Positions 1 through 62,770 of a stretch of 62,770 bases of DNA are shown here, in pieces. Below the pieces are notes generated by a model, which was given only the letters and a program-made list of their open reading frames with translations, was not told the origin of the DNA and ran no database searches. Each line of letters starts with the position of its first letter. The first letter of the stretch is position 1. This DNA comes from Planctomycetaceae bacterium. GTDB taxonomy: Bacteria; Planctomycetota; Planctomycetia; Planctomycetales; Planctomycetaceae. The translations under genes and the position numbers were made by a program. The stretch spans positions 1 through 62,770 of the forward strand of contig JAGQPY010000002.1 in the NCBI GenBank assembly GCA_020426485.1. Direction: 5' to 3'.

Positions 1-210
1 AAACGGAAGGCGATGAATATCCTGCAGGTTTGTTTTCGGGATAATGTGAAGGCGCGCCGCATGAACAGTGATGGCAGCTACAGTCGTCTTGATCCCGGCA
101 ATGATGCACCACTGCGAAGCCAGCAGGAATTTCAGCGACTGGCTCGCGAAGCTGAAGAAAATGCGTTCGAAGCGAAACGCCTGATGTTTGTTCCGATTGA
201 GCCAAACTGA
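1..210 (+). CDS. 3' end of a CDS that starts upstream of the window; product unknown
   Basis: Frame 1 is open from nt 1 to the TGA at 208-210. Track ORF 13..210 is the internal-Met version. No motif recognised. Confidence 0.3.
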   Translation, partial: KRKAMNILQVCFRDNVKARRMNSDGSYSRLDPGNDAPLRSQQEFQRLAREAEENAFEAKRLMFVPIEPN

Positions 211-887
211 ATTGGTTTCGGATTCCGTCAGGCATCGCCTGCGTCGTTTGGGAAAAGGCGGGTTGGAATCTGACAGAACAACGTGCGCACTTCGAGGGCG
301 CAGCTTGGCATTGGACAAAGCCCTCGTTACGTTTGATGACGGCAGAACGCGGTCTTCTGCCGACGAGCCGCGGGTTGATGCATGATCTGCCGAAGTTTCG
401 ATTCGAGACCGCAGCGATCGCACGGACGTCCTGCGGCGCAATTCGTCCGCCGGACGGCCTTTGTGATGTGCTCAAAAGTGCCGCGGGCTCTGATGCAATG
501 GCTTTTCTTGCGCTTTCCTCAGGGCCAGCTGCATTTCCATGAATAGGCTGTGTCGGATGGTCTGCATGGTGTGGTCGTGATCATCACGTCTGTTCTGCCA
601 GTCAATCAGCGACACGGCTCGAAGCTGCACTTTCTGTCGGCACGCATCGATAATCTTTGCTGTTGTTCGGATGCACAAGCGGGCTCTCTCATTTTGAACC
701 GCCGGACGTCAGGCATCCGCACCGCTGTGAGACGTTGATCGATGGGCCTCGACAATGTCTCTTTCCACCTGACAACGACACTCAGGGCATGGGCACGTCG
801 AAGTTCCGAAGCCTGTTTCTGATGTCCCCGATCGTCGTGCTCTGAGGAAGTGAGTCAGGAAGTCTTTACGTCAACGAAGGAAATCTC

Positions 888-2006
888 ATGGCCCGAATGC
901 TGACATCCTGTTTGCCGGTTCTGCTTGCTCTCCTCCCGTTCACCGGTTGTTCGGTATCGCACTTCGGTATGAAAGCCGGCAGCGGCTGCGTTGACGAATG
1001 TGGTGAACGCGCATCCTTTTCCTGCGGTGAACCTGCCTGCTCCGGGATTTCAAACAATGATTCGTGCGGAGAAGGCTGCAGCGAACATGGTAATAAAGAA
1101 TCGAATCGGCATTCTGCCTTCTCGAATCTGGATGGCGGTGTCGAGCACGGTCGGCGTTCACTGATACTCGACGGTGCCGGCTGGGTTGTTGGTATTCCAT
1201 CAAAGATTCTGTTGTGGAATACCAAAGTGGACAGTCACTCTGTGTCCAGGGAAACGGAAGCGGCCGTCCAGCGCTACCTTGAGGAAAACGGACTGAGCGA
1301 CGTCAAGGTGCGTGTTAATCAGTACGATCCGGTCGGCGAATGGAAACGCCTCATTGCCAACGATTCCATCCATGCCGGCTGGAGATACACATTCGGAACG
1401 CTGGCTGTGGCAAAGTACACCGTCCTGCCGGGGCGAGTTGTTGGAAGCGATGAATATAATCCGTTTACTCGAACCATTCACCTGTATTCTGATCGTGCGT
1501 CACTGGCATTGCGAGAAGGTGTTCATGCACGTCAGGCCACCGATGCTGCGTTTCCGGGACTCTATGGTGCGGCAATGTATCTGCCGGGCAGTCCACTGTG
1601 GGTCGATACACCTGCGACTCGCGAAGTTGTTGCGTGGGCTCAGGAAATCGGAGACCGCAGGCTGCAGAGGGAGTCTTATCTGGTCCTCTATCCGGCCTAC
1701 GGTGCTCGTGTTGGCCAGAGTCTGACCGGTTTCATCGACGTCGGGCAGAATCAGGCGATCAGCGGTGGATTCGCGCTGGTGGGACATCTTGTCGGCAGGA
1801 CGATGGCAACCACCGTTTCAGATACGCCTGTGGAAGTAGTCAAGTCGGCGTTTGGCATTGTGAGGCGACGTTATCCTCAGGAAAACGTTGCTGAACCACT
1901 GTTGTTCGAATCTGCTGAACTACAGAACGCTCTTCCACCGGGAAGTCCTCTGCAGGTTCAGTGGGTGCCGATTGAATTCCAGCTGGAAGCCGCTGAGAAG
2001 ATCTGA
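888..2006 (+). CDS. Putative lipoprotein with a Cys-rich N-terminal region; function unknown
   Basis: 372-aa ORF. The N-terminus MARMLTSCLPVLLALLPFTGCS has a lipobox-like LPFTGC. About 9 further Cys occur in the next ~60 aa. Confidence 0.7.
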   Translation: MARMLTSCLPVLLALLPFTGCSVSHFGMKAGSGCVDECGERASFSCGEPACSGISNNDSCGEGCSEHGNKESNRHSAFSNLDGGVEHGRRSLILDGAGWVVGIPSKILLWNTKVDSHSVSRETEAAVQRYLEENGLSDVKVRVNQYDPVGEWKRLIANDSIHAGWRYTFGTLAVAKYTVLPGRVVGSDEYNPFTRTIHLYSDRASLALREGVHARQATDAAFPGLYGAAMYLPGSPLWVDTPATREVVAWAQEIGDRRLQRESYLVLYPAYGARVGQSLTGFIDVGQNQAISGGFALVGHLVGRTMATTVSDTPVEVVKSAFGIVRRRYPQENVAEPLLFESAELQNALPPGSPLQVQWVPIEFQLEAAEKI

Positions 2007-2087
2007 TCTGCATGTTGCTGATCATTTTCGCAGACGCGCGAAGAACCAAAAGGGCAGATCCGAAGCCCCCGGTCTTCACTGCCGGCT

Positions 2088-3209
2088 TCACGGAACACGC
2101 AGCGAAAAGGTTTGCAGTACTTCGTTGCGGTTAACGGTAATCGAAATCTGCTGGTTTCGGCGAAAGCCGTTCAACTCGATGCGGAAATCCCTTGCAGAAC
2201 GCACGACACGTTCGTTGACCATCAGAATCAGGTCTCCTCGCTTAAGGCCAGCGGTGTCAGCCGACGAGCCTTCGATAATACGGTCCACGAAGGCCGGAGT
2301 GTTTGGGACGACTTCCGGAAGCAAGGTCAGGCCGAAGCGTCCCGTCAGGTCTCGATCCGAGATGGCCGTTCGTTCTGAATCTGAGTCTGTCGTTGAAGGC
2401 GGACGGCGTCCACTGAGGGCAGCGGAAATGGCCGGACGAAGGCTGGTCCAGGGAACGGCGTAATTGACCCACATATCGGTTTCTCGATGCCGAATTTCAC
2501 GGCCGAGCAATCCCACGGGGATTCCCTCTGAATTCGTGAGGAGCCCCCCCGCAGCACCGGAGTTATTTGTGATTGCGTCGATCAGGTAGACGGGTGACTT
2601 GACCGGAAACTCCCAGCGTCCAAGCCCTGCGTCCAGAACGGTTTCGCAGGCAATGACTCCGTGAACCACCGAAACCGGTTCACTGCCGGTGGCGACGTGA
2701 AACATGTTGCTGAATGCCAGGACTGATTCACCGGTCTCCGCCCTTGCCTCTGTCTGATAGTCAACAAAAGCAAACTGGTCATCTTCGCCACATTTCAGCT
2801 TCAGAACGGCAAGGTCCAGGTCTGCGTTTGTGCCAAGGACATCGACACTGAAACGCCGTCCGTCTGCTGTCACGGCCGTCAGAAATCCCGTATTGACCAG
2901 GTGGTTCCAGACCGTGACGACATGTCCATCCGCCGACACCAGAACCCCGGATCCGTACGAATCCAGAGTCCCGACTCCGGCGCCAAAAAGCTTGACGACG
3001 ACAGACTGACCTCGGTCGATGGTCGTGCGGATGTCAGCGCGGACAGTCAGCGGCAATCCAATCAGAATCACGATTCCGATGGTCAGAAAAAGGCGGAGAC
3101 TGCAGTTCGCGTGATGTCGAATCATGCCTGTGACACGGGTCTTTCTGTGCAGAGATCGCGCCTGTTTCTGCCGACAGTCGCAGCAGTTCGGTGCACGTTC
3201 ATCGGCCAT
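2088..3209 (-). CDS. Trypsin-like (S1C/HtrA-type) protease-fold protein with a C-terminal PDZ domain and an atypical Ser motif
   Basis: GSGVLVSADGHVVTVWNHLV (His region) and DLDLAVLKL (Asp region) are present. DAITNNSGAAGGLL replaces the canonical GNSGGPL. PDZ-like GSSADTAGLKRGDLILMVNERVV. An alternative ATG at 3125 gives the signal-anchor MIRHHANCSLRLFLTIGIVILIGLPLTVRA. Confidence 0.8.
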   Translation of the reverse strand: MADERAPNCCDCRQKQARSLHRKTRVTGMIRHHANCSLRLFLTIGIVILIGLPLTVRADIRTTIDRGQSVVVKLFGAGVGTLDSYGSGVLVSADGHVVTVWNHLVNTGFLTAVTADGRRFSVDVLGTNADLDLAVLKLKCGEDDQFAFVDYQTEARAETGESVLAFSNMFHVATGSEPVSVVHGVIACETVLDAGLGRWEFPVKSPVYLIDAITNNSGAAGGLLTNSEGIPVGLLGREIRHRETDMWVNYAVPWTSLRPAISAALSGRRPPSTTDSDSERTAISDRDLTGRFGLTLLPEVVPNTPAFVDRIIEGSSADTAGLKRGDLILMVNERVVRSARDFRIELNGFRRNQQISITVNRNEVLQTFSLRVP

Positions 3210-5001
3210 TATTTTTATCAGCGCGATCTTTGGTTTCGAATCGGTCCAATTGAAGCCAGCTGATCTGTTCAGTTTGGTTGTTCACGACACCCAGTCTTTC
3301 CGGCCACGGAACATGTTGTCCGGTTACCCAGTTCGAAAACCGTATCCGTCCTTCATCAGTACCGGCCTGAATTGTCACATCAACTCCCACCGGCAACGGA
3401 GAGTTCGTTTGGAAGTACCATCGAGCCGTCAGCGTGCCGTCTTCAATCAGTAACGTGATGACTTCTTCTCCGGACGGCAACAGAATCTCGGTCCCGCGGT
3501 ATTCAACGCGTGAAAACGAAGCCGGATCGTTCTGAAACATTCGATGCCACAGCAGCGAGGCCGCCAGAAGACCATGGAATTCCGGCAGTTCGTTTTCAGG
3601 ATCGACGTCATCCCACGGTTGATACGCAGGGGGCCGGTTGAGGATCTGAAGTCCCGCGCCCGCAGGTCCGATCACCAGTTCACCTGCCTGCTGCTGACCG
3701 GAAACTGGCGCGGCAATTCGGCCGACCCATGTTTCACCGATTTCACCACTGCCAGTGAGTTGTTCCTTCAGAGCACGCAGAAGTTCCTCCTGCCGAATTC
3801 GGTTGAAATAGAAGTTAGTGTAGCCATCTTTCTGTTCAAACAGATGGGCATGTTCTTCCGGCACCGGGTTGCTGCGGGATTCTTCCGGCTGGTCCGGATC
3901 TTCATCCGGTGGAACCTCATGTTCTCCCGGCAGCTCCGGGGCTTTCTGAAAGCCATGCAGAGGCCCCAGTCTCAGTGTCGCATGGTGCACACCGGTCTTG
4001 TTTCGGTAGCTGAAGGGGACTCGAATACCTTCCGGATAGATCCCCAGAATGTTTTTGAATTCATTTGCAGAATTCACGCTGCGCCCTCCGAAACTGACGA
4101 GTTCGTCACCGGAACGCAGGCCTCGGCGCCAGGCTTCAGAGATTTCGGAGACCTGATCGATTGTCGCAATTCCATCAGACGTGGTGACCGTAAAGTCGGG
4201 CCGGGCGTGATCCACGATCCGCCCCGATTTCAGGTGCTCCACAAACAGCAGGACCTGATTCACCGAGATTGCATAGGCCGCTCCCGAATTGATGCGGCCT
4301 CGCTTTTCAAAGGATGCTCGACCGTTGATTCCGATCCATCGGCCCCGAATGTCAAAAAGCGGCCCACCTGAGTTTCCGGGATTGATGGATGCATCGATCT
4401 GGATGCAGTCGGTGTATTCCAGAAATGTGCCCGCCGGATACTGGTAGCGATGGACGCCGCTGACAATTCCAAAAGTCGTTGTTGGAGTAAAATCGGCGGC
4501 CAGAAGAAATGGATCTCCCAGGGCCAGCACTTCATCACCAACCGCCACATTGTTGCTGTCGCCAGGAACGCAGCACGGGAAATCGTCCCTTCCCAGAAGC
4601 TTGATGAGTGCCACGTCACCGGTCGGATCAATGCCCACGATGACTGCATCGTAAAGTCGGCCGTCATTCAGGCCGCACTTCATAAAGTTGCCGGAGCCGG
4701 ACGTGACGTGATAATTTGAAATCGCATAACCATCCGCGGATATCAGGACGCCGGATCCACCACCTTCGCCACTGGCCGGCATGACACAGACCACAGTCGG
4801 TGCGATTTTTTGAATGACGGCAATCCGCTCCGCTTCTTTCTGACGAACGGAGGTGTCCGACTGTGCTGTGACCGAATGCAGATTAACGCAGAACAGCACC
4901 GCGCTGACTATGATTCTGACGGACAATGTACGGAATCCGATACCGTGAAGGTCGCCCGGTTGGTATGTCTGACTGCGGAAGGTCGGCTGTGAGCTAATCA
5001 T
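3199..5001 (-). CDS. HtrA/DegP-like serine protease with a PDZ domain and a long C-terminal extension
   Basis: GSGVLISADGYAISNYHV, DVALIKLL and DASINPGNSGGPLFD form an intact triad context. PDZ-like RRGLRSGDELVSFGGRSV. The ATG at 5001 overlaps the upstream stop by 8 nt; the longest ORF starts at TTG 5064. Confidence 0.88.
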   Translation of the reverse strand: MISSQPTFRSQTYQPGDLHGIGFRTLSVRIIVSAVLFCVNLHSVTAQSDTSVRQKEAERIAVIQKIAPTVVCVMPASGEGGGSGVLISADGYAISNYHVTSGSGNFMKCGLNDGRLYDAVIVGIDPTGDVALIKLLGRDDFPCCVPGDSNNVAVGDEVLALGDPFLLAADFTPTTTFGIVSGVHRYQYPAGTFLEYTDCIQIDASINPGNSGGPLFDIRGRWIGINGRASFEKRGRINSGAAYAISVNQVLLFVEHLKSGRIVDHARPDFTVTTSDGIATIDQVSEISEAWRRGLRSGDELVSFGGRSVNSANEFKNILGIYPEGIRVPFSYRNKTGVHHATLRLGPLHGFQKAPELPGEHEVPPDEDPDQPEESRSNPVPEEHAHLFEQKDGYTNFYFNRIRQEELLRALKEQLTGSGEIGETWVGRIAAPVSGQQQAGELVIGPAGAGLQILNRPPAYQPWDDVDPENELPEFHGLLAASLLWHRMFQNDPASFSRVEYRGTEILLPSGEEVITLLIEDGTLTARWYFQTNSPLPVGVDVTIQAGTDEGRIRFSNWVTGQHVPWPERLGVVNNQTEQISWLQLDRFETKDRADKNNGR

Positions 5002-6331
5002 TCCGGACCACCATTCGTGCGTCGACGATATCCAGATAGTCGCAGACACTGCTTCCGTCGCCAAAATCGACCAGAATCGAGAGTGTAGAGACGTCCCGCA
5101 GACTCAGATCGATCGGTGTCGGCGTCGCGGTGGCCTGAATCAGTGCGCGATAGATTTCTCGCCCATCGGCTTCCATAATCAGCTCGACGGCTGACGACGG
5201 CTGGCCGCGTTGCTGATTGAATGCAACTTCATCGTCAACGCCGACGAGTGCTTTCAGTGATGAGTACCTGCCGTCAAGTGCGTACTGAATACGGGCTTTC
5301 GGGAAAATGCAGAGTCCTTTGCGATACCTCTTTCCTCGCAACGTCAGCGGCGGCCGCCCACTGTTGGCGAACACATCACGGGACATGCGCCAGAGACTGG
5401 ACAGACCCGTGCGAGTGTTCAGATCATCGTCGAACAACGGGCTCCACTCTTTTCCCTGTGGATCGAGACCAAAGTATTCTTCTGCGACAGGTTCCAGGTC
5501 AGACAGAAAGTGAACGCGACTGCTGCTGAAATCTATGCCGGTCGTCAGTGACAATGGACAGGATACGGTCTGGCCCCATGATGTCACGACGTTCAGGGTT
5601 TCGGAATCTCCGGTGACGCTCCGGACTCGTAACTCGGTCCCTTCCGTCAGGCTCAACCGAATGCTGCCGTTGAGCGGCGATTTGTTGTCCGATGACGCAA
5701 ACACGATTCCGGTGACTCGGTCCCTTGGAACCGGAATTTCATCACCATCCAGCAGAAACGGAATCTGATCGCTGTTGACTGCTGACACAAGGCCGGAAAG
5801 AAAATCCAGTCCACCTCCATCACTCTTTTCGATGATCAGCATGTCCTTCGTTACCTTTCGCTGCAGAAAGGCTTCCCATTGCCCCGTCCATTCTTCGTTA
5901 ACGGGCTTGAGCAGCACGGCCCGCACAGCCAATCGGTTGATGTCCAGTGCGCCCAGTGACTTTGTGCTGATGGTTGAGGTTGTGGCTGTGGCTGTAAATT
6001 CCGTTCCTGAGATTTCAGCCCCGTCTGTCAGCATCACGAGAATACTGTTTGCCGGATCCGGTGCGGTGTCTGTTGTCGCCATCCTGGACAGTGTCATGAC
6101 CTGTTCCAGCGGAACAGCCCTGGGCGGATCGTCTCCGCTTTGCAGAAATTCCGCGGACTCCGGAGTGATTCGTTTCAGTTCTGCCTGAAAGGATTGCCCG
6201 TCGAGCGTCGTGACTTCAACTCCAGATTGGAGTGAGACGGCGACTGCAAGAAATCTCACGAACAACAGCATTTGACCATGCCTTGTTTTGGAAACCTGTT
6301 GAATTGACCGCCAGTCCGACCGCAAATTCAA
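4994..6331 (-). CDS. Secreted protein with a C-terminal NPCBM/NEW2-like domain
   Basis: The C-terminus GKRYRKGLCIFPKARIQYALDGRYSSLKALVGVDDEV...ILVDFGDGSSVCDYLDIVDARMV follows the NPCBM pattern. The longest ORF starts at TTG 6331. The ATG at 6271 gives the signal-like MLLFVRFLAVAVSLQSG. Confidence 0.8.
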   Translation of the reverse strand: MNLRSDWRSIQQVSKTRHGQMLLFVRFLAVAVSLQSGVEVTTLDGQSFQAELKRITPESAEFLQSGDDPPRAVPLEQVMTLSRMATTDTAPDPANSILVMLTDGAEISGTEFTATATTSTISTKSLGALDINRLAVRAVLLKPVNEEWTGQWEAFLQRKVTKDMLIIEKSDGGGLDFLSGLVSAVNSDQIPFLLDGDEIPVPRDRVTGIVFASSDNKSPLNGSIRLSLTEGTELRVRSVTGDSETLNVVTSWGQTVSCPLSLTTGIDFSSSRVHFLSDLEPVAEEYFGLDPQGKEWSPLFDDDLNTRTGLSSLWRMSRDVFANSGRPPLTLRGKRYRKGLCIFPKARIQYALDGRYSSLKALVGVDDEVAFNQQRGQPSSAVELIMEADGREIYRALIQATATPTPIDLSLRDVSTLSILVDFGDGSSVCDYLDIVDARMVVRND

Positions 6332-6522
6332 CCATCAACCTTTACCGCGATGTGTATGCCTGCCTTTGCGTCTCCGGTTGACGAATGTCCTTCTGACGAA
6401 CTGTCTGCTTCGAATCGCAGAATCGAGGTCTGTTGGATCGACGGGCTGGGCGGCATGCCGACCTGTAATGTAACGACGGCCACTGCTGACTCGAAAGGGA
6501 TCTCAGAGAATTGTCCCGACAT
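6328..6522 (-). CDS. Possible small ORF (64 aa) in the intra-operon gap; unverified
   Basis: ATG-initiated ORF. Its TGA (6330-6328) overlaps the TTG (6331-6329) of the next ORF. No motif; composition is not clearly protein-like. Confidence 0.2.
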   Translation of the reverse strand: MSGQFSEIPFESAVAVVTLQVGMPPSPSIQQTSILRFEADSSSEGHSSTGDAKAGIHIAVKVDG

Positions 6523-6617
6523 CCCGAGACGTCGTAAACGATGCAGTCGCCGGAGTCTTTTCAGAACGACTCATGATTCGCCGGAACAGCCGCTTCCGAT
6601 TTGCCGCAGGGTGACCG

Positions 6618-7751
6618 TCACTTCTTTTGTTCGGCCAGTTTTCGGGTGTAACGCCCGATCTGGTCCAGAAAATTGGGCGGAAACTGTTGTTGGATGAGTT
6701 CTCTGGCCTTGGCTTCAGCCTTGTCATCCAGCATTCCCCATTTGCCGGTTTCTTTAAGTTCTTTGTGGTCAGCTTCGCCATCGCCGGCAGCACCTTTGAT
6801 TTGGCTCTGGTCTGCTCCCTGATTGCCGGCCTGATTCTGTTGTGATCCGGATCCGCCCTGCCCCCCCTGTTGCTGGTTCTGCTTTTCCATTTGCTCAAGC
6901 AGCTCATCAATGGCGGCGATGATGGCTTCCTCCTGATCCTGAGTCTTTTGTCCGGGACGACCAAGATCAAGGCGACGTTCAACGTCCTTCATCAGCCTTG
7001 AGACATGATCCAGGCCATCATCAGCCTGTGACCGCAGTTCATCCAGCAGCATTTGGCCCACGAACTGAAATCTCTCCGGAACGTCAACCGTATTATTCAG
7101 CAGCAGGGTCAGATCATCCATCGCATCCGTCCGCCGCAGCAGTTCTGCTCGACAGACAGCGCGATAGAAAAACAGACTGGCGGGATCAACAACGTCATCA
7201 GGGGTGAGATCCTCCAGAAGGGAGACCGCTTCATCGAAATATCGATGCTGAGCCAGCCAGCGCGCGTGAAACAGTCGGACATTACTTCGAAAGAAGGAGT
7301 TCGATCGGATGCCGTCATACACGATTTCCTCAACGGGACCGCTGCCGTTGGTTTCCTGCACCATGCGGCGGATGGCTCCGTCGACCACGGCAAACGAGTT
7401 GACAACATAATCCAAAAGCTGTTCCCCGGACGCGGCCGAGAGCCGATCGAGATCCTGCCATTGGCTTGCGATGTTATTGAGAAGTTCCGTATCCGACTGA
7501 GTCTCATCTGCCCATGCCAGCACGCTGCCGCGAATCTGTTCCACATTCGGTTTCGAGAACTGAACCGTTTCGTGTACAGCGTTACCGGACGAAGGTTCCG
7601 CATTCTGGTCTGCCGGTGTTGCCTGTGAGGCTTCGGCTGCAGGATGCACCCATCCCACAGTCAGAATCCTGAAGAGTACCGGCAACCAGGCCGAATGGCG
7701 GCTGCAGAATTTTTCGAGGAAAATAGGTGAAGTACGGGAAGTGTGGTTCAT
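6618..7751 (-). CDS. Secreted helical/TPR-like protein (BatC-like position in the operon)
   Basis: 377-aa ORF with a hydrophobic N-terminus. TPR-like stretch FHARWLAQHRYFDEAVSLLEDL...FFYRAVCRAELL, then a Q/G-rich linker. Its ATG overlaps the upstream TGA (ATGA at 7748-7751). Confidence 0.8.
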   Translation of the reverse strand: MNHTSRTSPIFLEKFCSRHSAWLPVLFRILTVGWVHPAAEASQATPADQNAEPSSGNAVHETVQFSKPNVEQIRGSVLAWADETQSDTELLNNIASQWQDLDRLSAASGEQLLDYVVNSFAVVDGAIRRMVQETNGSGPVEEIVYDGIRSNSFFRSNVRLFHARWLAQHRYFDEAVSLLEDLTPDDVVDPASLFFYRAVCRAELLRRTDAMDDLTLLLNNTVDVPERFQFVGQMLLDELRSQADDGLDHVSRLMKDVERRLDLGRPGQKTQDQEEAIIAAIDELLEQMEKQNQQQGGQGGSGSQQNQAGNQGADQSQIKGAAGDGEADHKELKETGKWGMLDDKAEAKARELIQQQFPPNFLDQIGRYTRKLAEQKK

Positions 7752-9595
7752 TGTTGCTTTCGCAGTCTGTCGGCCAGCTCACGAGCGGATTCACGAAGCC
7801 GATCCTGTCGATGGGCCAGTTCCTGAAGTTGTGAGCCAAGTACATCCGAATTCTTTTCCGCCGGCTGCTGTTGCAGTTCATGAATCTGCTGGGTGCGACG
7901 ATTGATACGCACCTGCAGTGATTTCAGCATGCGGATTTCGGCACCCAGTTCGACCAGAGGGGGCTTACGTTGATCTCCGGATTGTTGCTGCTGTTGTTGT
8001 CGCTGTTCAGATTTCATTTCCTCCATTTCGCGCTGGGTCGCTTCAATCAGTTCCTTCAGGGAATCGATGATGTCTGTCTCCAGACTTTGGGTCAGGCTTC
8101 CGACGTTGGTCTGCTGCAGCAGGTCGGCCACTGACCCCATGTCCGTTTCAATATCCTCGACCGCCAGAATGATGGAAACGGAAGTACCATCTTCGCGAAG
8201 AAGCCCTGTCGTGTAACTGCACTCTCGTTCCAGGTCGGCCTGCTGCTGACTGATTTCCTTGCACTGCGTGACGGCGTTATCCAGCCAGTTTTCGCGAGGA
8301 GTGGCGGACAGCGTCAGCGTATTTTCATAGATGGCAGTCTGGCGAGTCAGCATTCGCTGAAATCTGGCTTCCAGGGCCGCCAGAATCATCTCTTTCTCTT
8401 CTTCTCTGAGCTGCCGCAGCTGCTCTTCCAGTTCTTCCACGGCCTCCTGAAGTTTTGCAATGGCATCATCCTGAGCTTCTGTGGCCTCTTTTCGCTGCTG
8501 TTTCTTCAGATCTTCCAGCGCTTCCATCATCAGGTTGCGAGCATCTTCCAGCTGCTTTCGGCCGGGCGTCTGTTTCTCCTCTTTCGGTGATTCCTGATCA
8601 GACAGCGGTGTGCCGGACGATTGAGGATTCTTCTGCGAATCGCTGCCGGACTCACTCTCCGACGAACCCTTTTGCTCAGAATTCTCCTGCTTTGATTGCG
8701 GATCACTCTGCTTTGAGTCTGCCTTCTGTCCGTCTTCTGTCTGCGGTGACTGACCTTGATTGTTTTCAGACGGCCTGCCGGCGTCTTTTTTTTCCGACGG
8801 ATCTTTCTGAGATTCTTTGCCGTCCGGGGCCTGTTCTGATTTTTGTTCAGACGGGTCAGCTTCATCGACGTTCTTTTGTGCCTCGGAATTGTCGTCGCCA
8901 TCTGACCTGTTCGAATGCTTTTGTGGGGAAGAGCTGTCGCCATCCTCGGAGCTGTCCCGGGAACCTTCCGAAGACTGCCGGCTTTCGTCGTGTTGTTCCA
9001 CGTCACTGAGAATCTCTTCCGTGCTCTTCAGTGCTTTTTGCTGAGCGGGAGCCGCGCTGGAGGGGGCTTTCGAGTTTTGTGCTGCTGCCCGGGCGGCTCG
9101 CTGTTCTGCGATTGTGTTGTGGACATCTTTCAGCAGGTTGTTGAGTCGCTCGCGTTCTTTTTCGACGGAGCTGCGACGATCTTCACTCTGCAGCAGCTTC
9201 AGAAGTGTTCCGATACCTTCGGAGACCGATCTTTGAGTTTCAATGGCATCACCGAGGCTTTCCTGTTCCAGCAGCTTTGCAATGTTGTCAAGGTTGCCGG
9301 AAATCTGAAGTTCGCGGCTTTTACTGATGGCTCTGCGGATCAGTTCGGCTCGTTCCGGATCTTCCACTGCCAGAATATCGGCCATCTGTGCCAGCAGACG
9401 TTCAAAGCGAGAGTACCTGCCGCTGACGGCCAGCTGGTCATTGTGCAGAGAATCCAGGGACACCGGCTTTGGCGGGTCGTCGGCAGCAGCATTCGTGACG
9501 ATCAGTAAAACCGAAGTTGGGAACGACAGGACTGCCAACAGCAGGATCAGCGGAGGACGGCAGGTTTGGTGTATCGCGTTCATCGGTCGTGTCAT
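7748..9595 (-). CDS. Membrane-anchored or secreted coiled-coil protein with a ~160-aa acidic Ser/Glu/Lys/Gln-rich disordered segment
   Basis: 615-aa ORF. N-terminal hydrophobic PPLILLLAVLSFPTSVLLIV. Heptad-like C-terminal half and a QQQQQQ run. Lies in the operon. Confidence 0.8.
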   Translation of the reverse strand: MTRPMNAIHQTCRPPLILLLAVLSFPTSVLLIVTNAAADDPPKPVSLDSLHNDQLAVSGRYSRFERLLAQMADILAVEDPERAELIRRAISKSRELQISGNLDNIAKLLEQESLGDAIETQRSVSEGIGTLLKLLQSEDRRSSVEKERERLNNLLKDVHNTIAEQRAARAAAQNSKAPSSAAPAQQKALKSTEEILSDVEQHDESRQSSEGSRDSSEDGDSSSPQKHSNRSDGDDNSEAQKNVDEADPSEQKSEQAPDGKESQKDPSEKKDAGRPSENNQGQSPQTEDGQKADSKQSDPQSKQENSEQKGSSESESGSDSQKNPQSSGTPLSDQESPKEEKQTPGRKQLEDARNLMMEALEDLKKQQRKEATEAQDDAIAKLQEAVEELEEQLRQLREEEKEMILAALEARFQRMLTRQTAIYENTLTLSATPRENWLDNAVTQCKEISQQQADLERECSYTTGLLREDGTSVSIILAVEDIETDMGSVADLLQQTNVGSLTQSLETDIIDSLKELIEATQREMEEMKSEQRQQQQQQSGDQRKPPLVELGAEIRMLKSLQVRINRRTQQIHELQQQPAEKNSDVLGSQLQELAHRQDRLRESARELADRLRKQQ

Positions 9596-9773
9596 TCCGG
9601 GAATCTGTCCTGTCCTGACGGCAGTGTTTCCGCCGCCACACAGAACCTGCGGGGCAAAGCACCAGAGCAGGTTGTGGTCTCACTCCGACCCGGAATCGTC
9701 ATGTTGGGTCTGTCGAGTAAGCGCATGTGCTGCTTTTGTATTGTCCGTCGATTTACGGCTGGGTGTCCAGAGC

Positions 9774-12224
9774 TTAATTGAGGAGTTTGAGCTTCTCGAT
9801 CGCACGTTTCTTTGAAAGTGCCTTCGTTTCCTCCAGAATTCGCAGCTGCTCCTCAAAAATGCTCTTTAAGTCACTGAGAGCTTCGTGCAGTTCCGCCATA
9901 TCCCGAACTTTTTCGAGAACGTTCTGCAGTTCGGCAATGAGGTCCGAGATGTCCTGAATTGAAGCTTTGACCTGTTCCGGTGTCGCGTTGCCTGTCGTCG
10001 AGGAAACGCGAAAACTGCTGAGTGACCGATCAGCTTTGGGGATGAGTTTCAGGACATGGTCTCGCAGGGGCTGCACGATGTCGGACTGCATATCTTCGGC
10101 AAGCTTCTGCGGCGGAATGGCGTTGTTAATGAGTTGCTGAATGATTTCCTCGAAGCCTTCCGTGATGGAATTCAGTTCATTTGTCTGCCGCCGCAGATTG
10201 TCACCGCTGCGGGTGGCGCAGGTGGTCAGGGAGATACGATCCTCACTGGACGCGGCATCTGCTGCTGCCTGAAGTCGATCGGCAACTTCGATGTGGAATG
10301 TCAGGTCATCTCGAATCTGTTCCAGTTGCGAGATCACTGATTCGAACCGCTGCCGCAACCCGATTTCCCGAGTGTACAGGAGCGACAGCAGTTCTTCGTT
10401 GCTGACAATTCGAAACACCAGTGGTTCTGAACGAGTGGTATTGGTCGCGGGCACCGTACATTCATCAGATGCCACCACTGCCAGCGCCAGAGTCTGACCT
10501 TCGCTGAGATCAAGCGGTTGAACATGAAACACTTCAGGTTGATCACCCTGCGTGTTGCCAAGTGAAACTTCCAGGCTTCCGTTTGCACTGGCTGTTCGAA
10601 ACGGTCGAGGTCGCCACTGGCTTTCGTCATCCACGATGAACTGAAACCCGGCAGTCCCCACACCGTAGTCATCGACGATCTTTCCTGCGACCGGAATGAC
10701 GGCTCTGCGAGTCACGGCGTTGGAAACACCGACCGCTCGCACGGAAATGACCGGTGGTGTGTCGGCAGTTCCCAGAATGCGAAGTGATTCCGGCATCGTC
10801 ATTCGAACATCATCTTCGTCGTGCAGCACAAACCGCAGCAGACTGTTTGAGGGCAAAGGGACGATTGTTGATGAATGCGGCTGCACGGGATTGTTCGTGG
10901 TTGTGTCGGTTTCCGGGCTGGTGGCGGAACCGGCTTCCGCTGTTGTCAGCCGGAAACGAATCTGAATAGTCCTGCCGTCAGCAGAGATCAATGGATTGTC
11001 GATGTTCAGATGATCGTCTGCTTCCGTGCGAGATCGGATCCGGCATTCCGTTCGACTTCCGACGATTTCAAAGTTGTCTGCCAGAATATCGACCGCCGCC
11101 AGCGGCTTGCTGCTGACGGCCTGCAGAACGAATTCCGTTCCGATGGGCAACGATACTTCGCTGCCCAGGACCGGAACGACTGGCTGACGCGTTTCATTCC
11201 AGTGCGTGTATTCAGGAAAGCGACAGTCTGCCTGCACGCTGTCGATTCCAGGTGGAGCGACTGTTCGAATCGTCAGTGGAGTTGTCGTTCGAAAATCACC
11301 GGCCAGCGCTTCGATTTCGACGTCTTCCTGAAGGCGAGTCAGAATGAACCGAAATGTGCGGTCCGAGGTTGATGAAACATACGTCCGGCTGCGACTGCCA
11401 TCGGCGCGAATTACGTCGACACGAACTCGCTCCGGCACGATCCATGGCTGGTTGGTCGGTGACATCGTCTCCGGGACTCGCATCTCCATCTCGAAGTCAG
11501 AGCCGCGCGGGTGCAGATACACGGCCTCGGCCTCGTGGACATCAATCAGCCGCCGCCGGTCACCCGGCTGAGAGATTGCATAGAACTCAAGATCGGTTGT
11601 TCGAAGGTGGTACACATCTTTCTGAAGCACGAAGGCATCCCACCAGCGAGCGATGGATCCCGGTCGTGCGAGAGCATTGGCGACAAGCGTCAGGCTGAGA
11701 ATTCCGGCCAGCCAGCCTCTCAGCTTCAGATCGGACAGGTTGAAGATCCGGTCGACGTTGACCGATGCCGCCAGTGCATTGGCCGACTGAACTGTTCGCT
11801 GCAGCATGCCGCTGACAAACCGACCTGATTCGGGATAGCCGTTCCGGCATTCCACTGCGGTGACCAGGCCATCCTGAAACGCCGGGAACTGCCGTTCGAC
11901 CAGCAGCGCAATTTCTGTATCCGCCGTTCGGCGAAACAAAGGACGCAGAACAAATCCTGCAATCAGCCAGATGGCTCCACAGACCATGGCCGCGAACAAA
12001 ATGAAGCGGAAACCACCCGGCAGTTCCAGACGCTGCAGGGCAAACCAGCCGGAATCGATCCCGGTGGTCAGCCAGAACGTACAGCAAGCCGCGATCATCA
12101 GCAGAAGGAGTCCGGACGTCACACCGTAGCGTCGGATTCTCCCACGCAGCGTTGCCATCAGTTCACTGATGTTCTGCGGCAGGCTGGTTTGCCGGCGGAA
12201 TGTGTTGGAAGTGTTTTCTTTCAT
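9774..12224 (-). CDS. Two-TM membrane protein with a large beta-rich ectodomain and a C-terminal coiled coil (DUF4175-like guess)
   Basis: 816-aa ORF with an ATG start. Hydrophobic segments VTSGLLLLMIAACCTFWLTTGI and FILFAAMVCGAIWLIAGFVL. Helical C-terminal ~200 aa. Confidence 0.8.
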   Translation of the reverse strand: MKENTSNTFRRQTSLPQNISELMATLRGRIRRYGVTSGLLLLMIAACCTFWLTTGIDSGWFALQRLELPGGFRFILFAAMVCGAIWLIAGFVLRPLFRRTADTEIALLVERQFPAFQDGLVTAVECRNGYPESGRFVSGMLQRTVQSANALAASVNVDRIFNLSDLKLRGWLAGILSLTLVANALARPGSIARWWDAFVLQKDVYHLRTTDLEFYAISQPGDRRRLIDVHEAEAVYLHPRGSDFEMEMRVPETMSPTNQPWIVPERVRVDVIRADGSRSRTYVSSTSDRTFRFILTRLQEDVEIEALAGDFRTTTPLTIRTVAPPGIDSVQADCRFPEYTHWNETRQPVVPVLGSEVSLPIGTEFVLQAVSSKPLAAVDILADNFEIVGSRTECRIRSRTEADDHLNIDNPLISADGRTIQIRFRLTTAEAGSATSPETDTTTNNPVQPHSSTIVPLPSNSLLRFVLHDEDDVRMTMPESLRILGTADTPPVISVRAVGVSNAVTRRAVIPVAGKIVDDYGVGTAGFQFIVDDESQWRPRPFRTASANGSLEVSLGNTQGDQPEVFHVQPLDLSEGQTLALAVVASDECTVPATNTTRSEPLVFRIVSNEELLSLLYTREIGLRQRFESVISQLEQIRDDLTFHIEVADRLQAAADAASSEDRISLTTCATRSGDNLRRQTNELNSITEGFEEIIQQLINNAIPPQKLAEDMQSDIVQPLRDHVLKLIPKADRSLSSFRVSSTTGNATPEQVKASIQDISDLIAELQNVLEKVRDMAELHEALSDLKSIFEEQLRILEETKALSKKRAIEKLKLLN

Positions 12225-12242
12225 GAATTGTCTGTTCCGGTA

Positions 12243-14753
12243 TCACGAAAGCCTGACGACACGTCGCAGTGCCCATTCGGCCGCCAAAAGTCCGGCCAGC
12301 AGATACATGATCCAGGATTGATCCCACAAGGTCCGCAGTTGCTCATCGACGACGACTGGCTGGCTGCGGTCAGGAAGCATTGATGCCAGCTTCTCAGCGA
12401 CGTCATTCAGCCTGAGAAATCCGCCCCCGGTATTCTTTGTCAATGATGTGAGCAGACCTGTGTTCAGTGACGGGTCAAGGGCTTCAAGATTCGGTAGAAC
12501 GACTTCCAGATTGGTCTGCAGAACATCGCTGGATTCCGGAACGGGAACTGTCAATCGGTACGAACCCTGGCGGGACGGGCGGAAGGATGCGGAAAACTGG
12601 CCGGGGCGGCGACTGTCCGCCAGCAGTGAATCGGGAACGCTGACCGGCCGACCGTCCGTATCGACGATGGAAACGGGAACCGAAGGCCGCTGCAGTGGCT
12701 GCATTCGGGCGTCGTAAAGCTGAGCACGAATAGTCACGCTCTGACCTGGCGATGTTTCGGTCCTGTCCACCAGCAGCAAACCTCGAACTCGACCACGACT
12801 GCGCCTTCCCTGCCCTGCTTCACGGATCAGGCTGGTCCAGAATCGCTGATGGCCCTCCGGACTGATCTGACGCAGACGCCATGTTTCCGCAGATCCCAGA
12901 AACATGGTGCGGCCGCGACCGTAGAACTGACTTGTCAGCAACGGCGGCTGACCAGACTGGGTTCGAGCGCGGGGATTTCCGTACTCGGCCAGAACGACGG
13001 CACCATCGCGAATGTCTCGAACAGGATACGATCGATAAATACCGGGGAAGGATTCCCAGAGATCGACATCCGCATTGCCGGCAGCATCGGCAATCTTAAG
13101 AAACTCACTGGCCCGGCCTTCCGGCGTCAGTGTGATGGGCCACGGGCGATCTGACCGTTGTGTGATCCGCAGTTCCGGCAGCATTCGATTAAGAATGACC
13201 GGATACAGCACGGTAATATCTTTGAACTTCTCAGGATCACGGGCGATTTCGGGGGTAAACAATTCGCCGGCGACGAAGATGATTCCCCCGGAATGTTCAT
13301 CAACCCAGCGATTCAGAAACTCCTGCTGCTGGGACGTCAGCAGGCTCCAGTCGGCATCGAATGCCACAATGACGTCATATTCGAAAAGCTGAGCTTCCGT
13401 GCGAGGAAACTCGGTCAGCAGATGCTCAGCTTCCTGTGAAACAAATTCTGCTTCCTCCGGCTTGACCGTCTGCAGCCACACGTCCGACTCGATACCGCTG
13501 TGTCGGAACAGAGTATTGCGAACGAACTGGTAATCCCGCATTGGTCCGCTGGAGATCAGCAGTACCCTCAGTTTTCGATCCGTCACTTCGACTTCCCGAC
13601 GACGCTGATTGTCGTCTGTGGAAAGTTCCACGTGGGTCTGGTCTTTCAGTTCGGCCACCGCCGTGTATTCGTATTTTCCGGGAACGTCGAGCTGTTGCGA
13701 GAACGTGACTTCTGTCGGAAGCCCTTCTGTGGCAAGTTCAAAAGGCTGTTCCGCAACAATTCTTCGGTCGGAACCATCGCCGCCCGCTGACTGCTGGAAC
13801 AGCCTCACAGAGCCCGCCAGTTCATCCGCTCCAGCGCCCTGGAGCAGGACCGAAATATCAAACGGGTCACCTCGATGCACATCTGTTGGAGACTGCATGC
13901 CCGCGATCCAGAGATTTCTCTGCGTTTGCTCACTGCCCACTCCCACAGTAATCAAACGAGTTTCACTGCGTTCTGCCCGAAGTCGCGCGGCTTCCACATC
14001 CAGGCCGGCATTCGATCGTCCGTCAGAAACCAGCACGATTCCGGAAAGTGTTCGTCCGGCCAGCTGGCCGATCAGCTGATGCAGCGTTTCCCCGGTTCTG
14101 GACTCCGCCCCGCGCGGCTGGAGCAGTTCGCGCCAGCGGTTCAACTGCTGTTGTTCGCCGATTTCAGAGTCTTCTGCCAGATCGATTCTTGCTGCTGAAC
14201 TCTCTGAACCAGCCTCCGCATTGTTTCCGGGAGATTGATCATCATGGTTGACAAAAGTCGTTTCACCGTCACTGATCAGCGCGTCCGGGCCATGAAGCTG
14301 CGAATCAAAGGTGTAAATCGAAATGTTGTGATCACGACTCAGTGATTTCAGCATTCCGGATTCAACCAGATCTTTGATGACCACATCTGATCTGGTTTCT
14401 GAGTTCTCGCCTGTTGTGACATCGTCAGACGGTGGAAACGCCATCGACAGTGACGTGTCGATCAGAATTCCAACGCGGGAAGGCTGAACCTGAGTGGTTT
14501 GTGTTCGATGTCGAGGATTGAGCAGCACGACCATCAAACCCGTCAGAACTGCACAGCGCAGTATCAGCAGAGTCACTCGCCATGCCGCCGGGAGAAAGCG
14601 TGTATCGCGCAGTGAAGTTCGGGCTGTCAGGCCGAACAGCACCAGCAGTCCGCTGATGAGCAGCAGAATTCCGGTGGTGGTTTCCGGGAAGTCCAGTTCC
14701 GTTGTCTGAAACGACTCGATCTGAGCCAGAGACACCCAATGAGAGTCCATCAT
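12243..14753 (-). CDS. Membrane VWA-domain protein (BatB-like) with a GATase1-like middle region and a C-terminal TM
   Basis: MIDAS-type RVGILIDTSLSM. N-terminal TMs. C-terminal WIMYLLAGLLAAEWAL. The ATG at 14753 forms an ATGA overlap with the upstream stop; the longest ORF extends to 14840. Confidence 0.85.
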   Translation of the reverse strand: MMDSHWVSLAQIESFQTTELDFPETTTGILLLISGLLVLFGLTARTSLRDTRFLPAAWRVTLLILRCAVLTGLMVVLLNPRHRTQTTQVQPSRVGILIDTSLSMAFPPSDDVTTGENSETRSDVVIKDLVESGMLKSLSRDHNISIYTFDSQLHGPDALISDGETTFVNHDDQSPGNNAEAGSESSAARIDLAEDSEIGEQQQLNRWRELLQPRGAESRTGETLHQLIGQLAGRTLSGIVLVSDGRSNAGLDVEAARLRAERSETRLITVGVGSEQTQRNLWIAGMQSPTDVHRGDPFDISVLLQGAGADELAGSVRLFQQSAGGDGSDRRIVAEQPFELATEGLPTEVTFSQQLDVPGKYEYTAVAELKDQTHVELSTDDNQRRREVEVTDRKLRVLLISSGPMRDYQFVRNTLFRHSGIESDVWLQTVKPEEAEFVSQEAEHLLTEFPRTEAQLFEYDVIVAFDADWSLLTSQQQEFLNRWVDEHSGGIIFVAGELFTPEIARDPEKFKDITVLYPVILNRMLPELRITQRSDRPWPITLTPEGRASEFLKIADAAGNADVDLWESFPGIYRSYPVRDIRDGAVVLAEYGNPRARTQSGQPPLLTSQFYGRGRTMFLGSAETWRLRQISPEGHQRFWTSLIREAGQGRRSRGRVRGLLLVDRTETSPGQSVTIRAQLYDARMQPLQRPSVPVSIVDTDGRPVSVPDSLLADSRRPGQFSASFRPSRQGSYRLTVPVPESSDVLQTNLEVVLPNLEALDPSLNTGLLTSLTKNTGGGFLRLNDVAEKLASMLPDRSQPVVVDEQLRTLWDQSWIMYLLAGLLAAEWALRRVVRLS

Positions 14754-17137
14754 TTCTGAACCTCCGGATGAAAGCTCAGACGCAGCGACATCAGTTGTTC
14801 GAGAATCAGAACGGCAATCAGTACGCTCAGTACGATCCACCGCAGTTCGCGACCGGCATCACTGGCCGCAAGACCTCCGACACGTTCTGCGGATATGACC
14901 TGCAGGTTCTGCGATCCAATCTGCTGCTGGATCTCGGTGTCGTCAGCGACGGAAAGGTCGCTTTCCGTCGTCGGGACGCTCAGCGACATCCACAGTTCTC
15001 GATTCTCACCGGTCGGTGTGAATCGGCGAATTCGATAAATGCCAGGCCGATCGGCCTGCGAAATGGTTACGCCGAGTGCCTCTTCCTGCTGAGTTCGGTC
15101 GGTGTCTGCCAATGCACTGTGATCACCCGATGCCGCTTCCGGTGCCCCCTGGATTGTCTCGTTGGTTGAATTCGCCGGTTCAGATGGCTTATCCGATTCA
15201 TTCTGTTCAGAGGGCGACAGTGCTGTTCCGGAGTTTTCGATTGATTCGTCAACGACGGTTGCCTGCAGTCGAATGAACGTATCTTTGAGCTGACTTGTTT
15301 CGTCGGCGGGAAGCTGTACTTCAACTGCATCCGTGAACTCACTGACGGGCCACTGAAGCCTGATGGGTGTCCCCAGCTCCCGTTGTTCGACGTTTCTGAC
15401 CGGCTGCTGCAGGTACTGATGGATCAACAGGTGCATGACCACATAGCCCGGCGCGGCGGGTGCCACGGGCCAGTTTGTCCAGCGACGTCCGGCGGTCGTC
15501 AGGAATGTCAGGATCCGGCCTTTGCCGAGTGTGTGTTCAAAGGCGACGGGCTGACCGTTTTTCAGGCGAATGAGCGTTCGATATTCGGACGGACGCGGGG
15601 CGTCGTCAGGCGAAGATTCCGTGTTTCCAAACCACTTGGAGACTCGCACGGTTTCCGGGAACGGAGAGTCGGGCATCAGATAGACGGCAAACACGGGGTG
15701 GTTTTCGAAGACGGGGGTGACAAAGTCTTTTCCGTCAGTCATCTGTTCTGCCGCTTCGACTGCGGACAGCGCAACGGGAAACAGTCGAACCGTGTCACTT
15801 GCCAGATGAGTGTTATACCACGTCGTATTGGCCTGATCGTCCGGAAACCAGGCGAGGCCGCCACCGGATCTGACATATTGAGAAAGAGCCTGCGTCGCAT
15901 CAGCCGGCAGTTCGCGGACATTCAGAAGGTACAGGCAGTCATACTGTTCCAGTGGAACCGATGTCAGCACGTCCGATGTTCGGATGTCGCACGAAATTCC
16001 GGTCAATTCAGGGTCAGCACTAAGGGCAGCGGCGACGTAGCCGGCATCTTCCTGTCGTCCCTGGTCATCCACGATCAATACAGATCGCTTCTCTGTCACT
16101 TCAACGACAAGGAATCGGGAGTTGTCTGCCGTCAGGGAATCATCATCCAGACGAACTTCGATGGAGTGCTGTCCCGGTGTTTCGAACACAATATCGTGTG
16201 CGACTGATTCTTCGCCTCCGGTCTCAACGTCCGGCAGCAACACTCTGGCCGGCAGAGGACTATTATCCACCAGAACCACGGCCCGGGCACCACTGATGAC
16301 TCTGTTGCCGTAGTTTCGAAATGTCAGATTCATTCGCCACGGAACCCCCACGGCCGTGGCAGCGGTATCTGAAGTCAGCGAATGGAGTGCAGAATTCTCC
16401 TGGACATTGCCGGAGACTCGGACCAGATTGATCTGTGCGTCAATCGATTCGAAGGCTCGAAGGACCGACTGAATCTCCGGCTGATTGGTCCAGTCACAGC
16501 GCCGCAGATCTGTGAGAACATGGACCTGAGGAGCCACCGCTTCATCGGCCGAGAGCAGTTCTTCGGCGATTCTGAGAGCGGAAACGGGTGTTGCGGCCGT
16601 CCATGAACACGTCTGGTTTCGAAGAACCGGTGTCAGCTCCTGTACCAGTGCTGAATCGAGTTGGCGGTCAGTGATGATTGGTCGTTGCGGGTCCGTCGTC
16701 GTCAGAATGCTGACCCGAACTGCTCCACGAGTTCCGCGACCCTGAGACAGCATAGATTCCAGCGTTTCGATAGCCTTCTGGAAAACACTTCGGTCCGCTT
16801 CCTGTTGTCTCATGGACAGTGAGTCATCCAGGATGAGCACATGATGAGTCGATGCTCCACGCAGCAGCAGCATTCCGGAAGGATCGAGAACAAGGCGAGC
16901 GATCAGGAACATAATCAGCACGACTGCCATGACTCGAAGGAGAAGGAGCAGGAGCTGCTCAAACACAAGTCGGCGTCGGTTAAGTTCATCGCTCTGCAGC
17001 AGGAACTCCATCGCGGCAAACCGAACGCGTTTGTACCGCAGTCTGCTGAGCAGGTGAATGATGACCGGGAGAGATGCCAGCGCAGCACCCGGCAAGACAA
17101 AACCGGGATTCAGAAAATACTGCGACAGCCATGACAT
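14750..17137 (-). CDS. BatA-like protein: N-terminal double-TM aerotolerance-regulator domain plus a VWA domain
   Basis: The N-terminus LPGAALASLPVIIHLLSRLRYKRVRFAAMEFL is typical of the BatA N-terminal domain. MIDAS HHVLILDDSLSM. C-terminal TM WIVLSVLIAVLILEQL. Confidence 0.88.
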   Translation of the reverse strand: MSWLSQYFLNPGFVLPGAALASLPVIIHLLSRLRYKRVRFAAMEFLLQSDELNRRRLVFEQLLLLLLRVMAVVLIMFLIARLVLDPSGMLLLRGASTHHVLILDDSLSMRQQEADRSVFQKAIETLESMLSQGRGTRGAVRVSILTTTDPQRPIITDRQLDSALVQELTPVLRNQTCSWTAATPVSALRIAEELLSADEAVAPQVHVLTDLRRCDWTNQPEIQSVLRAFESIDAQINLVRVSGNVQENSALHSLTSDTAATAVGVPWRMNLTFRNYGNRVISGARAVVLVDNSPLPARVLLPDVETGGEESVAHDIVFETPGQHSIEVRLDDDSLTADNSRFLVVEVTEKRSVLIVDDQGRQEDAGYVAAALSADPELTGISCDIRTSDVLTSVPLEQYDCLYLLNVRELPADATQALSQYVRSGGGLAWFPDDQANTTWYNTHLASDTVRLFPVALSAVEAAEQMTDGKDFVTPVFENHPVFAVYLMPDSPFPETVRVSKWFGNTESSPDDAPRPSEYRTLIRLKNGQPVAFEHTLGKGRILTFLTTAGRRWTNWPVAPAAPGYVVMHLLIHQYLQQPVRNVEQRELGTPIRLQWPVSEFTDAVEVQLPADETSQLKDTFIRLQATVVDESIENSGTALSPSEQNESDKPSEPANSTNETIQGAPEAASGDHSALADTDRTQQEEALGVTISQADRPGIYRIRRFTPTGENRELWMSLSVPTTESDLSVADDTEIQQQIGSQNLQVISAERVGGLAASDAGRELRWIVLSVLIAVLILEQLMSLRLSFHPEVQK

Positions 17138-17187
17138 CGATCAACTCCGAAACCTCAGCAACGCACAGTTCCAGTGCACCTGTGCGG

Positions 17188-18102
17188 TCAGGCTCCTTTC
17201 ATTCCCATTCGAAAATTCAACAGATCGGAAAGAACGGCTCCCATGTTTTCGTCCGTGCGTGTCAGTCGGTAGTCAATCAGACTTCCTGCACAGCGCCGTC
17301 GAATCGTATCCAGAAACTCCTTCAGTGCATTCAGATACCCGGTTCTCAGCGCGGCGGGATCACAGGTGAGTTTTCCGGCGTCCTCCAGCCCTTCAAACCG
17401 ACACGAGCCGGAGTAGTCGAAATTCAGTTCCTGTGCGTCCATTGTATGCAGGATCATGACTTCGTGTTTTCTCTGCCGCAGCAGCTGCAGTCCGCGAAAC
17501 AGCGTTTCCCGATCGCAGAACAGGTCGCTGATCAGAATGACAATGCTGCGATGAGCCATCGCTTCGGCGGCTCGCCGCAGGACTGCCACCATGTCGGTTT
17601 TTCCACCGGCCGTTTCCACAGACAGCCCCTGCAGAATGGTCTGGAGATGGTTGTGTCGACTGCTGGAGGGAATGATGGAGCGAATGGTGGAATCGAACAT
17701 TCCGACTCCGACGGAATCGTTTTGCTTCAGAATCAGCATGGCCAGTGCGGCTGCCAGCGTCTGAGCATATTCGAACTTAGTGAGCGGACCGCTGCCAAAC
17801 TGCATCGATTCGCTGCCATCGACCAGAAGAACCACGCGAACGTTGGTGTCTTCTTCAAACTGCTTCAGGTAATAGCGGTCGGTGCGCGACCAGACCTTCC
17901 AGTCGATGCGTCGAGTATCGTCGCCGGGCGCGTATTCGCGGTGCTGGACGAATTCGATGGACTGGCCAAAGTATGGACTTCTGTGCAGCCCGGAAACAAA
18001 ACCTTCGACGACCTTGCGAGCCCGAAGTTCCAGGCGGGAAATCTTGGCGATTTCCTCAGGCTGCAAATATCTTTCCAAGTCGCGGGTCACTCGTAAGTTC
18101 AC
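17188..18102 (-). CDS. DUF58 domain protein (MoxR partner)
   Basis: [33 protein letters not shown] is the DUF58 signature. GTG start at 18102 (uncertain); no ATG near the N-terminus. Confidence 0.9.
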
Positions 18103-19108
18103 TTTCCTTGTCGGGCGTTTCGTCGATCAGCCGCTGCACAACTTTATCTGAGGTGATGCCCTCACTTTCTGCGGTGAAGTTGGGAGTGATGCGATGTCTC
18201 ATCACGGGAGCGGCCAGAGCCTTGATGTCGTCTGTGGAGACATGGGTACGCCCCGACAGCAGCGCCCTCGCTTTGGCGCCCAGCAGCAGGTTCTGAACGG
18301 CTCGCGGTCCTGCACCCCAGGCCAGCCACGAATTAATCCATTCCGGCGTCCCCGGTTCGCCCACGCGTGTCTGACGAACGATCGCCAGAGTGTAGTTAAT
18401 GACATGATCGGTCACGGGGACCTGACGCACCACGTCCTGAATTTCAAGGACCTGTTCGGCAGAAAGGACAGGTGTGATTTCGACCTTTCCACTGGATGTC
18501 GTTTGCCGGGCAATCTGACGCTCTTCCTCGAACGACGGATACTTCACGAAGACCTTGAACATGAACCGGTCCTGCTGAGCTTCCGGCAGTGAATAGGTAC
18601 CTTCCTGTTCGATGGGGTTTTGGGTGGCCAGGACGAAAAAAGGTTCGTTCAACTGATGGATGGTCTGCCCAACAGTTACCTGACGTTCCTGCATGGCTTC
18701 CAGCAGGGCGGCCTGAGTCTTGGGGGGAGTTCGGTTGATTTCGTCGGCCAGTACCACATTGTGGAACAGCGGACCCTGAATAAACCGAAACTCTCGCTGG
18801 CCTGTACTCCGGTTTTCCTGCAGAACGTCCGTGCCGGTGATGTCGGCCGGCATCAGGTCCGGAGTGAACTGAATTCTGGAAAACGTCATCGACAGGCACC
18901 GGGACAACGTGCTGATCATCAGGGTCTTGGCCAGCCCCGGAACACCTTCCAGCAGGCAGTGACCGCGACTGAACAGCGCGATGAGAAGCTGCTCGATGAC
19001 ATCATTCTGCCCAACGATGACTTTACTGATTTGTTCGTTCAGGCTGGCGTAGGATCGGTGCAGAAGATCCACGGAATCCGCGGAAACACTGGAATTTTCG
19101 TCAGACAT
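18056..19108 (-). CDS. moxR: MoxR-family AAA+ ATPase
   Basis: Walker [15 protein letters not shown]. Walker B and sensor [24 protein letters not shown]. First ATG at 19108; the longest ORF starts at GTG 19123. Confidence 0.95.
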
Positions 19109-19359
19109 TCTTGTCTCCGGCACTGAAAACGGCAGTGCAGGTATGTTGAACCCATGAAGGAATCAGCCGTGTGTTCAGGACGACCCGCAGGATAATATCA
19201 AACTGCGAAGGGTTGAGAATTCACATCAACAGGGGGCGAGCGATTTCCAAAAGATCGATAATCATGGCGATTGCCGGCTTTTCGTCGACATCGGTCCTTT
19301 ACCTGAGGACGTGAAACGCTACATCCGTTCAGGAATGTTCACTGGCTTTCTGTACCTGA

Positions 19360-19566
19360 TCAGCCCGAAATGTCGTGAAGGAAATGGCATTGCGCTGATT
19401 CCTGATCTTCTTCAAACCGGCGGTGGTTCGTTACGACGCCGTTCTGATCAGTGGTGTAGAGGTGGCCTGCCCTGAGACGACAGCGGTCTCCGGATGTCAG
19501 AAAGCGGCCGTTTTTTCCTTCTGTCGCAGGATGTATCCAGTGAAAGTCAGCCCGTTGTTGGGCCAT
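19360..19566 (-). CDS. Possible small ORF (68 aa) downstream of the 349-aa gene; unverified
   Basis: Its ATG lies 27 nt after the upstream stop on the same strand. No recognisable motif. Confidence 0.25.
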   Translation of the reverse strand: MAQQRADFHWIHPATEGKNGRFLTSGDRCRLRAGHLYTTDQNGVVTNHRRFEEDQESAQCHFLHDISG

Positions 19567-19593
19567 CGCTGGGGTGTCGCCAGAGGTTTTTCA

Positions 19594-20643
19594 TCAGCTT
19601 CCATGTTGTCGGTGCAGGTGTTCATGAAAGGCTTCTGTGACGGACGGATAGTCTCCCGCGACATTGTGAACGTTTTGAACATCATCAGGCTTCGCGTACA
19701 GAGCGACAGAAGCTTGCTGTCCATCGGAGGGATACTCAACCGCCGCAGCAGATTCCACGTACAGAAAATCTGCAGAGCGCACGGCCCGAATCTCCGTTCC
19801 CCGGATCGGAATCCAGCGGCTGTTCGGACATTGCAGGCTCGATCGACCGGACAGCAGTTGTTGAAGAGGAATGGGGGCATCGTTGTCGGCTGATGGCAGA
19901 GATTCTTCGATGAGTTCGTCGCCGCAGGGCTCTTTCAGCGATTCCAGAATTGTTGCACAGAGATCACGTGTTCCCGAGATGGTGCCGACTCGTCGCGCTT
20001 CCGTCTGAGCCTGTTGCAGAAAACAGGGGACTCGGATGGTGCATTCCGAAAGCAGCGTCTCAAATCTGTCCGGAATTTCGAACGGCTGCCCTCCGAGGAA
20101 CGTGACAATGTTGAGCCGACCTTCGTACTGCGCTGCAGCTGCTTGATCGTGGCTGTTGTGAACGCAAAGTTCGTCAATGAAGCGCCTGAAGAAAAGCAGC
20201 TCGTCCCTGTCTGAGTCGTCATCAGCGGTTTCGGTGCCGCACAGGCGTTTTGCGGCGGGGGACGCCGGTCCGGAAGGTGGCCACCAAATATGAATCCAGG
20301 CGACGTCTACTGAATGAAGCTGTTTGATGATGTCCTGAATTCCGGTGCCGGCCGCCGGCCGCCAATGGATACGTTCCAGCCATGCAGGCGGTTCTGACGG
20401 ATCACTGTGATTTGCGTTCACTTCCAACAGAGCAAAACGAATCCTTTGGCGGTTGAACAGTTGTTGAAACTGGTTGGAGAACAGCGGATCGTTCAACAGT
20501 TCCAGCGGAGAACTGCTGCCAGGGGTCTGCAGATAGTGCTGGTCACAGGAGATGCCCTTGACCGCCATTTCCGCAAGAAAATCCTTCCAGCGTTCCGTTT
20601 CCGCAACCGGAATTCGACTTCCTGTCAGTACGCAGACCTTCAA
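19594..20643 (-). CDS. Hypothetical cytoplasmic protein with a sulfatase-like C-terminal pattern but no sulfatase N-terminal motifs
   Basis: 349-aa ORF with a TTG start and no signal peptide. RVPCFL...DLCATILESL...ALYAKPDDVQNVHNVAGDYPSV resembles sulfatase C-terminal blocks. No C/SxPxR motif seen. Confidence 0.65.
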   Translation of the reverse strand: MKVCVLTGSRIPVAETERWKDFLAEMAVKGISCDQHYLQTPGSSSPLELLNDPLFSNQFQQLFNRQRIRFALLEVNANHSDPSEPPAWLERIHWRPAAGTGIQDIIKQLHSVDVAWIHIWWPPSGPASPAAKRLCGTETADDDSDRDELLFFRRFIDELCVHNSHDQAAAAQYEGRLNIVTFLGGQPFEIPDRFETLLSECTIRVPCFLQQAQTEARRVGTISGTRDLCATILESLKEPCGDELIEESLPSADNDAPIPLQQLLSGRSSLQCPNSRWIPIRGTEIRAVRSADFLYVESAAAVEYPSDGQQASVALYAKPDDVQNVHNVAGDYPSVTEAFHEHLHRQHGS

Positions 20644-20697
20644 AATTAACCTCAGTCGTTGGGCACTGGTAAGAGTACTGCTTTTGAAATCGATCTG

Positions 20698-22281
20698 TCA
20701 GTCCTGCAGCATCGTTCGAAGACGAATCAGCTCCGGCGTGAAAGTCCCCGTCAGGTAGGTCAGTGTCTGGCGTTCATCCGTCTCGCACTTCAGGAGTTCC
20801 GGGCGAATGGCCTGCCACCGTGAGACAATGTCGTCGCAGGCGGATTCTGCATTGCGCTGGTATCGTCGAGTGTGCAGCAGGGCCACCAGCTCACCGCAGC
20901 GTCGCTGAAGATCCTGAGTCTGACTGACCAGTTGTTGTGAAACTCCGCCGTGGGTTCGCCATTGTCGAACGGCAGTCAGCAGTTGATCTGCCTGTCCCTG
21001 AAGACTGGTTGCTGATGCAATGGCGTCGCTGAGATCATATCTGACCGCGATTCCAAGCGTATCTCGCGTAGCGACCAGAGCATCACTGGCCGCCTGAATC
21101 TGTGCCTGAACCTGCGGTGTCGGAATGGCCTGAGTGTAGAAATAGAAAAGCTGCCATGCCTCATCCACGTAGCCCCATGCCTCAGCAACCGCAGTCGCGG
21201 GCTGATCACGGTGTACAAGATCGTCCAGATTCTGAATGGTGCCCTGCAGCGTGTCAGCGGCTGAAGGAATCGCGCCGCCATCCGGAACCCGCATCAGTTG
21301 TTCCAGTGTGATACTTCGGCAGACAGCCTGAACCTGTTCACCGGTTTCATGGATGAAGTGCAGGAGCAGTTCCTTGTCCACTCCCATCTCCAGACGCAGG
21401 AGTTCGTGAATGGACCTGTGACTTTGTGTGACTCGACGTATGCCACGGTCAATATTGTGGCCGGCATAGCCACGCAGCTGAGGTTCCAGCGACTTCCACT
21501 GACTGTAAAGCTTTCGATACTCCGAATGGATCACCTGAAGCGGAACAGAACCGGAAACCAGTGACGCGAAATAATCTGTCTGATGAATCAGTCCTGCAAG
21601 GTTCGATTCCGTCTGGTGATGCTGCCGTCCCGGCACCGGAGCCGTTTCGCTCAGGTCATCCTTCAGTTGCCTCAGCCATGCAGCCAGAGTGTAGACTTCC
21701 TTCGTCAACGCTGTGGAATCGAATTGTTCCCGGATGCCAAGAACCGCGCAGTACTGCTGATCGAGGCCGCTGAGCCGCTGGACGCACGCATTGGTCTGTG
21801 GGCTGAGCCCCGGCAGGTGTTCGAGCTGGTGAGCGACGGTTTTCCATTCTGCATTCAGCGACTTGAACGGCTCATTCAGTTCGCTGTGGTGATGATGGTG
21901 CTCACATTCCTGCTTCACAACAGTGGCGGAAGCCTGAAGCCGAATGACGTCCGGAAGTACTCTGCGCAGCTGGTAACTTCGCTGGGCGTCGGTGTTGACG
22001 AGTGCCGCCAGTGTCGACGCTTCCTGAGCAAAAGTCGCGGAGATGACTCGCAGCTGCTGTAGTTCTCCGGACGGGTTCGGCAGTGGTGCAGGACGTCTTC
22101 CGGGAGAAAGATTGTTCGGCGGCGGTGGGCTCTTCTGCCGCTGCAGCTGAGATTCGACCAGAGCCTTCAGCAGGCCTTTGGCGATGTCTTCACCGGATTG
22201 AGCATACGCGTTTTTCGAAAGAGACAGGCTGCTGATCAGGAGCCCGGCACAGATGATGATTCTACACAGTTCACGGCACAT
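20698..22281 (-). CDS. Secreted helical repeat protein, function unknown
   Basis: 527-aa ORF. Signal peptide MCRELCRIIICAGLLISSLSLSKNAYAQ. A HHHHH run. Four Trp-centred segments recur about every 115 aa. Confidence 0.8.
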   Translation of the reverse strand: MCRELCRIIICAGLLISSLSLSKNAYAQSGEDIAKGLLKALVESQLQRQKSPPPPNNLSPGRRPAPLPNPSGELQQLRVISATFAQEASTLAALVNTDAQRSYQLRRVLPDVIRLQASATVVKQECEHHHHHSELNEPFKSLNAEWKTVAHQLEHLPGLSPQTNACVQRLSGLDQQYCAVLGIREQFDSTALTKEVYTLAAWLRQLKDDLSETAPVPGRQHHQTESNLAGLIHQTDYFASLVSGSVPLQVIHSEYRKLYSQWKSLEPQLRGYAGHNIDRGIRRVTQSHRSIHELLRLEMGVDKELLLHFIHETGEQVQAVCRSITLEQLMRVPDGGAIPSAADTLQGTIQNLDDLVHRDQPATAVAEAWGYVDEAWQLFYFYTQAIPTPQVQAQIQAASDALVATRDTLGIAVRYDLSDAIASATSLQGQADQLLTAVRQWRTHGGVSQQLVSQTQDLQRRCGELVALLHTRRYQRNAESACDDIVSRWQAIRPELLKCETDERQTLTYLTGTFTPELIRLRTMLQD

Positions 22282-22454
22282 TTCAGATCTCCGTTCTCTA
22301 AGACCAGCAGTTTAAAGCGCCACTGGGAAATGACGAATCAGGACGGCGAATCTCTCCCTGAATCGTCTGATCGGTCACTGTCCTTCGTCGGAAGTCCGCA
22401 GAGCACGCTTTGAGAGGTTGATCAGGTGCTGAGGTCTTCAGATAAGTGTCTTTC

Positions 22455-22494
22455 GCCAATCCGGTGATTTGGATTGGCTGGCCTTTTTCGTTTT
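22455..22494 (+). terminator. Plus-strand intrinsic-terminator-like hairpin with a T-tract, in a minus-strand region
   Basis: GCCAATCC (22455-22462) pairs with GGATTGGC (22471-22478). It is followed by TGGCCTTTTTCGTTTT. Confidence 0.4.
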
Positions 22495-22608
22495 GCGACG
22501 GAACTTTCATCGGTCAGGTGTCACAGCACAGGCAGGAATCGTCAGTCGCGAATGTTCGGCGCACGGTTTCCGACAGCGGAACCAGTAACCGCTCCTCAGT
22601 GGTTCCTG

Positions 22609-23637
22609 CTATTTGCTGAGAATCTGACGGACTGTCTCGTTTGCTTCTTTCTGAGCTGCCGCAAGCACATCCGCGACTCGAACGGTGTTGAACCCCTGCC
22701 GCTTGCTCTCGTCCGCTGCTTCCATGAAGGCATAGATCTCGATGGTTTCCTGCGGACTGACGGGAGCTTTCCCGGATCGAAAGAACTTCACGATTTCTTC
22801 CACGAGCGGTGCGTATCCATCATAGCCACCGACGGGACCCACGCCTTTCGTTCCAAAAGCTGTTCCTCCGTAACCGCCCTTTCCGGCTCGAATACCGCGG
22901 AATGTTCCGATCCTTCCGCCAGACCAGGTGCCGGTGACCTGATCGAAGTCCTTCGTCTGAGTTCGGACAACAGTTTCAATCCCCGAGCCCATAGCCGTGA
23001 ATAATGTTTCGACGCCGTGAATACCATACCAGAACAGATCCGGATGAGTAGCCTCCAGAGAACACGGTGAATAGGTGTCACAGCCAGTGACTTCGCCAAG
23101 CGAACCATTGCGGATGGCTTGAACTCCGGATGCGAATCTCAGTGACGAAGACGAGAAGACGGGCGTTCCATAGTGCTCAGCCAGTTTGAAGATTGCGAGG
23201 CCATCGCTGAGTGATCCGGCGATGGGCTTGTCGATAAAACAGGGCTTTCCGGCCTTCAGTACAGGAATGATCTGTTCCAGGTGAGGCCGGCCATCGTTGG
23301 TTTCCAGCAGCACGGCATCGACCATGCTGACCATCGTTGGCAGATCGTCAACAATCTCAACGCCCAGTTTCCGGATTGCTTCCGTATACTCCGGAACTCG
23401 TGAAACGCTGCTCGGGATATCCGGGGAACCCTTGGGGTACACCATCACAACTTTGCACCCCGGAATGTGTTTCGGGTCATCGGCATTGTTCAGAATCTTT
23501 GTGAACGCCAGACAGTGAGAGGTGTCCAGACCAATCATCCCGATCTTCAGGTCTTCGGCAGACACTGAACTGCCGAAGAAGAGACTGACTGTGGTGAGGA
23601 CGACAACGAGCAGCGACGATGGGAGGGGGCTTGGCAT
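22609..23637 (-). CDS. Gfo/Idh/MocA-family oxidoreductase with an N-terminal signal peptide
   Basis: LKIGMIGLDTSHCLAFTKILN Rossmann-type start follows the signal-like MPSPLPSSLLVVVLTTVSLFFGSSVSA. Confidence 0.88.
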   Translation of the reverse strand: MPSPLPSSLLVVVLTTVSLFFGSSVSAEDLKIGMIGLDTSHCLAFTKILNNADDPKHIPGCKVVMVYPKGSPDIPSSVSRVPEYTEAIRKLGVEIVDDLPTMVSMVDAVLLETNDGRPHLEQIIPVLKAGKPCFIDKPIAGSLSDGLAIFKLAEHYGTPVFSSSSLRFASGVQAIRNGSLGEVTGCDTYSPCSLEATHPDLFWYGIHGVETLFTAMGSGIETVVRTQTKDFDQVTGTWSGGRIGTFRGIRAGKGGYGGTAFGTKGVGPVGGYDGYAPLVEEIVKFFRSGKAPVSPQETIEIYAFMEAADESKRQGFNTVRVADVLAAAQKEANETVRQILSK

Positions 23638-23809
23638 GGTTGTGGGTTTCCTGCGGATAGTTGTGGAGTTCAGTGTGAAGACGCCGGGTTACGAGTGGAG
23701 GGGTGTTCTGTGCGAGTGAAGATGTTCCCGCAGATGCTTGTCTGGGCCAGGGGATATGTTTCGTCCGATGCCGGGTCACTGAACAGTCAGCAAGTACTTT
23801 TACCAGGAC

Positions 23810-23834
23810 CGAACCTGAGGTCGTTTCAGGTTCG
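23810..23834 (-). terminator. Perfect 9-bp hairpin downstream of lgt with no clear U-tract
   Basis: CGAACCTGA (23810-23818) pairs with TCAGGTTCG (23826-23834) around a 7-nt loop, about 35 nt after the lgt stop. Confidence 0.3.
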
Positions 23835-23868
23835 AAAGAAGAAGCTCCGGTTGGCCGAAAGTCCCAGT

Positions 23869-24714
23869 CTAACGAACGCCTTCGTGGCACGCATCTGCGA
23901 GCGAAGATCCGGCGGCTGGATCGCACGACGTTTCTGACAAATGTTGCTGATTATCTGTTGAAGCCGAAGAGTCCGGGGTTGCAGAAGCAGGCCGGGAATC
24001 ACGATGTTTCTTTCGATACCGGTTGGCATCGTATTTCCAGAGACCGGCAAACAACACGAAGAAACAGATGCAGGTCCACTGGTACCCCGTCAGTCCCCAT
24101 GTGAGCCGGATTTCAGGTCTCAGGTATTCGGTCAGGAAGCGAAAGACGAAGTAGCTCAGGAAATAGAGTTTGATCAACTGCTCTCGGAAGCAGCCTTTTT
24201 GCAGCAACCTTGCTGCGGTCACCGCGAATGTCAGGTGAAACATGAATTCATAAAACTGCGTCGGATGGCGAGGGTGTGAGTCAACGTTCGGAAATGTGAT
24301 TCCCCACGGCAATTCTGTTGGTAAACCGTAGCAGCACCCGCCAAAAAAACACGCCAGTCGCCCGATGGCAATCGATGCCGCGACAGGGACAACAAACTGG
24401 TCTCCGGTTTTTTCCGTCAGCCCGATGCCCTTTTTGGCGAGTTCCACGCCGATGTATCCGCCCGTCATTCCAAACAGAATGGTTTTGCCTCCAATCCACA
24501 TCCCGTCAGGATTCTGGAATCCCGGAACGCCGGGCAGCAGGAAAGGCACCTTCGCCGCTAGAAATGCGCCGGAAAACGCACCCAGTCCAAGCCAGATCTG
24601 TTCAAATCGATCGAGCCCCGCAGGCGACGGGTATCGTCGCTTCAGGCAAGCGCCGGTGATGACGGCGATCAGCATAATCAGCGGATAGAACTCCGGATGC
24701 CTTCCGCCGACCAT
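23869..24714 (-). CDS. lgt: Prolipoprotein diacylglyceryl transferase
   Basis: Lgt signature PNVDSHPRHPTQFYEF and GGKTILFGMTGGYIG. Polytopic membrane profile. ATG start. Confidence 0.92.
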   Translation of the reverse strand: MVGGRHPEFYPLIMLIAVITGACLKRRYPSPAGLDRFEQIWLGLGAFSGAFLAAKVPFLLPGVPGFQNPDGMWIGGKTILFGMTGGYIGVELAKKGIGLTEKTGDQFVVPVAASIAIGRLACFFGGCCYGLPTELPWGITFPNVDSHPRHPTQFYEFMFHLTFAVTAARLLQKGCFREQLIKLYFLSYFVFRFLTEYLRPEIRLTWGLTGYQWTCICFFVLFAGLWKYDANRYRKKHRDSRPASATPDSSASTDNQQHLSETSCDPAAGSSLADACHEGVR

Positions 24715-24809
24715 GGAAACATTCTTTCGTTGTCTGACAACCGCACGGATCTCGTTTTGTTGTTCGGATGGATTTCTGATGATCGATCAGGAGGTACTCG
24801 CTTTGAGTG

Positions 24810-26333
24810 TCACGTCTGACCAATGATTGTCAGGGGAATCGGTTCAGCCGTTTTAGATTCTGCGCCCGATAACGGTGGCAAAGGAAGATGTCCGTCCCGA
24901 TACAGCACGTTATATGCTGAGAACGGTATGAGATGTCCCGACGGAAGCACAAAGTGGACACATGACTTCATCAGTTGCCGAACATCAAAGTTGTAAGCAT
25001 CCATGAATGAGGTCGTTGTGATGCGAAACATATCGGCGGGGGCCAGCTCCTGCTGCATTGCTCGCTGAAAAAACTCCTGCGCCAGATTCAGTTCAGTTGC
25101 AGAAAGGTCAGAAGTGCCGGCTGTCAGCGTTGAGACTGCTCGACGAGGACCGGTCACGGGTTGCCGGTCAGTTGAAGGTGTAGCGCATCCACCGGAAGTA
25201 CAGCTTTGTCTTGAGAGATACTCCTGAATTAAATCTCTGGCCCGCTGACGGTTGAAGGTGATTCGCCCCGACAACAGATCAAGGTGGTTTTCCAGATCCA
25301 CAAACCGTGCCAGTGGCAGCGAATTCTCCAGACTTCTGTAGGCATAAGCCAGCGTGTGGCCGTTCGGATGAGCACACGGCAGAGGTGAAAAATCAGACTC
25401 TCGCCACAGTCCATCGGTTTGAGTCGACACGGCGTGGATCACATCAGGGAACGTGATCCGCTGTTCCAGATGTTCCGGCAGAATGCACCGGCCGGAATAG
25501 GTGGCGGGCTGAAAACTGACTCCTGTAACCCAGGGGCGCGCCATTCCAAACTTTACGATTTCACCGATCTGGTGCTCGTTGACGCTCGGCTGCAGTGTGC
25601 AGACAAGAATGGTGTTCAGTCCCGCTTTTCCAAGCCGTTCAATGGCTGAAAGCTTGATGTCGAGCAATCGGTCTCCGCGAAGTGAGGCGTTGATGTCATC
25701 CGTGAAGCCGTCAAACTGCAGATAGATTTCGGTGCGATGTCGAAGCCTGGCCACTCGTTCAAGAAACTGGTTGTCTCTGGCAAACCGAATGCCGTTGGTA
25801 TTGATCATCACGATGTCAATCGGCTGACGACACGCGTACTCATGGATTTCGTGAAATTGGGGGTGGACTGTTGGTTCGCCACCGGACAGCTGCAGGATTT
25901 CCGGCTGCCCTTCCACTTCGACCAGTCGATCGATCGCCCTTTGACATTCTTCCAGTGTCAGATTCACGCCGCCAGGTCCACTGACTGCAAAGCACATCGG
26001 GCATTCGAGATTGCAGTTGGCGGTGATTTCCAGCAGCCCAATGCACGTGTGCTGTTCGTGCTCTGTACACAACCCGCAGTCATAGGGACATCCACGTCGC
26101 GGGGCGATTCCGAAGGATCGCGGTACTTTGCCGGGAAGACTGTAGTCCGTTCGGTCAAACCAGCTGGCATCACTGCAGACGAAGTCGTCTCGAACGCCGT
26201 GTTCAGGACACGATTTCCGAAAGTAGACTCGCGAACCGCGACTGATAATTTTCGCCGGGACCACGGTCAGACATTCAGGACACAGACTCTGTGTTGTTCC
26301 CAGAAATGTATAGTCGCGATAGACAGTCATCAT
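24810..26333 (-). CDS. Radical SAM enzyme with an N-terminal zinc-ribbon/rubredoxin-like motif and extra Cys clusters (COG1964 / Tes-GDGT-MAS-like by motif pattern)
   Basis: CPECLTVVPAKIISRGSRVYFRKSCPEHG, then CPYDCGLCTEHEQHTC, then the radical SAM motif ANCNLECPMC and SGGEPT. Tandem ATGs at 26333/26330; the longest ORF runs to 26498 and overlaps the upstream gene. Confidence 0.88.
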   Translation of the reverse strand: MMTVYRDYTFLGTTQSLCPECLTVVPAKIISRGSRVYFRKSCPEHGVRDDFVCSDASWFDRTDYSLPGKVPRSFGIAPRRGCPYDCGLCTEHEQHTCIGLLEITANCNLECPMCFAVSGPGGVNLTLEECQRAIDRLVEVEGQPEILQLSGGEPTVHPQFHEIHEYACRQPIDIVMINTNGIRFARDNQFLERVARLRHRTEIYLQFDGFTDDINASLRGDRLLDIKLSAIERLGKAGLNTILVCTLQPSVNEHQIGEIVKFGMARPWVTGVSFQPATYSGRCILPEHLEQRITFPDVIHAVSTQTDGLWRESDFSPLPCAHPNGHTLAYAYRSLENSLPLARFVDLENHLDLLSGRITFNRQRARDLIQEYLSRQSCTSGGCATPSTDRQPVTGPRRAVSTLTAGTSDLSATELNLAQEFFQRAMQQELAPADMFRITTTSFMDAYNFDVRQLMKSCVHFVLPSGHLIPFSAYNVLYRDGHLPLPPLSGAESKTAEPIPLTIIGQT

Positions 26334-26370
26334 TCCCTCAACTGCTGATATGCCGGGTAAGATGGCACGT

Positions 26371-26715
26371 TCACGCTTTATTTGATTCGTCAAACCGAAT
26401 CGGAGCCTTCGGTGTCGTGGCACTTCGTACCAGCGCTCGCCCCATCCCGATTCCGGCGGCAGTTGCTGCCATCGTGCAGATGATAAGGCCAATCGCAACG
26501 CCCGCTTCCCCGATCTTCAGCATCTGCATCAGAGGAAAGCCGAGAAAGACGACTCCCAGGCAGCTGCAGAAAAACGCACATCCCGCCGCGAACAGTGAGA
26601 CGACCAGAATTCCGATCATTGTCAGGATGCCGGGCCGCTTTCGCTGAGTTTGCGGCGAAGACGCGGACACCGATTCAGGTGGCTGATAGGGATTCTCGAT
26701 GTCGTTCGTGGTCAA
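26371..26715 (-). CDS. Small membrane protein (2-3 TM), unknown function
   Basis: 114-aa ORF with a TTG start. NPYQPPES N-terminus, then ILTMIGILVVSLFAAGCAFFCSCLGVVFLGF and GVAIGLIICTMAATAAGIGMG. Confidence 0.6.
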   Translation of the reverse strand: MTTNDIENPYQPPESVSASSPQTQRKRPGILTMIGILVVSLFAAGCAFFCSCLGVVFLGFPLMQMLKIGEAGVAIGLIICTMAATAAGIGMGRALVRSATTPKAPIRFDESNKA

Positions 26716-26812
26716 GCTCCGTCTCCCGGTCGATTACGAACTCAGAGTGATGTTCAGTTGTCGTCTCACGTCACCGCACTTGAAAGGTCGATTTCAACTT
26801 CTCGATAGGTTT

Positions 26813-28291
26813 TCAATCGGGTAGCTCTTCGCCACGTGTTTCCTTTGCCAGCAGAGTCACCACGACTCCGACAGCAAACAGCGGGATCATGTAGGTTGAC
26901 GACTGGTTGGGAGTCCATTTCAGCAAACCGCTGGCAAGGATGGCTGCCGCCGAACCGATTCGGCCGGCATTAAAGCAGAAGCCGGTCCCTGTACCTCGCA
27001 GTCGCGTGGGGAAGAGTTCCGGAAAGTAAACGGCATAGCCGGCGTGCATGCCCAGCGTCAGAAAGCCGAAAACTGGTAAAAACACGAGCAGAACTCCACG
27101 AGAATACTCGGGCGAATCGAGCACGTAGAACAGAACCATGGCGGCCAGAAAGCCACCGAGATGATAGAAAACGAATGCGCCTTTACGACCGATGAGGTTG
27201 GAGATGGCTCCGAACAAAACGAGGCCCAGTCCACCTCCCAGAACCATCACCAGAAACATGCCCGTCATTTCTTCCTGCTTCACTCGGCTTTTATGTTCCT
27301 TCATCGCCTGGTCACGCGCGGACAGTTGTGCTTCCGAGGCCGAATCCCAGTTCACATCAGCCAGTCCGGCTTCCGCCAGTACCGCAGCCGGATCACGATC
27401 CGCTCTCCGCTTGAGCGTGTCTTTGCCGTAGATGTGACAGCCCCAGAACGTTGTGAGTCCAATTGTGGCAAGGCTGACGCCAACGATGGTGTTGCGGAGG
27501 TACGTCGGCTTGAACAGGTCGGAAAGTGAACCCGTTCTCTGAGTCGCATCCTGACGTTCTCGCTCCCGAGCCTTAACCCACTGTTCCGGTTCACGCATCT
27601 TCCAGCGAATGAAGACGGTCAGCAGAGCCGGCAGGACGCCAATCACAAACCCCAGTCGCCAGGTATTTTCTTCCAGCACCTGAGCACTGATGATGAAGTA
27701 TCCCACCGCGACGGCCATCAGTGTTCCAAACACACTGGAAGCGTGAAAGATGGATCCCATCACGGCTCGCGAACGTTTCGGCATGACTTCCGCCACCATG
27801 GCACTGGCGACGGCCCATTCGCCGCCGACACCCATGGCCACAAGGAATCGCAGAGCCACCATCTGCCATGGAGCGTTGGCCAGTGCTGTGACGCAGGTGA
27901 AAACCGAATAGAACAGAATGGTGATGATCATCGTCTTCGAGCGGCCGATGCGGTCGCTCAGAATTCCGAACAGTACACCGCCAAAAGCACCTCCCAGAAG
28001 AAACGACGCCAAAGCGTAGTTATTCCACGATGCGATGGCTTTTCGAGTGGCATCGTCAATGGCCGAAGGATTGGCTCCCAGTAGTTGCGGCATCGCATCA
28101 TTCATGCTGGCCACGAAGACCTGACCTTCGAAGACGTCAAACACCCAACCCAGCGAAGCGATCAGTAACACGAGCCACTGATACGATGAAATGCCCTCAT
28201 ACCATTTCAGTGGCTGCTCCGGCGTGGTGAGTTGGCTGTCGTTCGATTGGTTAGATGATCCCGGTGCGTCCTCGATTCGTTGGTCGCTCAT
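26813..28291 (-). CDS. MFS transporter
   Basis: 492 aa with about 12 hydrophobic segments. MFS signature GILSDRIGRSKTM. ATG start. Confidence 0.92.
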   Translation of the reverse strand: MSDQRIEDAPGSSNQSNDSQLTTPEQPLKWYEGISSYQWLVLLIASLGWVFDVFEGQVFVASMNDAMPQLLGANPSAIDDATRKAIASWNNYALASFLLGGAFGGVLFGILSDRIGRSKTMIITILFYSVFTCVTALANAPWQMVALRFLVAMGVGGEWAVASAMVAEVMPKRSRAVMGSIFHASSVFGTLMAVAVGYFIISAQVLEENTWRLGFVIGVLPALLTVFIRWKMREPEQWVKARERERQDATQRTGSLSDLFKPTYLRNTIVGVSLATIGLTTFWGCHIYGKDTLKRRADRDPAAVLAEAGLADVNWDSASEAQLSARDQAMKEHKSRVKQEEMTGMFLVMVLGGGLGLVLFGAISNLIGRKGAFVFYHLGGFLAAMVLFYVLDSPEYSRGVLLVFLPVFGFLTLGMHAGYAVYFPELFPTRLRGTGTGFCFNAGRIGSAAAILASGLLKWTPNQSSTYMIPLFAVGVVVTLLAKETRGEELPD

Positions 28292-28694
28292 GCTTCAGGT
28301 TACTCGTTCTGGAATTTCAGGAAATGACGGGCGACAGAGCGGATGTCAGTCTGAGAAACCGTTGAGTGTAGACAGCTTGCCCGGCATTGAGGAGTCTCGG
28401 AGCAAACTTCCGACACGATCCTCCAATCAGGCATGCTGGTGAAGACAGAACGACCCGGCGATGAGCCATCTGCACGGGTGGCTGCTTCAGCGGACGGAGT
28501 GTCCCTCGGGTCCGCCGAAAGCTCGATGAGACGCGAATGCGATGTCGCTTTACGTGGCCAGGCGAACATATGATGAAGCAGTGTCAGCGTTTCGTAAGGT
28601 CGTCGCAGATCTGGACTGTGATTGTCTGAGTTAATCAACGTGAAACGTGACGAGGGAAGCGGGCCAACTCGTTTTCCACTGAATTCGCTCAGGT

Positions 28695-29519
28695 ATGTCG
28701 ATGCATCAATTTTACTTTCTGAAGGTTGCTCACAGTTCCTTTGCGAGGAACTGGCGAGTTTCCGAATACCACCAGTTCATCTTCCATGGTTTGGAACATT
28801 ACTGCGGCAAAGAAGAAGATCCGCAGCATCTTAATCCTCGACTGACCAACAACGTCCGAGATCGACTTCATCTTTGGCACAGTGGTCATGTCGTGCCGGA
28901 TATGTTTTCACCTAGGGCTTGGACATTTTTAGTCAGCAAGGATGTTCAAGACGCATTTTCCCGATTTGACGGGATCGGTTTCACAGATATCACCATTGAA
29001 CATATTGTTGATCTGCCGATGCCGGACCTGGGGGTGTTGCCTAATCCGCCGTTTGATGGAACAAATCCTGCCGCGATGTTCACAAGACGAGCTCAAAAAG
29101 AACTGATGGCAGGGATGGCCGATCAACCGGAACTTCATTATCGTTTTCGCGATCATCGACAGTTACTCATGGCTGCTCACATTGATCTTGCAGATCAGTT
29201 GACCGATACCGAACGCGTCGACGTGAACTTTGGCTCGTTCTCTTATCTGGAGACGGTGCTGTTGTCGCGGGAGTTGCTTCAGATGTATCCCATCTATAGT
29301 GCTGGCGGTTGCATCTATGTTGTTCGGGATGACTTCTACGCTGTGCTGGCTCGATTTCTGGAACCTGACTACTACCTGACAGCGTGGCTGGACACGACTC
29401 CTCAGCCCGTTCATCCGTGGCAACGGCCTGATGAACTGGAACGCCGTCGTCGCTTCATAGAGGAGCAACAGAAACAACAGAAAAAAGATTCCACTGCAAG
29501 TGACGGTGGAAATGGTTGA
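28695..29519 (+). CDS. Hypothetical protein (possible Imm11/DUF1629-like immunity-type protein; weak)
   Basis: 274-aa ORF, the only plus-strand gene within about 47 kb. Lower GC by hand count. Segments FYFLK..RNWRV and FLVSKDVQDAFSRFDGIGFTDITIE recall DUF1629 patterns. Confidence 0.6.
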   Translation: MSMHQFYFLKVAHSSFARNWRVSEYHQFIFHGLEHYCGKEEDPQHLNPRLTNNVRDRLHLWHSGHVVPDMFSPRAWTFLVSKDVQDAFSRFDGIGFTDITIEHIVDLPMPDLGVLPNPPFDGTNPAAMFTRRAQKELMAGMADQPELHYRFRDHRQLLMAAHIDLADQLTDTERVDVNFGSFSYLETVLLSRELLQMYPIYSAGGCIYVVRDDFYAVLARFLEPDYYLTAWLDTTPQPVHPWQRPDELERRRRFIEEQQKQQKKDSTASDGGNG

Positions 29520-29695
29520 CGCTTGTTGATTTCAAATGCCTGCGCTCAACTGCACTCGTTCTATTTGAGTCCGGACCACTTCGCTCGTCTTTCCGGATCT
29601 GCGCCCTGTTTGATCAAAACGAGAGTCAATGACACGGAAGTAACGCTGCAATCATGGAAGTTTCGTTCAGTAGTCCGGCTTTGAATGAGCCCGCA

Positions 29696-31333
29696 TTACC
29701 GCTTTGGTTTCTGCTGTTCCAGGGCCTGTTTGCCCAGCATGACGTCCGTGAATCCCTTCAGGTCTGTCCAAAACGTGCCTTCACCGGCGTACAGCATGTC
29801 CAGTTGGACATCGTCCGGCAGTCCGGTGGCAAACGTCCACTGGTTGTAGGCAGAACCGGACCCAAAGGCGGCGACGGCCAGGCCAAAAAGTTCGGACTTG
29901 GCTTCGGCTTCCAGTTGTTTGGCTCCCGCTTTGGCTTTACCCAGATTGATGCTGGCCTGAGCTTCAAGTTCGGCCGTTTTCTTTTCGATTGCCGCCACCA
30001 GTTTGGTGGTCCCGGCTTTTGTTTCCTGAGCCTGCTTTTCGCCTTCGGCTTCTGCCTGAGCCACCAGCTTTTTGGTCTCTGCTTTCACACGCTCGGTTTC
30101 CAGCTCCACTTTCTTTTCGGCTTCTCGAAGTGCAGCTTCCGTGGTGGCGGTCAGTAACTCCTGATCACGCGTCAGTTTCAGTTCGTCAGCGACGAATTTT
30201 TCCTGAATTGGCTTTCGGACTTCCTGAGGAATGTGGATGTTCCGTACAAAGCCGTGCAGCAGCGTCAGCCCCTTATCTTCCAGGATGCGTTCGAAAGCAT
30301 CAGAGACTTCGTCCTGAAACAATCGGCGAGTCTCTCCGACCAACAGGTCAACGGCTCCCAGAGAAGAACCCTTGTTTCGACAGATACTTTCAATCTGCGG
30401 GACAACAACTTTGGCCTCGACGGCATCCAGCGTGCCGAATTTGCGGATCACATCCGAAGCCTGTTCCGGCATGATGCCCCAGACGGCTGTGAAGTCCATG
30501 TGAATTCGGAATCCATCGTTTGATGGAAAGGAAATTCCGCTTTCGTCATCGACAACGGTCGGTTCACCGCTTTCATCAAGGACCGGGATTCCATTTTTGC
30601 TGACCAGATTCGCCTTCACTGATTTTTCTGCATACCCGATTCCCACGATATCAATATGCTGTTCATTTGGATTGACCGGGTAAAGGCCTGGCTGCAGCAC
30701 TTTGTCCTGAATCCCCGGTTTGGCATTGGTCAGCGGATTGTCAGTAAGATTTGTTACGACACCAACGTATCCCGTCGGGATGGAAACCCACCCGGCGTGC
30801 TTCAGCTGCTGTCCGGATTTGATGGTTTCTTCCTGAATCACGGAGACGTTATAGGCATAGTCATTGATGCGATAGGTTCCCGGCCCCAGTACTTTTCGCA
30901 GAATGCCTTTGTCGGAAGTGGCATCAAGGTCGCCATCCACAAGGAACTGGCCGCTTGCGAGGTCATTGCCCATCTTGCTGGAGACAACGGCAACTTCGCC
31001 GGGTTTCACCAGCACATCGGGAACCAGTTTTGTCTGCCACCAGCCAATCCACAGGAAATGCCGACCCGGACCGAGCATGTCCTTCAGGATGCCGATTTCC
31101 AGAGGATTTCCGTTCTCATCCACCTTGGCAAACTGGCCCGGCTGCGCCACCGGACGATTTCCCGGCAGCAATGGAAGTGGAGGCCCTTTGTATCGCAGCA
31201 CCAGGCTGTGACCTTCCGGTACATAGACGCGGTTGAAGGTCCATTGAAAGGCCTCGATGCCGACGAGCAGCAGCACAATGGCCGGAATGCCGATGCTGAA
31301 GGTCGCACGTTTGCTCTTGGATGTTGTATTCAT
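29696..31333 (-). CDS. SPFH/band-7 (flotillin/HflK-like) membrane protein with an N-terminal beta-rich extension
   Basis: N-terminal TM FSIGIPAIVLLLVGIEAF. SPFH core DGFRIHMDFTAVWGI...VVPQIESICRNKGS. Ala/Glu/Lys coiled coil. The ATG at 31333 is preferred over TTG 31432. Confidence 0.85.
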   Translation of the reverse strand: MNTTSKSKRATFSIGIPAIVLLLVGIEAFQWTFNRVYVPEGHSLVLRYKGPPLPLLPGNRPVAQPGQFAKVDENGNPLEIGILKDMLGPGRHFLWIGWWQTKLVPDVLVKPGEVAVVSSKMGNDLASGQFLVDGDLDATSDKGILRKVLGPGTYRINDYAYNVSVIQEETIKSGQQLKHAGWVSIPTGYVGVVTNLTDNPLTNAKPGIQDKVLQPGLYPVNPNEQHIDIVGIGYAEKSVKANLVSKNGIPVLDESGEPTVVDDESGISFPSNDGFRIHMDFTAVWGIMPEQASDVIRKFGTLDAVEAKVVVPQIESICRNKGSSLGAVDLLVGETRRLFQDEVSDAFERILEDKGLTLLHGFVRNIHIPQEVRKPIQEKFVADELKLTRDQELLTATTEAALREAEKKVELETERVKAETKKLVAQAEAEGEKQAQETKAGTTKLVAAIEKKTAELEAQASINLGKAKAGAKQLEAEAKSELFGLAVAAFGSGSAYNQWTFATGLPDDVQLDMLYAGEGTFWTDLKGFTDVMLGKQALEQQKPKR

Positions 31334-31448
31334 GTCGTCATCACTCCGGTGATGGTCAGGTTGAACAGCGTGGCTGTCGAAGTTTGTGCGAAAAGCATTG
31401 CTGAATTTGTGGCGACGTTGGCAGCGGGCCAATTGCCGACCATGCTCG

Positions 31449-33068
31449 TTAAGGCTTTGGTGAATCGTCAGCGGCTTCGACAGATGTCGCTACCTTCGCG
31501 GACTTGTTCTTAGTACCGGCTGTTGATCGTTGCTGTGTCGGCGTGGAGAAGCTGTCGTTGAAGGACTCAAAAATCTTCATGATCGGACTGTCCGCCGTAT
31601 TGATCATCATGCGGCGATAAGATGACGAGAGTTTCTGGAACAGCACATACTGAGCGTAACCCTGACCATCACCGCTGAAGGCTTCCACGGCCTTTTTCCA
31701 GCCAGCAGCTTCAGCTTCGTTATCAAACCGAACCACGTCGGCCGCTGCTTTACCTCGCGCTTCAATCGCAGCGGCCTCGTCCATTGAGGCGTCCAGTTTC
31801 AGCTGAGCAACCGCCAGGTTTTCGTTTGCTTTCGTGACAGCGACTTCCTGTTCCTGCATCGCTTGAGTTGTAATCTGAACGACCATTTGGTCCGCAGAAA
31901 CCAGTGCCTGTTTTTGTTCGACCATGGCTTTGCCAACGGCAAGCTTCTGTTCAGATTCCTGCTGCAGTGTCTGCTGCTTGTACTGCATCTCCTGCTGCTT
32001 GGCGATTTCGCGATCGCGAACCGGTTGAGCGATCTGTTCGGGAGGTCGAATTCGGGTAATCAGAGCCTGGATGATTTCAATGCCCAGCGGTTGACAGGCG
32101 TCCCGCATGGATTTTTCGAATGCCTCCTGAAACTCAGTGCGAGTCTGTCCCTGAATGAAATCGCGTCCGGATGAATTGGAACCCTGAAGACGGCAGAAAC
32201 TGCGAGCATTTGGCATGATCACCGTCTTGACGATCTCTTCATCAATTTCCGGACCATTGTCAGACTGATTGAACAGAACATAGACTTCCGCAGCTTTTTC
32301 CGGATCGACGCGGAACTCAATCACGCCGTCCAGGCTGACCCAGAAGCCGTCCTTTGAAGGGAACCCCATGTCACCTTCTTCGCCAAGGTTGAATCGCTGG
32401 CTGCGACAATCGACAAGGTCAACTCGATACACATACGGACTGACATAGTGAGTTCCTGGTTCCAGCGTCGCTTGCTGGACACCGCGTTCACCTTCATTCA
32501 CCAGCAGCCGATTTGGTTCGCTCGCCAGTGGAGCCGCCAGATTTGTCACGACACCCTTGAAGCCAGCCGGGATCGTGACGGGTTTATGGATTTCCACCGC
32601 ATACAAATAGGGATTGATCGGATAGCGCCCCGGGTTCAGAACTCCGGGCATAATCCCTTTGGTGGTGGCTTTGCCGCTCGCGTCGACTCGGGCCAGATAC
32701 TCACCGTAGCCCAGATCATCCCCGGTCAGGCTGACCAGCACTCCCATTTCACCGGTCATGATCTCTGTCTGTTTGACGACCTGCCATGACCATGCATACG
32801 GGTTGTAGAAATAACGACCTTCCGTCAGGACTTCCGGTTGGATGCCTTTGTGTTCCAGATCCGGAGCAATCTCCTGCCCGTTCGTCAGGTCCTTGCCGAT
32901 TTTGTGAGTCAGAATGGCAATCTCGCCGCTGCTTACATCAATCCGGAAGCTGGTGTAGACCATCCAGACCAGGCCCATTGCCAGTCCGGACAGCAACATC
33001 ACTCCCAGAAGTGCTGCGGCTGCCTTCTGCTGTCCGCTGGAGGAATCGGAGCCGGAATTTCCTGACAT
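31449..33068 (-). CDS. SPFH/band-7 membrane protein, paralog of the downstream gene
   Basis: TM AALLGVMLLSGLAMGLVWMV. SPFH core DGFWVSLDGVIEFRV...IMPNARSFCR. A long Q/E/A coiled coil. ATG 33068; the longest ORF starts at GTG 33101. Confidence 0.85.
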   Translation of the reverse strand: MSGNSGSDSSSGQQKAAAALLGVMLLSGLAMGLVWMVYTSFRIDVSSGEIAILTHKIGKDLTNGQEIAPDLEHKGIQPEVLTEGRYFYNPYAWSWQVVKQTEIMTGEMGVLVSLTGDDLGYGEYLARVDASGKATTKGIMPGVLNPGRYPINPYLYAVEIHKPVTIPAGFKGVVTNLAAPLASEPNRLLVNEGERGVQQATLEPGTHYVSPYVYRVDLVDCRSQRFNLGEEGDMGFPSKDGFWVSLDGVIEFRVDPEKAAEVYVLFNQSDNGPEIDEEIVKTVIMPNARSFCRLQGSNSSGRDFIQGQTRTEFQEAFEKSMRDACQPLGIEIIQALITRIRPPEQIAQPVRDREIAKQQEMQYKQQTLQQESEQKLAVGKAMVEQKQALVSADQMVVQITTQAMQEQEVAVTKANENLAVAQLKLDASMDEAAAIEARGKAAADVVRFDNEAEAAGWKKAVEAFSGDGQGYAQYVLFQKLSSSYRRMMINTADSPIMKIFESFNDSFSTPTQQRSTAGTKNKSAKVATSVEAADDSPKP

Positions 33069-34001
33069 TGTGGAACTCCCAAGGTCGAATTGATGACCCA
33101 CTGTTCAAACAAGGAGCCAAAGTGCAGTGACTGAAGAACACAGAACTGCTGGCTGAAGCTTCAACGACTGCAAACGCAAACTGTCGACGTCCGGATCAAA
33201 TCAATTTTGCTTTGTCGACGGAGATGCTGACAAGTGAGCCGTCCATTCAGGTGCTCGGACCACACTCGAAAGCGGCGGTTGTTGAGATTTGTCAACACGC
33301 TGAACGCTACGTCATAAGTTCGACCGCGCACCTGAATTCTTTGGGATTTCATAGGTTTTTGACGGCCGGAACTCTGAATCCCTGCGAAAACCAGTTGCTG
33401 CTTTCACTTGTTTTGAACAGACGGGGCAGGTTTCCGCTCTGTTTGTTGTGGTTTGGTCTGCAGATTTGCTGATCGAGTCATTCAATCCCGACGGGTACTG
33501 ACGATGTACTGTCCATTTGAGCACTAACAGCCCGTTGAAAAACCGGGACAGGCACGCATGATGACTGCAAAGAGCCGTGTTTTCAGACTCTTTCCGCGAG
33601 CCAGTCCCGTTTTTCAACAGGCTGCTAAGGGGGCGAGAGTCAGTCGTCGATCTCAGATTTCGAATTTCATGCGGCAAGCCGTGTCTGTTGGAGCACGGGC
33701 ATTCCTTGAACTCGATTCGAGTTCAGTTTCCGACAGAACGACTCAGCTGTCATGCGGGCAATCTCCCAACACAGCTCAAGGCTCGTTTCCCATCGATTCG
33801 TGTTCGGACTGACAGCGAAGTCGCCAACGTGATGTCGTGGATTTTGACGCGTTGGTGCAACTGATTCTGCTCATACACAGCAATATCAATGATATCAACC
33901 GAGCGTCTTGATGTGGACGTTGATTTGCTGCAAGGCTCTGCGGACAATTCATTGACGTTTTGAAGTCGTGACCTGCTGTCAGGGTATGGTCGAGATTCAT
34001 C

Positions 34002-35048
34002 TCAGGATGCGGTCAGAATTTCATCCAGCGTCACAACTTCGCCTCGCCGAATGGATTCCTGTGCTGCCAGGCATACGGCGACATTCAGTCGAGCCGCATT
34101 TCCATTGTTCAGCGGTTGCTGCCCCGTGCGACAGCATTCCACGAAGTGAGCAAGTTCAGCTTTGATGCCTCGATCAACGCGGCCGGATGCGTCGCGAAAT
34201 CCCGCTTCATCATCGGCATCAGGTACAAGTTCTTCGGCGTGCTGTCGTGGTTCAAACTGATGATATGAAAGTCGAAGTGCCTGATTCCACGTATCAATGC
34301 GTCCCTGACTTCCGACGATTCCGATTTCGCAGTCACCTCCTGCCGGCGCGAACAGGCAGATTTCAAGAATGGCACGACGACTACCTTCGAATTCCACCAG
34401 AACCTGAGCATTGTCCAGCAACTCTCGATCGGTCAGTACATCCTTACCACCGAACGCCATCACTCGGAGTGGTTTCGCATCGAACATCCAGTTGAACAGG
34501 TCAAAGTGATGGCAGTTTTTTTCAAGGAGCATTCCGCCTGTCTGCATTTCACTCGATCTCCAGCCGGGACGCATCGGCCCGCGATATTCTCGACACCACA
34601 TGATCCTGCCGTCTCCGACTGCTCCCTGACGGATCATGGCGTGCATCTTCTGATACAAAGCCTGATGGCGCATTTCGTGTCCAACCTGCAGAATGCGGTT
34701 CGCCGTCTGAGCAGCGGCGATGATGTCGTCGCACTGTTTGATCGTCAGCCCCAGCGGTTTTTCACACAGGACGTGCTTGCCTGCCGCAAATGCTGCCATC
34801 GCCGCCTCATGATGTCGATCATTGGTCAGCGCGACAATGACGGCATCAAGATCCCGGACCTGAAGAACGTCGGACCAGTTCTCGAATGTCTGCAGAGAAT
34901 CACCGACAAGGCTGCGAGCGACGTCCCGACTTTCGCTGCTGCGACTGCTGACGGCCGCAACTTCCACGCCCGACAGACGAAGCAGGTTCTTCAGATGAGC
35001 TTCCCGCCCAAACCAGCCCGCGCCAAGCAATCCGATCCTCAGAGTCAT
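34002..35048 (-). CDS. Gfo/Idh/MocA-family oxidoreductase (cytoplasmic)
   Basis: MTLRIGLLGAGWFGREAHL Rossmann start and the EKPL motif (VLCEKPLG). Confidence 0.9.
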   Translation of the reverse strand: MTLRIGLLGAGWFGREAHLKNLLRLSGVEVAAVSSRSSESRDVARSLVGDSLQTFENWSDVLQVRDLDAVIVALTNDRHHEAAMAAFAAGKHVLCEKPLGLTIKQCDDIIAAAQTANRILQVGHEMRHQALYQKMHAMIRQGAVGDGRIMWCREYRGPMRPGWRSSEMQTGGMLLEKNCHHFDLFNWMFDAKPLRVMAFGGKDVLTDRELLDNAQVLVEFEGSRRAILEICLFAPAGGDCEIGIVGSQGRIDTWNQALRLSYHQFEPRQHAEELVPDADDEAGFRDASGRVDRGIKAELAHFVECCRTGQQPLNNGNAARLNVAVCLAAQESIRRGEVVTLDEILTAS

Positions 35049-35319
35049 GCGTCATCAGTCTCCCACAAATGTGTCATCGTTCGGCCATTCGTCACCGCAA
35101 TCCGTCATGCTTTGCCCGACTCGAAGCCACAGACCAACGCCGGAGCGATGACGTGGCGGACATACCGTCCAGTCGAACAGAGGCCCTGACAGGACCTCTC
35201 GTGGCGCGTCTTTTTGTGCTGTCGTCTCCGCGTGTCAGGGACGGGGCAAAACTGGTTTGGAAGCCCCGTTGCCCGTGTCCGGGGACGCAGTGCGTTTGGC
35301 CGGAATCAGCCTGGCGATA

Positions 35320-35357
35320 ACAAAGAAAAGGTGCGATGACCACGAATCATCGCACCT
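35320..35357 (-). terminator. Rho-independent terminator of the beta-barrel gene
   Basis: On the minus strand: AGGTGCGATGA-TTCGTGG-TCATCGCACCT, a perfect 11-bp stem, followed by TTTCTTTG. A second imperfect hairpin lies at 35373-35402, directly after the stop. Confidence 0.75.
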
Positions 35358-35411
35358 TTGCGGTCATTCGTCGAATGACCTGAACTGTTCAGGAGTTCAT
35401 TCGAGAGAGTT

Positions 35412-36659
35412 TCAGAAGAGATACTCCAGTCCGAGATTGCCGCCGTGGGCGAATATGTTGCCTTCGGTGTTGACTCGGTACCGTCCTGCCGACGTGAAGG
35501 AATCAACCTGATTCGGAGCCAAAGCCACTCCGGAAACGAAGATGACGTTGTATCCGCCAACAAGACGCAGGTTGGGCGTAATGCAGTAGCCCGTCTGCAG
35601 ACCAGCTCCACCCACAAACGATACTACATCGTTCGAGTTCGTCGCCGTTCGGCCGTAGATCGACGTGTCATCGCCGACACCTGTGTACCGATAAACAGCC
35701 GTTCCGCGAGCATGATTGTGATACGCACCACCTCGAACGATGGCGTTCAGATTGAAACGGCAGGTTTTCAGCAGCGACGCGGAAACGATCGCCTGAAACC
35801 CGTTCAGGTCGTTTGTTGTGTTGAAACTTTCGCTGATCGTCAGCTGATCCGGAGCGCCGTTGTTGCCCAGCAGCGATTCGTCTTCAATGCCGTTGGGGGT
35901 GCCGCCGAGAAAGTTCAGGCCGGCAACTCCTGTCAGCGTTGCATGCGACAATCCTCCTGTCGGTAAGCCAATATCCGTTGCCCGAAACGTACCCGTAATG
36001 GAAATACCTGCGGCTTCGTCGACCTGAAGATTTCGATAACCCAGTCCAAACTGAAAATTGGAGCACGCGTCATTTGTCAGGAGATTCGCCTGAATGTCCC
36101 GAATGTTGCTGTCATAGAACTGGTTGTACGTCGGAGCAGGATCTGCCAGAGCTGCATTTGGACCGAGGCCGTCGTGTTCATCAGCTTCTCCACCCAGACC
36201 GCCATCGGCGGCGATGTGAAGGGGCTGGAAGAAAGTCGTCGTGTCAATGGAATTCGCGCCGGCTGGCCAGCTGGTTCCCAGACCTTCGTCGAACGAAAGC
36301 CCGGCATTCAGTGTTCCCGCGTTCTGCCAGTTCCAGTTTCCGTAGTCAGCGAACACAGCTTCAATGCGATAGTCGGTATTCTGTGCTCCCAGAGTCACAC
36401 GATAACCATGCTCAAGATCGAAATCCGAGTCGTTGAAGCTCAGCCGCGCTGCGTCCGGGCCGTTGATGACGTTTGGAACGTCTGAAACCGTACTTCCTCG
36501 TGTGAAGTACAACCATTCTGCTCTGGCCGTGTATTGTGTTCCATCGTTATCAGCCACCGATTGCAGCCACACCGGACTCTGGGCAAAAGCTGGCCGATTG
36601 CTGACGGCGAAACCAAGTACACACAGCGTTAGTAATGATCGCCAGAACCACTTCGTCAT
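35412..36659 (-). CDS. Outer-membrane beta-barrel protein (BBP7-like)
   Basis: The ATG at 36659 gives the signal peptide MTKWFWRSLLTLCVLGFAVSNRPAFAQ. Gly/aromatic alternating strands. The C-terminus ends in an aromatic residue (...NLGLEYLF). Confidence 0.82.
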   Translation of the reverse strand: MTKWFWRSLLTLCVLGFAVSNRPAFAQSPVWLQSVADNDGTQYTARAEWLYFTRGSTVSDVPNVINGPDAARLSFNDSDFDLEHGYRVTLGAQNTDYRIEAVFADYGNWNWQNAGTLNAGLSFDEGLGTSWPAGANSIDTTTFFQPLHIAADGGLGGEADEHDGLGPNAALADPAPTYNQFYDSNIRDIQANLLTNDACSNFQFGLGYRNLQVDEAAGISITGTFRATDIGLPTGGLSHATLTGVAGLNFLGGTPNGIEDESLLGNNGAPDQLTISESFNTTNDLNGFQAIVSASLLKTCRFNLNAIVRGGAYHNHARGTAVYRYTGVGDDTSIYGRTATNSNDVVSFVGGAGLQTGYCITPNLRLVGGYNVIFVSGVALAPNQVDSFTSAGRYRVNTEGNIFAHGGNLGLEYLF

Positions 36660-37006
36660 GAATGCGTCTCCCGCGTTAAGGCATCCTGCGTTCAGCATTC
36701 CGGGCCGAACAAAATCTCCTGCAGCCACTGCGCACAAGTGCACGCTGCCATCTTGAATGTCGATCTTTCGGCAAATGCGCAATCACTGCTTTTCAAACAT
36801 GTCAAACGCAATTCCTGCAGAAATGCGTTCCCGCAGAGGGGTTCTGCCTGCCGTGCTGGCTGAAAAGATTTCGACATTTGTTCAACTATCGCCGAATGGA
36901 CCGGTTCTGCAGGTTTTCTGTCTGGTGCACCCTTTGAGTCTGAAACGCATTGCAGCGAGAACAGCTGGTCTTCGTTTGACAGCCGAGACAAGGTTGCATT
37001 GGCGCA

Positions 37007-37039
37007 TAAAAAAGCCACCAGTCATTCCTGATCGGTGGC
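37007..37039 (-). terminator. Rho-independent terminator downstream of the TauD-like gene
   Basis: On the minus strand: GCCACC-GATCAGGAATGACT-GGTGGC followed by TTTTTTAT. Confidence 0.6.
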
Positions 37040-37120
37040 AACGAAACCTACAGCCAGAACAAGCTCATCCGGCGGTGGTTCAGAATATCGGCACAGTCGA
37101 CGTCGGCACGGAATGGCGTT

Positions 37121-38164
37121 CTATGATGCCACCAGCGACGCCAGAACTCGGCGTGTTCCTTTGAAGGTTCGGCGTCCATGCATGGCGACATAGTTATCCA
37201 CCAAAGCGACATCACCCGTTTTCCACGGCGTATTAAATGTGATTTCCTCTGCCATCTCGATCACGGTTCTCATAGTTGCGGGATCCAGCGGCGAGCCATC
37301 TCCAAACGTAATCGACTTTGACGGGTCATTGCGGCTGTCTTTCCATCCGTGAAACGCAGCGATCAGCTGATTGAAGAAGGTTGTTCTGCCGTCGTCCAGT
37401 TTTCTGACCGCCTGCAGGCGAGGCGTCGTGACTTTCAGACACCCATCATCCAGCCACTCCCAGGTATACCCCAGAGACTGCATGCGGCTTTCTGCCTCTT
37501 CCGGCGTCGCTGCTTTCCATGTGCTCTGCCAGCTGCGACCCATGCCGGAGCCGGCGTCATTTGAAGCGGGCATAATGTGTGAATACAGCAGCCCTTTGGC
37601 TTCGCAGTCCGCAGAGAATTCGGGAAGCCGTTTCTTCATTCGTTCGAAAAGCACGTCCGATCGGCAAAGGGGCGTTTCTCCACCTTCGTCAGCCGCCTTT
37701 TCGCAGAAGAAAAAGAGCTTGGAAGGATAAATCGGAGTCTGTGCCATTTCATGGTGCAGATAGATATTCACTTCCGGCGGAGCTTCGTTGGCCGTGAAGA
37801 CTTTTTCAGTTCTGTTCGTTCTCACCGCATTGGAAAGTGAGTCCTGGTATTTGAAATTCGGCAGGCCGAATGCCGAGAGAAATGCGTCGAAGTCGACGTC
37901 CGTCTGGACCGGAAAATCTCGAAACAGAATGGCCCCATGTTCGCTTGCCTGGCGACACAGTTGTTCCCGATTCTCAGAGATCCATGCGGTGGTCTGTTCC
38001 AGCGTCGCTTCCGGTGATTTGCATTGCAGGATCAATGGAAAGGTCGAAGTTCCGTCGTCGCTGCGAAGGCTGTCGAGCTTAAGTTCAGAAACGTTCATTG
38101 AGTTGTCCTTTTTTAAGGCGGGACCAGACTCGATGGAGCAGATGCCGTGAGACTGGCGAGTCAT
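37121..38164 (-). CDS. TauD/TfdA-family Fe(II)/2-oxoglutarate dioxygenase
   Basis: IYLHHEMAQ (HxE) and the C-terminal GDVALVDNYVAMHGRRTF are typical of the family. An alternative ATG lies at 38098. Confidence 0.85.
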   Translation of the reverse strand: MTRQSHGICSIESGPALKKDNSMNVSELKLDSLRSDDGTSTFPLILQCKSPEATLEQTTAWISENREQLCRQASEHGAILFRDFPVQTDVDFDAFLSAFGLPNFKYQDSLSNAVRTNRTEKVFTANEAPPEVNIYLHHEMAQTPIYPSKLFFFCEKAADEGGETPLCRSDVLFERMKKRLPEFSADCEAKGLLYSHIMPASNDAGSGMGRSWQSTWKAATPEEAESRMQSLGYTWEWLDDGCLKVTTPRLQAVRKLDDGRTTFFNQLIAAFHGWKDSRNDPSKSITFGDGSPLDPATMRTVIEMAEEITFNTPWKTGDVALVDNYVAMHGRRTFKGTRRVLASLVAS

Positions 38165-38197
38165 CGGGAGGGGGACTGGAAGGGTATCACCAGAACT

Positions 38198-39589
38198 TCA
38201 TTCATAGATGGGCAGAAAGGTGTTGAAGGCCGCTTCTCCGAAATGCCCCGGATCGTTGAACCGGCGGCCCTGATCGAGAGCACTGATTCTGTTCATCTGA
38301 TCGTCATTGAGCCGAAAGTTGAAGATGTCGATGTTCTCAATCATTCGTTCACGGGTTGACGTCTTCGGGATGACGGCCGTGCCTCGCTGCACTCCCCATC
38401 GCAGCAGCACCTGAGCCGGCGTCTTTCCACTTTCACCGGCAATCTCCCGAACAACGGGATTTTCCAGCAATGATTCCGCAGGATCTGCCATCCCAAGGCT
38501 GAAATAGCTTTGGGCTCCCAGCGGCGAAAATGCGGTGTATGCGATCCGCTCCTGCCGACAGTAACGCAGCAGCTTGTCCTGAGTCAGGTACGGATGAGAT
38601 TCCACCTGCAAAGCCGCAGGGCGAATTTTGGCGCTGGCCAGCAGGTCGCGCAGCTGGCTTGTCCCGAAATTGCAGACACCAATGTTTCGCACAAGGCCCG
38701 ACTTTGCCAGTTCTTCCATCGCCTGCCATGTTTCATGGATCGGGATTCGCGCTTCTTCAACACAGGGCTTCGCCACATCAGGGTTGAAAAACCATCCCGG
38801 CGGGTATCGAGTTTCAAACGGGACAAACCGCTGAGCGATTGGGAAATGAATCAGGTACAGGTCAAGGTATTCCAGCCCCAGATCATTCAGTGAGCGTTCA
38901 CAGGCCATGTGAACGTGTTCCGGAGCATGGTAAGTGTTCCACAGTTTGGACGTGACCCACAGATCTTCGCGGTCACAAAGGCCGTCCTTGACGGCGGATG
39001 CAATCCCCTGCCCGACTTCCGCTTCATTTCCGTAATCACAGGCACAGTCGAGATGCCGGTAGCCGACTTCGATTGCCGTTCGGCAGACGTCAGCGGTTTT
39101 TTCCTTGTCAACCTTCCAGAAACCAAAACCAACCATTGGAAGCCTGGCACCCCATTTCAGGCTGATTGATTCCACCTGATCATGGAAACTGCGTGCTGGT
39201 GCTGACGTTGATGTGACGGGCTGTGATTCGCTTGATGAGGACGTGTTCCGGCTGTTGGTGCGGGGAGATTTTTTCGCGGAGGCTTTTTTCTTCATGGCTT
39301 TCGTAGTTGCGGTCTTTACAGCAGAGGTTTTGACGGCGGCATCGGACAACACGACAGTTGCGGCCGGCTTCCCGGTTTGATCTTTCGTGGCGGCCTTGGT
39401 TTTTTGGCGAGCGGGCGCTCGCTGTATTGAAGCATCCTGATCCGCAACGTCAACGGGGCTGACAGGTGTGTTGCTCCCTGTCTTTTGACGCTTACCGGCT
39501 TTCCTCAACGGCTTTCCCTGGCTCGCCGGTTCTTCATCTGCATCCCAGAAGAACTGCAGCTGGTTGGGCAATGGGGCGAATTCATCCAC
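38198..39589 (-). CDS. Aldo/keto reductase with a ~150-aa Lys/Ala/Thr-rich N-terminal extension
   Basis: The AKR core starts at LPMVGFGFWKV...GYRHLDCACDYGNE...LYLIHFP. The upstream frame stays open for ~150 codons (KTKAATKDQTGKPAA...AMKKKASAKKSP). Confidence 0.85.
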   Translation of the reverse strand: MDEFAPLPNQLQFFWDADEEPASQGKPLRKAGKRQKTGSNTPVSPVDVADQDASIQRAPARQKTKAATKDQTGKPAATVVLSDAAVKTSAVKTATTKAMKKKASAKKSPRTNSRNTSSSSESQPVTSTSAPARSFHDQVESISLKWGARLPMVGFGFWKVDKEKTADVCRTAIEVGYRHLDCACDYGNEAEVGQGIASAVKDGLCDREDLWVTSKLWNTYHAPEHVHMACERSLNDLGLEYLDLYLIHFPIAQRFVPFETRYPPGWFFNPDVAKPCVEEARIPIHETWQAMEELAKSGLVRNIGVCNFGTSQLRDLLASAKIRPAALQVESHPYLTQDKLLRYCRQERIAYTAFSPLGAQSYFSLGMADPAESLLENPVVREIAGESGKTPAQVLLRWGVQRGTAVIPKTSTRERMIENIDIFNFRLNDDQMNRISALDQGRRFNDPGHFGEAAFNTFLPIYE

Positions 39590-39867
39590 CGGAGGTTTCC
39601 GTCGTTCGAGTCAGGTCGCTACTGCAATGGCTCCGAATGCAGTGCCGACAGTGTGACAATCGTGTCTGAAACCTTCTCCTCAGTTTCTGTCCGTGCGCGG
39701 CAGGTTGTTGCAGTATCGTCGTCCGGACGGCCGTATTCTAATCGAACGGTGCGATTTTCCGAGTTCTCTGGTTTTCCGTGCGGCGAAATCAATGGAAATT
39801 ATCCGCCGCGATTCCGGCCGCAATCCTTGCGGAATGCATTCTTCCGCTTGTCGTGTCACCGTGCGTT

Positions 39868-41067
39868 TCAGTCGCCTGCACCGAATGTAAATCTTAAGCC
39901 TTCGACTGACGACTGCAGTTCTCCGGTTGCAGACACCGTGACCTGAGCCAGTTGGCACGTTCGTGTGCCGGAAAGGTGACTCACTGAGTCGAACCATTTT
40001 TCCAGTTCCGATGTGATTTCCGGCGGAATGCCCTGATCTGCCGGACGCTGCACGTGTTCGGAAAACGCAATCACAATGTAACTGCGTGAAAAAGGGACTG
40101 TCGATTTAATGGAGTCCGTCTCCATAGAATCGACGACCTGCAAGGCAGATTGGGTTACTGCAAAAGTTCCGTCCTGCTGTGCCAGAGCCACTGCACCACC
40201 ATAAGCGTTCAGCATCGCGATCGTTGCTTTCCGGTCGGGGTTCTGGTCGGATTGCCTCAGACTTCTGGAGTGTATCCTGAGTGTGCCCGTTCGTTGTGTC
40301 GGCAGGACAATGACCAGCGCGCCGGAGTCAGGGATGGTGATGCCGGAAGTGTCAATGTAACTCACGGAACCGGAAAGAACGTGTTCAGCATTGATAGGAG
40401 CCACATCGACGGCTTCGGGCTCCTCTGAGTCGTCCTTTTGCGTTTGGGAGATGGAAGAGGACTGCCTTTGAGACGCCATCCACCATCCTGCTGCGAAGGC
40501 GACAGGAAGAAAGAAGACAGCAAACAGAATCGCAACAGCGGCCGCGCGGCCTTCCGATCGTGTGGCACGCATCTCCGCCAGAAGTTCTGCCGAATGACGA
40601 GCCTCGTCGTTCGTGTTTCCCGGCAGCGCCGCAAGTTCCGCAAGGGGTTCGTAAAGAATCTGAGGGTCGTCGGATTCCTCAAACGAATCATCATCGGTCG
40701 CTGCAGAAGTCGCCTCAGGTGCAGAAAAGGCAATGGGGTCTTCCTGATGGGTAGCTGACAACTGAACGGGAGCTGAATGCGGATGTTTCGACGACACGGT
40801 CGCAGCCCGGCCCATTGTCACCGCTGAAGCTGTTTCCGATGGCTCGGTGTCTGCGTCGTTCAATCGAGACAGCTCGGCCAGTGCCGTCAGCAGATTGTCG
40901 TCCGACTGGTGCAGCCTACCCGGCTGAGGCAGCTCTCGAATGCGACCGTCCAGATCCGGTACGCGCAAGGTGCGGCCGCACTGAGGGCAATCGACAACAG
41001 CGCTGGCTCGGGAACGGGAAATCCCCAGCAGTTGATGGCAGTGATGGCAGCGAAACTTGATGGGCAT
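39868..41067 (-). CDS. Zinc-ribbon membrane protein; last gene of the Tad-like locus
   Basis: MPIKFRCHHCHQLLGI...DCPQCGRTLRVPD (CxxC..CxxC), an acidic linker, the TM AVAILFAVFFLPVAFAAGWWMA and a ~190-aa C-terminal beta-rich domain. Confidence 0.8.
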   Translation of the reverse strand: MPIKFRCHHCHQLLGISRSRASAVVDCPQCGRTLRVPDLDGRIRELPQPGRLHQSDDNLLTALAELSRLNDADTEPSETASAVTMGRAATVSSKHPHSAPVQLSATHQEDPIAFSAPEATSAATDDDSFEESDDPQILYEPLAELAALPGNTNDEARHSAELLAEMRATRSEGRAAAVAILFAVFFLPVAFAAGWWMASQRQSSSISQTQKDDSEEPEAVDVAPINAEHVLSGSVSYIDTSGITIPDSGALVIVLPTQRTGTLRIHSRSLRQSDQNPDRKATIAMLNAYGGAVALAQQDGTFAVTQSALQVVDSMETDSIKSTVPFSRSYIVIAFSEHVQRPADQGIPPEITSELEKWFDSVSHLSGTRTCQLAQVTVSATGELQSSVEGLRFTFGAGD

Positions 41068-41191
41068 CTGCCCTGTCCGTCTGGTGAAAGGGAATCACCT
41101 GATTCATACTTCTCACCATTGTGGACATCCGATTTCACTCACGCAAACCTGCAGGCGGTTTCGATATCGGAAACTCCAGAGCAAACAGTCG

Positions 41192-42583
41192 TCAGTTTGA
41201 TGAGTCCGGAACGGCGACGGGTTGCAGTTCCAGTGACTGGACAGCTTCTGCTCGGTTTTCCAGAATCGTGCCGGCCGTGTTGTCGAAGAAGTTTGTCATG
41301 TCGACAATGGCCGGGCCGAGCAGGAACAGGAATACGGACGGCATCAGGCATAGAGTGGTCGGGAACAGCAGTTTGAAGGCTGCGGAATTCGCCTGTGTAT
41401 CCGCTCGCTCCCGCAGACTGCTTCTCATGCTGTCGCTGTAGTCTCTGAGCGCCTGAGAAATACTGGTTCCAGTGGCTTCGGCCTGCATCAGCAAAGATGT
41501 GAAGGAATTGACCTCTGGTGAATCGATGCGGGAAGAGAAGCCGCGAAGCGCAGTACTCAGTGAACCGACGCTGGCCTGTTGACTGACGATGCTCAGTTCC
41601 TGACTGAGTGCCGGATGAGCCGGAGCGATTTCGCGGGTAATTCGTGACAGAGCTTTGGGAACCGTCAGCCCCTGACTCACGCCCATGTTGAGCATGTCCA
41701 GAACGTCCGGCAGGCCTCGTTCAATATCGATGCGTCGTTCAGCCGCCTGATGTCCAACGACCAGCGGAGGAACGGCCCACAAAAGGAGCGGCAGTAATAC
41801 GACTGTCCCCAGGAGAATCATTTCCAGTTGTGGCGGTGCCATCAACAGCCAGAAGCCGCTGATGACCAGTGCCAGAAACGCCAGTACGAACCGGACAGCA
41901 TTTAGATTGATCCACGCTGCACGCGAGTGATATCCCGCTGCAAGAAGATTCTTTCGCTGCAGCTCACGCCGCGTTTCTGACTCGGGCAACATTTCGGCCA
42001 GTGCAGGAGTGACCGACCCGAAGACCATGTCGTCTTCAGGCATCGGCAGGCTCTCGGGCCGAATCCTGCTGTCAGGGCCGCCGGATCTGCGATTCAGGAT
42101 TCCGTCAAATTCGGCGAACAGCGGACGAGACTTTGAGGATGAGCCGACACTTGTCAGGGTGGCCGTCGTTTCTGCCCCCGTTGAATTTGATGCCGCTTCC
42201 ACAGTACCCGAACCGAAGGCAGACGATGCCTGCAGATTGCTTGAACCGACGGCCGTGATCGGCCTGAGTTCTTCACGATTGGCGTTGAGCAGCGCAGCTG
42301 AGGCGGTCGTCGCCGGATCAGGCCATTCCGCTCGACGATTCAGCCCGTCTCCGGAAGCCATTCCCTGAAGTGACTGCGCACCCGAAGTCGGGCTGCCGGT
42401 GGAACTGCTGCCCGAGGAACTGCCATCGGTGAAGATTGACGGAAGCTGCTTTCGTCGCAGCGATAAATCTCCGGATTGTGAGCTGGAACCCTTTACCATC
42501 TGGTAGAGACCGTAACCGGCTCCCAGAACGATCAGGGCGATTGCAATTCCAGTGAACATTGTCAGTCTCCAGTTGGTCGTCAC
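41192..42583 (-). CDS. tadC: TadC-like T2SS-F family inner-membrane platform protein with a long Ser/Gly/Thr-rich N-terminal insertion
   Basis: The C-terminal ~230 aa fit the T2SSF pattern (LPDVLDMLNMGVSQGLTV...ALRDYSDSMR...LLFPTTLCLMPSVFLFLLGPA). GTG 42583 or ATG 42559 start. Confidence 0.85.
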   Translation of the reverse strand: MTTNWRLTMFTGIAIALIVLGAGYGLYQMVKGSSSQSGDLSLRRKQLPSIFTDGSSSGSSSTGSPTSGAQSLQGMASGDGLNRRAEWPDPATTASAALLNANREELRPITAVGSSNLQASSAFGSGTVEAASNSTGAETTATLTSVGSSSKSRPLFAEFDGILNRRSGGPDSRIRPESLPMPEDDMVFGSVTPALAEMLPESETRRELQRKNLLAAGYHSRAAWINLNAVRFVLAFLALVISGFWLLMAPPQLEMILLGTVVLLPLLLWAVPPLVVGHQAAERRIDIERGLPDVLDMLNMGVSQGLTVPKALSRITREIAPAHPALSQELSIVSQQASVGSLSTALRGFSSRIDSPEVNSFTSLLMQAEATGTSISQALRDYSDSMRSSLRERADTQANSAAFKLLFPTTLCLMPSVFLFLLGPAIVDMTNFFDNTAGTILENRAEAVQSLELQPVAVPDSSN

Positions 42584-42728
42584 TTGCGACCTGAAATCAT
42601 GATCGTGAGATCACGTTGATACCGCAGGCTGAGTTTCGTCTGCTTCGGCGGTCATTGGATTGAATGGGTTCAGGTTGATCAGGTGAATTCTTTCGGACGG
42701 CTTTATGACTGCCGTTTTCCAAATGCGA

Positions 42729-43610
42729 CTAAAACCTGGAGCTGCGTCGCAGAATTCGGAAGACAAAGAACGCACCAACAATCTGCAGCGTGATGGCGAT
42801 TCCAAGGGAAAGTCGTCCCCAGAAGGAACTCAGCAGTTCGTTCAGGTAGTTATCTCGTGTCACGGTAAAGAACAGAATCACCAGCGGTGGAATCACCAGC
42901 ATCATGATGGCTCCCAGGCGACTGGCCACCGTTGCTGCCTTCAGCCGATTGACAAAATGCAGCCTGTCACGCACGGCCGCAGCGAGTCGTTCGAGCACCT
43001 GAATGAGATCGCCGCCGGTTTCCTGATGAACACTGATCGCGGAACTGAACATTGTCAGTGTGGAGACACCTGTTCGTTCGAAGAGGTCTCGCACCGCGCT
43101 TCCAAGGTCCAGTCCCATTTCGGTTCGGCGAACAGCCAGCCGCAGCTCATCGCCCAGAGGGGACGGAGTATCGGCCGCGACCATTCGGAAAGAATGTTCG
43201 ACGTTACGTCCGGTTCTCGCTGCTCGCGCCAGTTCTTCTGCCATTCCCGGCAGTTGTTCCATGATCTGATTCTGACGGCGGTTGCGAAAGTAGGAAGCGA
43301 GTGCCAGCGGTGCCGCCAGACCAAGGAGGAATCCAAAGATTGTGGTCGGCAGACTTTCTGTCACCACGAACAGCAGACCTCCCAGTGACATCCCGGTCAG
43401 AGCACAGAGCAACAGCCAGACGCTCGGAGCTGTCCGCAGACCGGATTGCAGCATCAGTCGGTCGAACCAGCCATTGACGGCTTCTCCCGGGCCCGCGGAT
43501 TCACCCGTCGAAAATCGAACATCTTCTTTCAGGATGCCGGAAAAACCGGGTTGTGCCATGACGGGGCCGGGGTGTAATTGCGAAGGCATCTTGATGGCTC
43601 TCCATGACAC
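42729..43610 (-). CDS. tadB: TadB-like T2SS-F family inner-membrane platform protein
   Basis: LPGMAEELARAARTGRNVEHSF...IHQETGGDLIQVLERLAAAVRDR...MLVIPPLVILFF. GTG 43610 or ATG 43589 start. Confidence 0.88.
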   Translation of the reverse strand: MSWRAIKMPSQLHPGPVMAQPGFSGILKEDVRFSTGESAGPGEAVNGWFDRLMLQSGLRTAPSVWLLLCALTGMSLGGLLFVVTESLPTTIFGFLLGLAAPLALASYFRNRRQNQIMEQLPGMAEELARAARTGRNVEHSFRMVAADTPSPLGDELRLAVRRTEMGLDLGSAVRDLFERTGVSTLTMFSSAISVHQETGGDLIQVLERLAAAVRDRLHFVNRLKAATVASRLGAIMMLVIPPLVILFFTVTRDNYLNELLSSFWGRLSLGIAITLQIVGAFFVFRILRRSSRF

Positions 43611-43884
43611 GCGACGGCGGTGTCATTCATTCTTGATCTGTGCCGGACAGTTAACGGATTACTGCTGCTGTGGGTCGGAAGATGTGGAGAGTGTGTGTCT
43701 CCTCGAAATCCGAATGTGAGCACCGCTCCGTCAGTTCCTGTCAGGTGTTGCTTCAGTCTCGTTCAAGTATCCGTTTGCTCTCTTGCCACGTCGTACTCAG
43801 TTTTGTCGTTTAAAGGCGGATTCGATTGGTGAGCGAGGTCCGGTGCGAGCTGCATGCTCACAGACGGAATCAACCTGTCCCCTT

Positions 43885-45237
43885 TTAGTGGGATTCATCT
43901 GAATCCGCATGGTTTTGTTTCTGTGATGTTTCCAGTTCGCGTGGTTCGAAGAGCGGCTTGTACTGGCTGACGTCAAACCCGGTGGCAGCCAGACGACGGA
44001 GGCTGACGGGTTCGTGACCGGTTGCGTAAAAAGCGCCCAGTGTTCGACCATCAGCGGCCTGTCCCGAAGCACGATAGACGAACAGATCTTCCATCTGGTA
44101 CTCACCGTCTCGGATGCCGACCAGTTCGGAAATACGAGTCACCCGGCGCTCGCCGGTGTGAAGTCGAGTGACATGAATCACGATGTCCACGGCATTAGCG
44201 ATGTACTGTCGGGCAATTCTTGGCGGAAGTTCGGTGCCGGAAAGAGCAACCATCAGTTCCAGTCGGTCCAGCGTTTCTCGCGGATTGTTCGCATGAACGG
44301 TGCTCATCGAACCATCGTGGCCCGTGTTCATTGCCTGCAGCATGTCGAGAACTTCACCGCCTCGTGACTCGCCGACTATGATGCGGTCCGGTCGCATTCG
44401 CAGTGCGTTTCTGAGCAGATCTCGCTGAGTAACGGCCCCCTTGCCTTCCATGTTCGGCAGACGTGTTTCCAGCGGAATCACGTCCGACTGCTGCAGTTTG
44501 AGTTCCGCCGTTTCTTCGATTGTGACAACGCGCTGGCTGTCCGGAATGAAGCGGCTCATGCAATTCAGCAGCGTGGTTTTACCAGCACCTGTTCCACCGC
44601 TGACGATGATGTTCATTCGGGCTCGAACGGCCAGAATCAGAAAATCCGCCATGGCTGGTGCGAGGGAGCCGAAACCGATCATGTCCTCCATAGCCAGTCG
44701 TTTGTTTCCGAATCGACGAATGGAAACCGTGGGACCGCACAGGGCCAGTGGAGGAATCACGGCGTTGAATCGGGAACCATCGGGAAGTCGGGCGTCCACG
44801 ATTGGATTGGATTCGTCAATGCGACGCCCCGCTCTGCCGACCAGTCGCTGAATGAACTGCATCAGGTGCTGGTCATCCGCAAAGTGAATGTCAGTCGGTT
44901 GCAGCTGCCCCTTCTTTTCGACAAGCACTCGGTCGGGGCCATTCACCAGAACGTCCGTGACATCCGGATCGTTCATCAGTGGTTCCAGCGGACCGAATCC
45001 GTAAATTTCATCCATGATCTCACTGACCATCGCGTCACGCTGCTGGCCACTGAGATTCGTTTCTGATCGTGAGCAGAGGTATTCAGCCAGACTTCGAAGC
45101 TGTCCCCGAAGATCATCTTCCGTCATCGATTCCGCTCTGGAAAAGTCAATGACATCGATCATCTGTCGATGCAGGCTCTGCTTCAGTCGCTGAAAGTCTC
45201 GAGTGGTGGTGAGAGCCGGATTGAATGCGGTGACCAT
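43885..45237 (-). CDS. cpaF: CpaF/TadA-type secretion ATPase
   Basis: Walker [14 protein letters not shown], then ETAEL and [32 protein letters not shown]. Confidence 0.95.
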
Positions 45238-45413
45238 AGCTGCAAACCCTGTACTGACAGGTGAATTCTTCTGTTCCGGGAAAATGAAGCCCTTCGCATC
45301 GATTATCGAGTCACGAAGCAGCGACGATTAAGTTCTCATACAACAACGGTTTACTCTGCTTGAGGCATCTATTGCCGAAAGTCGTTAGACTGCCCTTCGC
45401 CCGCAGAAACAGA

Positions 45414-46607
45414 CTATTTCATCAGGCAGATTTTCCAGATGTAGGGATTCGACGGATCGCAGATACCCTGTTCTGTGGTCAGGATTGTCGGAGTGCTGAT
45501 CGCGGACGGCTGAATCGTGAGGGTCCATCCACCGTCACTGACTGCATCGACTGCAAGAATTCTTCCGGCCACCAAGCGCGTGAGCCGGATGCTTCCATCA
45601 TCGTTCGAACCTGTTTCGCTCAGGTCATACAGCGGAAAGATTCTTCTGCTTCCCACAAGCTGTTTCAGGCCTGTGGCGATGACCATTGATTCTTCAGCAC
45701 CCATTTCTGCCGCCCAGGCATTCCGCGGAAACGCGGTTTTCTGTTCACCGATGGACTGCTGGTCGGCAACCGTGAAGCCGGATGTGATCTGTCGGCCGAT
45801 CGCATTTCGATTGATCGCTGGTGCTGCAAGACTGACGAGAAGCCCGGTGCCGGCACCGGGAACTGCACCTCCCACGCGGACTTCGAATTCGGGAATTCGG
45901 TCAGGGATGCTGTCCGGCGTCTGTGCGACGTTGTTCCAGGTCCAGAGGTCACTGCCATGCCCCTGTTCAACTTCGAAAGACCAGCAACCGCGAACCGGCT
46001 GAGTGGCATGATCAGGAAGGGCGACCGGGAGCCAGGGCACCGGATTCGTCACCGTTGGCAGAAACCCGCAGACATCATTTCGCAGGCTGACCTGTGCTTT
46101 GGAGGCAACCGCCACACGTCGGGATGCTCCGGATCCGACCATCAACAGATCTCCGCTTCCAGGCTCCGCGGCGCTGGAACTGCTGACTTCGACACTGGTT
46201 GGAAGATATCCTGACCACCGGGCCTGTGTGTCAACATGACCAAAGGAAACCCGGACGTCATTCTCGGCTATTGCCGGCACTGATGTGCGCTTGGCATACT
46301 CTTTCGCGACCTGCATCGCGGCTCCGGCAGCGGCGAGTTTCTGGCCTTCGACTTCAAATCCGGTCCGGTGATAACGAAGCAAATCATCGGAAATCATATT
46401 GCGAGCGGCAGCCAGGGCAGCAGACTGCGCACAGCGTTGAGATTCTGTTCTGAGCCAGCTGACGTAACCGATGTTGGCCACCAGAGCAACACACAGCAGA
46501 CATGCTGCCATCATCAGAACCGTCCACAGACTCAGGGAGCCTCGACGGCTGTTTGAAGGAGATTTTCTCCTGTCAGTGAATCTTCGTTTCACGTCCGAAG
46601 ACTCCAA
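45414..46607 (-). CDS. TadG-like membrane-anchored protein (no VWA/MIDAS seen)
   Basis: The N-terminus RRGSLSLWTVLMMAACLLCVALVANIGYV resembles the TadE/G-like anchor. 397 aa. It occupies the position where a secretin would be expected. Start uncertain (TTG 46607 or GTG 46592). Confidence 0.72.
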   Translation of the reverse strand: MESSDVKRRFTDRRKSPSNSRRGSLSLWTVLMMAACLLCVALVANIGYVSWLRTESQRCAQSAALAAARNMISDDLLRYHRTGFEVEGQKLAAAGAAMQVAKEYAKRTSVPAIAENDVRVSFGHVDTQARWSGYLPTSVEVSSSSAAEPGSGDLLMVGSGASRRVAVASKAQVSLRNDVCGFLPTVTNPVPWLPVALPDHATQPVRGCWSFEVEQGHGSDLWTWNNVAQTPDSIPDRIPEFEVRVGGAVPGAGTGLLVSLAAPAINRNAIGRQITSGFTVADQQSIGEQKTAFPRNAWAAEMGAEESMVIATGLKQLVGSRRIFPLYDLSETGSNDDGSIRLTRLVAGRILAVDAVSDGGWTLTIQPSAISTPTILTTEQGICDPSNPYIWKICLMK

Positions 46608-46759
46608 TCGTTACGTTAAGGCATGTTGCCGGTTGAAGGGCCGTCAGAAAAACAGGCTGGTCTCCACATGAGACGCAGCCTGAAGAAGCAGAAGGCAATG
46701 TTTGCTTGTGCTGAAGGAACCGCCAAATGTCGTCTCGGTCCTCGCTCAACAAAATCGAA

Positions 46760-47755
46760 TTAAAGGGATCCTGATCCGGTTCCCTGAAGCTGAGTGAGAT
46801 CCTGACTGCGTTGACTGTCATCAATGAGAGTCGCATCCCAGCCTGCTGAACCGACGTCAGACCCCTGCAGAGGCGAACCGCCGTTGTAGGTTCCATCGAC
46901 CGTGGCTCCCTGTCGCAGAGCACGCATTCGGCTCATCGGGCGACCATTTTCGTCATAGTAAACCGCACTGCGGATACCGTTTCGAAACTGTTCTGTGACA
47001 AAGGGTTCGTCCGCTTCTTCTTCCTCAAGACCCAGAATTTCACTGAGCATCAATCGGTCACTGCGAGATGCATGAACGCTCACACCGCCATTCCCCGGGC
47101 CGGAAGGATTGTAAGTGAGGCTGATTTCTCCTTTGTCTTTCGCCAGCACGAGAATCTTCTGCTGATCGGGGGACACTTCCAAGGTCACTTCGTTGCGGTC
47201 AATCCCGCCTCCGACTGTTGTGCTGCTTCCGTTGACGGCATAAACCCGAACTCCGTCGAACAACTGCAGAACCATGGCATCGCGCGAGCGATTGCCACTG
47301 CGAACCCCCGACAACGACATCATGACGTCGACATAGTTGCCCGGACGAATCAGTCCGCTGACGATTCCTGTACTGTCTCCGACGGAAACGCTGACCAGAC
47401 GGTTGCCCGGAGCAATATTGATCTCAGGTCCCTGTCCGACGGGATACAGGTCTGACAGCCGAATCGGAGTAGCCGCGGAAATGCGATTTCGAGCGACTCG
47501 TCCGGCCAGGGCATTGACCGAAAGTACGGTGTCCGGGGTCAGTTTGTCGGGGTCGGCCGGACCTTCACCGAGGTAATTGGACTGGATGCGAATTCCCGGC
47601 TCAATGTCGGACAGAGCCATCGGAACATTTCGGCGAGCGACTTCAGGGGCCTTTGGAGGCTGTGCCGCGAACAGCTTCTTGAAAATGAACCCCACTGAAA
47701 GGGCTGCAACGATCAGAAAAGCGGCGACAGCCAGCATCCACGGAGTAAGTTTCAC
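46760..47755 (-). CDS. cpaB: CpaB/RcpC-like Flp pilus assembly protein
   Basis: N-terminal TM WMLAVAAFLIVAALSVGFIF. SAF-like VPMALSDIEPGIRIQSNYL. A beta-clip region. GTG 47755 or ATG 47737 start. Confidence 0.82.
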   Translation of the reverse strand: MKLTPWMLAVAAFLIVAALSVGFIFKKLFAAQPPKAPEVARRNVPMALSDIEPGIRIQSNYLGEGPADPDKLTPDTVLSVNALAGRVARNRISAATPIRLSDLYPVGQGPEINIAPGNRLVSVSVGDSTGIVSGLIRPGNYVDVMMSLSGVRSGNRSRDAMVLQLFDGVRVYAVNGSSTTVGGGIDRNEVTLEVSPDQQKILVLAKDKGEISLTYNPSGPGNGGVSVHASRSDRLMLSEILGLEEEEADEPFVTEQFRNGIRSAVYYDENGRPMSRMRALRQGATVDGTYNGGSPLQGSDVGSAGWDATLIDDSQRSQDLTQLQGTGSGSL

Positions 47756-47932
47756 GTTTGTGTCTCCTGCGACTTAATCACTGTTGTTTCAATCCGCCGG
47801 GGCGAATTAACCGTTGGCCCGGGAGGTCTTCTGTCGTCCGTGAAAAATCCGCTTCAGTTGTTGAGAAGTGGCACTCCTGAGACCAGTAACGACCACCAGT
47901 CTCTGAAAAATCAAGTTATTCCCCGAACGGAC

Positions 47933-48376
47933 TCATAACTGCGTCTGACCGGCAGAGACGGTATCATGCTCACGAACCATCAATGCGTCTGCAGCCATCA
48001 CACGATTTCGTACGGAGAAACCCGTCATCCACAGCAGGTCGGGCGCAGCGTTCTGCATCGGAACATTCACTCGAATGTTGATCCGATCTCCGGCTTTCCC
48101 GGGGTCAGTGACTTCTACGGTTGCTCCACTCCCAAGTCTGGAGCCCAGTGACTGAATCACATCTTTGCGAACCGTTTCCGCGGGTGCATTTGTCAGGCAC
48201 AGCTGTCGAGCCCCGGCGTGTGCCGCATTGGCAATCCGGGTCTGCGCTGCGGTCAGCATTGTGAATTCGACGATGGCGAACAGCAGCAGCAGGAAAAGAG
48301 GAAGGACCAGGATGAGTTCCATTGAGAGAATAGCGCCACGTCGTCGGTGGACTGTTATTCGCGGAATGGACTTCAT
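47933..48376 (-). CDS. TadE-like pseudopilin
   Basis: HRRRGAILSMELILVLPLFLLLLFAIVEFTML is the TadE-family N-terminus. ATG at 48376; the longest ORF starts at TTG 48394. Confidence 0.85.
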   Translation of the reverse strand: MKSIPRITVHRRRGAILSMELILVLPLFLLLLFAIVEFTMLTAAQTRIANAAHAGARQLCLTNAPAETVRKDVIQSLGSRLGSGATVEVTDPGKAGDRINIRVNVPMQNAAPDLLWMTGFSVRNRVMAADALMVREHDTVSAGQTQL

Positions 48377-48554
48377 AATGACTCCCTGAATCAACGCAGA
48401 TCAGCGACCTGTAGTTCTGCTGTGAGTCCGTTCGGCGATTTCTGCTGCCTTCGGTGAGCAATTCACGCCTGCCGGGCGACAAACGGCCGAACTGTCGTCG
48501 GGGTGTGCCGGTTGGTGCGATGGCAACAAATATCGCTGACGCTTCAGCGGCCCG

Positions 48555-49106
48555 TTACCACTGAGCCGGGAACAGGAGCAGAATGCTCCATGTCGCGAGA
48601 GCAACCGGCATCGCGAAAGCCATGACTCGTCGTTTTGATCGCTGTTCCAGAGTTTCGGTAACAGCTCGTCGGCCCTTGCCTGCAACGGTTTCCCTCTTTG
48701 AATACCGAGCTCGTGTTTTTCGCCATCCGTTCTTCAGGATTCCGCCAATCACGACCGCCAATGTTCCCATGATCACAAAAATCAGACTTGCCAGAATGAC
48801 CTTCAGAGTCAGCCCGGCACCCAGCCAAACACTTAACGCGCCCATGAGTTTCACGTCGCCGCCACCCGCACTGCCAATCATCCACAGCACGAAGAAGATT
48901 CCGAAGCCGACAAGGAATCCGTAGAGTCCGTGGAGCAGACCGTCCGTCTGAAAGAAGATCCCCTGATAGATCCAGCCAGTGGCCCACATCGGGACGGTGA
49001 CTTTGTTAAAGATTTTCCGCCAGCGCAGGTCGGTGTAGGTGGTGATCGCCGTGAAGACAGCGATTGCGATGAGGAAGACTGTTTTGTGGATTTGCGGGTC
49101 GGACAT
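48555..49106 (-). CDS. A24-family prepilin peptidase (CpaA/TadV-like)
   Basis: TYTDLRWRKI and GGGDVKLMGALSVWLG supply the two catalytic Asp motifs. Polytopic. ATG at 49106; the longer ORF to 49340 adds a non-membrane leader that looks spurious. Confidence 0.85.
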   Translation of the reverse strand: MSDPQIHKTVFLIAIAVFTAITTYTDLRWRKIFNKVTVPMWATGWIYQGIFFQTDGLLHGLYGFLVGFGIFFVLWMIGSAGGGDVKLMGALSVWLGAGLTLKVILASLIFVIMGTLAVVIGGILKNGWRKTRARYSKRETVAGKGRRAVTETLEQRSKRRVMAFAMPVALATWSILLLFPAQW

Positions 49107-49372
49107 AGAGTGTGCGATTCTGCCAGCAGAGATGCGTTTCCTGGATTCGACATCGTCAACGGGAAGCGATGACTCCGGACTCGACAATTGTTGACCGGGA
49201 AATCGGAACATCTGCTGCTTTTTCACTCCCCTGCCCCACTCTTCGGGTTGCGAATCGCATTCGTCTCGAAACAATCCCTGCAATTCGCAAAAGCCGAACC
49301 TGTCTGCGTGCGGATGGTCACTGCATCCCGGCTGATGCATTCGATACAGGACCTGAAATCGGAATTTCCTTC

Positions 49373-50164
49373 ATGCCCGTTACTCCACCGATCGACCCAT
49401 GCGAACTGTTGACCACTGCAGAAGAGGCTGCCCGAGCAGGGGGACAGGTTCTGCAGGATTGGCGAGGCCGGTTTTCTGTTCGGGAGAAGAGTCGAGCAAA
49501 TCTGGTGACGGAAGCAGACCATGCTTCGCAGGAATTGATTCACCGATTGATCTCCGGCAGATATCCGGATCACGGGTTTCTTGGTGAGGAAGGGCTGAAT
49601 CTGCCCGCAAAAGGCTCTCCCTGGCAGTGGATCATTGATCCATTGGATGGCACTTCCAACTATGTGCATGGGTTTCCATATTACGCTGTTTCGATTGCCG
49701 TTCGGTACGACTCGGAACTGATCGCCGGTGTGATCTTCGACCCGACTCGAAACGAACTGTTTGCAGCGACGGCTGGCGGGGGAGCGTATCTGAACGGGCG
49801 GCAGATTTCCGCGAGTGGAGAGCGTGAGCCTTCGGGGGCGATGGTGATGGCCAGTCTGCCGGTGGGTGGCCGCCCCGAAGATCCGGCGGTTCAGCGATTT
49901 CTGAAGGCATTTTCGCATCTTCAGGCCGTGCAGCGCAGTGGTTCTGCTGCCTTGAATCTGGCGTGCGTGGCATCAGGCCGTATCGACGGGTTCTGGTCAA
50001 CCAGCCTGCACCCGTGGGATGTTGCCGCCGGGGTTCTGATTGTTCAGGAAGCCGGTGGAACCGTTACAACTCTGAAGGGTCATGCCATTGATATTTCCGT
50101 TCCGGATATACTGGCGGCCAGCAGTCCCGAACTCAGTGCTGCTCTGATCGGCATATTGAGATGA
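49373..50164 (+). CDS. suhB: Inositol monophosphatase family protein
   Basis: FLGEEG, WIIDPLDGTSNYVHG and HPWDVAAGVLIV motifs. The ATG at 49373 gives a normal-length (263 aa) protein. Confidence 0.9.
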   Translation: MPVTPPIDPCELLTTAEEAARAGGQVLQDWRGRFSVREKSRANLVTEADHASQELIHRLISGRYPDHGFLGEEGLNLPAKGSPWQWIIDPLDGTSNYVHGFPYYAVSIAVRYDSELIAGVIFDPTRNELFAATAGGGAYLNGRQISASGEREPSGAMVMASLPVGGRPEDPAVQRFLKAFSHLQAVQRSGSAALNLACVASGRIDGFWSTSLHPWDVAAGVLIVQEAGGTVTTLKGHAIDISVPDILAASSPELSAALIGILR

Positions 50165-50175
50165 GCAATTCCGTC

Positions 50176-50205
50176 CGGATCCACGCTCCACAGATCCGTT
50201 TCGTT
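50176..50205 (+). terminator. Weak terminator-like hairpin after the IMPase gene
   Basis: CGGATC (50176-50181) pairs with GATCCG (50193-50198) around an 11-nt loop, followed by TTTCGTT. Confidence 0.3.
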
Positions 50206-50555
50206 GCGGATTGGACAGTCCGGCGACTCAGGGAAGTCCCATGAATTCCTTCACTTACCCGCATTTACGACGTAGGATTCCTCGTCGGACTATTTGGCCG
50301 TTGTCCGCCCTGCGATTGTTCTGAAGCCGGGCTGTGACATCTGAGCGATCCTGAGAATGCATCAGTTGGCAGATGTTTTTGTTTTTTGCCGGAAACGGTT
50401 TGCCTCCGGATGGACGGTCAGAACAGGACCACTCGGTGGTCGTTGGGCCGATCTTAACGTTGCTGTTTCTGAGCCATGTCAGAAGTTGAAGCGGGTTCAG
50501 TTTAGTTGTTGTTTCGTTTGTTCTTCATTGAAAGCTCAGGCACTGAACGTTTCCG

Positions 50556-53500
50556 ATGCGGCAGCTCGACCCAAAATCAGGACTGCGATTATGCTGCGGG
50601 ATCAGGCTCGTCCTAGTGATCGTGCTGTTGCTGTTCAGCCACGCGGCTCGACTTCATGGTCAGGAGGGTGCCACATCGGCGGCGAACTCAGTTTCTTCAA
50701 TTGAGGTCATTCAGCGGAATGGCGAAACCGGCGAAACGATTCCTGTTCCCGGATTCAGTCCGGAACTTCTGAAGGAAATGCTCGATCGAGCTCAGCTTCA
50801 GGCGCACCCGCCGCTTTACCGAATTGAAGATCTCAAACTGCTGGGGCAGGTGTCTCAGGGGTTGGTTGATCTGAGGGTGCAGTTGCAGATTCAGATTCTC
50901 AGAGACGGGGAAGCAATCGCTGTTCCGCTGGGTTTCGAAGACCTGCAGCTCAGAGATCATGTTCACCGAACGGCTGTTTCCGGTGGCAGTGGCTATCCCA
51001 ACGTGGCAAGACTGCCCGTCAAGGAATGGATCTTCTTCGGCAAGGGCCGTCACGAGCTTGAGTTGACGTTTGTTGGTGTCGTGCGTTCCGCATTGAACGG
51101 AACACAGCGACTGACTCTGGCGGCTCCAAAGTCCGTTGTCAGTCATTTGCAGATCGGCTTTTCAGAACGCGTAACGGGTGTGACCTCGACCCCCGAAAAG
51201 CCGTTTGAGCTGTCTGTGGATGAGGCGGCAGCGACCTCCGCGCTTCAGATGTGGGGGTTGACAGAGTCGATTGAGATTTCATGGCTGACCCGGCCATCGG
51301 AGTCCGAGCAGACGGTCAATCTTCAGGCTTCCGCTGCTGCCGATATGCGATTGGATCTGACAACGGTACCGGCATCGCTTGCAGTCCGGCAGCCGCTCAA
51401 TATTTCCGGTGGCGCATTGAGTGAACTTCGAGTGCGTTTGCCGGCAGGATTTCGACAGGTTTCGATTGATGGTGTTGATGGGAACGGTAACTCGGTTGTC
51501 AAATCGGTATCGGTGACGACCGATGAAACAAACGAGGCGCTGATTACGTTAAACTCCGCCGTCACCGGCGCTTTAATTCTGAATTATGACCTTGGGCTGA
51601 AGGATACGGCTTACCCGCAGGAAATCACGGTTCAGGTGCCGGACGTTGAGAGTGTTTCGAATGAAACGGCGGATCTGGAAATCTACGTTCCTCGCGGTCT
51701 GGAATTTGATCGTCCGCGCGAGCACGCTGTTCGCAGCAAACGAGTGGAAACGTCTCGTGATCTGCGTACGGCTGCTTTGGCCTATCGATTGCTTTCCAGT
51801 GACAGTCGAATCCATCTGAAGGTCAGTGAAAGCGAAGTGTTTTTTGCCGTCTCTCCGCAGATCAGTTTTACAACAGAGCAGGACCAGATCCTCAAACGCG
51901 ATTCTGTGCTGGTCTCTGCTCGTTTTTCCGTCAACGTCATTCGTGGGTCATTGAACGAGCTGACCGTCCGTTGGCCCGGGTACCTCTCCGAAGGCTGGCA
52001 GATTCTTGCGGGTGACACTCGGCTGATTGCCGGGCAGACATCGACGCCGATTTCAGGGTTTGCGTCGCCGACAAATCCTGACGAGTTCACGATGGTTTTT
52101 CCGGAACGACAGTCCGGTCAATTCGAAATTGAGTTGCAGGGATTTCGTGATCTGGAATCGTTTCAGGCCGCAGAAGGACTCACCTACCTTCCGGAGATTG
52201 ATACGCCGACGGCACACTCTGCGATTGTGTCGCTGGTGGAATCGGACGAATACTCCATGTATCTCGTGCCCCTGGATGAGCAGCCATCGTTTCCTGTGCT
52301 TCCCTCCAACCGATGGCCCGAAAGCCTGAAAGCGGTCAAACAGCCACTAACGGCATGGCTGGTCGACGCTCCGGACCGGCCAATGCGGATTCGGATTACT
52401 CCGCAGCGTCCTGAGGTTCGAACCAGGATGCTGGTGGCAGTTTCTGTGGTGAATGAGAGCTTTCATGTTCGGGAAGTTCTGTCCTTTGACGTTCGGCACA
52501 GGGAACTTTCAGAGATCCAGCTTTCGGATATCGGCGCGTCACCGACAGTACGTCTGGAAGATGCCTCGGAGGCTCTGGAGAGAACGACATCCGATGGTGA
52601 GGCGTTAGTGTACAGTCTGCCTTCACCGATGCGTGGAAGCTTCCGTCTGATTGTCGATTACAACTGGTCAGGGCGAATTTCGCTGCAAACCGAAGAAAAG
52701 GCACCGGTCGCTGTGCCGCTCGTGTTGCCACTGGGATTTACGGAGGATATTTCGGAAATCGTTGTGGCGACAAACAGTCCGGAAAAGATTGTTCTGGATG
52801 GCTCGTCCGGCGGAACGCCGGTGTACTCCGAAGAGTACTCCGCTTCTTGGGTTCTGAACGATGTGCCGGAGACGCTGCCGATTCAACTGAGGCAGCCATT
52901 GTCAGCGGAAGAAATCACCGCGCCGCAGTTTGTTGTGGCAACCACCGTTGTGAATCCCCAGACGGTTATGACTCGCGTGACTGCAGTTTATGACAAACTG
53001 CCGGGCTCGGTTCTGTGTCGACTCAGCCGCGAAGCTGTTGCCTTGCGAGCTTCGATGAACGGCCGCGCGGCGAGTTTTGATCAGGTCGATGATGATGATC
53101 CTTCGTCGGTTTTGTTTCAGCTCACTCCGGCCCCCGATATCGTGCTGGATTCCCCCGCGGAAATCACGATCGTGACGCAGCAGATTCGAGATGACAGTGA
53201 GTGGAGGCAATCGATACTGCTGCCGGAGTTGCTGGGTGCCGAGGACTGCAATGTTGTCTGGATCGTTCCCCAGATTGCGGGGTACTCCATATTTCCGGTC
53301 AGCAATGGGGAGTTTAAGTTATCTCTGTCAGATTCGGGTGGGGCGAATCAACTGCATTCCGGTGAAGCACTGGCGCTGGCTCCTGTGATTTCGCCGTTTT
53401 CGCCGTCAGTACGAGAACGAATTCTGGAGATTGTTGATGATTCCGTTTCCGGAACGGACGCTTGTGAGGTGGTTCTTGGCACGATGATGGGAACCCGCCA

Positions 53501-53891
53501 GAAACTGTACACCTTGTCTCGCAGTCTGCTGTTGCTGATTGTGTCTGCCTGCAGTCTGGTGATTTACTTTCTTGTGCAGCGACTTGGGTTAGCGAACCTA
53601 TGTGCCATTTTCGTCGTTCTGGGGGCTGCTGCTGTCGGGATCACAGGATTCATACCGACCGCCGTCACGACATCGCTGATTCGATATCTGCCTCTCTTCG
53701 CGCTGGCAGCGATTGCGGCTGTTTTTCAGAGATATCTGAGTGGCTCACAGTCGCCGTTTCTCATGACTCCGTCTTCAGACGAGGGCAGTACGATTTTCGT
53801 CGTTGAGCCCGTGCAGCAGGCATTGAAAACGGCAGGGAACGGCACCTCCGCCCTTTCCGCGTCTCGTCCGTCAGGACTCAGTCCGACCTGA
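50556..53891 (+). CDS. Giant envelope protein A: signal peptide, ~950-aa ectodomain and a C-terminal cluster of three TM helices; no recognisable domain
   Basis: 1111-aa ORF. N-terminus LRLCCGIRLVLVIVLLLFSHAARLHGQ. TM cluster LLLLIVSACSLVIYFLV / LCAIFVVLGAAAVGITGFI / YLPLFALAAIAAVF at roughly nt 53520-53735. Confidence 0.85.
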   Translation: MRQLDPKSGLRLCCGIRLVLVIVLLLFSHAARLHGQEGATSAANSVSSIEVIQRNGETGETIPVPGFSPELLKEMLDRAQLQAHPPLYRIEDLKLLGQVSQGLVDLRVQLQIQILRDGEAIAVPLGFEDLQLRDHVHRTAVSGGSGYPNVARLPVKEWIFFGKGRHELELTFVGVVRSALNGTQRLTLAAPKSVVSHLQIGFSERVTGVTSTPEKPFELSVDEAAATSALQMWGLTESIEISWLTRPSESEQTVNLQASAAADMRLDLTTVPASLAVRQPLNISGGALSELRVRLPAGFRQVSIDGVDGNGNSVVKSVSVTTDETNEALITLNSAVTGALILNYDLGLKDTAYPQEITVQVPDVESVSNETADLEIYVPRGLEFDRPREHAVRSKRVETSRDLRTAALAYRLLSSDSRIHLKVSESEVFFAVSPQISFTTEQDQILKRDSVLVSARFSVNVIRGSLNELTVRWPGYLSEGWQILAGDTRLIAGQTSTPISGFASPTNPDEFTMVFPERQSGQFEIELQGFRDLESFQAAEGLTYLPEIDTPTAHSAIVSLVESDEYSMYLVPLDEQPSFPVLPSNRWPESLKAVKQPLTAWLVDAPDRPMRIRITPQRPEVRTRMLVAVSVVNESFHVREVLSFDVRHRELSEIQLSDIGASPTVRLEDASEALERTTSDGEALVYSLPSPMRGSFRLIVDYNWSGRISLQTEEKAPVAVPLVLPLGFTEDISEIVVATNSPEKIVLDGSSGGTPVYSEEYSASWVLNDVPETLPIQLRQPLSAEEITAPQFVVATTVVNPQTVMTRVTAVYDKLPGSVLCRLSREAVALRASMNGRAASFDQVDDDDPSSVLFQLTPAPDIVLDSPAEITIVTQQIRDDSEWRQSILLPELLGAEDCNVVWIVPQIAGYSIFPVSNGEFKLSLSDSGGANQLHSGEALALAPVISPFSPSVRERILEIVDDSVSGTDACEVVLGTMMGTRQKLYTLSRSLLLLIVSACSLVIYFLVQRLGLANLCAIFVVLGAAAVGITGFIPTAVTTSLIRYLPLFALAAIAAVFQRYLSGSQSPFLMTPSSDEGSTIFVVEPVQQALKTAGNGTSALSASRPSGLSPT

Positions 53892-53902
53892 GGAGCGGGA
53901 TC

Positions 53903-56900
53903 ATGCGTCTGCGATTGCTGATATCGATCCTGATCCTGAACTGCGTGAATTGGTGCAGTGCTCAGACGCCGCCGGCCCCTGCGTCCGGCGAGTCGTGGTA
54001 TCAGGGCGGATTTCTTTTTCGCAGGGTCTCTCCTGCGGATCTGGCGGCGCAGTTAAAGGGAGGCACGTACGTGCCGGTACGTCCCGACCAGTTTGATGAA
54101 CTGCTGAAGTCCCACAGTCGTGATCGATCTCGTTCGACAGACTGGAATGCGGTCCGAAAAGCGGAGTACCGCGCGACGCTGGTGAATGAATCTCTGGAAA
54201 GCGGAACGGTCGCGCTTGAACTCTACGGTCGCACGGATCAAAGCCCGCCGGAAAGGAGTATTCACCTGGGAGCTCTCAATCTGAGTGAACTTCGACTTTT
54301 TTCTCAGGGGGTCGAGGTTCCCGTCGCAGTCGATTCACAGGAACGGTCCGTGGTTTTGACCGAACGCCCTGCTTCTGCACTCACAGGGAGCTGGACGGCC
54401 ACTGGGACGATGAACGGGGAAGACCTGATTTTCCAGTTGCGACTTCCTCGCGCTTCGTTGTGTTCGTTTGAACTGGAAACCAGCCTGAACACTCAGGTGA
54501 CAAGTCCAAACGCTCTCGTGATTCCTTCTTCGTCGGATGACACGAAGTCGACCTGGCTGCTGATGCCGCGATCACCATCGCTCCTGACGCTTGTTTGTTC
54601 CCGTAACCTGAAAACTCGTGAATCGGAACTGACCGGTGTGAGTATTCAGGGGGACTATCGATTCGGTGAGTCACAGACGGAGATGAGCTGGTCGGTAAAT
54701 GTGCCGCGTACTCTGACGGACTGCGACCTGCAGTTTCTGATTCAACCCGGTTGTCAGATCGCGAAGGTGGACAGTACACCATTTCCTGGTCCTCAATGGA
54801 CCACTGCCGAGGTTGACGGCAATGTTGTTCTGAATATCAAAATGCCGCCACTGACCACGGCGGCGACGTTGGGAATTCTTGGTCGTAGTCAATTTCAGTT
54901 ATCCAAACTCTTTTCTTTGCCTGTCATTCGACCGATGACATATCGGTTGTCGGGGGGAACGACTGACCTTGACCTTCCCCTGCGTTTTTCCACATGCCGT
55001 TTGAATGTTGCCCCCGAACTTGCAATCAGTCATCTGGACCTGACCGATTTCCAGGAACGGGATGTGACCTATTCTTCTGATGGCGGGCAGGCGCTGGAAC
55101 TGGTTCAGAATTCTGCGGCCGCTGGCGCCGAGATCGGCCTGGTCGGAGCTCGGCCACTGGTTGAAGATTCTGTGGCAGTCGAGCTTGGAACCGGTAACGA
55201 CCGGAATATGGCGACAGCAAACGTCTTCGTTTCCGTCGCGACCGGCGCGCTGAGTGAGGTGAGCTGGAACATTCCTCGATCGTGGCGCGTGACCGATGTT
55301 TTTGAGGCGGATTCCCGGTTGCCACTGCTTTTCCAGATCGAAAGCCCTTCGGATGCATCGGGAGAAACACGCCTCACTGCTTTCCTGAGAAATCCACTGA
55401 CGACTCGTGCCGGTCAGCTGCTGACCATTGAAATGCAGTCCACGGAGAACCGAATCCGAGCAGGAATTCGACCTGCTTTGATTAACAGTCAGCAATATCG
55501 CCGTAAACAGAATCTGCTGATTGGTCCCGGCGAAGAACTGAGAACTTTTGGTGCTGACGACGGGATGTTCCTCAACGACGAGACCATCGAAACCATCACA
55601 ATGGAACTTGGCAGACTGGGAGTTAAGCCTGATCAGACGGTATCCATCGTATCGGTGGATGAACTGCAGGAATCCAGTGAAGAACGAAGTCCGGTTTCGT
55701 TGCTGTCCGGAAGCATTGACTATTCCGCCCTGATGAATCCGGAGAACTTTCTGCGAGAAAGTTTTCGGCTCAGGCTGCGTTCACAGGACGCCATTCCGGA
55801 ACGAGTCCCTCTGGCTGCATTGCCGGGACTCGAACTGACGATTTCAGATGTTTCCGTGACTCAGCCCACTCCATCGCTGAGGCCGGTGGCCAATGCCGGA
55901 TCGACGGAAAACTGGGTGATTGAGGTGCCGCCCGGGCTTTCACCCGGAAACCTGCTGGACATAACCTTAACCGCAACGCGACCGTTTCGCGATGGCCTGC
56001 CGATGGCATGGCTGTCCGTTCCTTCCGCAAGCACCATGACAGGAACACTTCGTCCACTGGACAATACGTCCGGAATTCAACTGCTGAGGACGGGTGAGCC
56101 GCTGGAAGTTGTGTCAGACGTGTTGCCATACCCGGACAGGAGTGCATTCGGCGGGTTTGTCTATCGAAGTAATGCCGCAACGGATTCTCGCCAGGACATT
56201 TCCGGAAACTCAGTGGTTTTGCTGGACGTCGCTTCGGGAGAAATGACCGGGACAGTCTTCAGTCATCTGCTGGTTCATTCATCAGATGCAAAGCCCTTCC
56301 TTGGACTTCGCCTGGACGGGGCTTCCGATTTGCGAGTCTTCGTCGATGGCAAAGCGACATATGCACACCAGTTGGACGATACATTGCGACTGGCACTGCC
56401 GGAAGGCCCCGGTATCTCGACGGTCGACCTCTTTTACCGAATTACACTTCACGAACAGGACACATCACTGGCGTACACTTCAATTGGTTTTCCCTTCAGT
56501 GACTCGGTCTACCATGTTCACGAAATTCTGCCACCGGTCGGATTTCTACTGGAGCCAGAGGTGGCACATGCCATGGTTGCCACCGGCAGAGACAGCGGTC
56601 AGCGTTTGGTCGCCGATTATTTCACTCGTCAGGCTTCTGACGCCGTCAGAGATTTTTCCCGCAGTTTTCGGTCTCGCTGGAATCAACGGCGTTTGCAGGA
56701 CGTTTCAGCAATCTGGCTGAAGATGGAAACGGGACAGTCCGTCGCCAGCCTGACAGTCATCAATACTCATGTTCGAACGTTTGTTGAACTGGCAGTGTTT
56801 GTGATTGTTCTGGTGCTGTGGCTGTACGTAGCCGGAGATCGCCGGTCGACCGCCGTTCCGGCCGTTGGACTCATGATCGGGGCACTATTGCTGATGTTAT

Positions 56901-59900
56901 CCGGAAGGACAGAATTCATTGGGCTCAGGGGGGCAGTCCTTGCGACGGTAACGTTCCTTGTGTCAAGGTTCGTTGTGCATTCAGTGCTGTCAGCCTGCCG
57001 AGCCGTGCAAAGAAGTCCGGGACCCTCGCTTGTCGCGCCGGCGACGGTTCTGCTTGTGCTGACGCTGCTCTCATTGAACGCTGCAGCGCAGACGTCCGGG
57101 AATTCGGCGATTCTTGTGCCGCACACATCCAACGGAGATTTTCCGCTGATTTATGTTCCACAGTCTGTTTACTCTCGCCTTGAAACAGAGGACAGGAGTG
57201 GTGGGGCGGGATGTCATGTGCTGGAAGTGAAGGCGAACGTTCATCTTTCGACTCGAGATCAGGCCGTGATCTCGATCGATTGTCTGCTGGCGGTTGATCC
57301 TGCAGCCGCGCCGGCATTCCGCATTCCTTTGTCGGGGGCAACGCTGTCGGAATGCTTTACTGATGGTGTCAGGACATGGCCTTCGCCGGATGGTCCGAAT
57401 GAAGTTCGGCTGGATGTTTCGTCCGCGCCGGTTATCGCCGTTAAGCCTTTGGTCGGGGGTGATGGCTCTTCCGCACCTGCTGAAACATCGGCTGCCGCTG
57501 CAGGACCGAATACGTTCGGCCAGTGGAACATTAAAACGGTTCGATACGTTGTTCGTGTTTCTGCCACAGAGCTGTCTGCGTTTGAAGATCGCATCAGCGT
57601 CACTCTTCCACCTGCAGCCACGACAGAAGTTCGCGTCAAAGATGATTCCCACGAGATCAGCCGAGTCGTTCTGGTTAATCGAGGTCGGACTTTTACCGAG
57701 CACACAACGGACGGGCAATGTCGCTTTCCACCGATCTACAATGCACGTGACATTGATTTGTACCTCCGCTCCGGCAATCGTCCTGCCGATGTTTCAGGTG
57801 AGGAAGATCTGAAGTCGCTGCTGGTAGACGTTGACGCAACTCCGACCCAGCTGAAAGTTGCTGCTTTGTATCGCCTGCCGCCGGCAGAAAGTGGTCTGCA
57901 GTCAGTCTCCGTCCGCCTTCCCCGCCGACGAAGAATTACTGCCGTTGAGACAACGACGGGAAATTCGGTCCCGTGGTCCGTCAGCGGCGATACTTTGCAG
58001 GTGCGGCCATCAGCAGGAGCGGATGGCTTTCGAAGGTTTGTGGTTCGAATGTTGCTGGAATACCCCGTCGAACTTCGGCATTCACTTCCGGTGGGTACCT
58101 TTGCGAATGTCGACGGAGAAAGAATGTCCAATGTGATCCTTGCTGTCAGTACGTCCGAGCAGTTTGTTGTTGGTGAGCTTTCATCCGCGGGAGTCAGTCT
58201 GTCAGAGCCCGATCCACAGCTTCTGAATCGACTGATCAGCGATCGTGGTAGTCCCGGAGCGTCCGAAACGTACGCTTTCGTTCCGCCGGAATCAGGTACG
58301 GTTGATGTTCTGATCGCACAGCGGGATACTTCGCTGGAAGTGACTCAGGTTCAGAATGTCACGGTGACTGACGACGAAATTCAGTGGAACTGTCGCTGTT
58401 CCATGGATGTTCGAGGGCAACCTGTTCTGCGACAGCAGTTTGAAGTTTCCCCGGAGGTCGATCTGGAAAGCGTCTCCGTTTCGACCAACAATTCGCCGTT
58501 GCTGCAGACCTGGACACGCAGTGCTGATCTGGTGATCGTCGCCCTGCGCGAGCCCACACGAGGCGTGTTGGAATTCAGTTTCCAGGGTGTGGCGAAACGC
58601 ACGCCACAGGCCAACCAGCCCCTTCCGACAATACGACCGGCGGGACACGTGCAGTTGCTGGAGTCCAAACTGGTTCTGCGAAGTGAAGCCGAATCGGATG
58701 TGTTTCTGCACGATCTCGGCAGTGGTACGCCTGATGTTGCCATTGATATCAGGGAGCAGCCACTGAGCGATGCTTCCATTCATCTGGACCTGACCGATGA
58801 CCTGCATCCACCCATTCTTGGTGCTCGGCTGGCAGGGCAGCTTCGCGTTGCCGGACTGCTGATCCTTCACGACGAAGGTGGTCCACTGCGGATTTCACAG
58901 TTGTGGCATTTGCAGAAAACGATGGCCGCATCTGAAGTTCGACTTGGATTTGCTGACGGCTCTCGACCCGCAATGTACCTGTATCTTGGCGAAGAGAGCG
59001 AAACGCTGCCAGCCAATGATGACGAGCTTCTGATTGCTGAATTTGCGGATTCAGCAGTGCTTGTTGTCGAAGACCAGGTGGTAACGGCGGGCAGCGGCGT
59101 CGTTGAATTCTCAATCCCCGTGTTTGCCGATGATCCTGAATCTCATGTCGTCGCATGTCTGGATTTTCGTGAAGGCCGACATATTCAGCGAACTCCCGTA
59201 ACAGTACCCGAATGGGCGCGGACCGTATTTGAAGAGCAATACCCCGATTTGGCAGCGCGCGCTTCATCTGCCGGATCCATTGAGCCCGGAACTGATGCCA
59301 GTGAAGGACGGGTTCGACTGGAGATTGAACCGCCCTTGAACGCTGACACGGAGGCACTGCCTGCGGGAGGTGCTCTGACGGGCATCGCCGTTCATCAGAT
59401 TGTTCAGCCTTCCGATGGCTCGCCGATGATCGAATCCTCTTTCGTCCTGGTTTCCGAACGTCGAGGCCGTGATGTCAGTTTTGTCATCTCGCCCGCCTTG
59501 TGCGTTCTGGATGTGCAGATTGACGGTCTGTCAGTTCCGTTTCGAATTGATGGTTCGCAGTTCCAGCTTTCACTCACAGACAATCTGCACCATATTCGCA
59601 TCAACAGCACTCTTTCCCTCGAAGGTAATCACTACGGATGGAGTTCTCCGGAGTTTCTGCCACTGACGGCTGGCATGAACGGGCCGGTCTTCGTGGCTGT
59701 CGAGTCGGACCGCAATGCTGCCGTTCGTCTGACTGATCGTGAGACTGTGGCAACGGAGAACGAATGGAAGGAACGGCTGACGGGAGCTTTGAGAGACCAT
59801 GTCACCGCCGTGGATCGTGCACTGTGGAGTGTGCTCGCGGATGAGCTGTCGATCAAAGGATCGAGTGCTTTGTCCGGGACCACGGTTTCCGAACAGTTGC

Positions 59901-60355
59901 GCGCGACGGCCACGGCAGTCCGGCGAACGCTGGAACTGAAGTGGACTCAGGATACTGTGTCCCGGAATGAACCATCGAGAACCATGCCTGTCATCGCAGA
60001 ATTCACGAATCTGTGGCACGGAGGCGATGATGAGCCGATCACAGCATTTTCCGTTCATCAGACTGCCCCACAGTGTCAGGTGCGATTTCGGGATCGCTTC
60101 GCAGCAGTCTGGAAACTCTCTGCACTCATTGGGATGCTGTTTCTGGTCAGCTTTCGTCGTCGTCGTGCACAGAATCCAGTGGTCGGAACGTCTGCACCCG
60201 GTCGCGACGAACCGATCGCTGCCTTCAGCAATTCGGGATCGATGCCGTCGTCGGCCATCAGATCGGCGTCTCAGGTCGGCTCTGAACCGCAGGCCAGTCC
60301 AGGCTCAGGATCAGGTGTCGCAACCGAGACCGGGAACGCTGACCTGACAGATTGA
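53903..60355 (+). CDS. Giant envelope protein B: two ectodomain modules separated by an internal TM cluster, plus a C-terminal TM anchor; no recognisable domain
   Basis: 2150-aa ORF, 11 nt after gene A, with GGAG upstream. Signal peptide MRLRLLISILILNCVNWCSAQ. Internal TMs at roughly aa 961-1063. C-terminal TM LSALIGMLFLVSF followed by RRRR. Confidence 0.85.
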   Translation: MRLRLLISILILNCVNWCSAQTPPAPASGESWYQGGFLFRRVSPADLAAQLKGGTYVPVRPDQFDELLKSHSRDRSRSTDWNAVRKAEYRATLVNESLESGTVALELYGRTDQSPPERSIHLGALNLSELRLFSQGVEVPVAVDSQERSVVLTERPASALTGSWTATGTMNGEDLIFQLRLPRASLCSFELETSLNTQVTSPNALVIPSSSDDTKSTWLLMPRSPSLLTLVCSRNLKTRESELTGVSIQGDYRFGESQTEMSWSVNVPRTLTDCDLQFLIQPGCQIAKVDSTPFPGPQWTTAEVDGNVVLNIKMPPLTTAATLGILGRSQFQLSKLFSLPVIRPMTYRLSGGTTDLDLPLRFSTCRLNVAPELAISHLDLTDFQERDVTYSSDGGQALELVQNSAAAGAEIGLVGARPLVEDSVAVELGTGNDRNMATANVFVSVATGALSEVSWNIPRSWRVTDVFEADSRLPLLFQIESPSDASGETRLTAFLRNPLTTRAGQLLTIEMQSTENRIRAGIRPALINSQQYRRKQNLLIGPGEELRTFGADDGMFLNDETIETITMELGRLGVKPDQTVSIVSVDELQESSEERSPVSLLSGSIDYSALMNPENFLRESFRLRLRSQDAIPERVPLAALPGLELTISDVSVTQPTPSLRPVANAGSTENWVIEVPPGLSPGNLLDITLTATRPFRDGLPMAWLSVPSASTMTGTLRPLDNTSGIQLLRTGEPLEVVSDVLPYPDRSAFGGFVYRSNAATDSRQDISGNSVVLLDVASGEMTGTVFSHLLVHSSDAKPFLGLRLDGASDLRVFVDGKATYAHQLDDTLRLALPEGPGISTVDLFYRITLHEQDTSLAYTSIGFPFSDSVYHVHEILPPVGFLLEPEVAHAMVATGRDSGQRLVADYFTRQASDAVRDFSRSFRSRWNQRRLQDVSAIWLKMETGQSVASLTVINTHVRTFVELAVFVIVLVLWLYVAGDRRSTAVPAVGLMIGALLLMLSGRTEFIGLRGAVLATVTFLVSRFVVHSVLSACRAVQRSPGPSLVAPATVLLVLTLLSLNAAAQTSGNSAILVPHTSNGDFPLIYVPQSVYSRLETEDRSGGAGCHVLEVKANVHLSTRDQAVISIDCLLAVDPAAAPAFRIPLSGATLSECFTDGVRTWPSPDGPNEVRLDVSSAPVIAVKPLVGGDGSSAPAETSAAAAGPNTFGQWNIKTVRYVVRVSATELSAFEDRISVTLPPAATTEVRVKDDSHEISRVVLVNRGRTFTEHTTDGQCRFPPIYNARDIDLYLRSGNRPADVSGEEDLKSLLVDVDATPTQLKVAALYRLPPAESGLQSVSVRLPRRRRITAVETTTGNSVPWSVSGDTLQVRPSAGADGFRRFVVRMLLEYPVELRHSLPVGTFANVDGERMSNVILAVSTSEQFVVGELSSAGVSLSEPDPQLLNRLISDRGSPGASETYAFVPPESGTVDVLIAQRDTSLEVTQVQNVTVTDDEIQWNCRCSMDVRGQPVLRQQFEVSPEVDLESVSVSTNNSPLLQTWTRSADLVIVALREPTRGVLEFSFQGVAKRTPQANQPLPTIRPAGHVQLLESKLVLRSEAESDVFLHDLGSGTPDVAIDIREQPLSDASIHLDLTDDLHPPILGARLAGQLRVAGLLILHDEGGPLRISQLWHLQKTMAASEVRLGFADGSRPAMYLYLGEESETLPANDDELLIAEFADSAVLVVEDQVVTAGSGVVEFSIPVFADDPESHVVACLDFREGRHIQRTPVTVPEWARTVFEEQYPDLAARASSAGSIEPGTDASEGRVRLEIEPPLNADTEALPAGGALTGIAVHQIVQPSDGSPMIESSFVLVSERRGRDVSFVISPALCVLDVQIDGLSVPFRIDGSQFQLSLTDNLHHIRINSTLSLEGNHYGWSSPEFLPLTAGMNGPVFVAVESDRNAAVRLTDRETVATENEWKERLTGALRDHVTAVDRALWSVLADELSIKGSSALSGTTVSEQLRATATAVRRTLELKWTQDTVSRNEPSRTMPVIAEFTNLWHGGDDEPITAFSVHQTAPQCQVRFRDRFAAVWKLSALIGMLFLVSFRRRRAQNPVVGTSAPGRDEPIAAFSNSGSMPSSAIRSASQVGSEPQASPGSGSGVATETGNADLTD

Positions 60356-60386
60356 GTGTTCATCCGGGAAATCTGTCGGCATGGGC

Positions 60387-62417
60387 CTATCGCACTTTTT
60401 CCTGCAATGCCCAGGCGGCGATGTGTTTCTGCAGGTCTTCGTCCCGAGTAATTTCAATAACACGGACACCGCCTGTCCGCAGCGCTGAAGTCGCGGCTGA
60501 CCGAAGTGCTCGCTGCTGTCGCGATTCCGTGCCGGAACTTACTGTCAGCAGAGACAGTCGTTTCGAGATCAGGGTTTCGGGCAGAGTGCCATGGAATACC
60601 GGCCATGTATCCAGAAACACGGCTCGGTTAACTGACTGTTGACGTGAGTTGGTCAGTAAGCTGAAGCACAGCTCAGATTGCCTGGGGCTCGACACAAAGA
60701 TGATCCGGTCCATGTCAATCGGTTGCCTCTGGCTGACCGCCGTCAGACATTCCTGAATCAACGTCATGTCTTCCGCCGTGAGGTCTGTGCGTTGCAGATT
60801 CTCAGGGCAGACCAGCATCAGATTGTGAGCCTGACAGGTTCGTTCCCAGTTGCGATAAACAACTTCGAACGGTCGATCGTTTTCGGAGAGCATGACCAGC
60901 ACTCCGAGCCGGGAAGATTGCTTTTCCTCGGGGCGGAAAATCCGCAGCGTCCCCTGCTCTGCGATCTGTTGTTCTTCCTGGCCCCACTTTGCATCCGGAT
61001 CAGATCCCGTGACTTGACGCACGAAGTCTTCGTTGAAACTCAAAACAGCGTTGGGTCTGGCCACCGCCTGAATCTCCGTTGTTGTGGTATCCGGAGAATC
61101 CGGTTTCGGTTTCCATTCAACGCTCACTGACGTCCCCGCAAAGGTGCGAGCCCGTTGACGAAATTCAGACCTTCCGGTGACGGGGGCCTCATTGATTTTC
61201 AAGATGACGCATTGATCCGTAAGACCCGCTTTAAACGCGGGCGAATCCGGAAGAACATTGACCACAACCGTGTCTTCCCTGCCGGAGTCCGCGATGGATC
61301 CTTCATCCGGCAGCAAGCCCAGTTGTCCCGGAACGGGAAGGTTGAGTTTGTCTGTCAGCGTGACGCTGTAGTCAGTTTCTTCCTCGTTACGAAGCGCGGT
61401 GATGTTCAGGGTTGTACCAGCGCTGGAACTTCGAATGATCGATTCAAAGATTCCAAATCGTGAGATCTGCTGTCCATTCACTCGCAGAATCTGATCGCCT
61501 GCCTTCAATCCGACCTTGTCGGCAGGAGAATCGGGAATGACTGCCGCAATTCGAATCTCAGGCTCAAGTGGGTTTCGTGTTGCGAACGAAGCGCCCAGCA
61601 CTCCCCGCAGCATGTCTGTGCCGTCAGTCAGTTTCTCAACGGCGATCAGCAGATCACGCGCCGGAATGGCGAATCCGATTCCCGAGTCATACCACTCCAC
61701 GCCGGCCGCAATCGAATCGCCTCGGTCCGTGGGAGACAGTGGGACCAGAAGTCCGGAAACACGACCGTCAACGGTCACCAGCGGGCCACCATAGTTGACG
61801 GGTGAAATCTTCGCATCTGTCTGGATGGCCAGCCCGTGTACGCGACCGACAGCACTGATGATGCCCACGGATATGGACGGTTCATTTCCGGGAAACAGAC
61901 GACCCATCGCGATTGCGTAGGCACCAGGTTCGGGCCACTGCTCTTCTATGAATGCAGGTGTTTGGAAGTCAGCGCCTTCGCACTTCAGCAGTATCAGGTT
62001 TCGAATCTGGTCTCGCGCGACGATCTCCGCGCTATGGCGATTTCCCTGAGCGTCCTCGACAAAGATCGCGGCGGCCTGACCTCGAACCGAAAAACTGCTT
62101 GTAACAATCAAGCCATCGCCGGGGACAGCAAGTCCGGTTGAGGTCTGAGAGGACACGACCGCCTGACTGGTGTCACCGCGCGTGATGGTCCGAATTCGAA
62201 CAACCGACGGTGCGACCTGAGCTGCGGCGGATCGGACGACAGCGTCCAGCTGTTCATTGGCGAACGTGGTCGAATACGTCAGCAATAGAACGATGGTACA
62301 GATTTTTGCAGATCGTCGAGGATACGGGTACGCACTCTCGGACATATCAGTTCGTGGATGTTGATCGTGATCCGGAATCCTGACGACTGAGTCGTCGTGG
62401 GTAACTTCAATTGACAT
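60387..62417 (-). CDS. Catalytically dead HtrA-like trypsin-fold protein with two PDZ domains and a C-terminal degenerate alpha/beta-hydrolase-like domain
   Basis: The sequence aligns along the whole HtrA core (APSVVRI.., GIGFAIP). The triad positions read F109 (IVTSSFSV), N140 (IRNLILLK) and Y209 (ISPVNYGGPLV). PDZ-like VGLKAGDQILRVNG and AGLTDQCVILKINE. An alternative ATG at 62345 gives a signal-anchor start. Confidence 0.88.
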   Translation of the reverse strand: MSIEVTHDDSVVRIPDHDQHPRTDMSESAYPYPRRSAKICTIVLLLTYSTTFANEQLDAVVRSAAAQVAPSVVRIRTITRGDTSQAVVSSQTSTGLAVPGDGLIVTSSFSVRGQAAAIFVEDAQGNRHSAEIVARDQIRNLILLKCEGADFQTPAFIEEQWPEPGAYAIAMGRLFPGNEPSISVGIISAVGRVHGLAIQTDAKISPVNYGGPLVTVDGRVSGLLVPLSPTDRGDSIAAGVEWYDSGIGFAIPARDLLIAVEKLTDGTDMLRGVLGASFATRNPLEPEIRIAAVIPDSPADKVGLKAGDQILRVNGQQISRFGIFESIIRSSSAGTTLNITALRNEEETDYSVTLTDKLNLPVPGQLGLLPDEGSIADSGREDTVVVNVLPDSPAFKAGLTDQCVILKINEAPVTGRSEFRQRARTFAGTSVSVEWKPKPDSPDTTTTEIQAVARPNAVLSFNEDFVRQVTGSDPDAKWGQEEQQIAEQGTLRIFRPEEKQSSRLGVLVMLSENDRPFEVVYRNWERTCQAHNLMLVCPENLQRTDLTAEDMTLIQECLTAVSQRQPIDMDRIIFVSSPRQSELCFSLLTNSRQQSVNRAVFLDTWPVFHGTLPETLISKRLSLLTVSSGTESRQQRALRSAATSALRTGGVRVIEITRDEDLQKHIAAWALQEKVR

Positions 62418-62770
62418 ATTCTGGCAGGTTTTCTGTCTGGTGTCGGTTATGTCACAAAATGTTCAGGTTCTGCCGAACGATCCGGAACCTGACTGACTCA
62501 TCCGGGAATCGTCGCGTGTCTGTTTTCCAGTGAACCATTTTCTGTGGACATCGGTTTCAGGCGAAATAGTTCAATGGAACGTTCGGCTGTGATCGATGAC
62601 GGGGCTTGCCTGTTTAAGATTTCAGGGCCACTTATTCTAACATGGGCAGTGCCCGCACCCCATTTCGAGCTTTCGCTCGGAAACGCGCTGTCGCTCCCGA
62701 TGGTCGCTCACCAATATGCGCGCACTGTGCTCGCATCTTACTTCGTAAGACTCTAACGTGAGTCGTGCCC

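Follow-up and report, generated by a model that had tools for sequence, protein, structure and literature searches.

An Lgt-family membrane protein paired with a Tes/TrsS-superfamily radical SAM enzyme in a planctomycete

Introduction

Does a radical SAM enzyme encoded beside an Lgt-family gene in a planctomycete act on lipid tails, and if so, is it a tetraether synthase? The question is raised by a locus in a stretch of 62,770 nucleotides from a Planctomycetaceae bacterium (contig JAGQPY010000002.1), here called the window. The original prediction had read a Tes/GDGT-MAS-like cysteine architecture from the motifs of the enzyme, placed it in the COG1964 family with the tetraether synthase and a pterin methylase, and considered that a homologue acting on lipid tails would be unusual for this kind of organism. 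Tes homologues have already been reported in Planctomycetota (PMC11868695, PMC11214058), and the presence of one in a planctomycete is therefore not in itself unusual. The two family members invoked are one protein, MJ0619, which has been called both a 'pterin methylase' and a tetraether synthase, and Lloyd et al. failed to corroborate the methylase annotation (PMC9433317).

Results

Architecture of the radical SAM protein

The predicted co-directional run of genes for an MFS transporter, a small ORF, the radical SAM enzyme and an Lgt-family protein is real. The features considered here are the following:

26813..28291, minus strand: MFS transporter (Pfam Sugar_tr/MFS_1)
26371..26715, minus strand: ORF of 114 aa with three hydrophobic segments (hydropathy scan), 37 nt upstream of the radical SAM gene
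24810..26333, minus strand: Tes/TrsS-superfamily radical SAM gene (507 aa)
26199..26282, minus strand: codons of the rubredoxin-type site C18/C21/C42/H45 (C-X2-C-X20-C-X2-H, from the translation)
26058..26090, minus strand: ligand codons of the N-terminal auxiliary [4Fe-4S] cluster, C82/C86/C89/H92 (CX3CX2C plus His)
25992..26015, minus strand: codons of the radical SAM motif CX3CX2C, C107/C111/C114 (C107-NLE-C111-PM-C114)
24960..25376, minus strand: C-terminal segment with C320, C378, C383, C458, T441/F461 and S457/S472 (conservation and alignment to 7tol)
23869..24714, minus strand: divergent Lgt-family paralogue of 281 aa (Pfam LGT), the conserved partner of the radical SAM gene
22609..23637, minus strand: downstream GFO/IDH/MocA-type oxidoreductase (Pfam PF01408)

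The radical SAM open reading frame spans 24810..26498; its start was placed at the ATG at 26333, which is preceded by GAGGGA, and a database record identical to the resulting 507-aa protein exists. The protein consists of a rubredoxin domain, an N-terminal [4Fe-4S] domain, the radical SAM core and a Cys-bearing C-terminal domain. Its rubredoxin-type site reads C18-P-E-C21, 20 residues, C42-P-E-H45 in translation. The predicted CPEC...CPEH site is thus present, with a spacer of 20 rather than 21 residues, and its spacing is identical to that of GDGT-MAS (C9X2C12X20C33X2H36; PMC9433317). The N-terminal cluster motif, C82-PYD-C86-GL-C89-TE-H92, aligns with C73/C77/C80 and the His of GDGT-MAS, and the radical SAM CX3CX2C motif is shared as well. 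The rubredoxin-site Cys residues were invariant in all sampled clades and H45 was nearly so, with few replacements by Cys; C82, C86, C89 and H92 were invariant across the LGT-linked clades described below. As the N-terminal metal-site and radical SAM motifs were invariant or near-invariant in 120 close homologues and 104 distant representatives, chance does not account for them.

Pfam detected PF23545 (Zn_ribbon_HMPTM, 68.6 bits) and PF04055 in the protein but no SPASM, twitch or RRE domain, and matches to SPASM-family NCBIfam models covered the core alone, at no more than 65 bits. With HMMER, the protein matched PDB 7TOL at E 1.3e-71, with 29% identity to the GDGT-MAS structure. Its AF2 model (pLDDT 91.4) was aligned by Foldseek over the full length (about 507 columns) to 7tom and 7tol with TM scores of 0.76 and 0.77, whereas all other radical SAM structures matched in the core only (TM about 0.35). 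The complete four-domain, four-metal-site architecture of GDGT-MAS is therefore present, and the predicted membership of the MJ0619/Tes (COG1964-type) superfamily is supported.

Relationship to Tes and TrsS

On the NCBIfam Tes model (NF045702) the protein scored 292 bits, below the cutoff of 450; on the TrsS model (NF045646), its best-scoring NCBIfam model, it scored 342.3 bits, again below the cutoff (490). True Tes members (P0192 and P0248) reached 481 and 484 bits on the former and a true TrsS (P0221) 513 bits on the latter.

In trees, the protein lay outside both the Tes and the TrsS clade. IQ-TREE support was 99 for the Tes clade and 99 for the split of Tes plus TrsS from the side of the window's protein, which falls into a planctomycete LGT-linked clade (support 100) that joins a multi-phylum LGT-linked clade (97) with a support of 92. 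FastTree agreed in placing the protein outside the Tes and TrsS clades, and P0221 grouped with Tes, apart from it.

Differences were also seen in the C-terminal domain. Thr441 and Phe461 aligned with Met439 and Tyr459 of 7tol (HMMER alignment), two residues reported to be completely conserved among 1000 archaeal homologues; every one of the 18 planctomycete-clade members had T441. Clade comparison further showed Ser457 and Ser472 at positions that hold Cys in Tes-type proteins. The four conserved Cys of the sub-clade, according to counts in 120 close homologues, are C320, C378, C383 and C458, with Cys378 and Cys383 being additional to GDGT-MAS; on conservation, these four may form one putative cluster site. 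Because Met439 is replaced by Thr, Tyr459 by Phe and two Tes-type Cys by Ser, the C-terminal catalytic site is unlike that of Tes and the chemistry may differ. Given its scores below the cutoffs, its position outside the clades, the Thr/Phe pair and the other C-terminal Cys set, the protein is neither a Tes orthologue nor a Tes or TrsS equivalog but represents a separate bacterial branch.

The orthologue in genome G197 has an in-frame TGA within the C-terminal Cys loop, and SelA and SelB are encoded in the same genome; the loop probably contains selenocysteine in this orthologue. This apparent selenocysteine and the common superfamily are likenesses to TrsS, from which the window's protein differs in score and clade. 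No published function of TrsS was found, and the paper naming it merely lists it as a selenoprotein (PMC13188914).

Other branches of the superfamily have methyltransferases, MobA-like nucleotidyltransferases, DUF5714 or AMP-binding domains as linked or fused partners; in a sister clade, a gene for an ArsM/DVU_1556-like methyltransferase follows the radical SAM gene.

Coupling of the radical SAM and LGT genes

Of 77 locus-derived members of the LGT-linked clades, 72 had an LGT-family gene within the locus retrieved, and in 64 cases it lay no more than 600 bp away; outside these clades, this gene accompanied one of 32 members. In four of 18 close planctomycete loci the flank lacked an LGT gene. 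None was seen beside Tes-clade members, for which one of five rows has flanks (L036). In the planctomycete clade the radical SAM gene is followed by the LGT gene; in the multi-phylum clade the LGT gene mostly comes first. At least six bacterial phyla have Lgt-like genes flanking members of this radical SAM branch; the Lgt-coupled branch occurs in Planctomycetota, Bacteroidota, Bacillota, Pseudomonadota, Chloroflexota, Gemmatimonadota and Verrucomicrobiota, with taxa such as Pedobacter, Paenibacillus, Arenibacter, Rhodoplanes and Ktedonosporobacter. Culturable carriers of the two-gene unit are Pedobacter, Paenibacillus, Arenibacter and Olleya.

Fusions of LGT, Zn_ribbon_HMPTM and Radical_SAM domains made up at least 50 distinct 90% clusters; in these, the radical SAM part is joined C-terminally to a divergent membrane protein of the Lgt family. 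One such fusion (P0191) had an LGT portion 43% identical to the window's paralogue. Within the window's family, two PF01790 matches were present in both genomes bearing the radical SAM gene and one in each of seven genomes without it. It is the pairing that constitutes the real signal of the locus. Literature searches found no papers that connect Lgt to Tes or to GDGT radical SAM enzymes.

The LGT partner is a divergent paralogue

The partner gene had been taken for lgt itself. Its product scored 96.1 bits on PF01790 (cutoff 24.9) but only 42.7 bits on TIGR00544 (cutoff 118.9), and a second, near-canonical Lgt (117.3 bits on TIGR00544) is encoded on another contig of the genome (C111). The E. 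coli Lgt structure 5azb was the sole significant structural match of its AF2 model (TM 0.55). Likeness to E. coli Lgt thus comprises the family match, the fold and the retained equivalents of six residues, G142, R143, G154, Y235, R239 and E243. The partner differs in being shorter (core about 235 aa), in having Leu for H103 and Cys for both N146 and E151, and in being a second copy, found in the window's family only with the radical SAM gene and often fused to it elsewhere.

In E. coli Lgt, which transfers diacylglyceryl to a thiol, His103 (in HGGL), Arg143, Glu151 and Arg239 are essential; H103/HGGL has been proposed to bind the lipoprotein peptide, and the pocket faces the periplasmic leaflet (PMC4728403). 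Of these essential residues the partner keeps both Arg but not His103 or Glu151. The H103 position was occupied by Val, Met, Leu or Ile across 47 LGT paralogues, all of which lacked HGGL. The gene at 23869..24714 is therefore a dedicated divergent Lgt paralogue and not the housekeeping lgt. A cysteine-rich signature, GR..CF..GCC.G, was discarded as a mark of the paralogues, as the near-canonical Lgt of the genome has the same Cys.

Other neighbouring genes

All-versus-all ORF clustering of 81 loci yielded clusters of radical SAM, LGT and methyltransferase genes, the last from a different clade, and no conserved third gene. The membrane-lipid context claimed for the run is accordingly borne by the LGT-family gene, a conserved partner, and not by the MFS gene or the 114-aa ORF. 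The following candidates were rejected: (i) the MFS transporter, which had no tblastn match beside the pair in more than 110 related loci; (ii) the GFO-type oxidoreductase, whose tblastn matches were confined to the window's own loci; (iii) the 114-aa ORF as a module member or RiPP precursor, since it is an orphan absent from other loci. A gap of 231 nt, which contains a weak terminator-like site, separates the GFO-type gene from the LGT gene; a scan found no sigma-70-like promoter sites. The 114-aa ORF had no Pfam or NCBIfam match, no homologue but itself among 5.8 billion proteins and, save for a weak match in locus L005, no tblastn counterpart in related loci. It contains a lipobox-like RKR-hydrophobic-AAGC segment. 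Two membrane-protein families are encoded upstream in several planctomycete loci; neither is found beside the pair in the window.

Discussion

On balance, we favour by a modest degree the view that the radical SAM protein and the product of the downstream LGT-family gene form a two-component, membrane-bound lipid-modifying system. A lipid tail is the best candidate for the substrate, as judged from GDGT-MAS homology and the Lgt partner only. The Lgt-like protein appears to keep the glycerophospholipid pocket (equivalents of Arg143, Arg239, Tyr235 and Glu243) and to have lost HGGL/His103, the proposed lipoprotein-peptide site; from this, its probable role is to anchor the radical SAM enzyme at the cytoplasmic membrane face and to bind or supply a glycerolipid, not to lipidate lipoproteins of the ordinary kind. 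SAM would then be cleaved at the radical SAM cluster, and the 5'-deoxyadenosyl radical would take a hydrogen from an unactivated carbon in a lipid chain lodged in a hydrophobic tunnel. Capture of the resulting radical, presumably with help of the C-terminal site (C320, C378, C383, C458), would create a new C-C or C-S bond, and the product could well be something other than a membrane-spanning lipid. The functional diversity of the superfamily speaks against this reading, and topology creates a tension: the Lgt pocket faces the periplasmic leaflet (PMC4728403), while a C-terminally fused radical SAM domain would be expected in the cytoplasm.

As a functional analogy, Mss of Thermotoga and Thermoanaerobacter is also a bacterial radical SAM enzyme that acts on lipid tails (Sahonero-Canavesi 2022, PMC13159169). 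It represents a different radical SAM family from the window's protein, because Tes homologues were not detected in the organisms that carry it (PMC13159169); this distinction follows the paper's description.

A doubtful alternative is that the enzyme is a bacterial tetraether or membrane-spanning lipid synthase, which would join two fatty-acyl or alkyl glycerolipids through their tails to give diabolic-acid or brGDGT-type lipids; such a function has been hypothesised for Tes homologues of bacteria. The fold and the N-terminal cofactor sites are those of GDGT-MAS, the protein passes the BLAST-type criterion for a 'Tes homologue' used in the literature (E<1e-50; PMC8941075), and brGDGT production has been proposed for Planctomycetota (PMC11868695). 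Loss of the Met need not abolish coupling, as the M439A variant of GDGT-MAS remains active, but the enzyme also has other residues in place of Tyr459 and of several C-terminal Cys of the Tes type, and the protein stays below the Tes equivalog cutoff and outside the Tes clade. Bacterial Tes function itself is without experimental confirmation (PMC11868695). The LGT-linked branch is moreover common among aerobic Bacteroidota, Paenibacillus and Alphaproteobacteria. We know of no report of membrane-spanning lipids from these groups.

It is unlikely that the pair acts on a protein, with the Lgt paralogue placing diacylglyceryl or a similar group on an acceptor of its own, whose lipid anchor or Cys the radical SAM enzyme would then remodel or cross-link. 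Transfer to a thiol is the chemistry of the Lgt family, the paralogue retains R143 and R239, a lipobox-like segment is present in the small upstream ORF, and small membrane proteins are encoded upstream in several planctomycete loci. Against this stand the absence from all paralogues of H103/HGGL, which E. coli Lgt requires, the lack of homologues of the 114-aa ORF, and the lack of a third gene conserved across phyla.

Modification of a non-lipid small molecule, such as a cofactor, a pterin or a metalloid compound, is very unlikely. Homologues are still named '7,8-dihydro-6-hydroxymethylpterin dimethyltransferase' in databases, but this methylase activity is the one left uncorroborated by Lloyd et al., and lipids are present in the MJ0619 structure (PMC9433317). 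The ArsM/DVU_1556-like methyltransferase gene of a sister clade would also fit this reading, but the branch discussed here is linked to an integral-membrane lipid-binding protein and not to a methyltransferase. Peptide (RiPP) maturation is extremely improbable: the small ORF 37 nt upstream would be the substrate, but it is an orphan absent from other loci, SPASM, twitch and RRE domains were not detected, and the GDGT-MAS fold extends over the whole length of the enzyme.

Tentatively, the Lgt-coupled branch of the Tes superfamily could be an unrecognised, widespread bacterial machine for a new class of covalently modified membrane glycerolipids or lipid anchors, with the Lgt-fold protein as the lipid-handling subunit of the radical enzyme. 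Its products would be, for example, tail-cross-linked, tail-to-protein-linked or sulfur- or selenium-bearing lipids. To our knowledge, no Lgt-fold protein has been described in a role other than lipoprotein biogenesis, and this would be the first.

'Tes homologue' BLAST matches have been used to nominate bacterial producers of brGDGTs, which serve as palaeoclimate biomarkers, Planctomycetota included (PMC8941075, PMC11868695). The window's radical SAM protein would pass such thresholds although its branch is a distinct one, which has an Lgt-like partner and a C-terminal active site of different composition; counts of these matches therefore probably mix several functions. The Lgt coupling provides a concrete two-gene unit in culturable bacteria, through which the role of bacterial Tes-like enzymes becomes approachable.

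The radical SAM gene and its metal-site motifs

The radical SAM gene is encoded together with an LGT-family gene:

24810-26333, minus strand: radical SAM gene, 507 aa, ATG at 26333 preceded by GAGGGA
23869-24714, minus strand: LGT-family gene (Pfam LGT, 96 bits), downstream of the radical SAM gene

The longest open reading frame at the radical SAM locus covers 24810..26498 with a TTG start; the ATG at 26333 agrees with the start of all homologs. Three motifs are present in the translation: (i) C18-PE-C21 and C42-PE-H45, separated by 20 residues; (ii) C82-PYD-C86-GL-C89-TE-H92; (iii) C107-NLE-C111-PM-C114. The original prediction had described all three, with a spacing of x21 in the first that is in fact X20. 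Spacing in this motif is identical to that of the rubredoxin motif C9X2C12X20C33X2H36 in the archaeal tetraether synthase GDGT-MAS (Tes), and the [4Fe-4S]N site of that enzyme (C73/C77/C80 and a conserved His) is the counterpart of motif (ii) (PMC9433317). As the motif residues varied little or not at all across 120 close homologs and were almost invariant in some 100 distant representatives, the pattern is a family signature rather than a chance occurrence.

A separate branch of the Tes/TrsS superfamily

The motifs had pointed to the right superfamily. Pfam assigned PF23545 (Zn_ribbon_HMPTM) and PF04055 to the protein, and a PDB sequence search matched it to GDGT-MAS (7TOL) at E 1.3e-71. Its AlphaFold2 model (pLDDT 91.4, pTM 0.90) matched 7TOM and 7TOL over the whole length (TM 0.76 and 0.77), while all other radical SAM structures matched the core alone (TM ~0.35). 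The pterin methylase named as a separate family member is the same protein as the tetraether synthase, MJ0619, and its methylase activity was not corroborated by Lloyd et al. (PMC9433317).

Assignment to Tes itself did not hold. The NCBIfam scores were 292 for Tes (cutoff 450) and 342.3 for TrsS (cutoff 490). Representatives above the cutoffs (P0192 and P0248 for Tes, P0221 for TrsS) fell into a clade of their own in each case. In phylogenetic trees (FastTree, 126 rows; IQ-TREE LG+C20, 49 rows), support was 99 for Tes, 99 for TrsS and 99 for the split of both from the rest. The query lay outside the two clades, in a Planctomycetota-only clade (support 100) whose grouping with a large clade spanning several phyla (support 97) had a support of 92. 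The protein is an orthologue of neither Tes nor TrsS; it belongs to an unnamed, Lgt-coupled branch of the superfamily.

Differences extend to the C-terminal catalytic domain, where Thr441 and Phe461 replace Met439 and Tyr459 of Tes, and Ser457 and Ser472 occupy two positions at which Tes has Cys; C320, C378, C383 and C458 are conserved in the close homologs instead. Since the M439A variant of GDGT-MAS is still active, such differences lower the claim to membership without excluding similar chemistry. An orthologue with 53% identity in another genome (L011, G197:C73, minus strand, ~1504-2901) carries a single TGA in frame immediately downstream of 'ACCAPGES' within the C-terminal Cys loop; beyond it, the conserved domain is read on in the same frame. 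As this genome encodes SelA (552 bits) and SelB (313 bits), a selenocysteine form is suggested there, and with it a chemically active loop.

A homolog was found at E<=1e-20 in 50 of 201 sampled Planctomycetota genomes and in one of eight other genomes of the family to which the window belongs; the gene is thus patchily distributed. In another clade (L049:5668-6459, plus strand, and 15 further loci: L050, L051, L053, L055-L058, L061-L063, L065-L067, L069), hosted by Chloroflexota, Acidobacteriota, Actinomycetota and one Thaumarchaeota MAG, the gene directly after the radical SAM gene encodes not an LGT-family protein but a class I SAM methyltransferase of a DVU_1556-like/ArsM-like type (129 bits on NF045667, cutoff 155). 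P0178 is a fusion of a methyltransferase with a radical SAM domain. Acidobacterial 'Tes homologues' of the sort considered as brGDGT candidates fall within this clade. Other fusions (P0224, P0227, P0193, P0209) join the radical SAM domain to a MobA-like NTP transferase with or without HD, to DUF5714 or to an AMP-binding domain, and this variety indicates several distinct functional contexts. In a further planctomycete clade (L013, L024, L034), with His at the Met439 position of Tes, tandem paralogous radical SAM pairs occur, unaccompanied by LGT; the Tes/Gms-type clusters of PMC11214058 may correspond to these pairs.

Coupling to a dedicated Lgt paralog

Coupling of radical SAM and LGT-family genes is the main result of this work. 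Searches with the window paralog (tblastn) placed an LGT-family gene next to the radical SAM gene in loci of Planctomycetota and, among 80 loci of named genomes, in the majority. In the two LGT-linked clades, the retrieved locus contained an LGT gene for 72 of 77 locus-derived members, and in 64 of these it lay no further than 600 bp away, compared to one of 32 elsewhere on the tree. In the clade of the query the LGT gene follows the radical SAM gene; in the multi-phylum clade it mostly precedes it. Among the carriers are Pedobacter, Mucilaginibacter, Arenibacter, Maribacter, Olleya, Paenibacillus, Rhodoplanes, Ktedonosporobacter and Gemmatimonadaceae. Single-ORF fusions of LGT, Zn_ribbon_HMPTM and Radical_SAM (P0132, P0191) form at least 50 distinct 90% clusters, with named sources including Tepidisphaerales and Verrucomicrobiota; one lies on a 6.2 Mb contig. 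The LGT portion of P0191 shares 55% identity with planctomycete paralogs and 43% with that of the window.

The partner is not lgt itself but a dedicated paralog. It scored 42.7 on TIGR00544 (cutoff 118.9), while the other LGT-family gene of the genome, on contig C111 (L001:1429-2520, minus strand; Pfam 186.7, TIGR00544 117.3), is near-canonical by its scores. Within the bacterial family of the window, both carriers of the radical SAM gene had two PF01790 matches each, and the seven genomes lacking it, each 99% complete, had one. The C111 protein is extended by ~80 aa at its N-terminus and, relative to E. coli Lgt, has Cys in place of N146 and E151 and Tyr in place of His103; planctomycete housekeeping Lgt may itself deviate from the E. 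coli paradigm.

Alignment of the window copy with E. coli Lgt (residue roles from PMC4728403) showed that the radical-SAM-linked paralogs retain G142, R143, G154, Y235, R239 and E243, which are part of the signature motif and of the pocket surrounding the second phosphatidylglycerol-binding site. His103 of the HGGL motif, essential in E. coli and the proposed binding residue for the lipobox peptide (PMC4728403), is replaced by a hydrophobic residue, and N146 and E151 are also replaced. The only structural match of the AlphaFold2 model (pLDDT 85.9) was 5AZB.

With respect to the predicted membrane-lipid neighborhood, the LGT-family partner stood, but no other gene was conserved: the MFS gene, the 114-aa ORF and a GFO-type oxidoreductase gene had no counterparts beside the pair in the related loci examined. 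In two complete planctomycete genomes (L004:1673-5442, L006:930-4659), a fabD-fabG-acpP-fabF fatty-acid synthesis cluster lies on the opposite strand a few kb from the pair; the window does not show this arrangement. Two multi-pass membrane-protein families without Pfam match (about 235 aa and about 160-200 aa) recur upstream in several planctomycete loci (L004:5903-7718, L006:5160-6448, L039:4236-5985, L040:4653-5381, L041:4924-5898, L044:129-1531, L046:4383-5018), neither of them beside the pair in the window. A 459-aa rhodanese-domain protein is encoded after fusion P0191 and overlaps its end (L119:4686-6065, plus strand), a single case that hints at sulfur transfer.

Discussion

The observation of a Tes-like radical SAM gene next to an LGT-family gene was confirmed, and its interpretation in part: the superfamily was right; the protein is not a Tes orthologue, and its partner is a dedicated paralog of Lgt. 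The cofactor sites and the fold are established, as is a coupling, both physical and genetic, to a membrane protein of the Lgt fold. From these facts we infer a lipid-modifying system of two components. Its Lgt-like subunit would anchor the cytoplasmic radical SAM domain and handle a glycerophospholipid; the radical SAM domain would take hydrogen from a lipid chain and then form a new bond, helped by the C-terminal Cys site. The order of the fusions, LGT then radical SAM, fits anchoring if the Lgt C-terminus is cytoplasmic, as in the published topology. A true membrane-spanning lipid is a possible but rather unlikely product; to our knowledge, no such lipids have been reported from the aerobic bacteria in which this branch is abundant. 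A difficulty for the proposed system is that the E. coli Lgt pocket opens to the periplasmic leaflet (PMC4728403), whereas the radical SAM domain has to lie in the cytoplasm.

Bacterial Tes homologs, including those of Planctomycetota, have been reported and hypothesized to produce brGDGTs, none of them functionally confirmed (PMC8941075, PMC11214058, PMC11868695, PMC13459092). Our literature search found no paper linking Lgt with these radical SAM enzymes. The branch described here changes how counts of 'Tes homologues' are read, and the pair of radical SAM and LGT genes is a unit that can be tested in bacteria amenable to culture.

Follow-up and report, generated by a model that had tools for sequence, protein, structure and literature searches.

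The envelope of Planctomycetes is unusual: its periplasm is enlarged, it bears crateriform structures, and polymers are taken up by way of fibres; about half of the genes in the phylum are 'hypothetical', and we know of almost no structural proteins of this envelope. Outside this setting, Ost1/ribophorin I is a non-catalytic scaffold subunit of the eukaryotic oligosaccharyltransferase. BatD and other Bat proteins, which are common in Planctomycetes, combine a signal peptide and a beta-rich ectodomain with a C-terminal transmembrane (TM) helix, and GldM/PorM of the T9SS (about 500 aa) carries an N-terminal anchor in the cytoplasmic membrane and Ig-like domains stacked across the periplasm. FbcH of Bradyrhizobium is reportedly, in work of Thony-Meyer et al. 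from 1989-1991, a cytochrome b-c1 polyprotein with an internal signal sequence that is cleaved after membrane insertion. At crateriform structures, a 'press-stud' joins the cytoplasmic and outer membranes, and pili-like fibres emerge there (PMC5394234; PMC12673574); both a 2017 paper (PMC5394234) and a 2025 review (PMC12673574) describe its molecular components as not yet known.

Architecture and fold of A and B

The window, by which we mean the whole stretch of 62,770 nucleotides analysed here, contains two co-directional genes, A and B, which lie 11 nt apart and together occupy 9.8 kb (15.6% of the window); the coordinates and lengths given for these giant ORFs in a preliminary description are reproduced exactly by the ORF list. 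Gene B belongs to the 'giant gene' class (>5 kb). The great length of A and B, together with homologues down to ~18% identity, marks them as real genes and not chance ORFs. Their features are as follows:

50556..53891, + strand: gene A, 1111 aa, ATG start, module 1 (ORF list and translation)
50556..50663, + strand: predicted Sec-type signal peptide of A, ~aa 1-36, hydropathy peak at aa 7-36
50817..53330, + strand: all-beta, predicted periplasmic ectodomain of A, ~aa 88-925, 5-6 beta-sandwich domains (AF2, pLDDT mostly 70-90)
53517..53744, + strand: TM anchor of A, three helices, aa 988-1063 (hydropathy, homologues and AF2)
53745-53888, + strand: predicted cytoplasmic tail of A, with a conserved DGSTIFxIE motif
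53903..60355, + strand: gene B, 2150 aa, ATG start, modules 2 and 3 (ORF list and translation)
53903..56773, + strand: B1 signal peptide (aa 1-20) and ectodomain (~aa 21-957), a paralogue of A
56774..56992, + strand: B1 TM cluster, three helices, aa 958-1030 (hydropathy and homologues)
56993..57088, + strand: internal signal-peptide-like element of B, aa 1031-1062 (hydropathy segment 1038-1062; alignment of 39 homologues)
57089..60097, + strand: B2 ectodomain, aa 1063-2065, beta-sandwich domains and then long helices ahead of the anchor
60098..60352, + strand: C-terminal single TM of B (aa 2066-2084), followed by the stop-transfer FRRRR and a Ser/Pro/Gly-rich predicted cytoplasmic tail

The hydrophobic architecture was read from Kyte-Doolittle hydropathy and the secondary structure from AF2 models, in which the ectodomain is all-beta and the TMs are helical. 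The layout of A is common to 44 A homologues and that of B to 39 B homologues. Hydropathy, AF2 and the 44 homologues agree with the earlier description of A as a signal peptide, a probably all-beta region and three clustered TM helices, and hydropathy and the 39 homologues bear out that B repeats this plan and continues through a signal-peptide-like helix into a second ectodomain, one TM and an Arg-rich stop; the three-module plan (signal peptide, beta ectodomain of ~900-1000 aa, TM anchor) is present and conserved. The N-terminal hydrophobic segment is kept in A homologues, where an 'AQ' consensus follows it, and T1079 and F1081 of A are conserved residues in the homologue alignment. The ectodomains are enriched in Ser, Leu, Val and Thr, as had been described, and are poor in Lys and Cys. 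Each arm consists of a predicted Sec signal peptide, a ~900 aa chain of Ost1/ribophorin-I-like beta-sandwich domains and alpha-helical anchors.

Scans of A and B against Pfam and NCBIfam returned zero matches at E<=1, individual Pfam scans of 10 members of the A family and 20 of the B family gave no consistent match, and no NCBIfam or Pfam model was matched by A, B or 30 relatives. Searches with the A and B profiles against all PDB sequences likewise produced no meaningful match, and a motif search found no CxEQ, RTX, cadherin or LPXTG motif, in line with the reported lack of CxEQ thioester, RTX and cadherin signatures. The claim that the pair has no recognisable domains is upheld for sequence, where Pfam, NCBIfam and the PDB profile search reveal no profile match to a characterised family, but not for the fold, which is recognisable as tandem Ost1/ribophorin-I-like beta-sandwiches.

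The AF2 model of A has a pLDDT of 69.8, and that of B2 is of moderate confidence at residues 60-540 and poor elsewhere, with the C-terminal half essentially unmodelled; inter-domain confidence is low for the two models (pTM 0.39 and 0.27). Foldseek on the models of A and B2, a step suggested in the preliminary description, returned the same top match, namely pairs of beta-sandwiches of the ribophorin-I/Ost1 type. In both cases the best PDB matches are 6s7o_E and chains of yeast Ost1, at a probability of 1.0 and E about 1e-8 (A, 1.6e-8; B2, 7.9e-9); about 420-460 columns align, and the target TM-score is low, at up to 0.39. From the known entries and the chain lengths, we take 6s7o_E to be RPN1 and 6ezn_A, 6c26_1 and 7oci_A to be Ost1. 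Other top matches of the A model are integrin alpha legs, ITIH1 and PIG-T. The modelled fold of A and B is one of tandem Ost1/ribophorin-I-like beta-sandwiches, a resemblance at the level of the fold only; beta-sandwich similarity is generic and says little about function.

As in ribophorin I/Ost1, tandem non-cytoplasmic beta-sandwiches are predicted to be followed by an alpha-helical membrane anchor. In contrast to Ost1 with its 2 domains, the arms of A and B carry 5-6 domains each and polytopic anchors, reside in a bacterial host and have no STT3-like partner nearby: the STT3/PglB family is absent from the precomputed Pfam lists for the called genes of 15 loci, including L001-L006, L055-L061 and P0014 (the last without DNA on record), and from the part of the window's genes that was scanned. 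Ribophorin_I/Ost1 was rejected by sequence, with no PF04597 match in A, B and 30 relatives (E<=1) and no PDB OST chain at E<=10. Integrin alpha legs (thigh/calf) and PIG-T are similar in being spacers or scaffolds built as chains of beta-sandwiches with a TM helix at the end (Foldseek E 1e-7 to 1e-4), but A and B have neither a beta-propeller or FG-GAP head nor a Pfam match, and the TM-scores are about 0.1. With BatD, the pair shares the plan of signal peptide, beta-rich ectodomain and C-terminal TM; BatD was set aside, with no PF13584 match in 30 members scanned, an IMPase-family gene as partner and an operon that contains no VWA, TPR or MoxR gene. The window's MoxR/BatA cluster lies 33 kb from A and B. 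DUF4139/MuiA-like proteins gave no PF13598 match at E<=1 in 32 sequences, and alpha-2-macroglobulin is disfavoured by the missing C.EQ motif, the missing Pfam match and an A2M structure that ranks 47th in Foldseek (probability 0.13); all three families named earlier for comparison went unmatched by Pfam profile. AsmA-like/TamB and MCE (LetB/PqiB) conduits were also rejected, with no Pfam match and no TamB, VPS13, ATG2, MCE or LetB in the top 50 Foldseek matches of either model.

Relatedness of the modules and the internal element of B

Profile-profile alignment of A with B1 by hhalign gives a probability of 97.1% (E 5.5e-11) and is colinear across 932 columns, falling to 80.8% for the ectodomains alone; B1 aligns with B2 at 93%, and reversed-sequence controls reach at most 3.8%. 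The signal peptide and TM ends contribute part of the colinear A-B1 score, and the best ectodomain-only alignment is one domain out of register. The juxtamembrane helix and TM1 of A and B1 also align (65.5% vs 3.4% reversed), and the A profile cross-matches the second module of a distant B homologue. These alignments, together with the shared top structural match of the A and B2 models, support the earlier proposal of repeated modules, and on the profile evidence A, B1 and B2 are related, paralogous modules.

The internal element of B runs from an Arg-rich n-region through a short h-region to LNAAA, which is followed by Q. Across the 39 B homologues, its polar-free run has a median of 14 aa, vs 20 aa for the C-terminal TM, and the 15 residues that precede it have a median net charge of +4. 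Judged by sequence geometry alone, with a positive n-region, an h-region of 7-15 aa and small residues at -3/-1 as criteria, the n/h/c arrangement with small residues ahead of Q, D or W is present in all 39, and in its geometry the helix that separates B1 from B2 corresponds to a cleavable Sec signal peptide. For this reason B is probably a fusion of two arms, and possibly a polyprotein that is split by signal peptidase. FbcH, although unrelated to B as a protein, offers a precedent for a bacterial membrane polyprotein that is divided internally into two subunits at 1:1; with cleavage predicted from sequence, B is of interest as a probable polyprotein of a bacterial membrane that carries an internal signal peptide.

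Conservation, neighbouring genes and proposed function

The A family comprises 1033 clusters at 50% identity, all titled "hypothetical protein". A measures 1137 ± 37 aa (n=120) at about 18-25% identity and B 2158 ± 47 aa; the family conserves length but not sequence. The anticipated conservation of the pair outside the source genome was observed, as a colinear B homologue directly follows A in every sampled locus, with a gap of -4 to +77 nt in 9/10 loci with called genes and of 285 nt in L060. Two further elements lie upstream:

49373..50164, + strand: IMPase-family (Inositol_P) gene, 263 aa from the probable start Met88 of the 49112 ORF
41192..49106, - strand: divergent Tad/Flp pilus operon, with prepilin peptidase (probable start at 49106), TadE, RcpC, TadG-like, TadA ATPase, TadB and TadC (Pfam)

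The start of the IMPase gene was inferred from homologue lengths of 258-269 aa. Its product matches PF00459 at E 2.2e-64 with the DPLDGT and WDVAAG sequences intact (metal-binding motifs DPxDGT and WDxAAG), and reaches no NCBIfam equivalog cut-off. With the sole exception of L060, all loci with room have this gene immediately before A on the same strand, amid at least five different flanking contexts, and it is a conserved upstream partner of A and B; the spacer to A of 50-390 nt allows separate transcription. The preliminary description had overlooked both the IMPase-family gene and, at many loci, the Tad operon as partners.

Taken together, we consider the chances about even that A and B constitute a conserved, lineage-restricted, non-enzymatic envelope scaffold of three paralogous arms. 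The non-enzymatic reading is based on the column conservation of 42 diverse A sequences, where the sole invariant columns are Trp, Gln and Pro, and on the lack of any catalytic or adhesin profile or motif. We suggest that A, B1 and B2 form one assembly, with anchors in the cytoplasmic membrane (three helices for A, three for B1, one for B2) and ectodomains in the periplasm. The two arms of B would be joined via the internal signal peptide, where signal peptidase I would probably cut B into B1 and B2 at a fixed 1:1, and A would keep pace with both through tight translational coupling to B. The three arms may assemble through their conserved TM and juxtamembrane segments and, as estimated from the domain count, would reach roughly 20 nm or more into the periplasm, serving as a strut, spacer or docking platform and not as a catalyst, by analogy with Ost1, PIG-T and integrin legs. 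The co-conserved cytoplasmic IMPase-family enzyme would belong to the same functional unit. In concept, an anchored strut that spans the periplasm resembles GldM/PorM as described above, whereas the anchor of A and B is C-terminal and there is no evident similarity in sequence or operon.

The Tad operon stands divergently beside IMPase-A-B in the window and, among loci whose upstream sequence is long enough, adjoins it in about 60%, including the deep branches L061 (18% A identity) and L042, and its seven ORFs have no Pfam match to a secretin or TadZ family. A and B could, on these grounds, be an accessory of the adjoining Tad (type IVc) pilus, that is, a cytoplasmic-membrane-anchored periplasmic alignment or conduit structure in a system with no secretin match in its operon. 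We regard this as unlikely, since the adjacency has been lost with IMPase-A-B intact in at least five lineages (L004/L005, L013/L015, the L023 group, L056, L057 and L060), the secretin could be encoded elsewhere in the genome, and divergently oriented genes argue for a link less strongly than genes in one operon; we also know of such components in no Tad system. Pfam and NCBIfam reveal no homology of A or B to Tad families. It is highly improbable that A, B1 and B2 form the periplasm-spanning, cytoplasmic-membrane-anchored core of a planctomycete-specific envelope structure such as the crateriform 'press-stud', in which case a shared machine would lie behind the unit's ancestral linkage to a Tad operon whose ORFs include no secretin.

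A and B might hold substrates as the scaffold of a membrane pathway for the synthesis or remodelling of an envelope glycan or lipid. Such a role would parallel Ost1 in the oligosaccharyltransferase and PIG-T in the GPI transamidase, both found among the Foldseek matches, and the IMPase, with its intact catalytic motifs and almost universal adjacency, would supply or recycle a phosphorylated intermediate (inositol phosphate, PAP). BacA (undecaprenyl-diphosphatase) is encoded immediately downstream in L006 and L056, and 5.5 kb separate a distant, solitary B-like protein from a gene for inositol-1-phosphate synthase (MIPS), but such neighbours occur in just 1-2 loci each, no sampled locus contains an STT3/PglB-like, GT-C or transamidase partner, and the beta-sandwich likeness is generic, which leaves this role very unlikely. 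We find it just as doubtful that A and B are vertically inherited neighbours, independent envelope proteins (adhesins or fillers of the enlarged periplasm) uncoupled from each other, from IMPase and from Tad. All sequences with a credible organism name come from Planctomycetaceae/Planctomycetota MAGs, so part of the synteny could be inheritance, and planctomycetes commonly carry giant surface genes (PMC12673574). Against this, A and B stay adjacent at ~18% identity, the stop codon of A overlapping or almost overlapping the start codon of B, while all flanks differ, the A and B modules are paralogous, and the alpha-helical TM anchors argue against a surface adhesin in a diderm cell. This large, unannotated family, with its fixed three-arm architecture and fixed operon partner, supplies concrete, testable candidates for planctomycete envelope architecture; if the arms are generic scaffolds, the gain is mainly one of annotation, with two new domain families and one conserved operon.

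The downstream protease-like gene

60387..62417, - strand: convergent ORF, 676 aa, 31 nt past B, with Trypsin_2 and two PDZ domains

This HtrA-like ORF had been proposed to belong to the A-B neighbourhood. That association does not extend to the family at large, as the window, L012 and L013 are the only loci where the ORF comes after B; L006 has a fragment of it, and the other loci have unrelated genes at this position. The earlier reading of a convergent, triad-dead protease/PDZ protein beyond a 31-nt gap does fit both the coordinates and an alignment to DegQ, in which the triad His is replaced by Phe, Asp by Asn and Ser by Tyr, and the protein is therefore predicted to be catalytically dead.

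Genes A and B and their relatives

Genes A and B constitute a solid, widely conserved and unannotated envelope system, the unusual feature of which is a probable polyprotein. ORF calling places them on the same strand, 11 nt apart, in exact agreement with the positions, strand and spacing of the preliminary description:

50556–53891, + strand: gene A, 1111 aa
53903–60355, + strand: gene B, 2150 aa

By Kyte-Doolittle analysis, A begins with a signal peptide and contains a hydrophobic cluster at residues 984–1058, while B contains a TM cluster at ~952–1030, an extra hydrophobic segment at 1038–1062 and a single C-terminal TM at 2066–2084 followed by FRRRR. This layout upholds the module plan and topology proposed by eye, with each module (or arm) comprising a signal peptide, a beta ectodomain of ~900–1000 aa and a TM anchor. 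Within the ectodomains, Leu, Ser, Val and Thr are abundant and Lys and Cys scarce.

No Pfam or NCBIfam model matched either protein at E ≤ 1, so that the lack of annotation had been judged correctly, and a motif scan agreed with the earlier reading in finding no thioester, cadherin or RTX signature, nor any LPXTG motif. Searches against PADLOC and PHROGs returned only noise, Pfam searches with each member of the two family alignments gave scattered single matches (all E ≥ 0.007), and against PDB sequences the A profile had no match and the B profile only chance matches to Nup214 and EMC6 (E > 0.5). Assignment as A2M, VWA, RTX or cadherin adhesins was rejected since the motifs and profiles are absent, and assignment as AsmA or MCE lipid conduits since there is no fold match. 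The A and B HMMs matched no other ORF of the window, Rfam gave no match over its full length, and a promoter/terminator scan around the operon was uninformative. A search of the accessible literature found no published description of the family and nothing directly relevant on DUF4139, subtomogram studies of crateriform structures, Tad pili in planctomycetes or the FbcH precedent. Planctomycetes are known for giant genes of >5 kb (PMC12673574), and B is giant by this measure; conserved hypothetical proteins are very common in the phylum.

The size of the family emerged from exhaustive HMMER searching rather than from a word-indexed search, which recovered only 9 relatives of A and 2–4 of B, even with a 20-sequence B alignment. 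With the A profile, the A family comprises 1033 clusters at 50% identity (E ≤ 1e-3), 179 of them at E ≤ 1e-30. Full-length relatives of A are 1137 ± 37 aa long (n = 120), those of B 2158 ± 47 aa (n = 39), and identity to the window proteins drops to ~18%. All recovered source names are 'hypothetical protein', except for one 189-aa fragment named as an MnhG antiporter subunit. A scan of species-representative genomes identified 48 loci, all in MAGs, and in the loci sampled A is always followed by B, bearing out the expectation that the pair is conserved outside this genome. Most of the MAGs carry the labels Planctomycetaceae, Fuerstiella or Planctomycetota, and a few are assigned to Kuenenia (loci L024, L031, L032, L036, L038 and L052) or Chitinophaga (L039 and L044). 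These last two groups share a Planctomycetaceae-type Tad/IMPase/A/B or IMPase/A/B locus, IMPase being an inositol-monophosphatase-family gene; probably the labels are wrong or the bins contaminated.

Three related modules and a probable internal signal peptide in B

BLASTP revealed no significant similarity between the modules, or within either protein compared with itself, whereas profile comparison with hhalign (44 A and 39 B sequences; the first module of B, B1, taken as residues 1–1040) supports the claim of three related modules. A and B1 align colinearly over 932 columns (97.1% probability, E 5.5e-11), B1 and the second module, B2, reach 92.6% (E 4.4e-7), and A and B2 only 37%, yet colinearly. 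With signal peptides and TM segments removed, B1 versus B2 still scores 93% and A versus B1 80.8%, the best alignment of the latter being shifted by ~160 residues, equivalent to one domain; column-reversed controls reach at most 3.8% (E ≥ 0.011). These TM-free scores lie far above the controls, indicating that the three ectodomains have a repeated domain type in common at the profile level. The juxtamembrane helix and first TM of A and B1 align at 65.5% (reversed, 3.4%), and A and B1 are likely colinear from end to end, although this depends in part on the terminal hydrophobic segments. In addition, the A HMM matches the second module of P0014, a distant B homologue, and the B2 HMM scores an A-like protein.

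The AF2 model of A has a pLDDT of 69.8, and that of B2, built on a 5-sequence alignment, a pLDDT of 46, with residues 60–540 usable. Both retrieve the same top PDB matches, namely 6s7o_E, which we take to be a human OST chain, and 6ezn_A, 6c26_1, 7oci_A and 8agb_E, presumably yeast Ost1 (E ~1e-8, probability 1.0, target TM-score ≤ 0.39), followed by integrin alpha legs, ITIH1, PIG-T and M1-aminopeptidase N-domains. The identical top matches of the two separate models indicate that the ectodomains are predicted chains of Ost1/ribophorin-I-like beta-sandwiches, with ~5–6 per arm in A. The likeness to Ost1/ribophorin I is one of fold, but not of family membership, and no sequence profile connects them. 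As a kind of protein, A and B are familiar, being chains of beta-sandwich domains anchored in the membrane; what is new is an architecture of three paralogues, a conserved putative signal peptide inside B and an operon that joins IMPase to A and B.

Alignment of the B1/B2 junction over 39 B homologues reveals a Lys/Arg-rich stretch after the third TM (median net charge +4 over 15 residues), followed by a short hydrophobic core, the polar-free run of which has a median of 14 aa, compared with 20 aa in the C-terminal TM. After the core, small residues precede Q, D or W (...LNAAA|QT, ...SSA|QQ, ...AVA|QE, ...ANA|WQ), and a variable low-complexity linker then leads into the B2 ectodomain, the beginning of which is conserved. 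This n/h/c arrangement is, as predicted from the alignment, that of a cleavable Sec signal peptide, and it resembles the signal peptides at the N-termini of the two proteins (...CSA|QT in B). Most simply, B would be a fusion of an A-like gene (B1) with a downstream B2 gene that retained its own signal peptide. Because the cleavage-site geometry is conserved, it suggests that signal peptidase I may still cut B at the internal site, putatively at ~Ala1062|Gln1063, such that B2 would begin QTSGNSAILVPH... If the site is cut, B would be a membrane polyprotein, which would secure equimolar B1 and B2. A split arrangement was rejected, as separate B1 and B2 genes were absent from 150 representatives. 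At locus L051 (10232–16784), the B homologue lies in two ORFs with a break at about residue 1340, not at the B1/B2 junction, probably due to a frameshift or assembly error.

The IMPase-A-B locus and candidate roles

ORFs were called in all fetched loci and searched with the window proteins and the family HMMs, and this comparison uncovered two partners that the preliminary description had overlooked, IMPase and the Tad operon:

39868–41067: Zn-ribbon ORF, 399 aa, after the Tad operon
41192–49106, − strand: Tad/Flp pilus operon (Pfam), divergent, upstream of IMPase-A-B
50165–50555: IMPase-A spacer, 391 nt

Colinear B directly follows A in every locus, also in the five sampled lineages that are most distant (L055, L056, L057, L060 and L061). 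Nine of ten gene-called loci have gaps between −4 nt (an overlap) and 77 nt, and L060 has one of 285 nt. Wherever the locus extends far enough, with the sole exception of L060, A is immediately preceded on its own strand by the IMPase-family gene; the spacer between them is 368 nt in L056 and 49–163 nt in the remaining gene-called loci. In the window, the spacer contains a weak terminator-like hairpin (50441–50459) and a small overlapping ORF (50357–50704). The surroundings of IMPase-A-B are wholly different among loci, comprising the Tad operon, PCMT, HSP90/SOD or GFO_IDH/amine oxidase. In two unrelated loci, BacA (undecaprenyl-diphosphatase) lies convergent and directly downstream of B (L006, 6302–7252; L056, 19610–20404).

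Pfam identifies prepilin peptidase, TadE, RcpC, TadG-like, TadA/CpaF, TadB and a long 463-aa TadC in the window Tad operon, with no ORF matching a secretin (RcpA/CpaC), TadZ/CpaE or Flp pilin family. Where enough upstream sequence is available, ~60% of loci have a divergent Tad operon. Because the Tad-positive loci are spread over several deep branches (L061, L042, the L018 group and the window group), the adjacency looks ancestral and would have been lost at least five times.

Trp, Gln and Pro alone are invariant in a set of 42 diverse A sequences, conserved catalytic motifs are absent, and length varies within ~3% while identity drifts to 18%; together with the best structural analogues, which are scaffolds or legs, this speaks for a structural or docking function and against catalysis. 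Conservation is relatively high in the TM and juxtamembrane regions (LLLQPAxLGL in the wider family is one instance), and a DGSTIFxIE motif is conserved in the cytoplasmic tail of A; both suggest that specific intramembrane and cytoplasmic contacts may be made. We propose, with about even confidence, that A, B1 and B2 assemble into a three-armed scaffold, the arms of which would be held in the cytoplasmic membrane and extend into the periplasm.

An accessory or alignment structure of the Tad pilus, which we regard as unlikely, would accord with an ancestral Tad neighbourhood, set beside loci in which A and B occur in other surroundings. The Tad adjacency also keeps alive the idea of a core that bridges the membranes in crateriform or pilus structures, which we consider very improbable because that adjacency has been repeatedly lost. 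The IMPase link, the least understood element of the system, is the more constant one, and the window enzyme retains its DPLDGT and WDVAAG motifs; a scaffold that holds substrates for a glycan or lipid pathway of the envelope using this enzyme nevertheless seems improbable to us, and we give as little credence to A and B being functionally uncoupled neighbours, a reading to be set against their order in every locus. The three-armed scaffold remains our preferred reading. The locus of P0014 (JGI 3300047160) encodes this B-like protein, solitary and 2415 aa long, with neither A nor IMPase upstream, and carries a myo-inositol-1-phosphate synthase gene ~5.5 kb downstream, beside UbiA and PAP2 genes, which may be a second inositol connection or a coincidence.

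HtrA-like and Bat-like genes in the window

Other genes of the window flank the operon or lie further away:

2088–3209, − strand: trypsin-like gene with PDZ domain, apparently catalytically intact
3199–5064, − strand: trypsin-like gene, apparently intact (...NYHVT..., ...GDVALIKL..., GNSGGPL)
4994–6331, − strand: 445-aa protein with C-terminal NPCBM/NEW2 glycan-binding domain, adjoining the active trypsin-like genes
14750–17137, − strand: BatA/VWA gene
18056–19123, − strand: MoxR (AAA_3) gene
60387–62417, − strand: HtrA-like ORF, 676 aa, convergent, starting 31 nt beyond B

The HtrA-like ORF combines Trypsin_2 and two PDZ domains with a ~215-aa C-terminal extension lacking a Pfam match. Alignment with DegQ places Phe, Asn and Tyr at the triad positions (H to F, D to N, S to Y), confirming that the protease is triad-dead. 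Downstream of B, the gene is confined to the window, L012 and L013, apart from a fragment in L006, and it was rejected as part of the A/B unit because this neighbourhood is not conserved. Overall, therefore, the modules (hhalign), topology (Kyte-Doolittle), conservation (loci) and lack of annotation (Pfam/NCBIfam) of the preliminary description stood, whereas its protease partner did not. The window contains three HtrA-like paralogues, only one of them dead; the two trypsin-like genes at 2088–3209 and 3199–5064 overlap by 11 nt.

The A and B HMMs matched no ORF of the region 6618–19123 (− strand). This region forms a cluster of the Bat-like aerotolerance type that includes uncharacterised envelope proteins of its own; downstream of MoxR and BatA it contains large ORFs of 865, 816, 615 and 377 aa without Pfam match.

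What the first reader, a model, noticed from the sequence alone, without database searches (positions are those of the whole stretch)
60387..62417. HtrA-like protein with all three catalytic residues replaced (His->Phe, Asp->Asn, Ser->Tyr), fused to two PDZ domains and a nucleophile-less alpha/beta-hydrolase-like domain
The N-terminal half aligns block by block with S1C/HtrA proteases, from APSVVRI through GIGFAIP. Three triad substitutions are visible. IVTNNHVV is IVTSSFSV (TTT codon at 62091-62093). DLAVLK is NLILLK. NPGNSGGPLV is SPVNYGGPLV (TAT codon at 61791-61793). The C-terminal ~200 aa follow an esterase/PHB-depolymerase-type pattern (LGVLVMLSEN...NLMLVCPE...IDMDRIIFVSSPRQSELCFSLL). 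Here SSPRQ sits where GxSxG is expected. So both enzyme-like domains look inactive while the peptide-binding PDZ domains are retained. That suggests a binding, scaffold or regulatory role rather than catalysis. The same window carries an intact HtrA-type paralog (3199..5001) and one with an atypical Ser motif (2088..3209).
Basis: seen in the sequence. Interest (0 to 1): 0.7.

Follow-up and report, generated by a model that had tools for sequence, protein, structure and literature searches.

The report
Conserved doubly dead HtrA-like protein
This gene encodes an exported HtrA-type "protease" that has lost all three catalytic residues and carries an equally dead esterase-like tail; it is conserved in hundreds of planctomycete species, usually next to one working HtrA protease and a second dead one, so it most likely binds damaged envelope proteins instead of cutting them.

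Summary
ORF 60387-62417 (-) encodes a 676-aa protein with an export signal, an HtrA/DegP-type protease fold, two PDZ domains and a C-terminal alpha/beta-hydrolase fold. HMMER alignments to DegQ and DegP place F109, N140 and Y209 on the catalytic His, Asp and Ser. This is not decay. In 170 full-length relatives the columns read F/aliphatic, K/R/Q/M/N and Y (168 Y, 2 F), never His, Asp or Ser. The family motifs occur in at least 597 species genomes of Planctomycetota. The dead protease domain is the most conserved part. The C-terminal domain (AF2 pLDDT 92.7) matches 550 PDB alpha/beta hydrolases but has no conserved nucleophile, acid or His, and occurs only in this fusion. New here: in most distant relatives the gene ends an operon-like cluster of NPCBM protein, active HtrA, small Ser-to-Ala pseudo-HtrA and this protein. 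The window holds all four, split into two blocks. In the Fuerstiella-like clade it instead follows a protein-isoaspartate methyltransferase. The giant ORFs are neighbours in only 13 of 61 loci and are always convergent. Best reading: a non-catalytic client-binding partner in extracytoplasmic protein quality control. It is a new variant of a known kind, the HtrA pseudoproteases such as MamO.

The parts
60387..62417 (-). Whole gene ('BIG' pseudo-HtrA), 676 aa plus stop codon
   Evidence: ORF listed. A 98%-identical 676-aa ortholog, P0001, is called with the same ends.
62259..62306 (-). N-terminal hydrophobic export segment, residues 38-53 (KICTIVLLLTYSTTFA). Residues 1-37 are unconserved and low-confidence, and Met25 is a possible alternative start.
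   Evidence: Kyte-Doolittle 12-mer score 1.91 at residue 39; 154 of 169 family members have such a segment. pLDDT is below 50 for residues 1-38.
61632..62237 (-). HtrA/DegP-type chymotrypsin-fold domain with no triad, residues 61-262. This is the most conserved part of the protein.
   Evidence: Pfam Trypsin_2, DegQ/DegP alignments, Foldseek DegP/DegQ at 1e-29. 39 of 202 columns are >=95% conserved.
62091..62093 (-). Codon TTT = F109, at the catalytic His position
   Evidence: The family column reads F154 L6 I3 W2 Y2 M1 A1 V1, with no His.
61998..62000 (-). Codon AAC = N140, at the catalytic Asp position
   Evidence: The family column reads K87 R36 Q18 M17 N8 S3 E1, with no Asp.
61791..61793 (-). 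Codon TAT = Y209, at the catalytic Ser position, inside the near-invariant motif QTDAKISPVNYGGPL
   Evidence: The family column reads Y168 F2.
61350..61631 (-). PDZ1, residues 263-356, with a conserved G-x-Phi-G carboxylate-binding loop (G272, G275)
   Evidence: Pfam PDZ_2 at residues 272-354. G272 and G275 are present in 170 of 170.
61056..61349 (-). PDZ2, residues 357-454, with a conserved G-[YFW]-L-G loop (G367)
   Evidence: Second PDZ stretch in Pfam, about 420-column structural match to two-PDZ DegP/DegQ, G367 present in 170 of 170.
60390..61055 (-). C-terminal alpha/beta-hydrolase-fold domain with no catalytic residues, residues 455-676
   Evidence: AF2 pLDDT 92.7 and pTM 0.90 with canonical beta/alpha order. 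550 PDB alpha/beta hydrolases match at E<=1e-3. No Pfam hit. Only 3 of 222 columns are >=95% conserved.
60678..60692 (-). S576-S577-P578-R579-Q580, the position of the nucleophile elbow between strand beta5 and helix alphaC
   Evidence: The 1auo GFSQGG elbow aligns here. DSSP gives strand 567-576 and helix 578-588. All elbow columns are variable in the family.
3199..5064 (-). 'ACT': active-type HtrA paralog with an intact His/Asp/Ser triad. It is the ortholog of the gene two positions upstream of BIG in distant relatives.
   Evidence: 45% identity and E=2.5e-160 to the Gimesia 584-aa ORF. The triad is invariant in orthologs.
2088..3209 (-). 'SMALL': second pseudo-HtrA (nucleophile Ser replaced by Ala, NNSGAAGG) with one PDZ. 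It is the ortholog of the gene immediately upstream of BIG in distant relatives.
   Evidence: 39% identity and E=2.8e-78 to the Gimesia 348-aa ORF. The nucleophile column reads A28 G7.
4994..6331 (-). NPCBM-domain protein, the first gene of the conserved four-gene cluster
   Evidence: Pfam NPCBM at 1.3e-19. E=4e-43 to the Gimesia 388-aa ORF. Cluster order shown.
50556..60355 (+). Giant ORF pair gA (50556-53891, 1111 aa) and gB (53903-60355, 2150 aa), convergent with BIG. They are recurrent but non-obligate neighbours.
   Evidence: No Pfam or NCBIfam hit. Homologs or size-equivalents lie convergent downstream of BIG in 13 of 61 loci.

Best explanation
The gene encodes an exported, DegP/DegQ-like protein: a protease fold, PDZ1, PDZ2 and an added alpha/beta-hydrolase-fold domain. 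Both enzyme folds have been catalytically dead since before the radiation of the Planctomycetia. It most likely acts as a non-catalytic, client-binding member of an extracytoplasmic protein quality-control module. The PDZ domains and the preserved but inert active-site cleft would hold unfolded or damaged envelope polypeptides without cleaving them. It would work alongside the active HtrA paralog (ACT) and the small pseudo-HtrA (SMALL), as a holdase, an adaptor or an allosteric partner subunit, in the way MamO supports MamE. The C-terminal pseudo-hydrolase is probably a structural or assembly module and not a ligand-specific site. What is shown: domain identities, loss of all catalytic residues, deep conservation, and the gene neighbourhoods. 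What is inferred: export, peptide binding without cleavage, and cooperation with ACT and SMALL.
For: The fold and domain order are DegP/DegQ-like. The triad columns never carry His, Asp or Ser in 170 relatives, and the Tyr at the Ser position is present in 168 of 170, with Phe in the other two. That suggests the aromatic ring matters and not the hydroxyl. The dead protease domain is the most constrained part, with 39 of 202 columns >=95% conserved. These include the oxyanion-loop motif SPVNYGGP and WYDSGIGFAIP. PDZ1 has 8 of 94 such columns, PDZ2 1 of 98 and the hydrolase-like domain 3 of 222. The PDZ binding loops are invariant and 154 of 169 members have an N-terminal hydrophobic export segment. 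At least 597 species genomes carry the family motifs. In 39 of 52 distant loci the gene is the last of a same-strand cluster NPCBM, ACT, SMALL, BIG, with a short SMALL-to-BIG distance (median 103 nt to the first aligned residue). ACT keeps the full triad in all orthologs while SMALL lacks the nucleophile. In the Fuerstiella-like clade the gene instead follows a protein-L-isoaspartate O-methyltransferase, a protein-repair enzyme, in 13 of 16 loci. There are published precedents. Protease-dead HtrA retains chaperone activity (PMC6892219, PMC3081313). The pseudoprotease MamO promotes proteolysis by its active paralog MamE (PMC4794232). The degenerate protease domain of DEG7 mediates oligomerisation (PMC3194040).
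Against: No biochemical data exist for any member. In this window, and throughout the Fuerstiella-like clade, the gene is unlinked from ACT and SMALL (here by about 55 kb), so an obligate hetero-oligomer is not required by the data. Export is inferred from hydrophobicity only. The neighbours BacA and GT4 and the giant membrane proteins could point to an envelope-assembly role instead of proteostasis. I could not inspect model coordinates, so the geometry of the F/N/Y cluster and the docking of the C-terminal domain are unknown.
Confidence: 0.55

Rival explanations
1. It is a stand-alone periplasmic holdase chaperone that acts independently of the active HtrA. The clustering with ACT and SMALL would reflect shared regulation only.
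For: In the window and in all 35 loci of the nearer clades (L001-L035), BIG is not adjacent to ACT or SMALL. Protease-dead HtrAs act as chaperones on their own (PMC6892219).
Against: The tight same-strand cluster with ACT and SMALL in 39 of 52 distant loci, across several families, argues for a functional link.
Confidence: 0.22
2. It is an envelope-assembly scaffold tied to the giant membrane proteins gA and gB or to undecaprenyl-linked glycan synthesis, and not to proteostasis. The PDZ domains and the pseudo-hydrolase domain would dock these partners.
For: Convergent giant ORFs of about 1,900-2,500 aa follow BIG in 13 of 61 loci, spanning both deep clades and the window. BacA is adjacent downstream in 11 of 17 near-clade loci and 6 of 63 distant ones, and GT4 lies upstream.
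Against: The giants are always convergent, so never co-transcribed, and are absent in 48 of 61 loci. BacA is missing from the window. Much of this synteny lies next to dnaA and may simply be a slowly rearranging origin-proximal region.
Confidence: 0.13
3. It is a cryptic enzyme that uses non-canonical residues, for example Tyr209 as nucleophile, or a Ser205/Lys203 or Asp244/Ser245 pair.
For: Y209, S205, D201, N208, D244 and S245 are invariant or nearly so, and the oxyanion-loop glycines are kept.
Against: Two members have Phe at the Tyr position. K203 is replaced by R, N, A or Q in 17 of 170 members. No His column exceeds 62%. No trypsin-fold enzyme with a Tyr nucleophile is known (own knowledge).
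Confidence: 0.06
4. It is a recently inactivated, decaying protease gene (a pseudogene in the making).
For: dN/dS against the 98%-identical contig is 0.52, but this rests on only 20 differences.
Against: The open frame is intact. The same substitutions are fixed in 170 relatives at 30-45% identity and in at least 597 species genomes, and many columns are invariant.
Confidence: 0.01

Closest known systems
DegP/DegQ (two-PDZ periplasmic HtrA proteases, MEROPS S1C)
   Same: Same fold and domain order: export signal, chymotrypsin-fold domain, PDZ1, PDZ2. The structural match covers about 420 columns at E=1e-29, with sequence E=2e-20. The GIGFAIP and oxyanion-loop GG motifs are conserved.
   Different: The His/Asp/Ser triad is replaced by Phe/Asn(Lys)/Tyr. 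There is an extra C-terminal alpha/beta-hydrolase-fold domain. The protein scores 138 bits against the 416-bit curated cutoff of TIGR02037.
MamO (HtrA-family pseudoprotease of magnetotactic bacteria; PMC4794232)
   Same: It is a bacterial HtrA-family member with a degenerate triad, retained under selection, encoded near an active paralog (MamE) whose proteolysis it promotes non-catalytically. Like BIG, it carries a second, non-protease domain.
   Different: MamO has a TauE transporter domain, a di-His metal-binding site and no PDZ. BIG has two PDZ domains, a pseudo-hydrolase domain and no conserved His. The NCBIfam MamO model is not among BIG's hits. The two are independent evolutionary origins.
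DEG7 / Nma111-type degenerate HtrA protease domain (PMC3194040)
   Same: A degenerate HtrA protease domain is kept for a structural role (oligomerisation) alongside an active one.
   Different: In DEG7 the dead and active domains are in one polypeptide. Here they are separate gene products (ACT, SMALL, BIG).
Protease-dead HtrA variants such as DegP S210A acting as chaperones (PMC3081313, PMC6892219)
   Same: They show that an HtrA scaffold without its nucleophile can still bind and protect unfolded clients.
   Different: Those are engineered single-residue mutants of bifunctional enzymes. Here all three residues have been naturally replaced and fixed across a phylum-level clade.
Non-catalytic alpha/beta-hydrolase-fold proteins (for example neuroligins and NDRG proteins; own knowledge)
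   Same: An alpha/beta-hydrolase fold that has lost its nucleophile, acid and His and is used for protein-protein interaction.
   Different: There is no detectable sequence relationship. This domain is found only at the C-terminus of this HtrA-like family.

Membership tests
HtrA/DegP serine peptidases (MEROPS S1C) | Chymotrypsin-fold protease domain homologous to S1C | tested here: met
   Pfam Trypsin_2 at 2.7e-15, DegQ/DegP at 2e-20, Foldseek at 1e-29.
HtrA/DegP serine peptidases (MEROPS S1C) | Catalytic His-Asp-Ser triad | tested here: not met
   The positions are F109, N140 and Y209. The family columns never carry His, Asp or Ser in 170 sequences. No His column exceeds 62% anywhere in the protein.
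HtrA/DegP serine peptidases (MEROPS S1C) | One or more C-terminal PDZ domains | tested here: met
   Two PDZ domains with conserved binding loops.
HtrA/DegP serine peptidases (MEROPS S1C) | Curated family score (NCBIfam TIGR02037 Do family, cutoff 416 bits) | tested here: not met
   138.4 bits.
HtrA/DegP serine peptidases (MEROPS S1C) | N-terminal export signal, extracytoplasmic location | tested here: inconclusive
   A hydrophobic segment at residues 38-53, also present in 154 of 169 members. No dedicated signal-peptide predictor was available.
HtrA/DegP serine peptidases (MEROPS S1C) | Trimer-based oligomers | not testable with these tools
   No multimer prediction and no access to model coordinates.
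MamO-type HtrA pseudoproteases | Degenerate catalytic triad retained under selection | tested here: met
MamO-type HtrA pseudoproteases | Encoded next to an active HtrA paralog | tested here: met
   39 of 52 distant loci have ACT and SMALL directly upstream. In the window the paralogs are present but about 55 kb away.
MamO-type HtrA pseudoproteases | Fused TauE transporter domain, a surface di-His metal site, and a match to the NCBIfam MamO model | tested here: not met
   No TauE hit, no conserved His, MamO model absent from the hits.
Alpha/beta-hydrolase fold enzymes | Canonical beta1-beta2 hairpin followed by beta3-alphaA ... beta8-alphaF topology | tested here: met
   DSSP element order in the model. 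550 PDB alpha/beta hydrolases match at E<=1e-3, TM about 0.6.
Alpha/beta-hydrolase fold enzymes | Nucleophile elbow Sm-x-Nu-x-Sm with conserved Ser, Cys or Asp | tested here: not met
   The elbow is SSPRQ. Family columns 577-579 are fully variable.
Alpha/beta-hydrolase fold enzymes | Conserved acid after beta7 and His after beta8 | tested here: not met
   The loop columns are variable, with no conserved Asp, Glu or His.
Alpha/beta-hydrolase fold enzymes | Match to a curated sequence family (Pfam) | tested here: not met
   None of 27 members hits any alpha/beta-hydrolase Pfam model. The best PDB profile hit is 1auo at E=0.048.
DEG7/Nma111-type degenerate HtrA domain | Degenerate and active protease domains within one polypeptide | tested here: not met
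   There is a single protease-like domain.

The most novel reading that the evidence does not exclude
Planctomycetia may possess a dedicated three-paralog HtrA machine: one catalytic subunit (ACT) plus two permanently dead subunits (SMALL and BIG), co-assembling into hetero-oligomeric cages. In that machine the dead subunits would capture clients and allosterically gate the single active one. BIG's pseudo-alpha/beta-hydrolase domain would act as a new cage-building or membrane-docking module. This would be a natural, phylum-wide separation of the chaperone and protease functions that DegP combines in one chain.
Probability: 0.2. Interest if true: 0.75.

Novelty: new variant of a known kind. 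Interest (0 to 1): 0.55.

Why it matters
HtrA proteins are the central ATP-independent quality-control factors of bacterial envelopes, and how they balance holding against cutting is a long-standing question. Here evolution appears to have hard-wired a "hold only" HtrA, in fact two of them, next to a "cut" HtrA across a whole bacterial class. That offers a natural system for studying the chaperone and regulatory functions of the HtrA scaffold apart from proteolysis. There is also a practical point. The family is present in at least 597 species genomes and is routinely annotated as "serine protease HtrA/Do" or "S1C family serine protease", which is almost certainly wrong as a statement about activity. 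The fusion of two different dead hydrolase folds in one chain is an unusual example for the pseudoenzyme field. The C-terminal domain has no curated family.

Tried and rejected
(1) I tried to recover the window's own contig beyond its end, to see the upstream gene. The exact protein is not on record, and the 98%-identical contig is only 2.9 kb with no upstream gene. Whether a PCMT gene precedes this copy therefore stays unknown. The last 353 bases of the window show no PCMT-like reading frame.

(2) dN/dS against the 98%-identical copy is 0.52, but it rests on 8 synonymous and 12 non-synonymous differences, too few to interpret. I relied on deep conservation instead.

(3) Pfam and NCBIfam scans of the C-terminal domain and of the giant ORFs gave nothing.

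(4) The promoter and terminator consensus scan around the gene gave no promoter-like site and only intragenic terminator-like matches, which is not informative.

(5) Literature searches for a planctomycete HtrA pseudoprotease found nothing relevant.

(6) I considered a relocated triad or a Ser/Lys dyad and rejected both on the column statistics.

Full report
THE OBSERVATION

The ORF at 60387-62417 on the minus strand is real and encodes 676 aa. Pfam finds a Trypsin_2 domain at residues 94-223 (E=2.7e-15) and two PDZ stretches. NCBIfam's best model is the Do/DegP family at 138 bits, far below its 416-bit cutoff. phmmer against all PDB sequences gives DegQ and DegP at E=2e-20. The printed alignments place F109 opposite the catalytic His (TNNH against TSSF), N140 opposite the catalytic Asp (SDIALL against RNLILL), and Y209 opposite the nucleophile position of GN[S/A]GG.

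IS IT DECAY OR DESIGN?

A search of 5.8 billion proteins returned more than 100 full-length relatives of 620-760 aa at 30-45% identity, all from Planctomycetaceae, Fuerstiella or Planctomyces sources. They are annotated variously as "PDZ domain-containing protein", "S1C family serine protease" or "serine protease Do".

I built an alignment of 170 full-length members. This set combines the first search with a profile search of the C-terminal domain against 1.84 billion cluster representatives. The catalytic columns read as follows:
- His column: F154 L6 I3 W2 Y2 M1 A1 V1
- Asp column: K87 R36 Q18 M17 N8 S3 E1
- Ser column: Y168 F2

The surrounding motif QTDAKISPVNYGGPL and the WYDSGIGFAIP motif are almost invariant. 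No column anywhere in the protein has His in more than 62% of members, so a relocated Ser-His-Asp triad is excluded. It returned 597 confirmed relatives in Planctomycetaceae, Pirellulaceae, Thermoguttaceae, Gimesia, Maioricimonas, Planctomicrobium and others. The substitutions are therefore ancient and under selection, and the pseudogene reading is refuted.

WHERE THE CONSTRAINT LIES

The dead protease domain is the most conserved part of the protein:
- protease-like domain: 39 of 202 columns >=95% conserved
- PDZ1: 8 of 94
- PDZ2: 1 of 98
- C-terminal domain: 3 of 222

Both PDZ carboxylate-binding loops are conserved, with G272, G275 and G367 present in 170 of 170. In addition, 154 of 169 members carry an N-terminal hydrophobic export segment, which in the window protein is residues 38-53. 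The two members with Phe instead of Tyr at the nucleophile position suggest that the aromatic ring matters and not the hydroxyl. That argues against Tyr-based catalysis.

THE C-TERMINAL DOMAIN

Residues 455-676 hit no Pfam family in any of 27 members. An AlphaFold2 model built from the family alignment is confident (pLDDT 92.7, pTM 0.90). It has the canonical alpha/beta-hydrolase order: a beta1-beta2 hairpin, then beta3-alphaA-beta4-alphaB-beta5-alphaC-beta6-alphaD-beta7-alphaE-beta8-alphaF. Foldseek against the PDB gives 550 matches at E<=1e-3. All of the best 50 listed are alpha/beta hydrolases, including cutinases/PETases, carboxylesterases, dienelactone hydrolases and DPP-IV, with TM about 0.6.

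A profile-to-PDB sequence search weakly recovers carboxylesterase 1auo (E=0.048) and aligns its RIFLAGFSQGG elbow with the family's RivlVAxxxQAeL. In the window protein this segment is S576-S577-P578-R579-Q580, between strand 567-576 and helix 578-588. Across 170 sequences the elbow columns, the acid loop after beta7 and the His loop after beta8 are all variable.

The profile search found the domain in 433 cluster representatives. Among the 150 listed, it lies at the C-terminus of 630-770 aa proteins or of shorter proteins that are probably fragments, so it appears to exist only in this fusion. Its few invariant residues (W524, R571, W669) look structural. I therefore favour an assembly or structural role over a specific ligand pocket, but this is inference.

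The full-length model (pLDDT 84.8, pTM 0.72) matches two-PDZ DegP and DegQ over about 420 columns at E=1e-29.

GENOMIC CONTEXT, THE MAIN NEW RESULT

I fetched 87 related loci, including one duplicate place and the 98%-identical 2.9-kb contig, and mapped neighbours by tblastn. Two arrangements emerge.

(a) In 39 of 52 more distant loci (Pirellulales, Gimesia, Maioricimonas, Thermoguttaceae and a complete chromosome) the gene, which I call BIG, is the last of a same-strand cluster of four genes:
- an NPCBM-domain protein of 390-445 aa
- ACT, an active HtrA of 584-656 aa
- SMALL, a small HtrA-like protein of about 350 aa
- BIG

The median distance from the SMALL stop to the first aligned BIG residue is 103 nt, which implies very short intergenic gaps. 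ACT keeps His, Asp and Ser in every scorable ortholog (34 of 34, 35 of 35, 36 of 36). SMALL has Ala or Gly at the nucleophile column (A28 G7 of 37) and keeps the His in only 18 of 37. The general pattern is one live and two dead HtrA paralogs.

The window contains unambiguous orthologs of all of them:
- NPCBM protein at 4994-6331 (E=4e-43 to the Gimesia ORF)
- ACT at 3199-5064 (45% identity, E=2.5e-160)
- SMALL at 2088-3209 (39% identity, E=2.8e-78)

Here the cluster has been split, and BIG lies about 55 kb away.

(b) In the Fuerstiella-like clade, which is closest to the window at 35-45% identity, BIG sits in the order dnaA(-), GT4 glycosyltransferase, PCMT, BIG, BacA. The methyltransferase is adjacent upstream in 13 of 16 loci and BacA adjacent downstream in 11 of 17. 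In Fuerstiella marisgermanici the gaps are 5 and 21 nt. That methyltransferase passes the curated cutoff for protein-L-isoaspartate O-methyltransferase, at 246.9 against 188 bits. Both contexts therefore place BIG beside protein-maintenance enzymes.

THE GIANT ORFS

Homologs or size-equivalents of the window's gA and gB pair follow BIG, always convergent, in 13 of 61 loci with at least 5 kb of downstream sequence. These include Gimesia and six near-clade loci. This is a recurrent neighbourhood, but it is not an operon and not obligate. The giants have no family match.

MECHANISM

This part is inferred. The protein is most likely exported and keeps an HtrA scaffold whose substrate cleft and PDZ domains still bind polypeptide but cannot cleave it. 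It would serve as a holdase, adaptor or allosteric partner in extracytoplasmic protein quality control, working with ACT and SMALL.

Published precedents support this reading. Protease-dead HtrA and DegP retain chaperone activity (PMC6892219, PMC3081313). The HtrA pseudoprotease MamO promotes proteolysis by its active paralog MamE without needing its own triad (PMC4794232). The degenerate protease domain of DEG7 mediates oligomerisation (PMC3194040).

The main uncertainty concerns BIG's relation to ACT. It may physically co-assemble with ACT, or it may act alone. Its separation from ACT and SMALL in the window and in the Fuerstiella clade shows that co-transcription is dispensable.

COMPARISON AND NOVELTY

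The protein is an S1C homolog but fails the defining catalytic-triad test and the curated family cutoffs. It should be filed as a non-peptidase homolog. It works like MamO in principle but is not a MamO family member: it has no TauE domain, no di-His site, no match to the MamO model, and a different origin. I found no paper describing it.

I rate it a new variant of a known kind, the HtrA pseudoproteases. It is distinguished by four features:
- complete triad replacement, including a fixed Ser-to-Tyr change
- fusion to a second, otherwise unknown pseudo-alpha/beta-hydrolase domain
- membership of a conserved "one live, two dead" HtrA gene cluster
- spread across hundreds of species, with widespread mis-annotation as a protease

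Interest is moderate, 0.55. The inactivity claim is solid in silico, and the functional model is plausible but untested.

Noticed in passing
window 2088-3209 (-): The 373-aa HtrA paralog is itself a pseudoprotease. Its nucleophile motif is NNSGAAGG, with Ala on the Ser column. Orthologs show A28/G7 at that column and keep the catalytic His in only 18 of 37. It is a conserved family in its own right, always located between ACT and BIG in distant relatives.
   Followed up: partly
window 3199-5064 (-), residues ~360-621: The active HtrA paralog (ACT) has a C-terminal extension of about 260 aa after its single PDZ, with no Pfam match. The extension is conserved in the Gimesia ortholog, where the alignment spans the full length.
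   Followed up: no
L001 1598-2815 (Fuerstiella marisgermanici CP017641); also L004, L005, L006 and others: The protein-L-isoaspartate O-methyltransferase upstream of BIG has a hydrophobic, signal-like N-terminus and an extra C-terminal region of about 170 aa. An exported PCMT would need S-adenosylmethionine outside the cytoplasm, which is odd and unexplained.
   Followed up: partly
window 50556-60355 (+): The giant ORF pair gA (1111 aa) and gB (2150 aa, with a signal-like N-terminus and hydrophobic segments mid-protein and near the C-terminus) matches no Pfam or NCBIfam family. The pair is nonetheless conserved, convergent to BIG, from Fuerstiella-like genomes to Gimesia.
   Followed up: partly
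window 43885-49340 (-): A Tad/Flp-type pilus gene set: CpaF-like T2SSE ATPase, TadE/G-like protein, RcpC/CpaB, and an A24 prepilin peptidase. An A24 peptidase also lies near BIG in L002, L023 and L026.
   Followed up: no
L005, L006, L010-L012, L014, L019, L020, L027, L030, L031: In the near clade BIG lies within about 3-4 kb of dnaA, and in F. marisgermanici at the very end of the chromosome record. The locus is therefore origin-proximal, which may explain part of the conserved synteny.
   Followed up: no
L042 (3.5-kb contig binned as 'Candidatus Kuenenia sp.'): A PCMT+BIG pair typical of Planctomycetaceae sits on a very short contig assigned to an anammox MAG. This is probably a binning error and not evidence that the family occurs in Brocadiia.
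   Followed up: no
P0022, P0042 (family members): Two family members carry Phe instead of Tyr at the former nucleophile position (DAKISPVNFGG).
   Followed up: no
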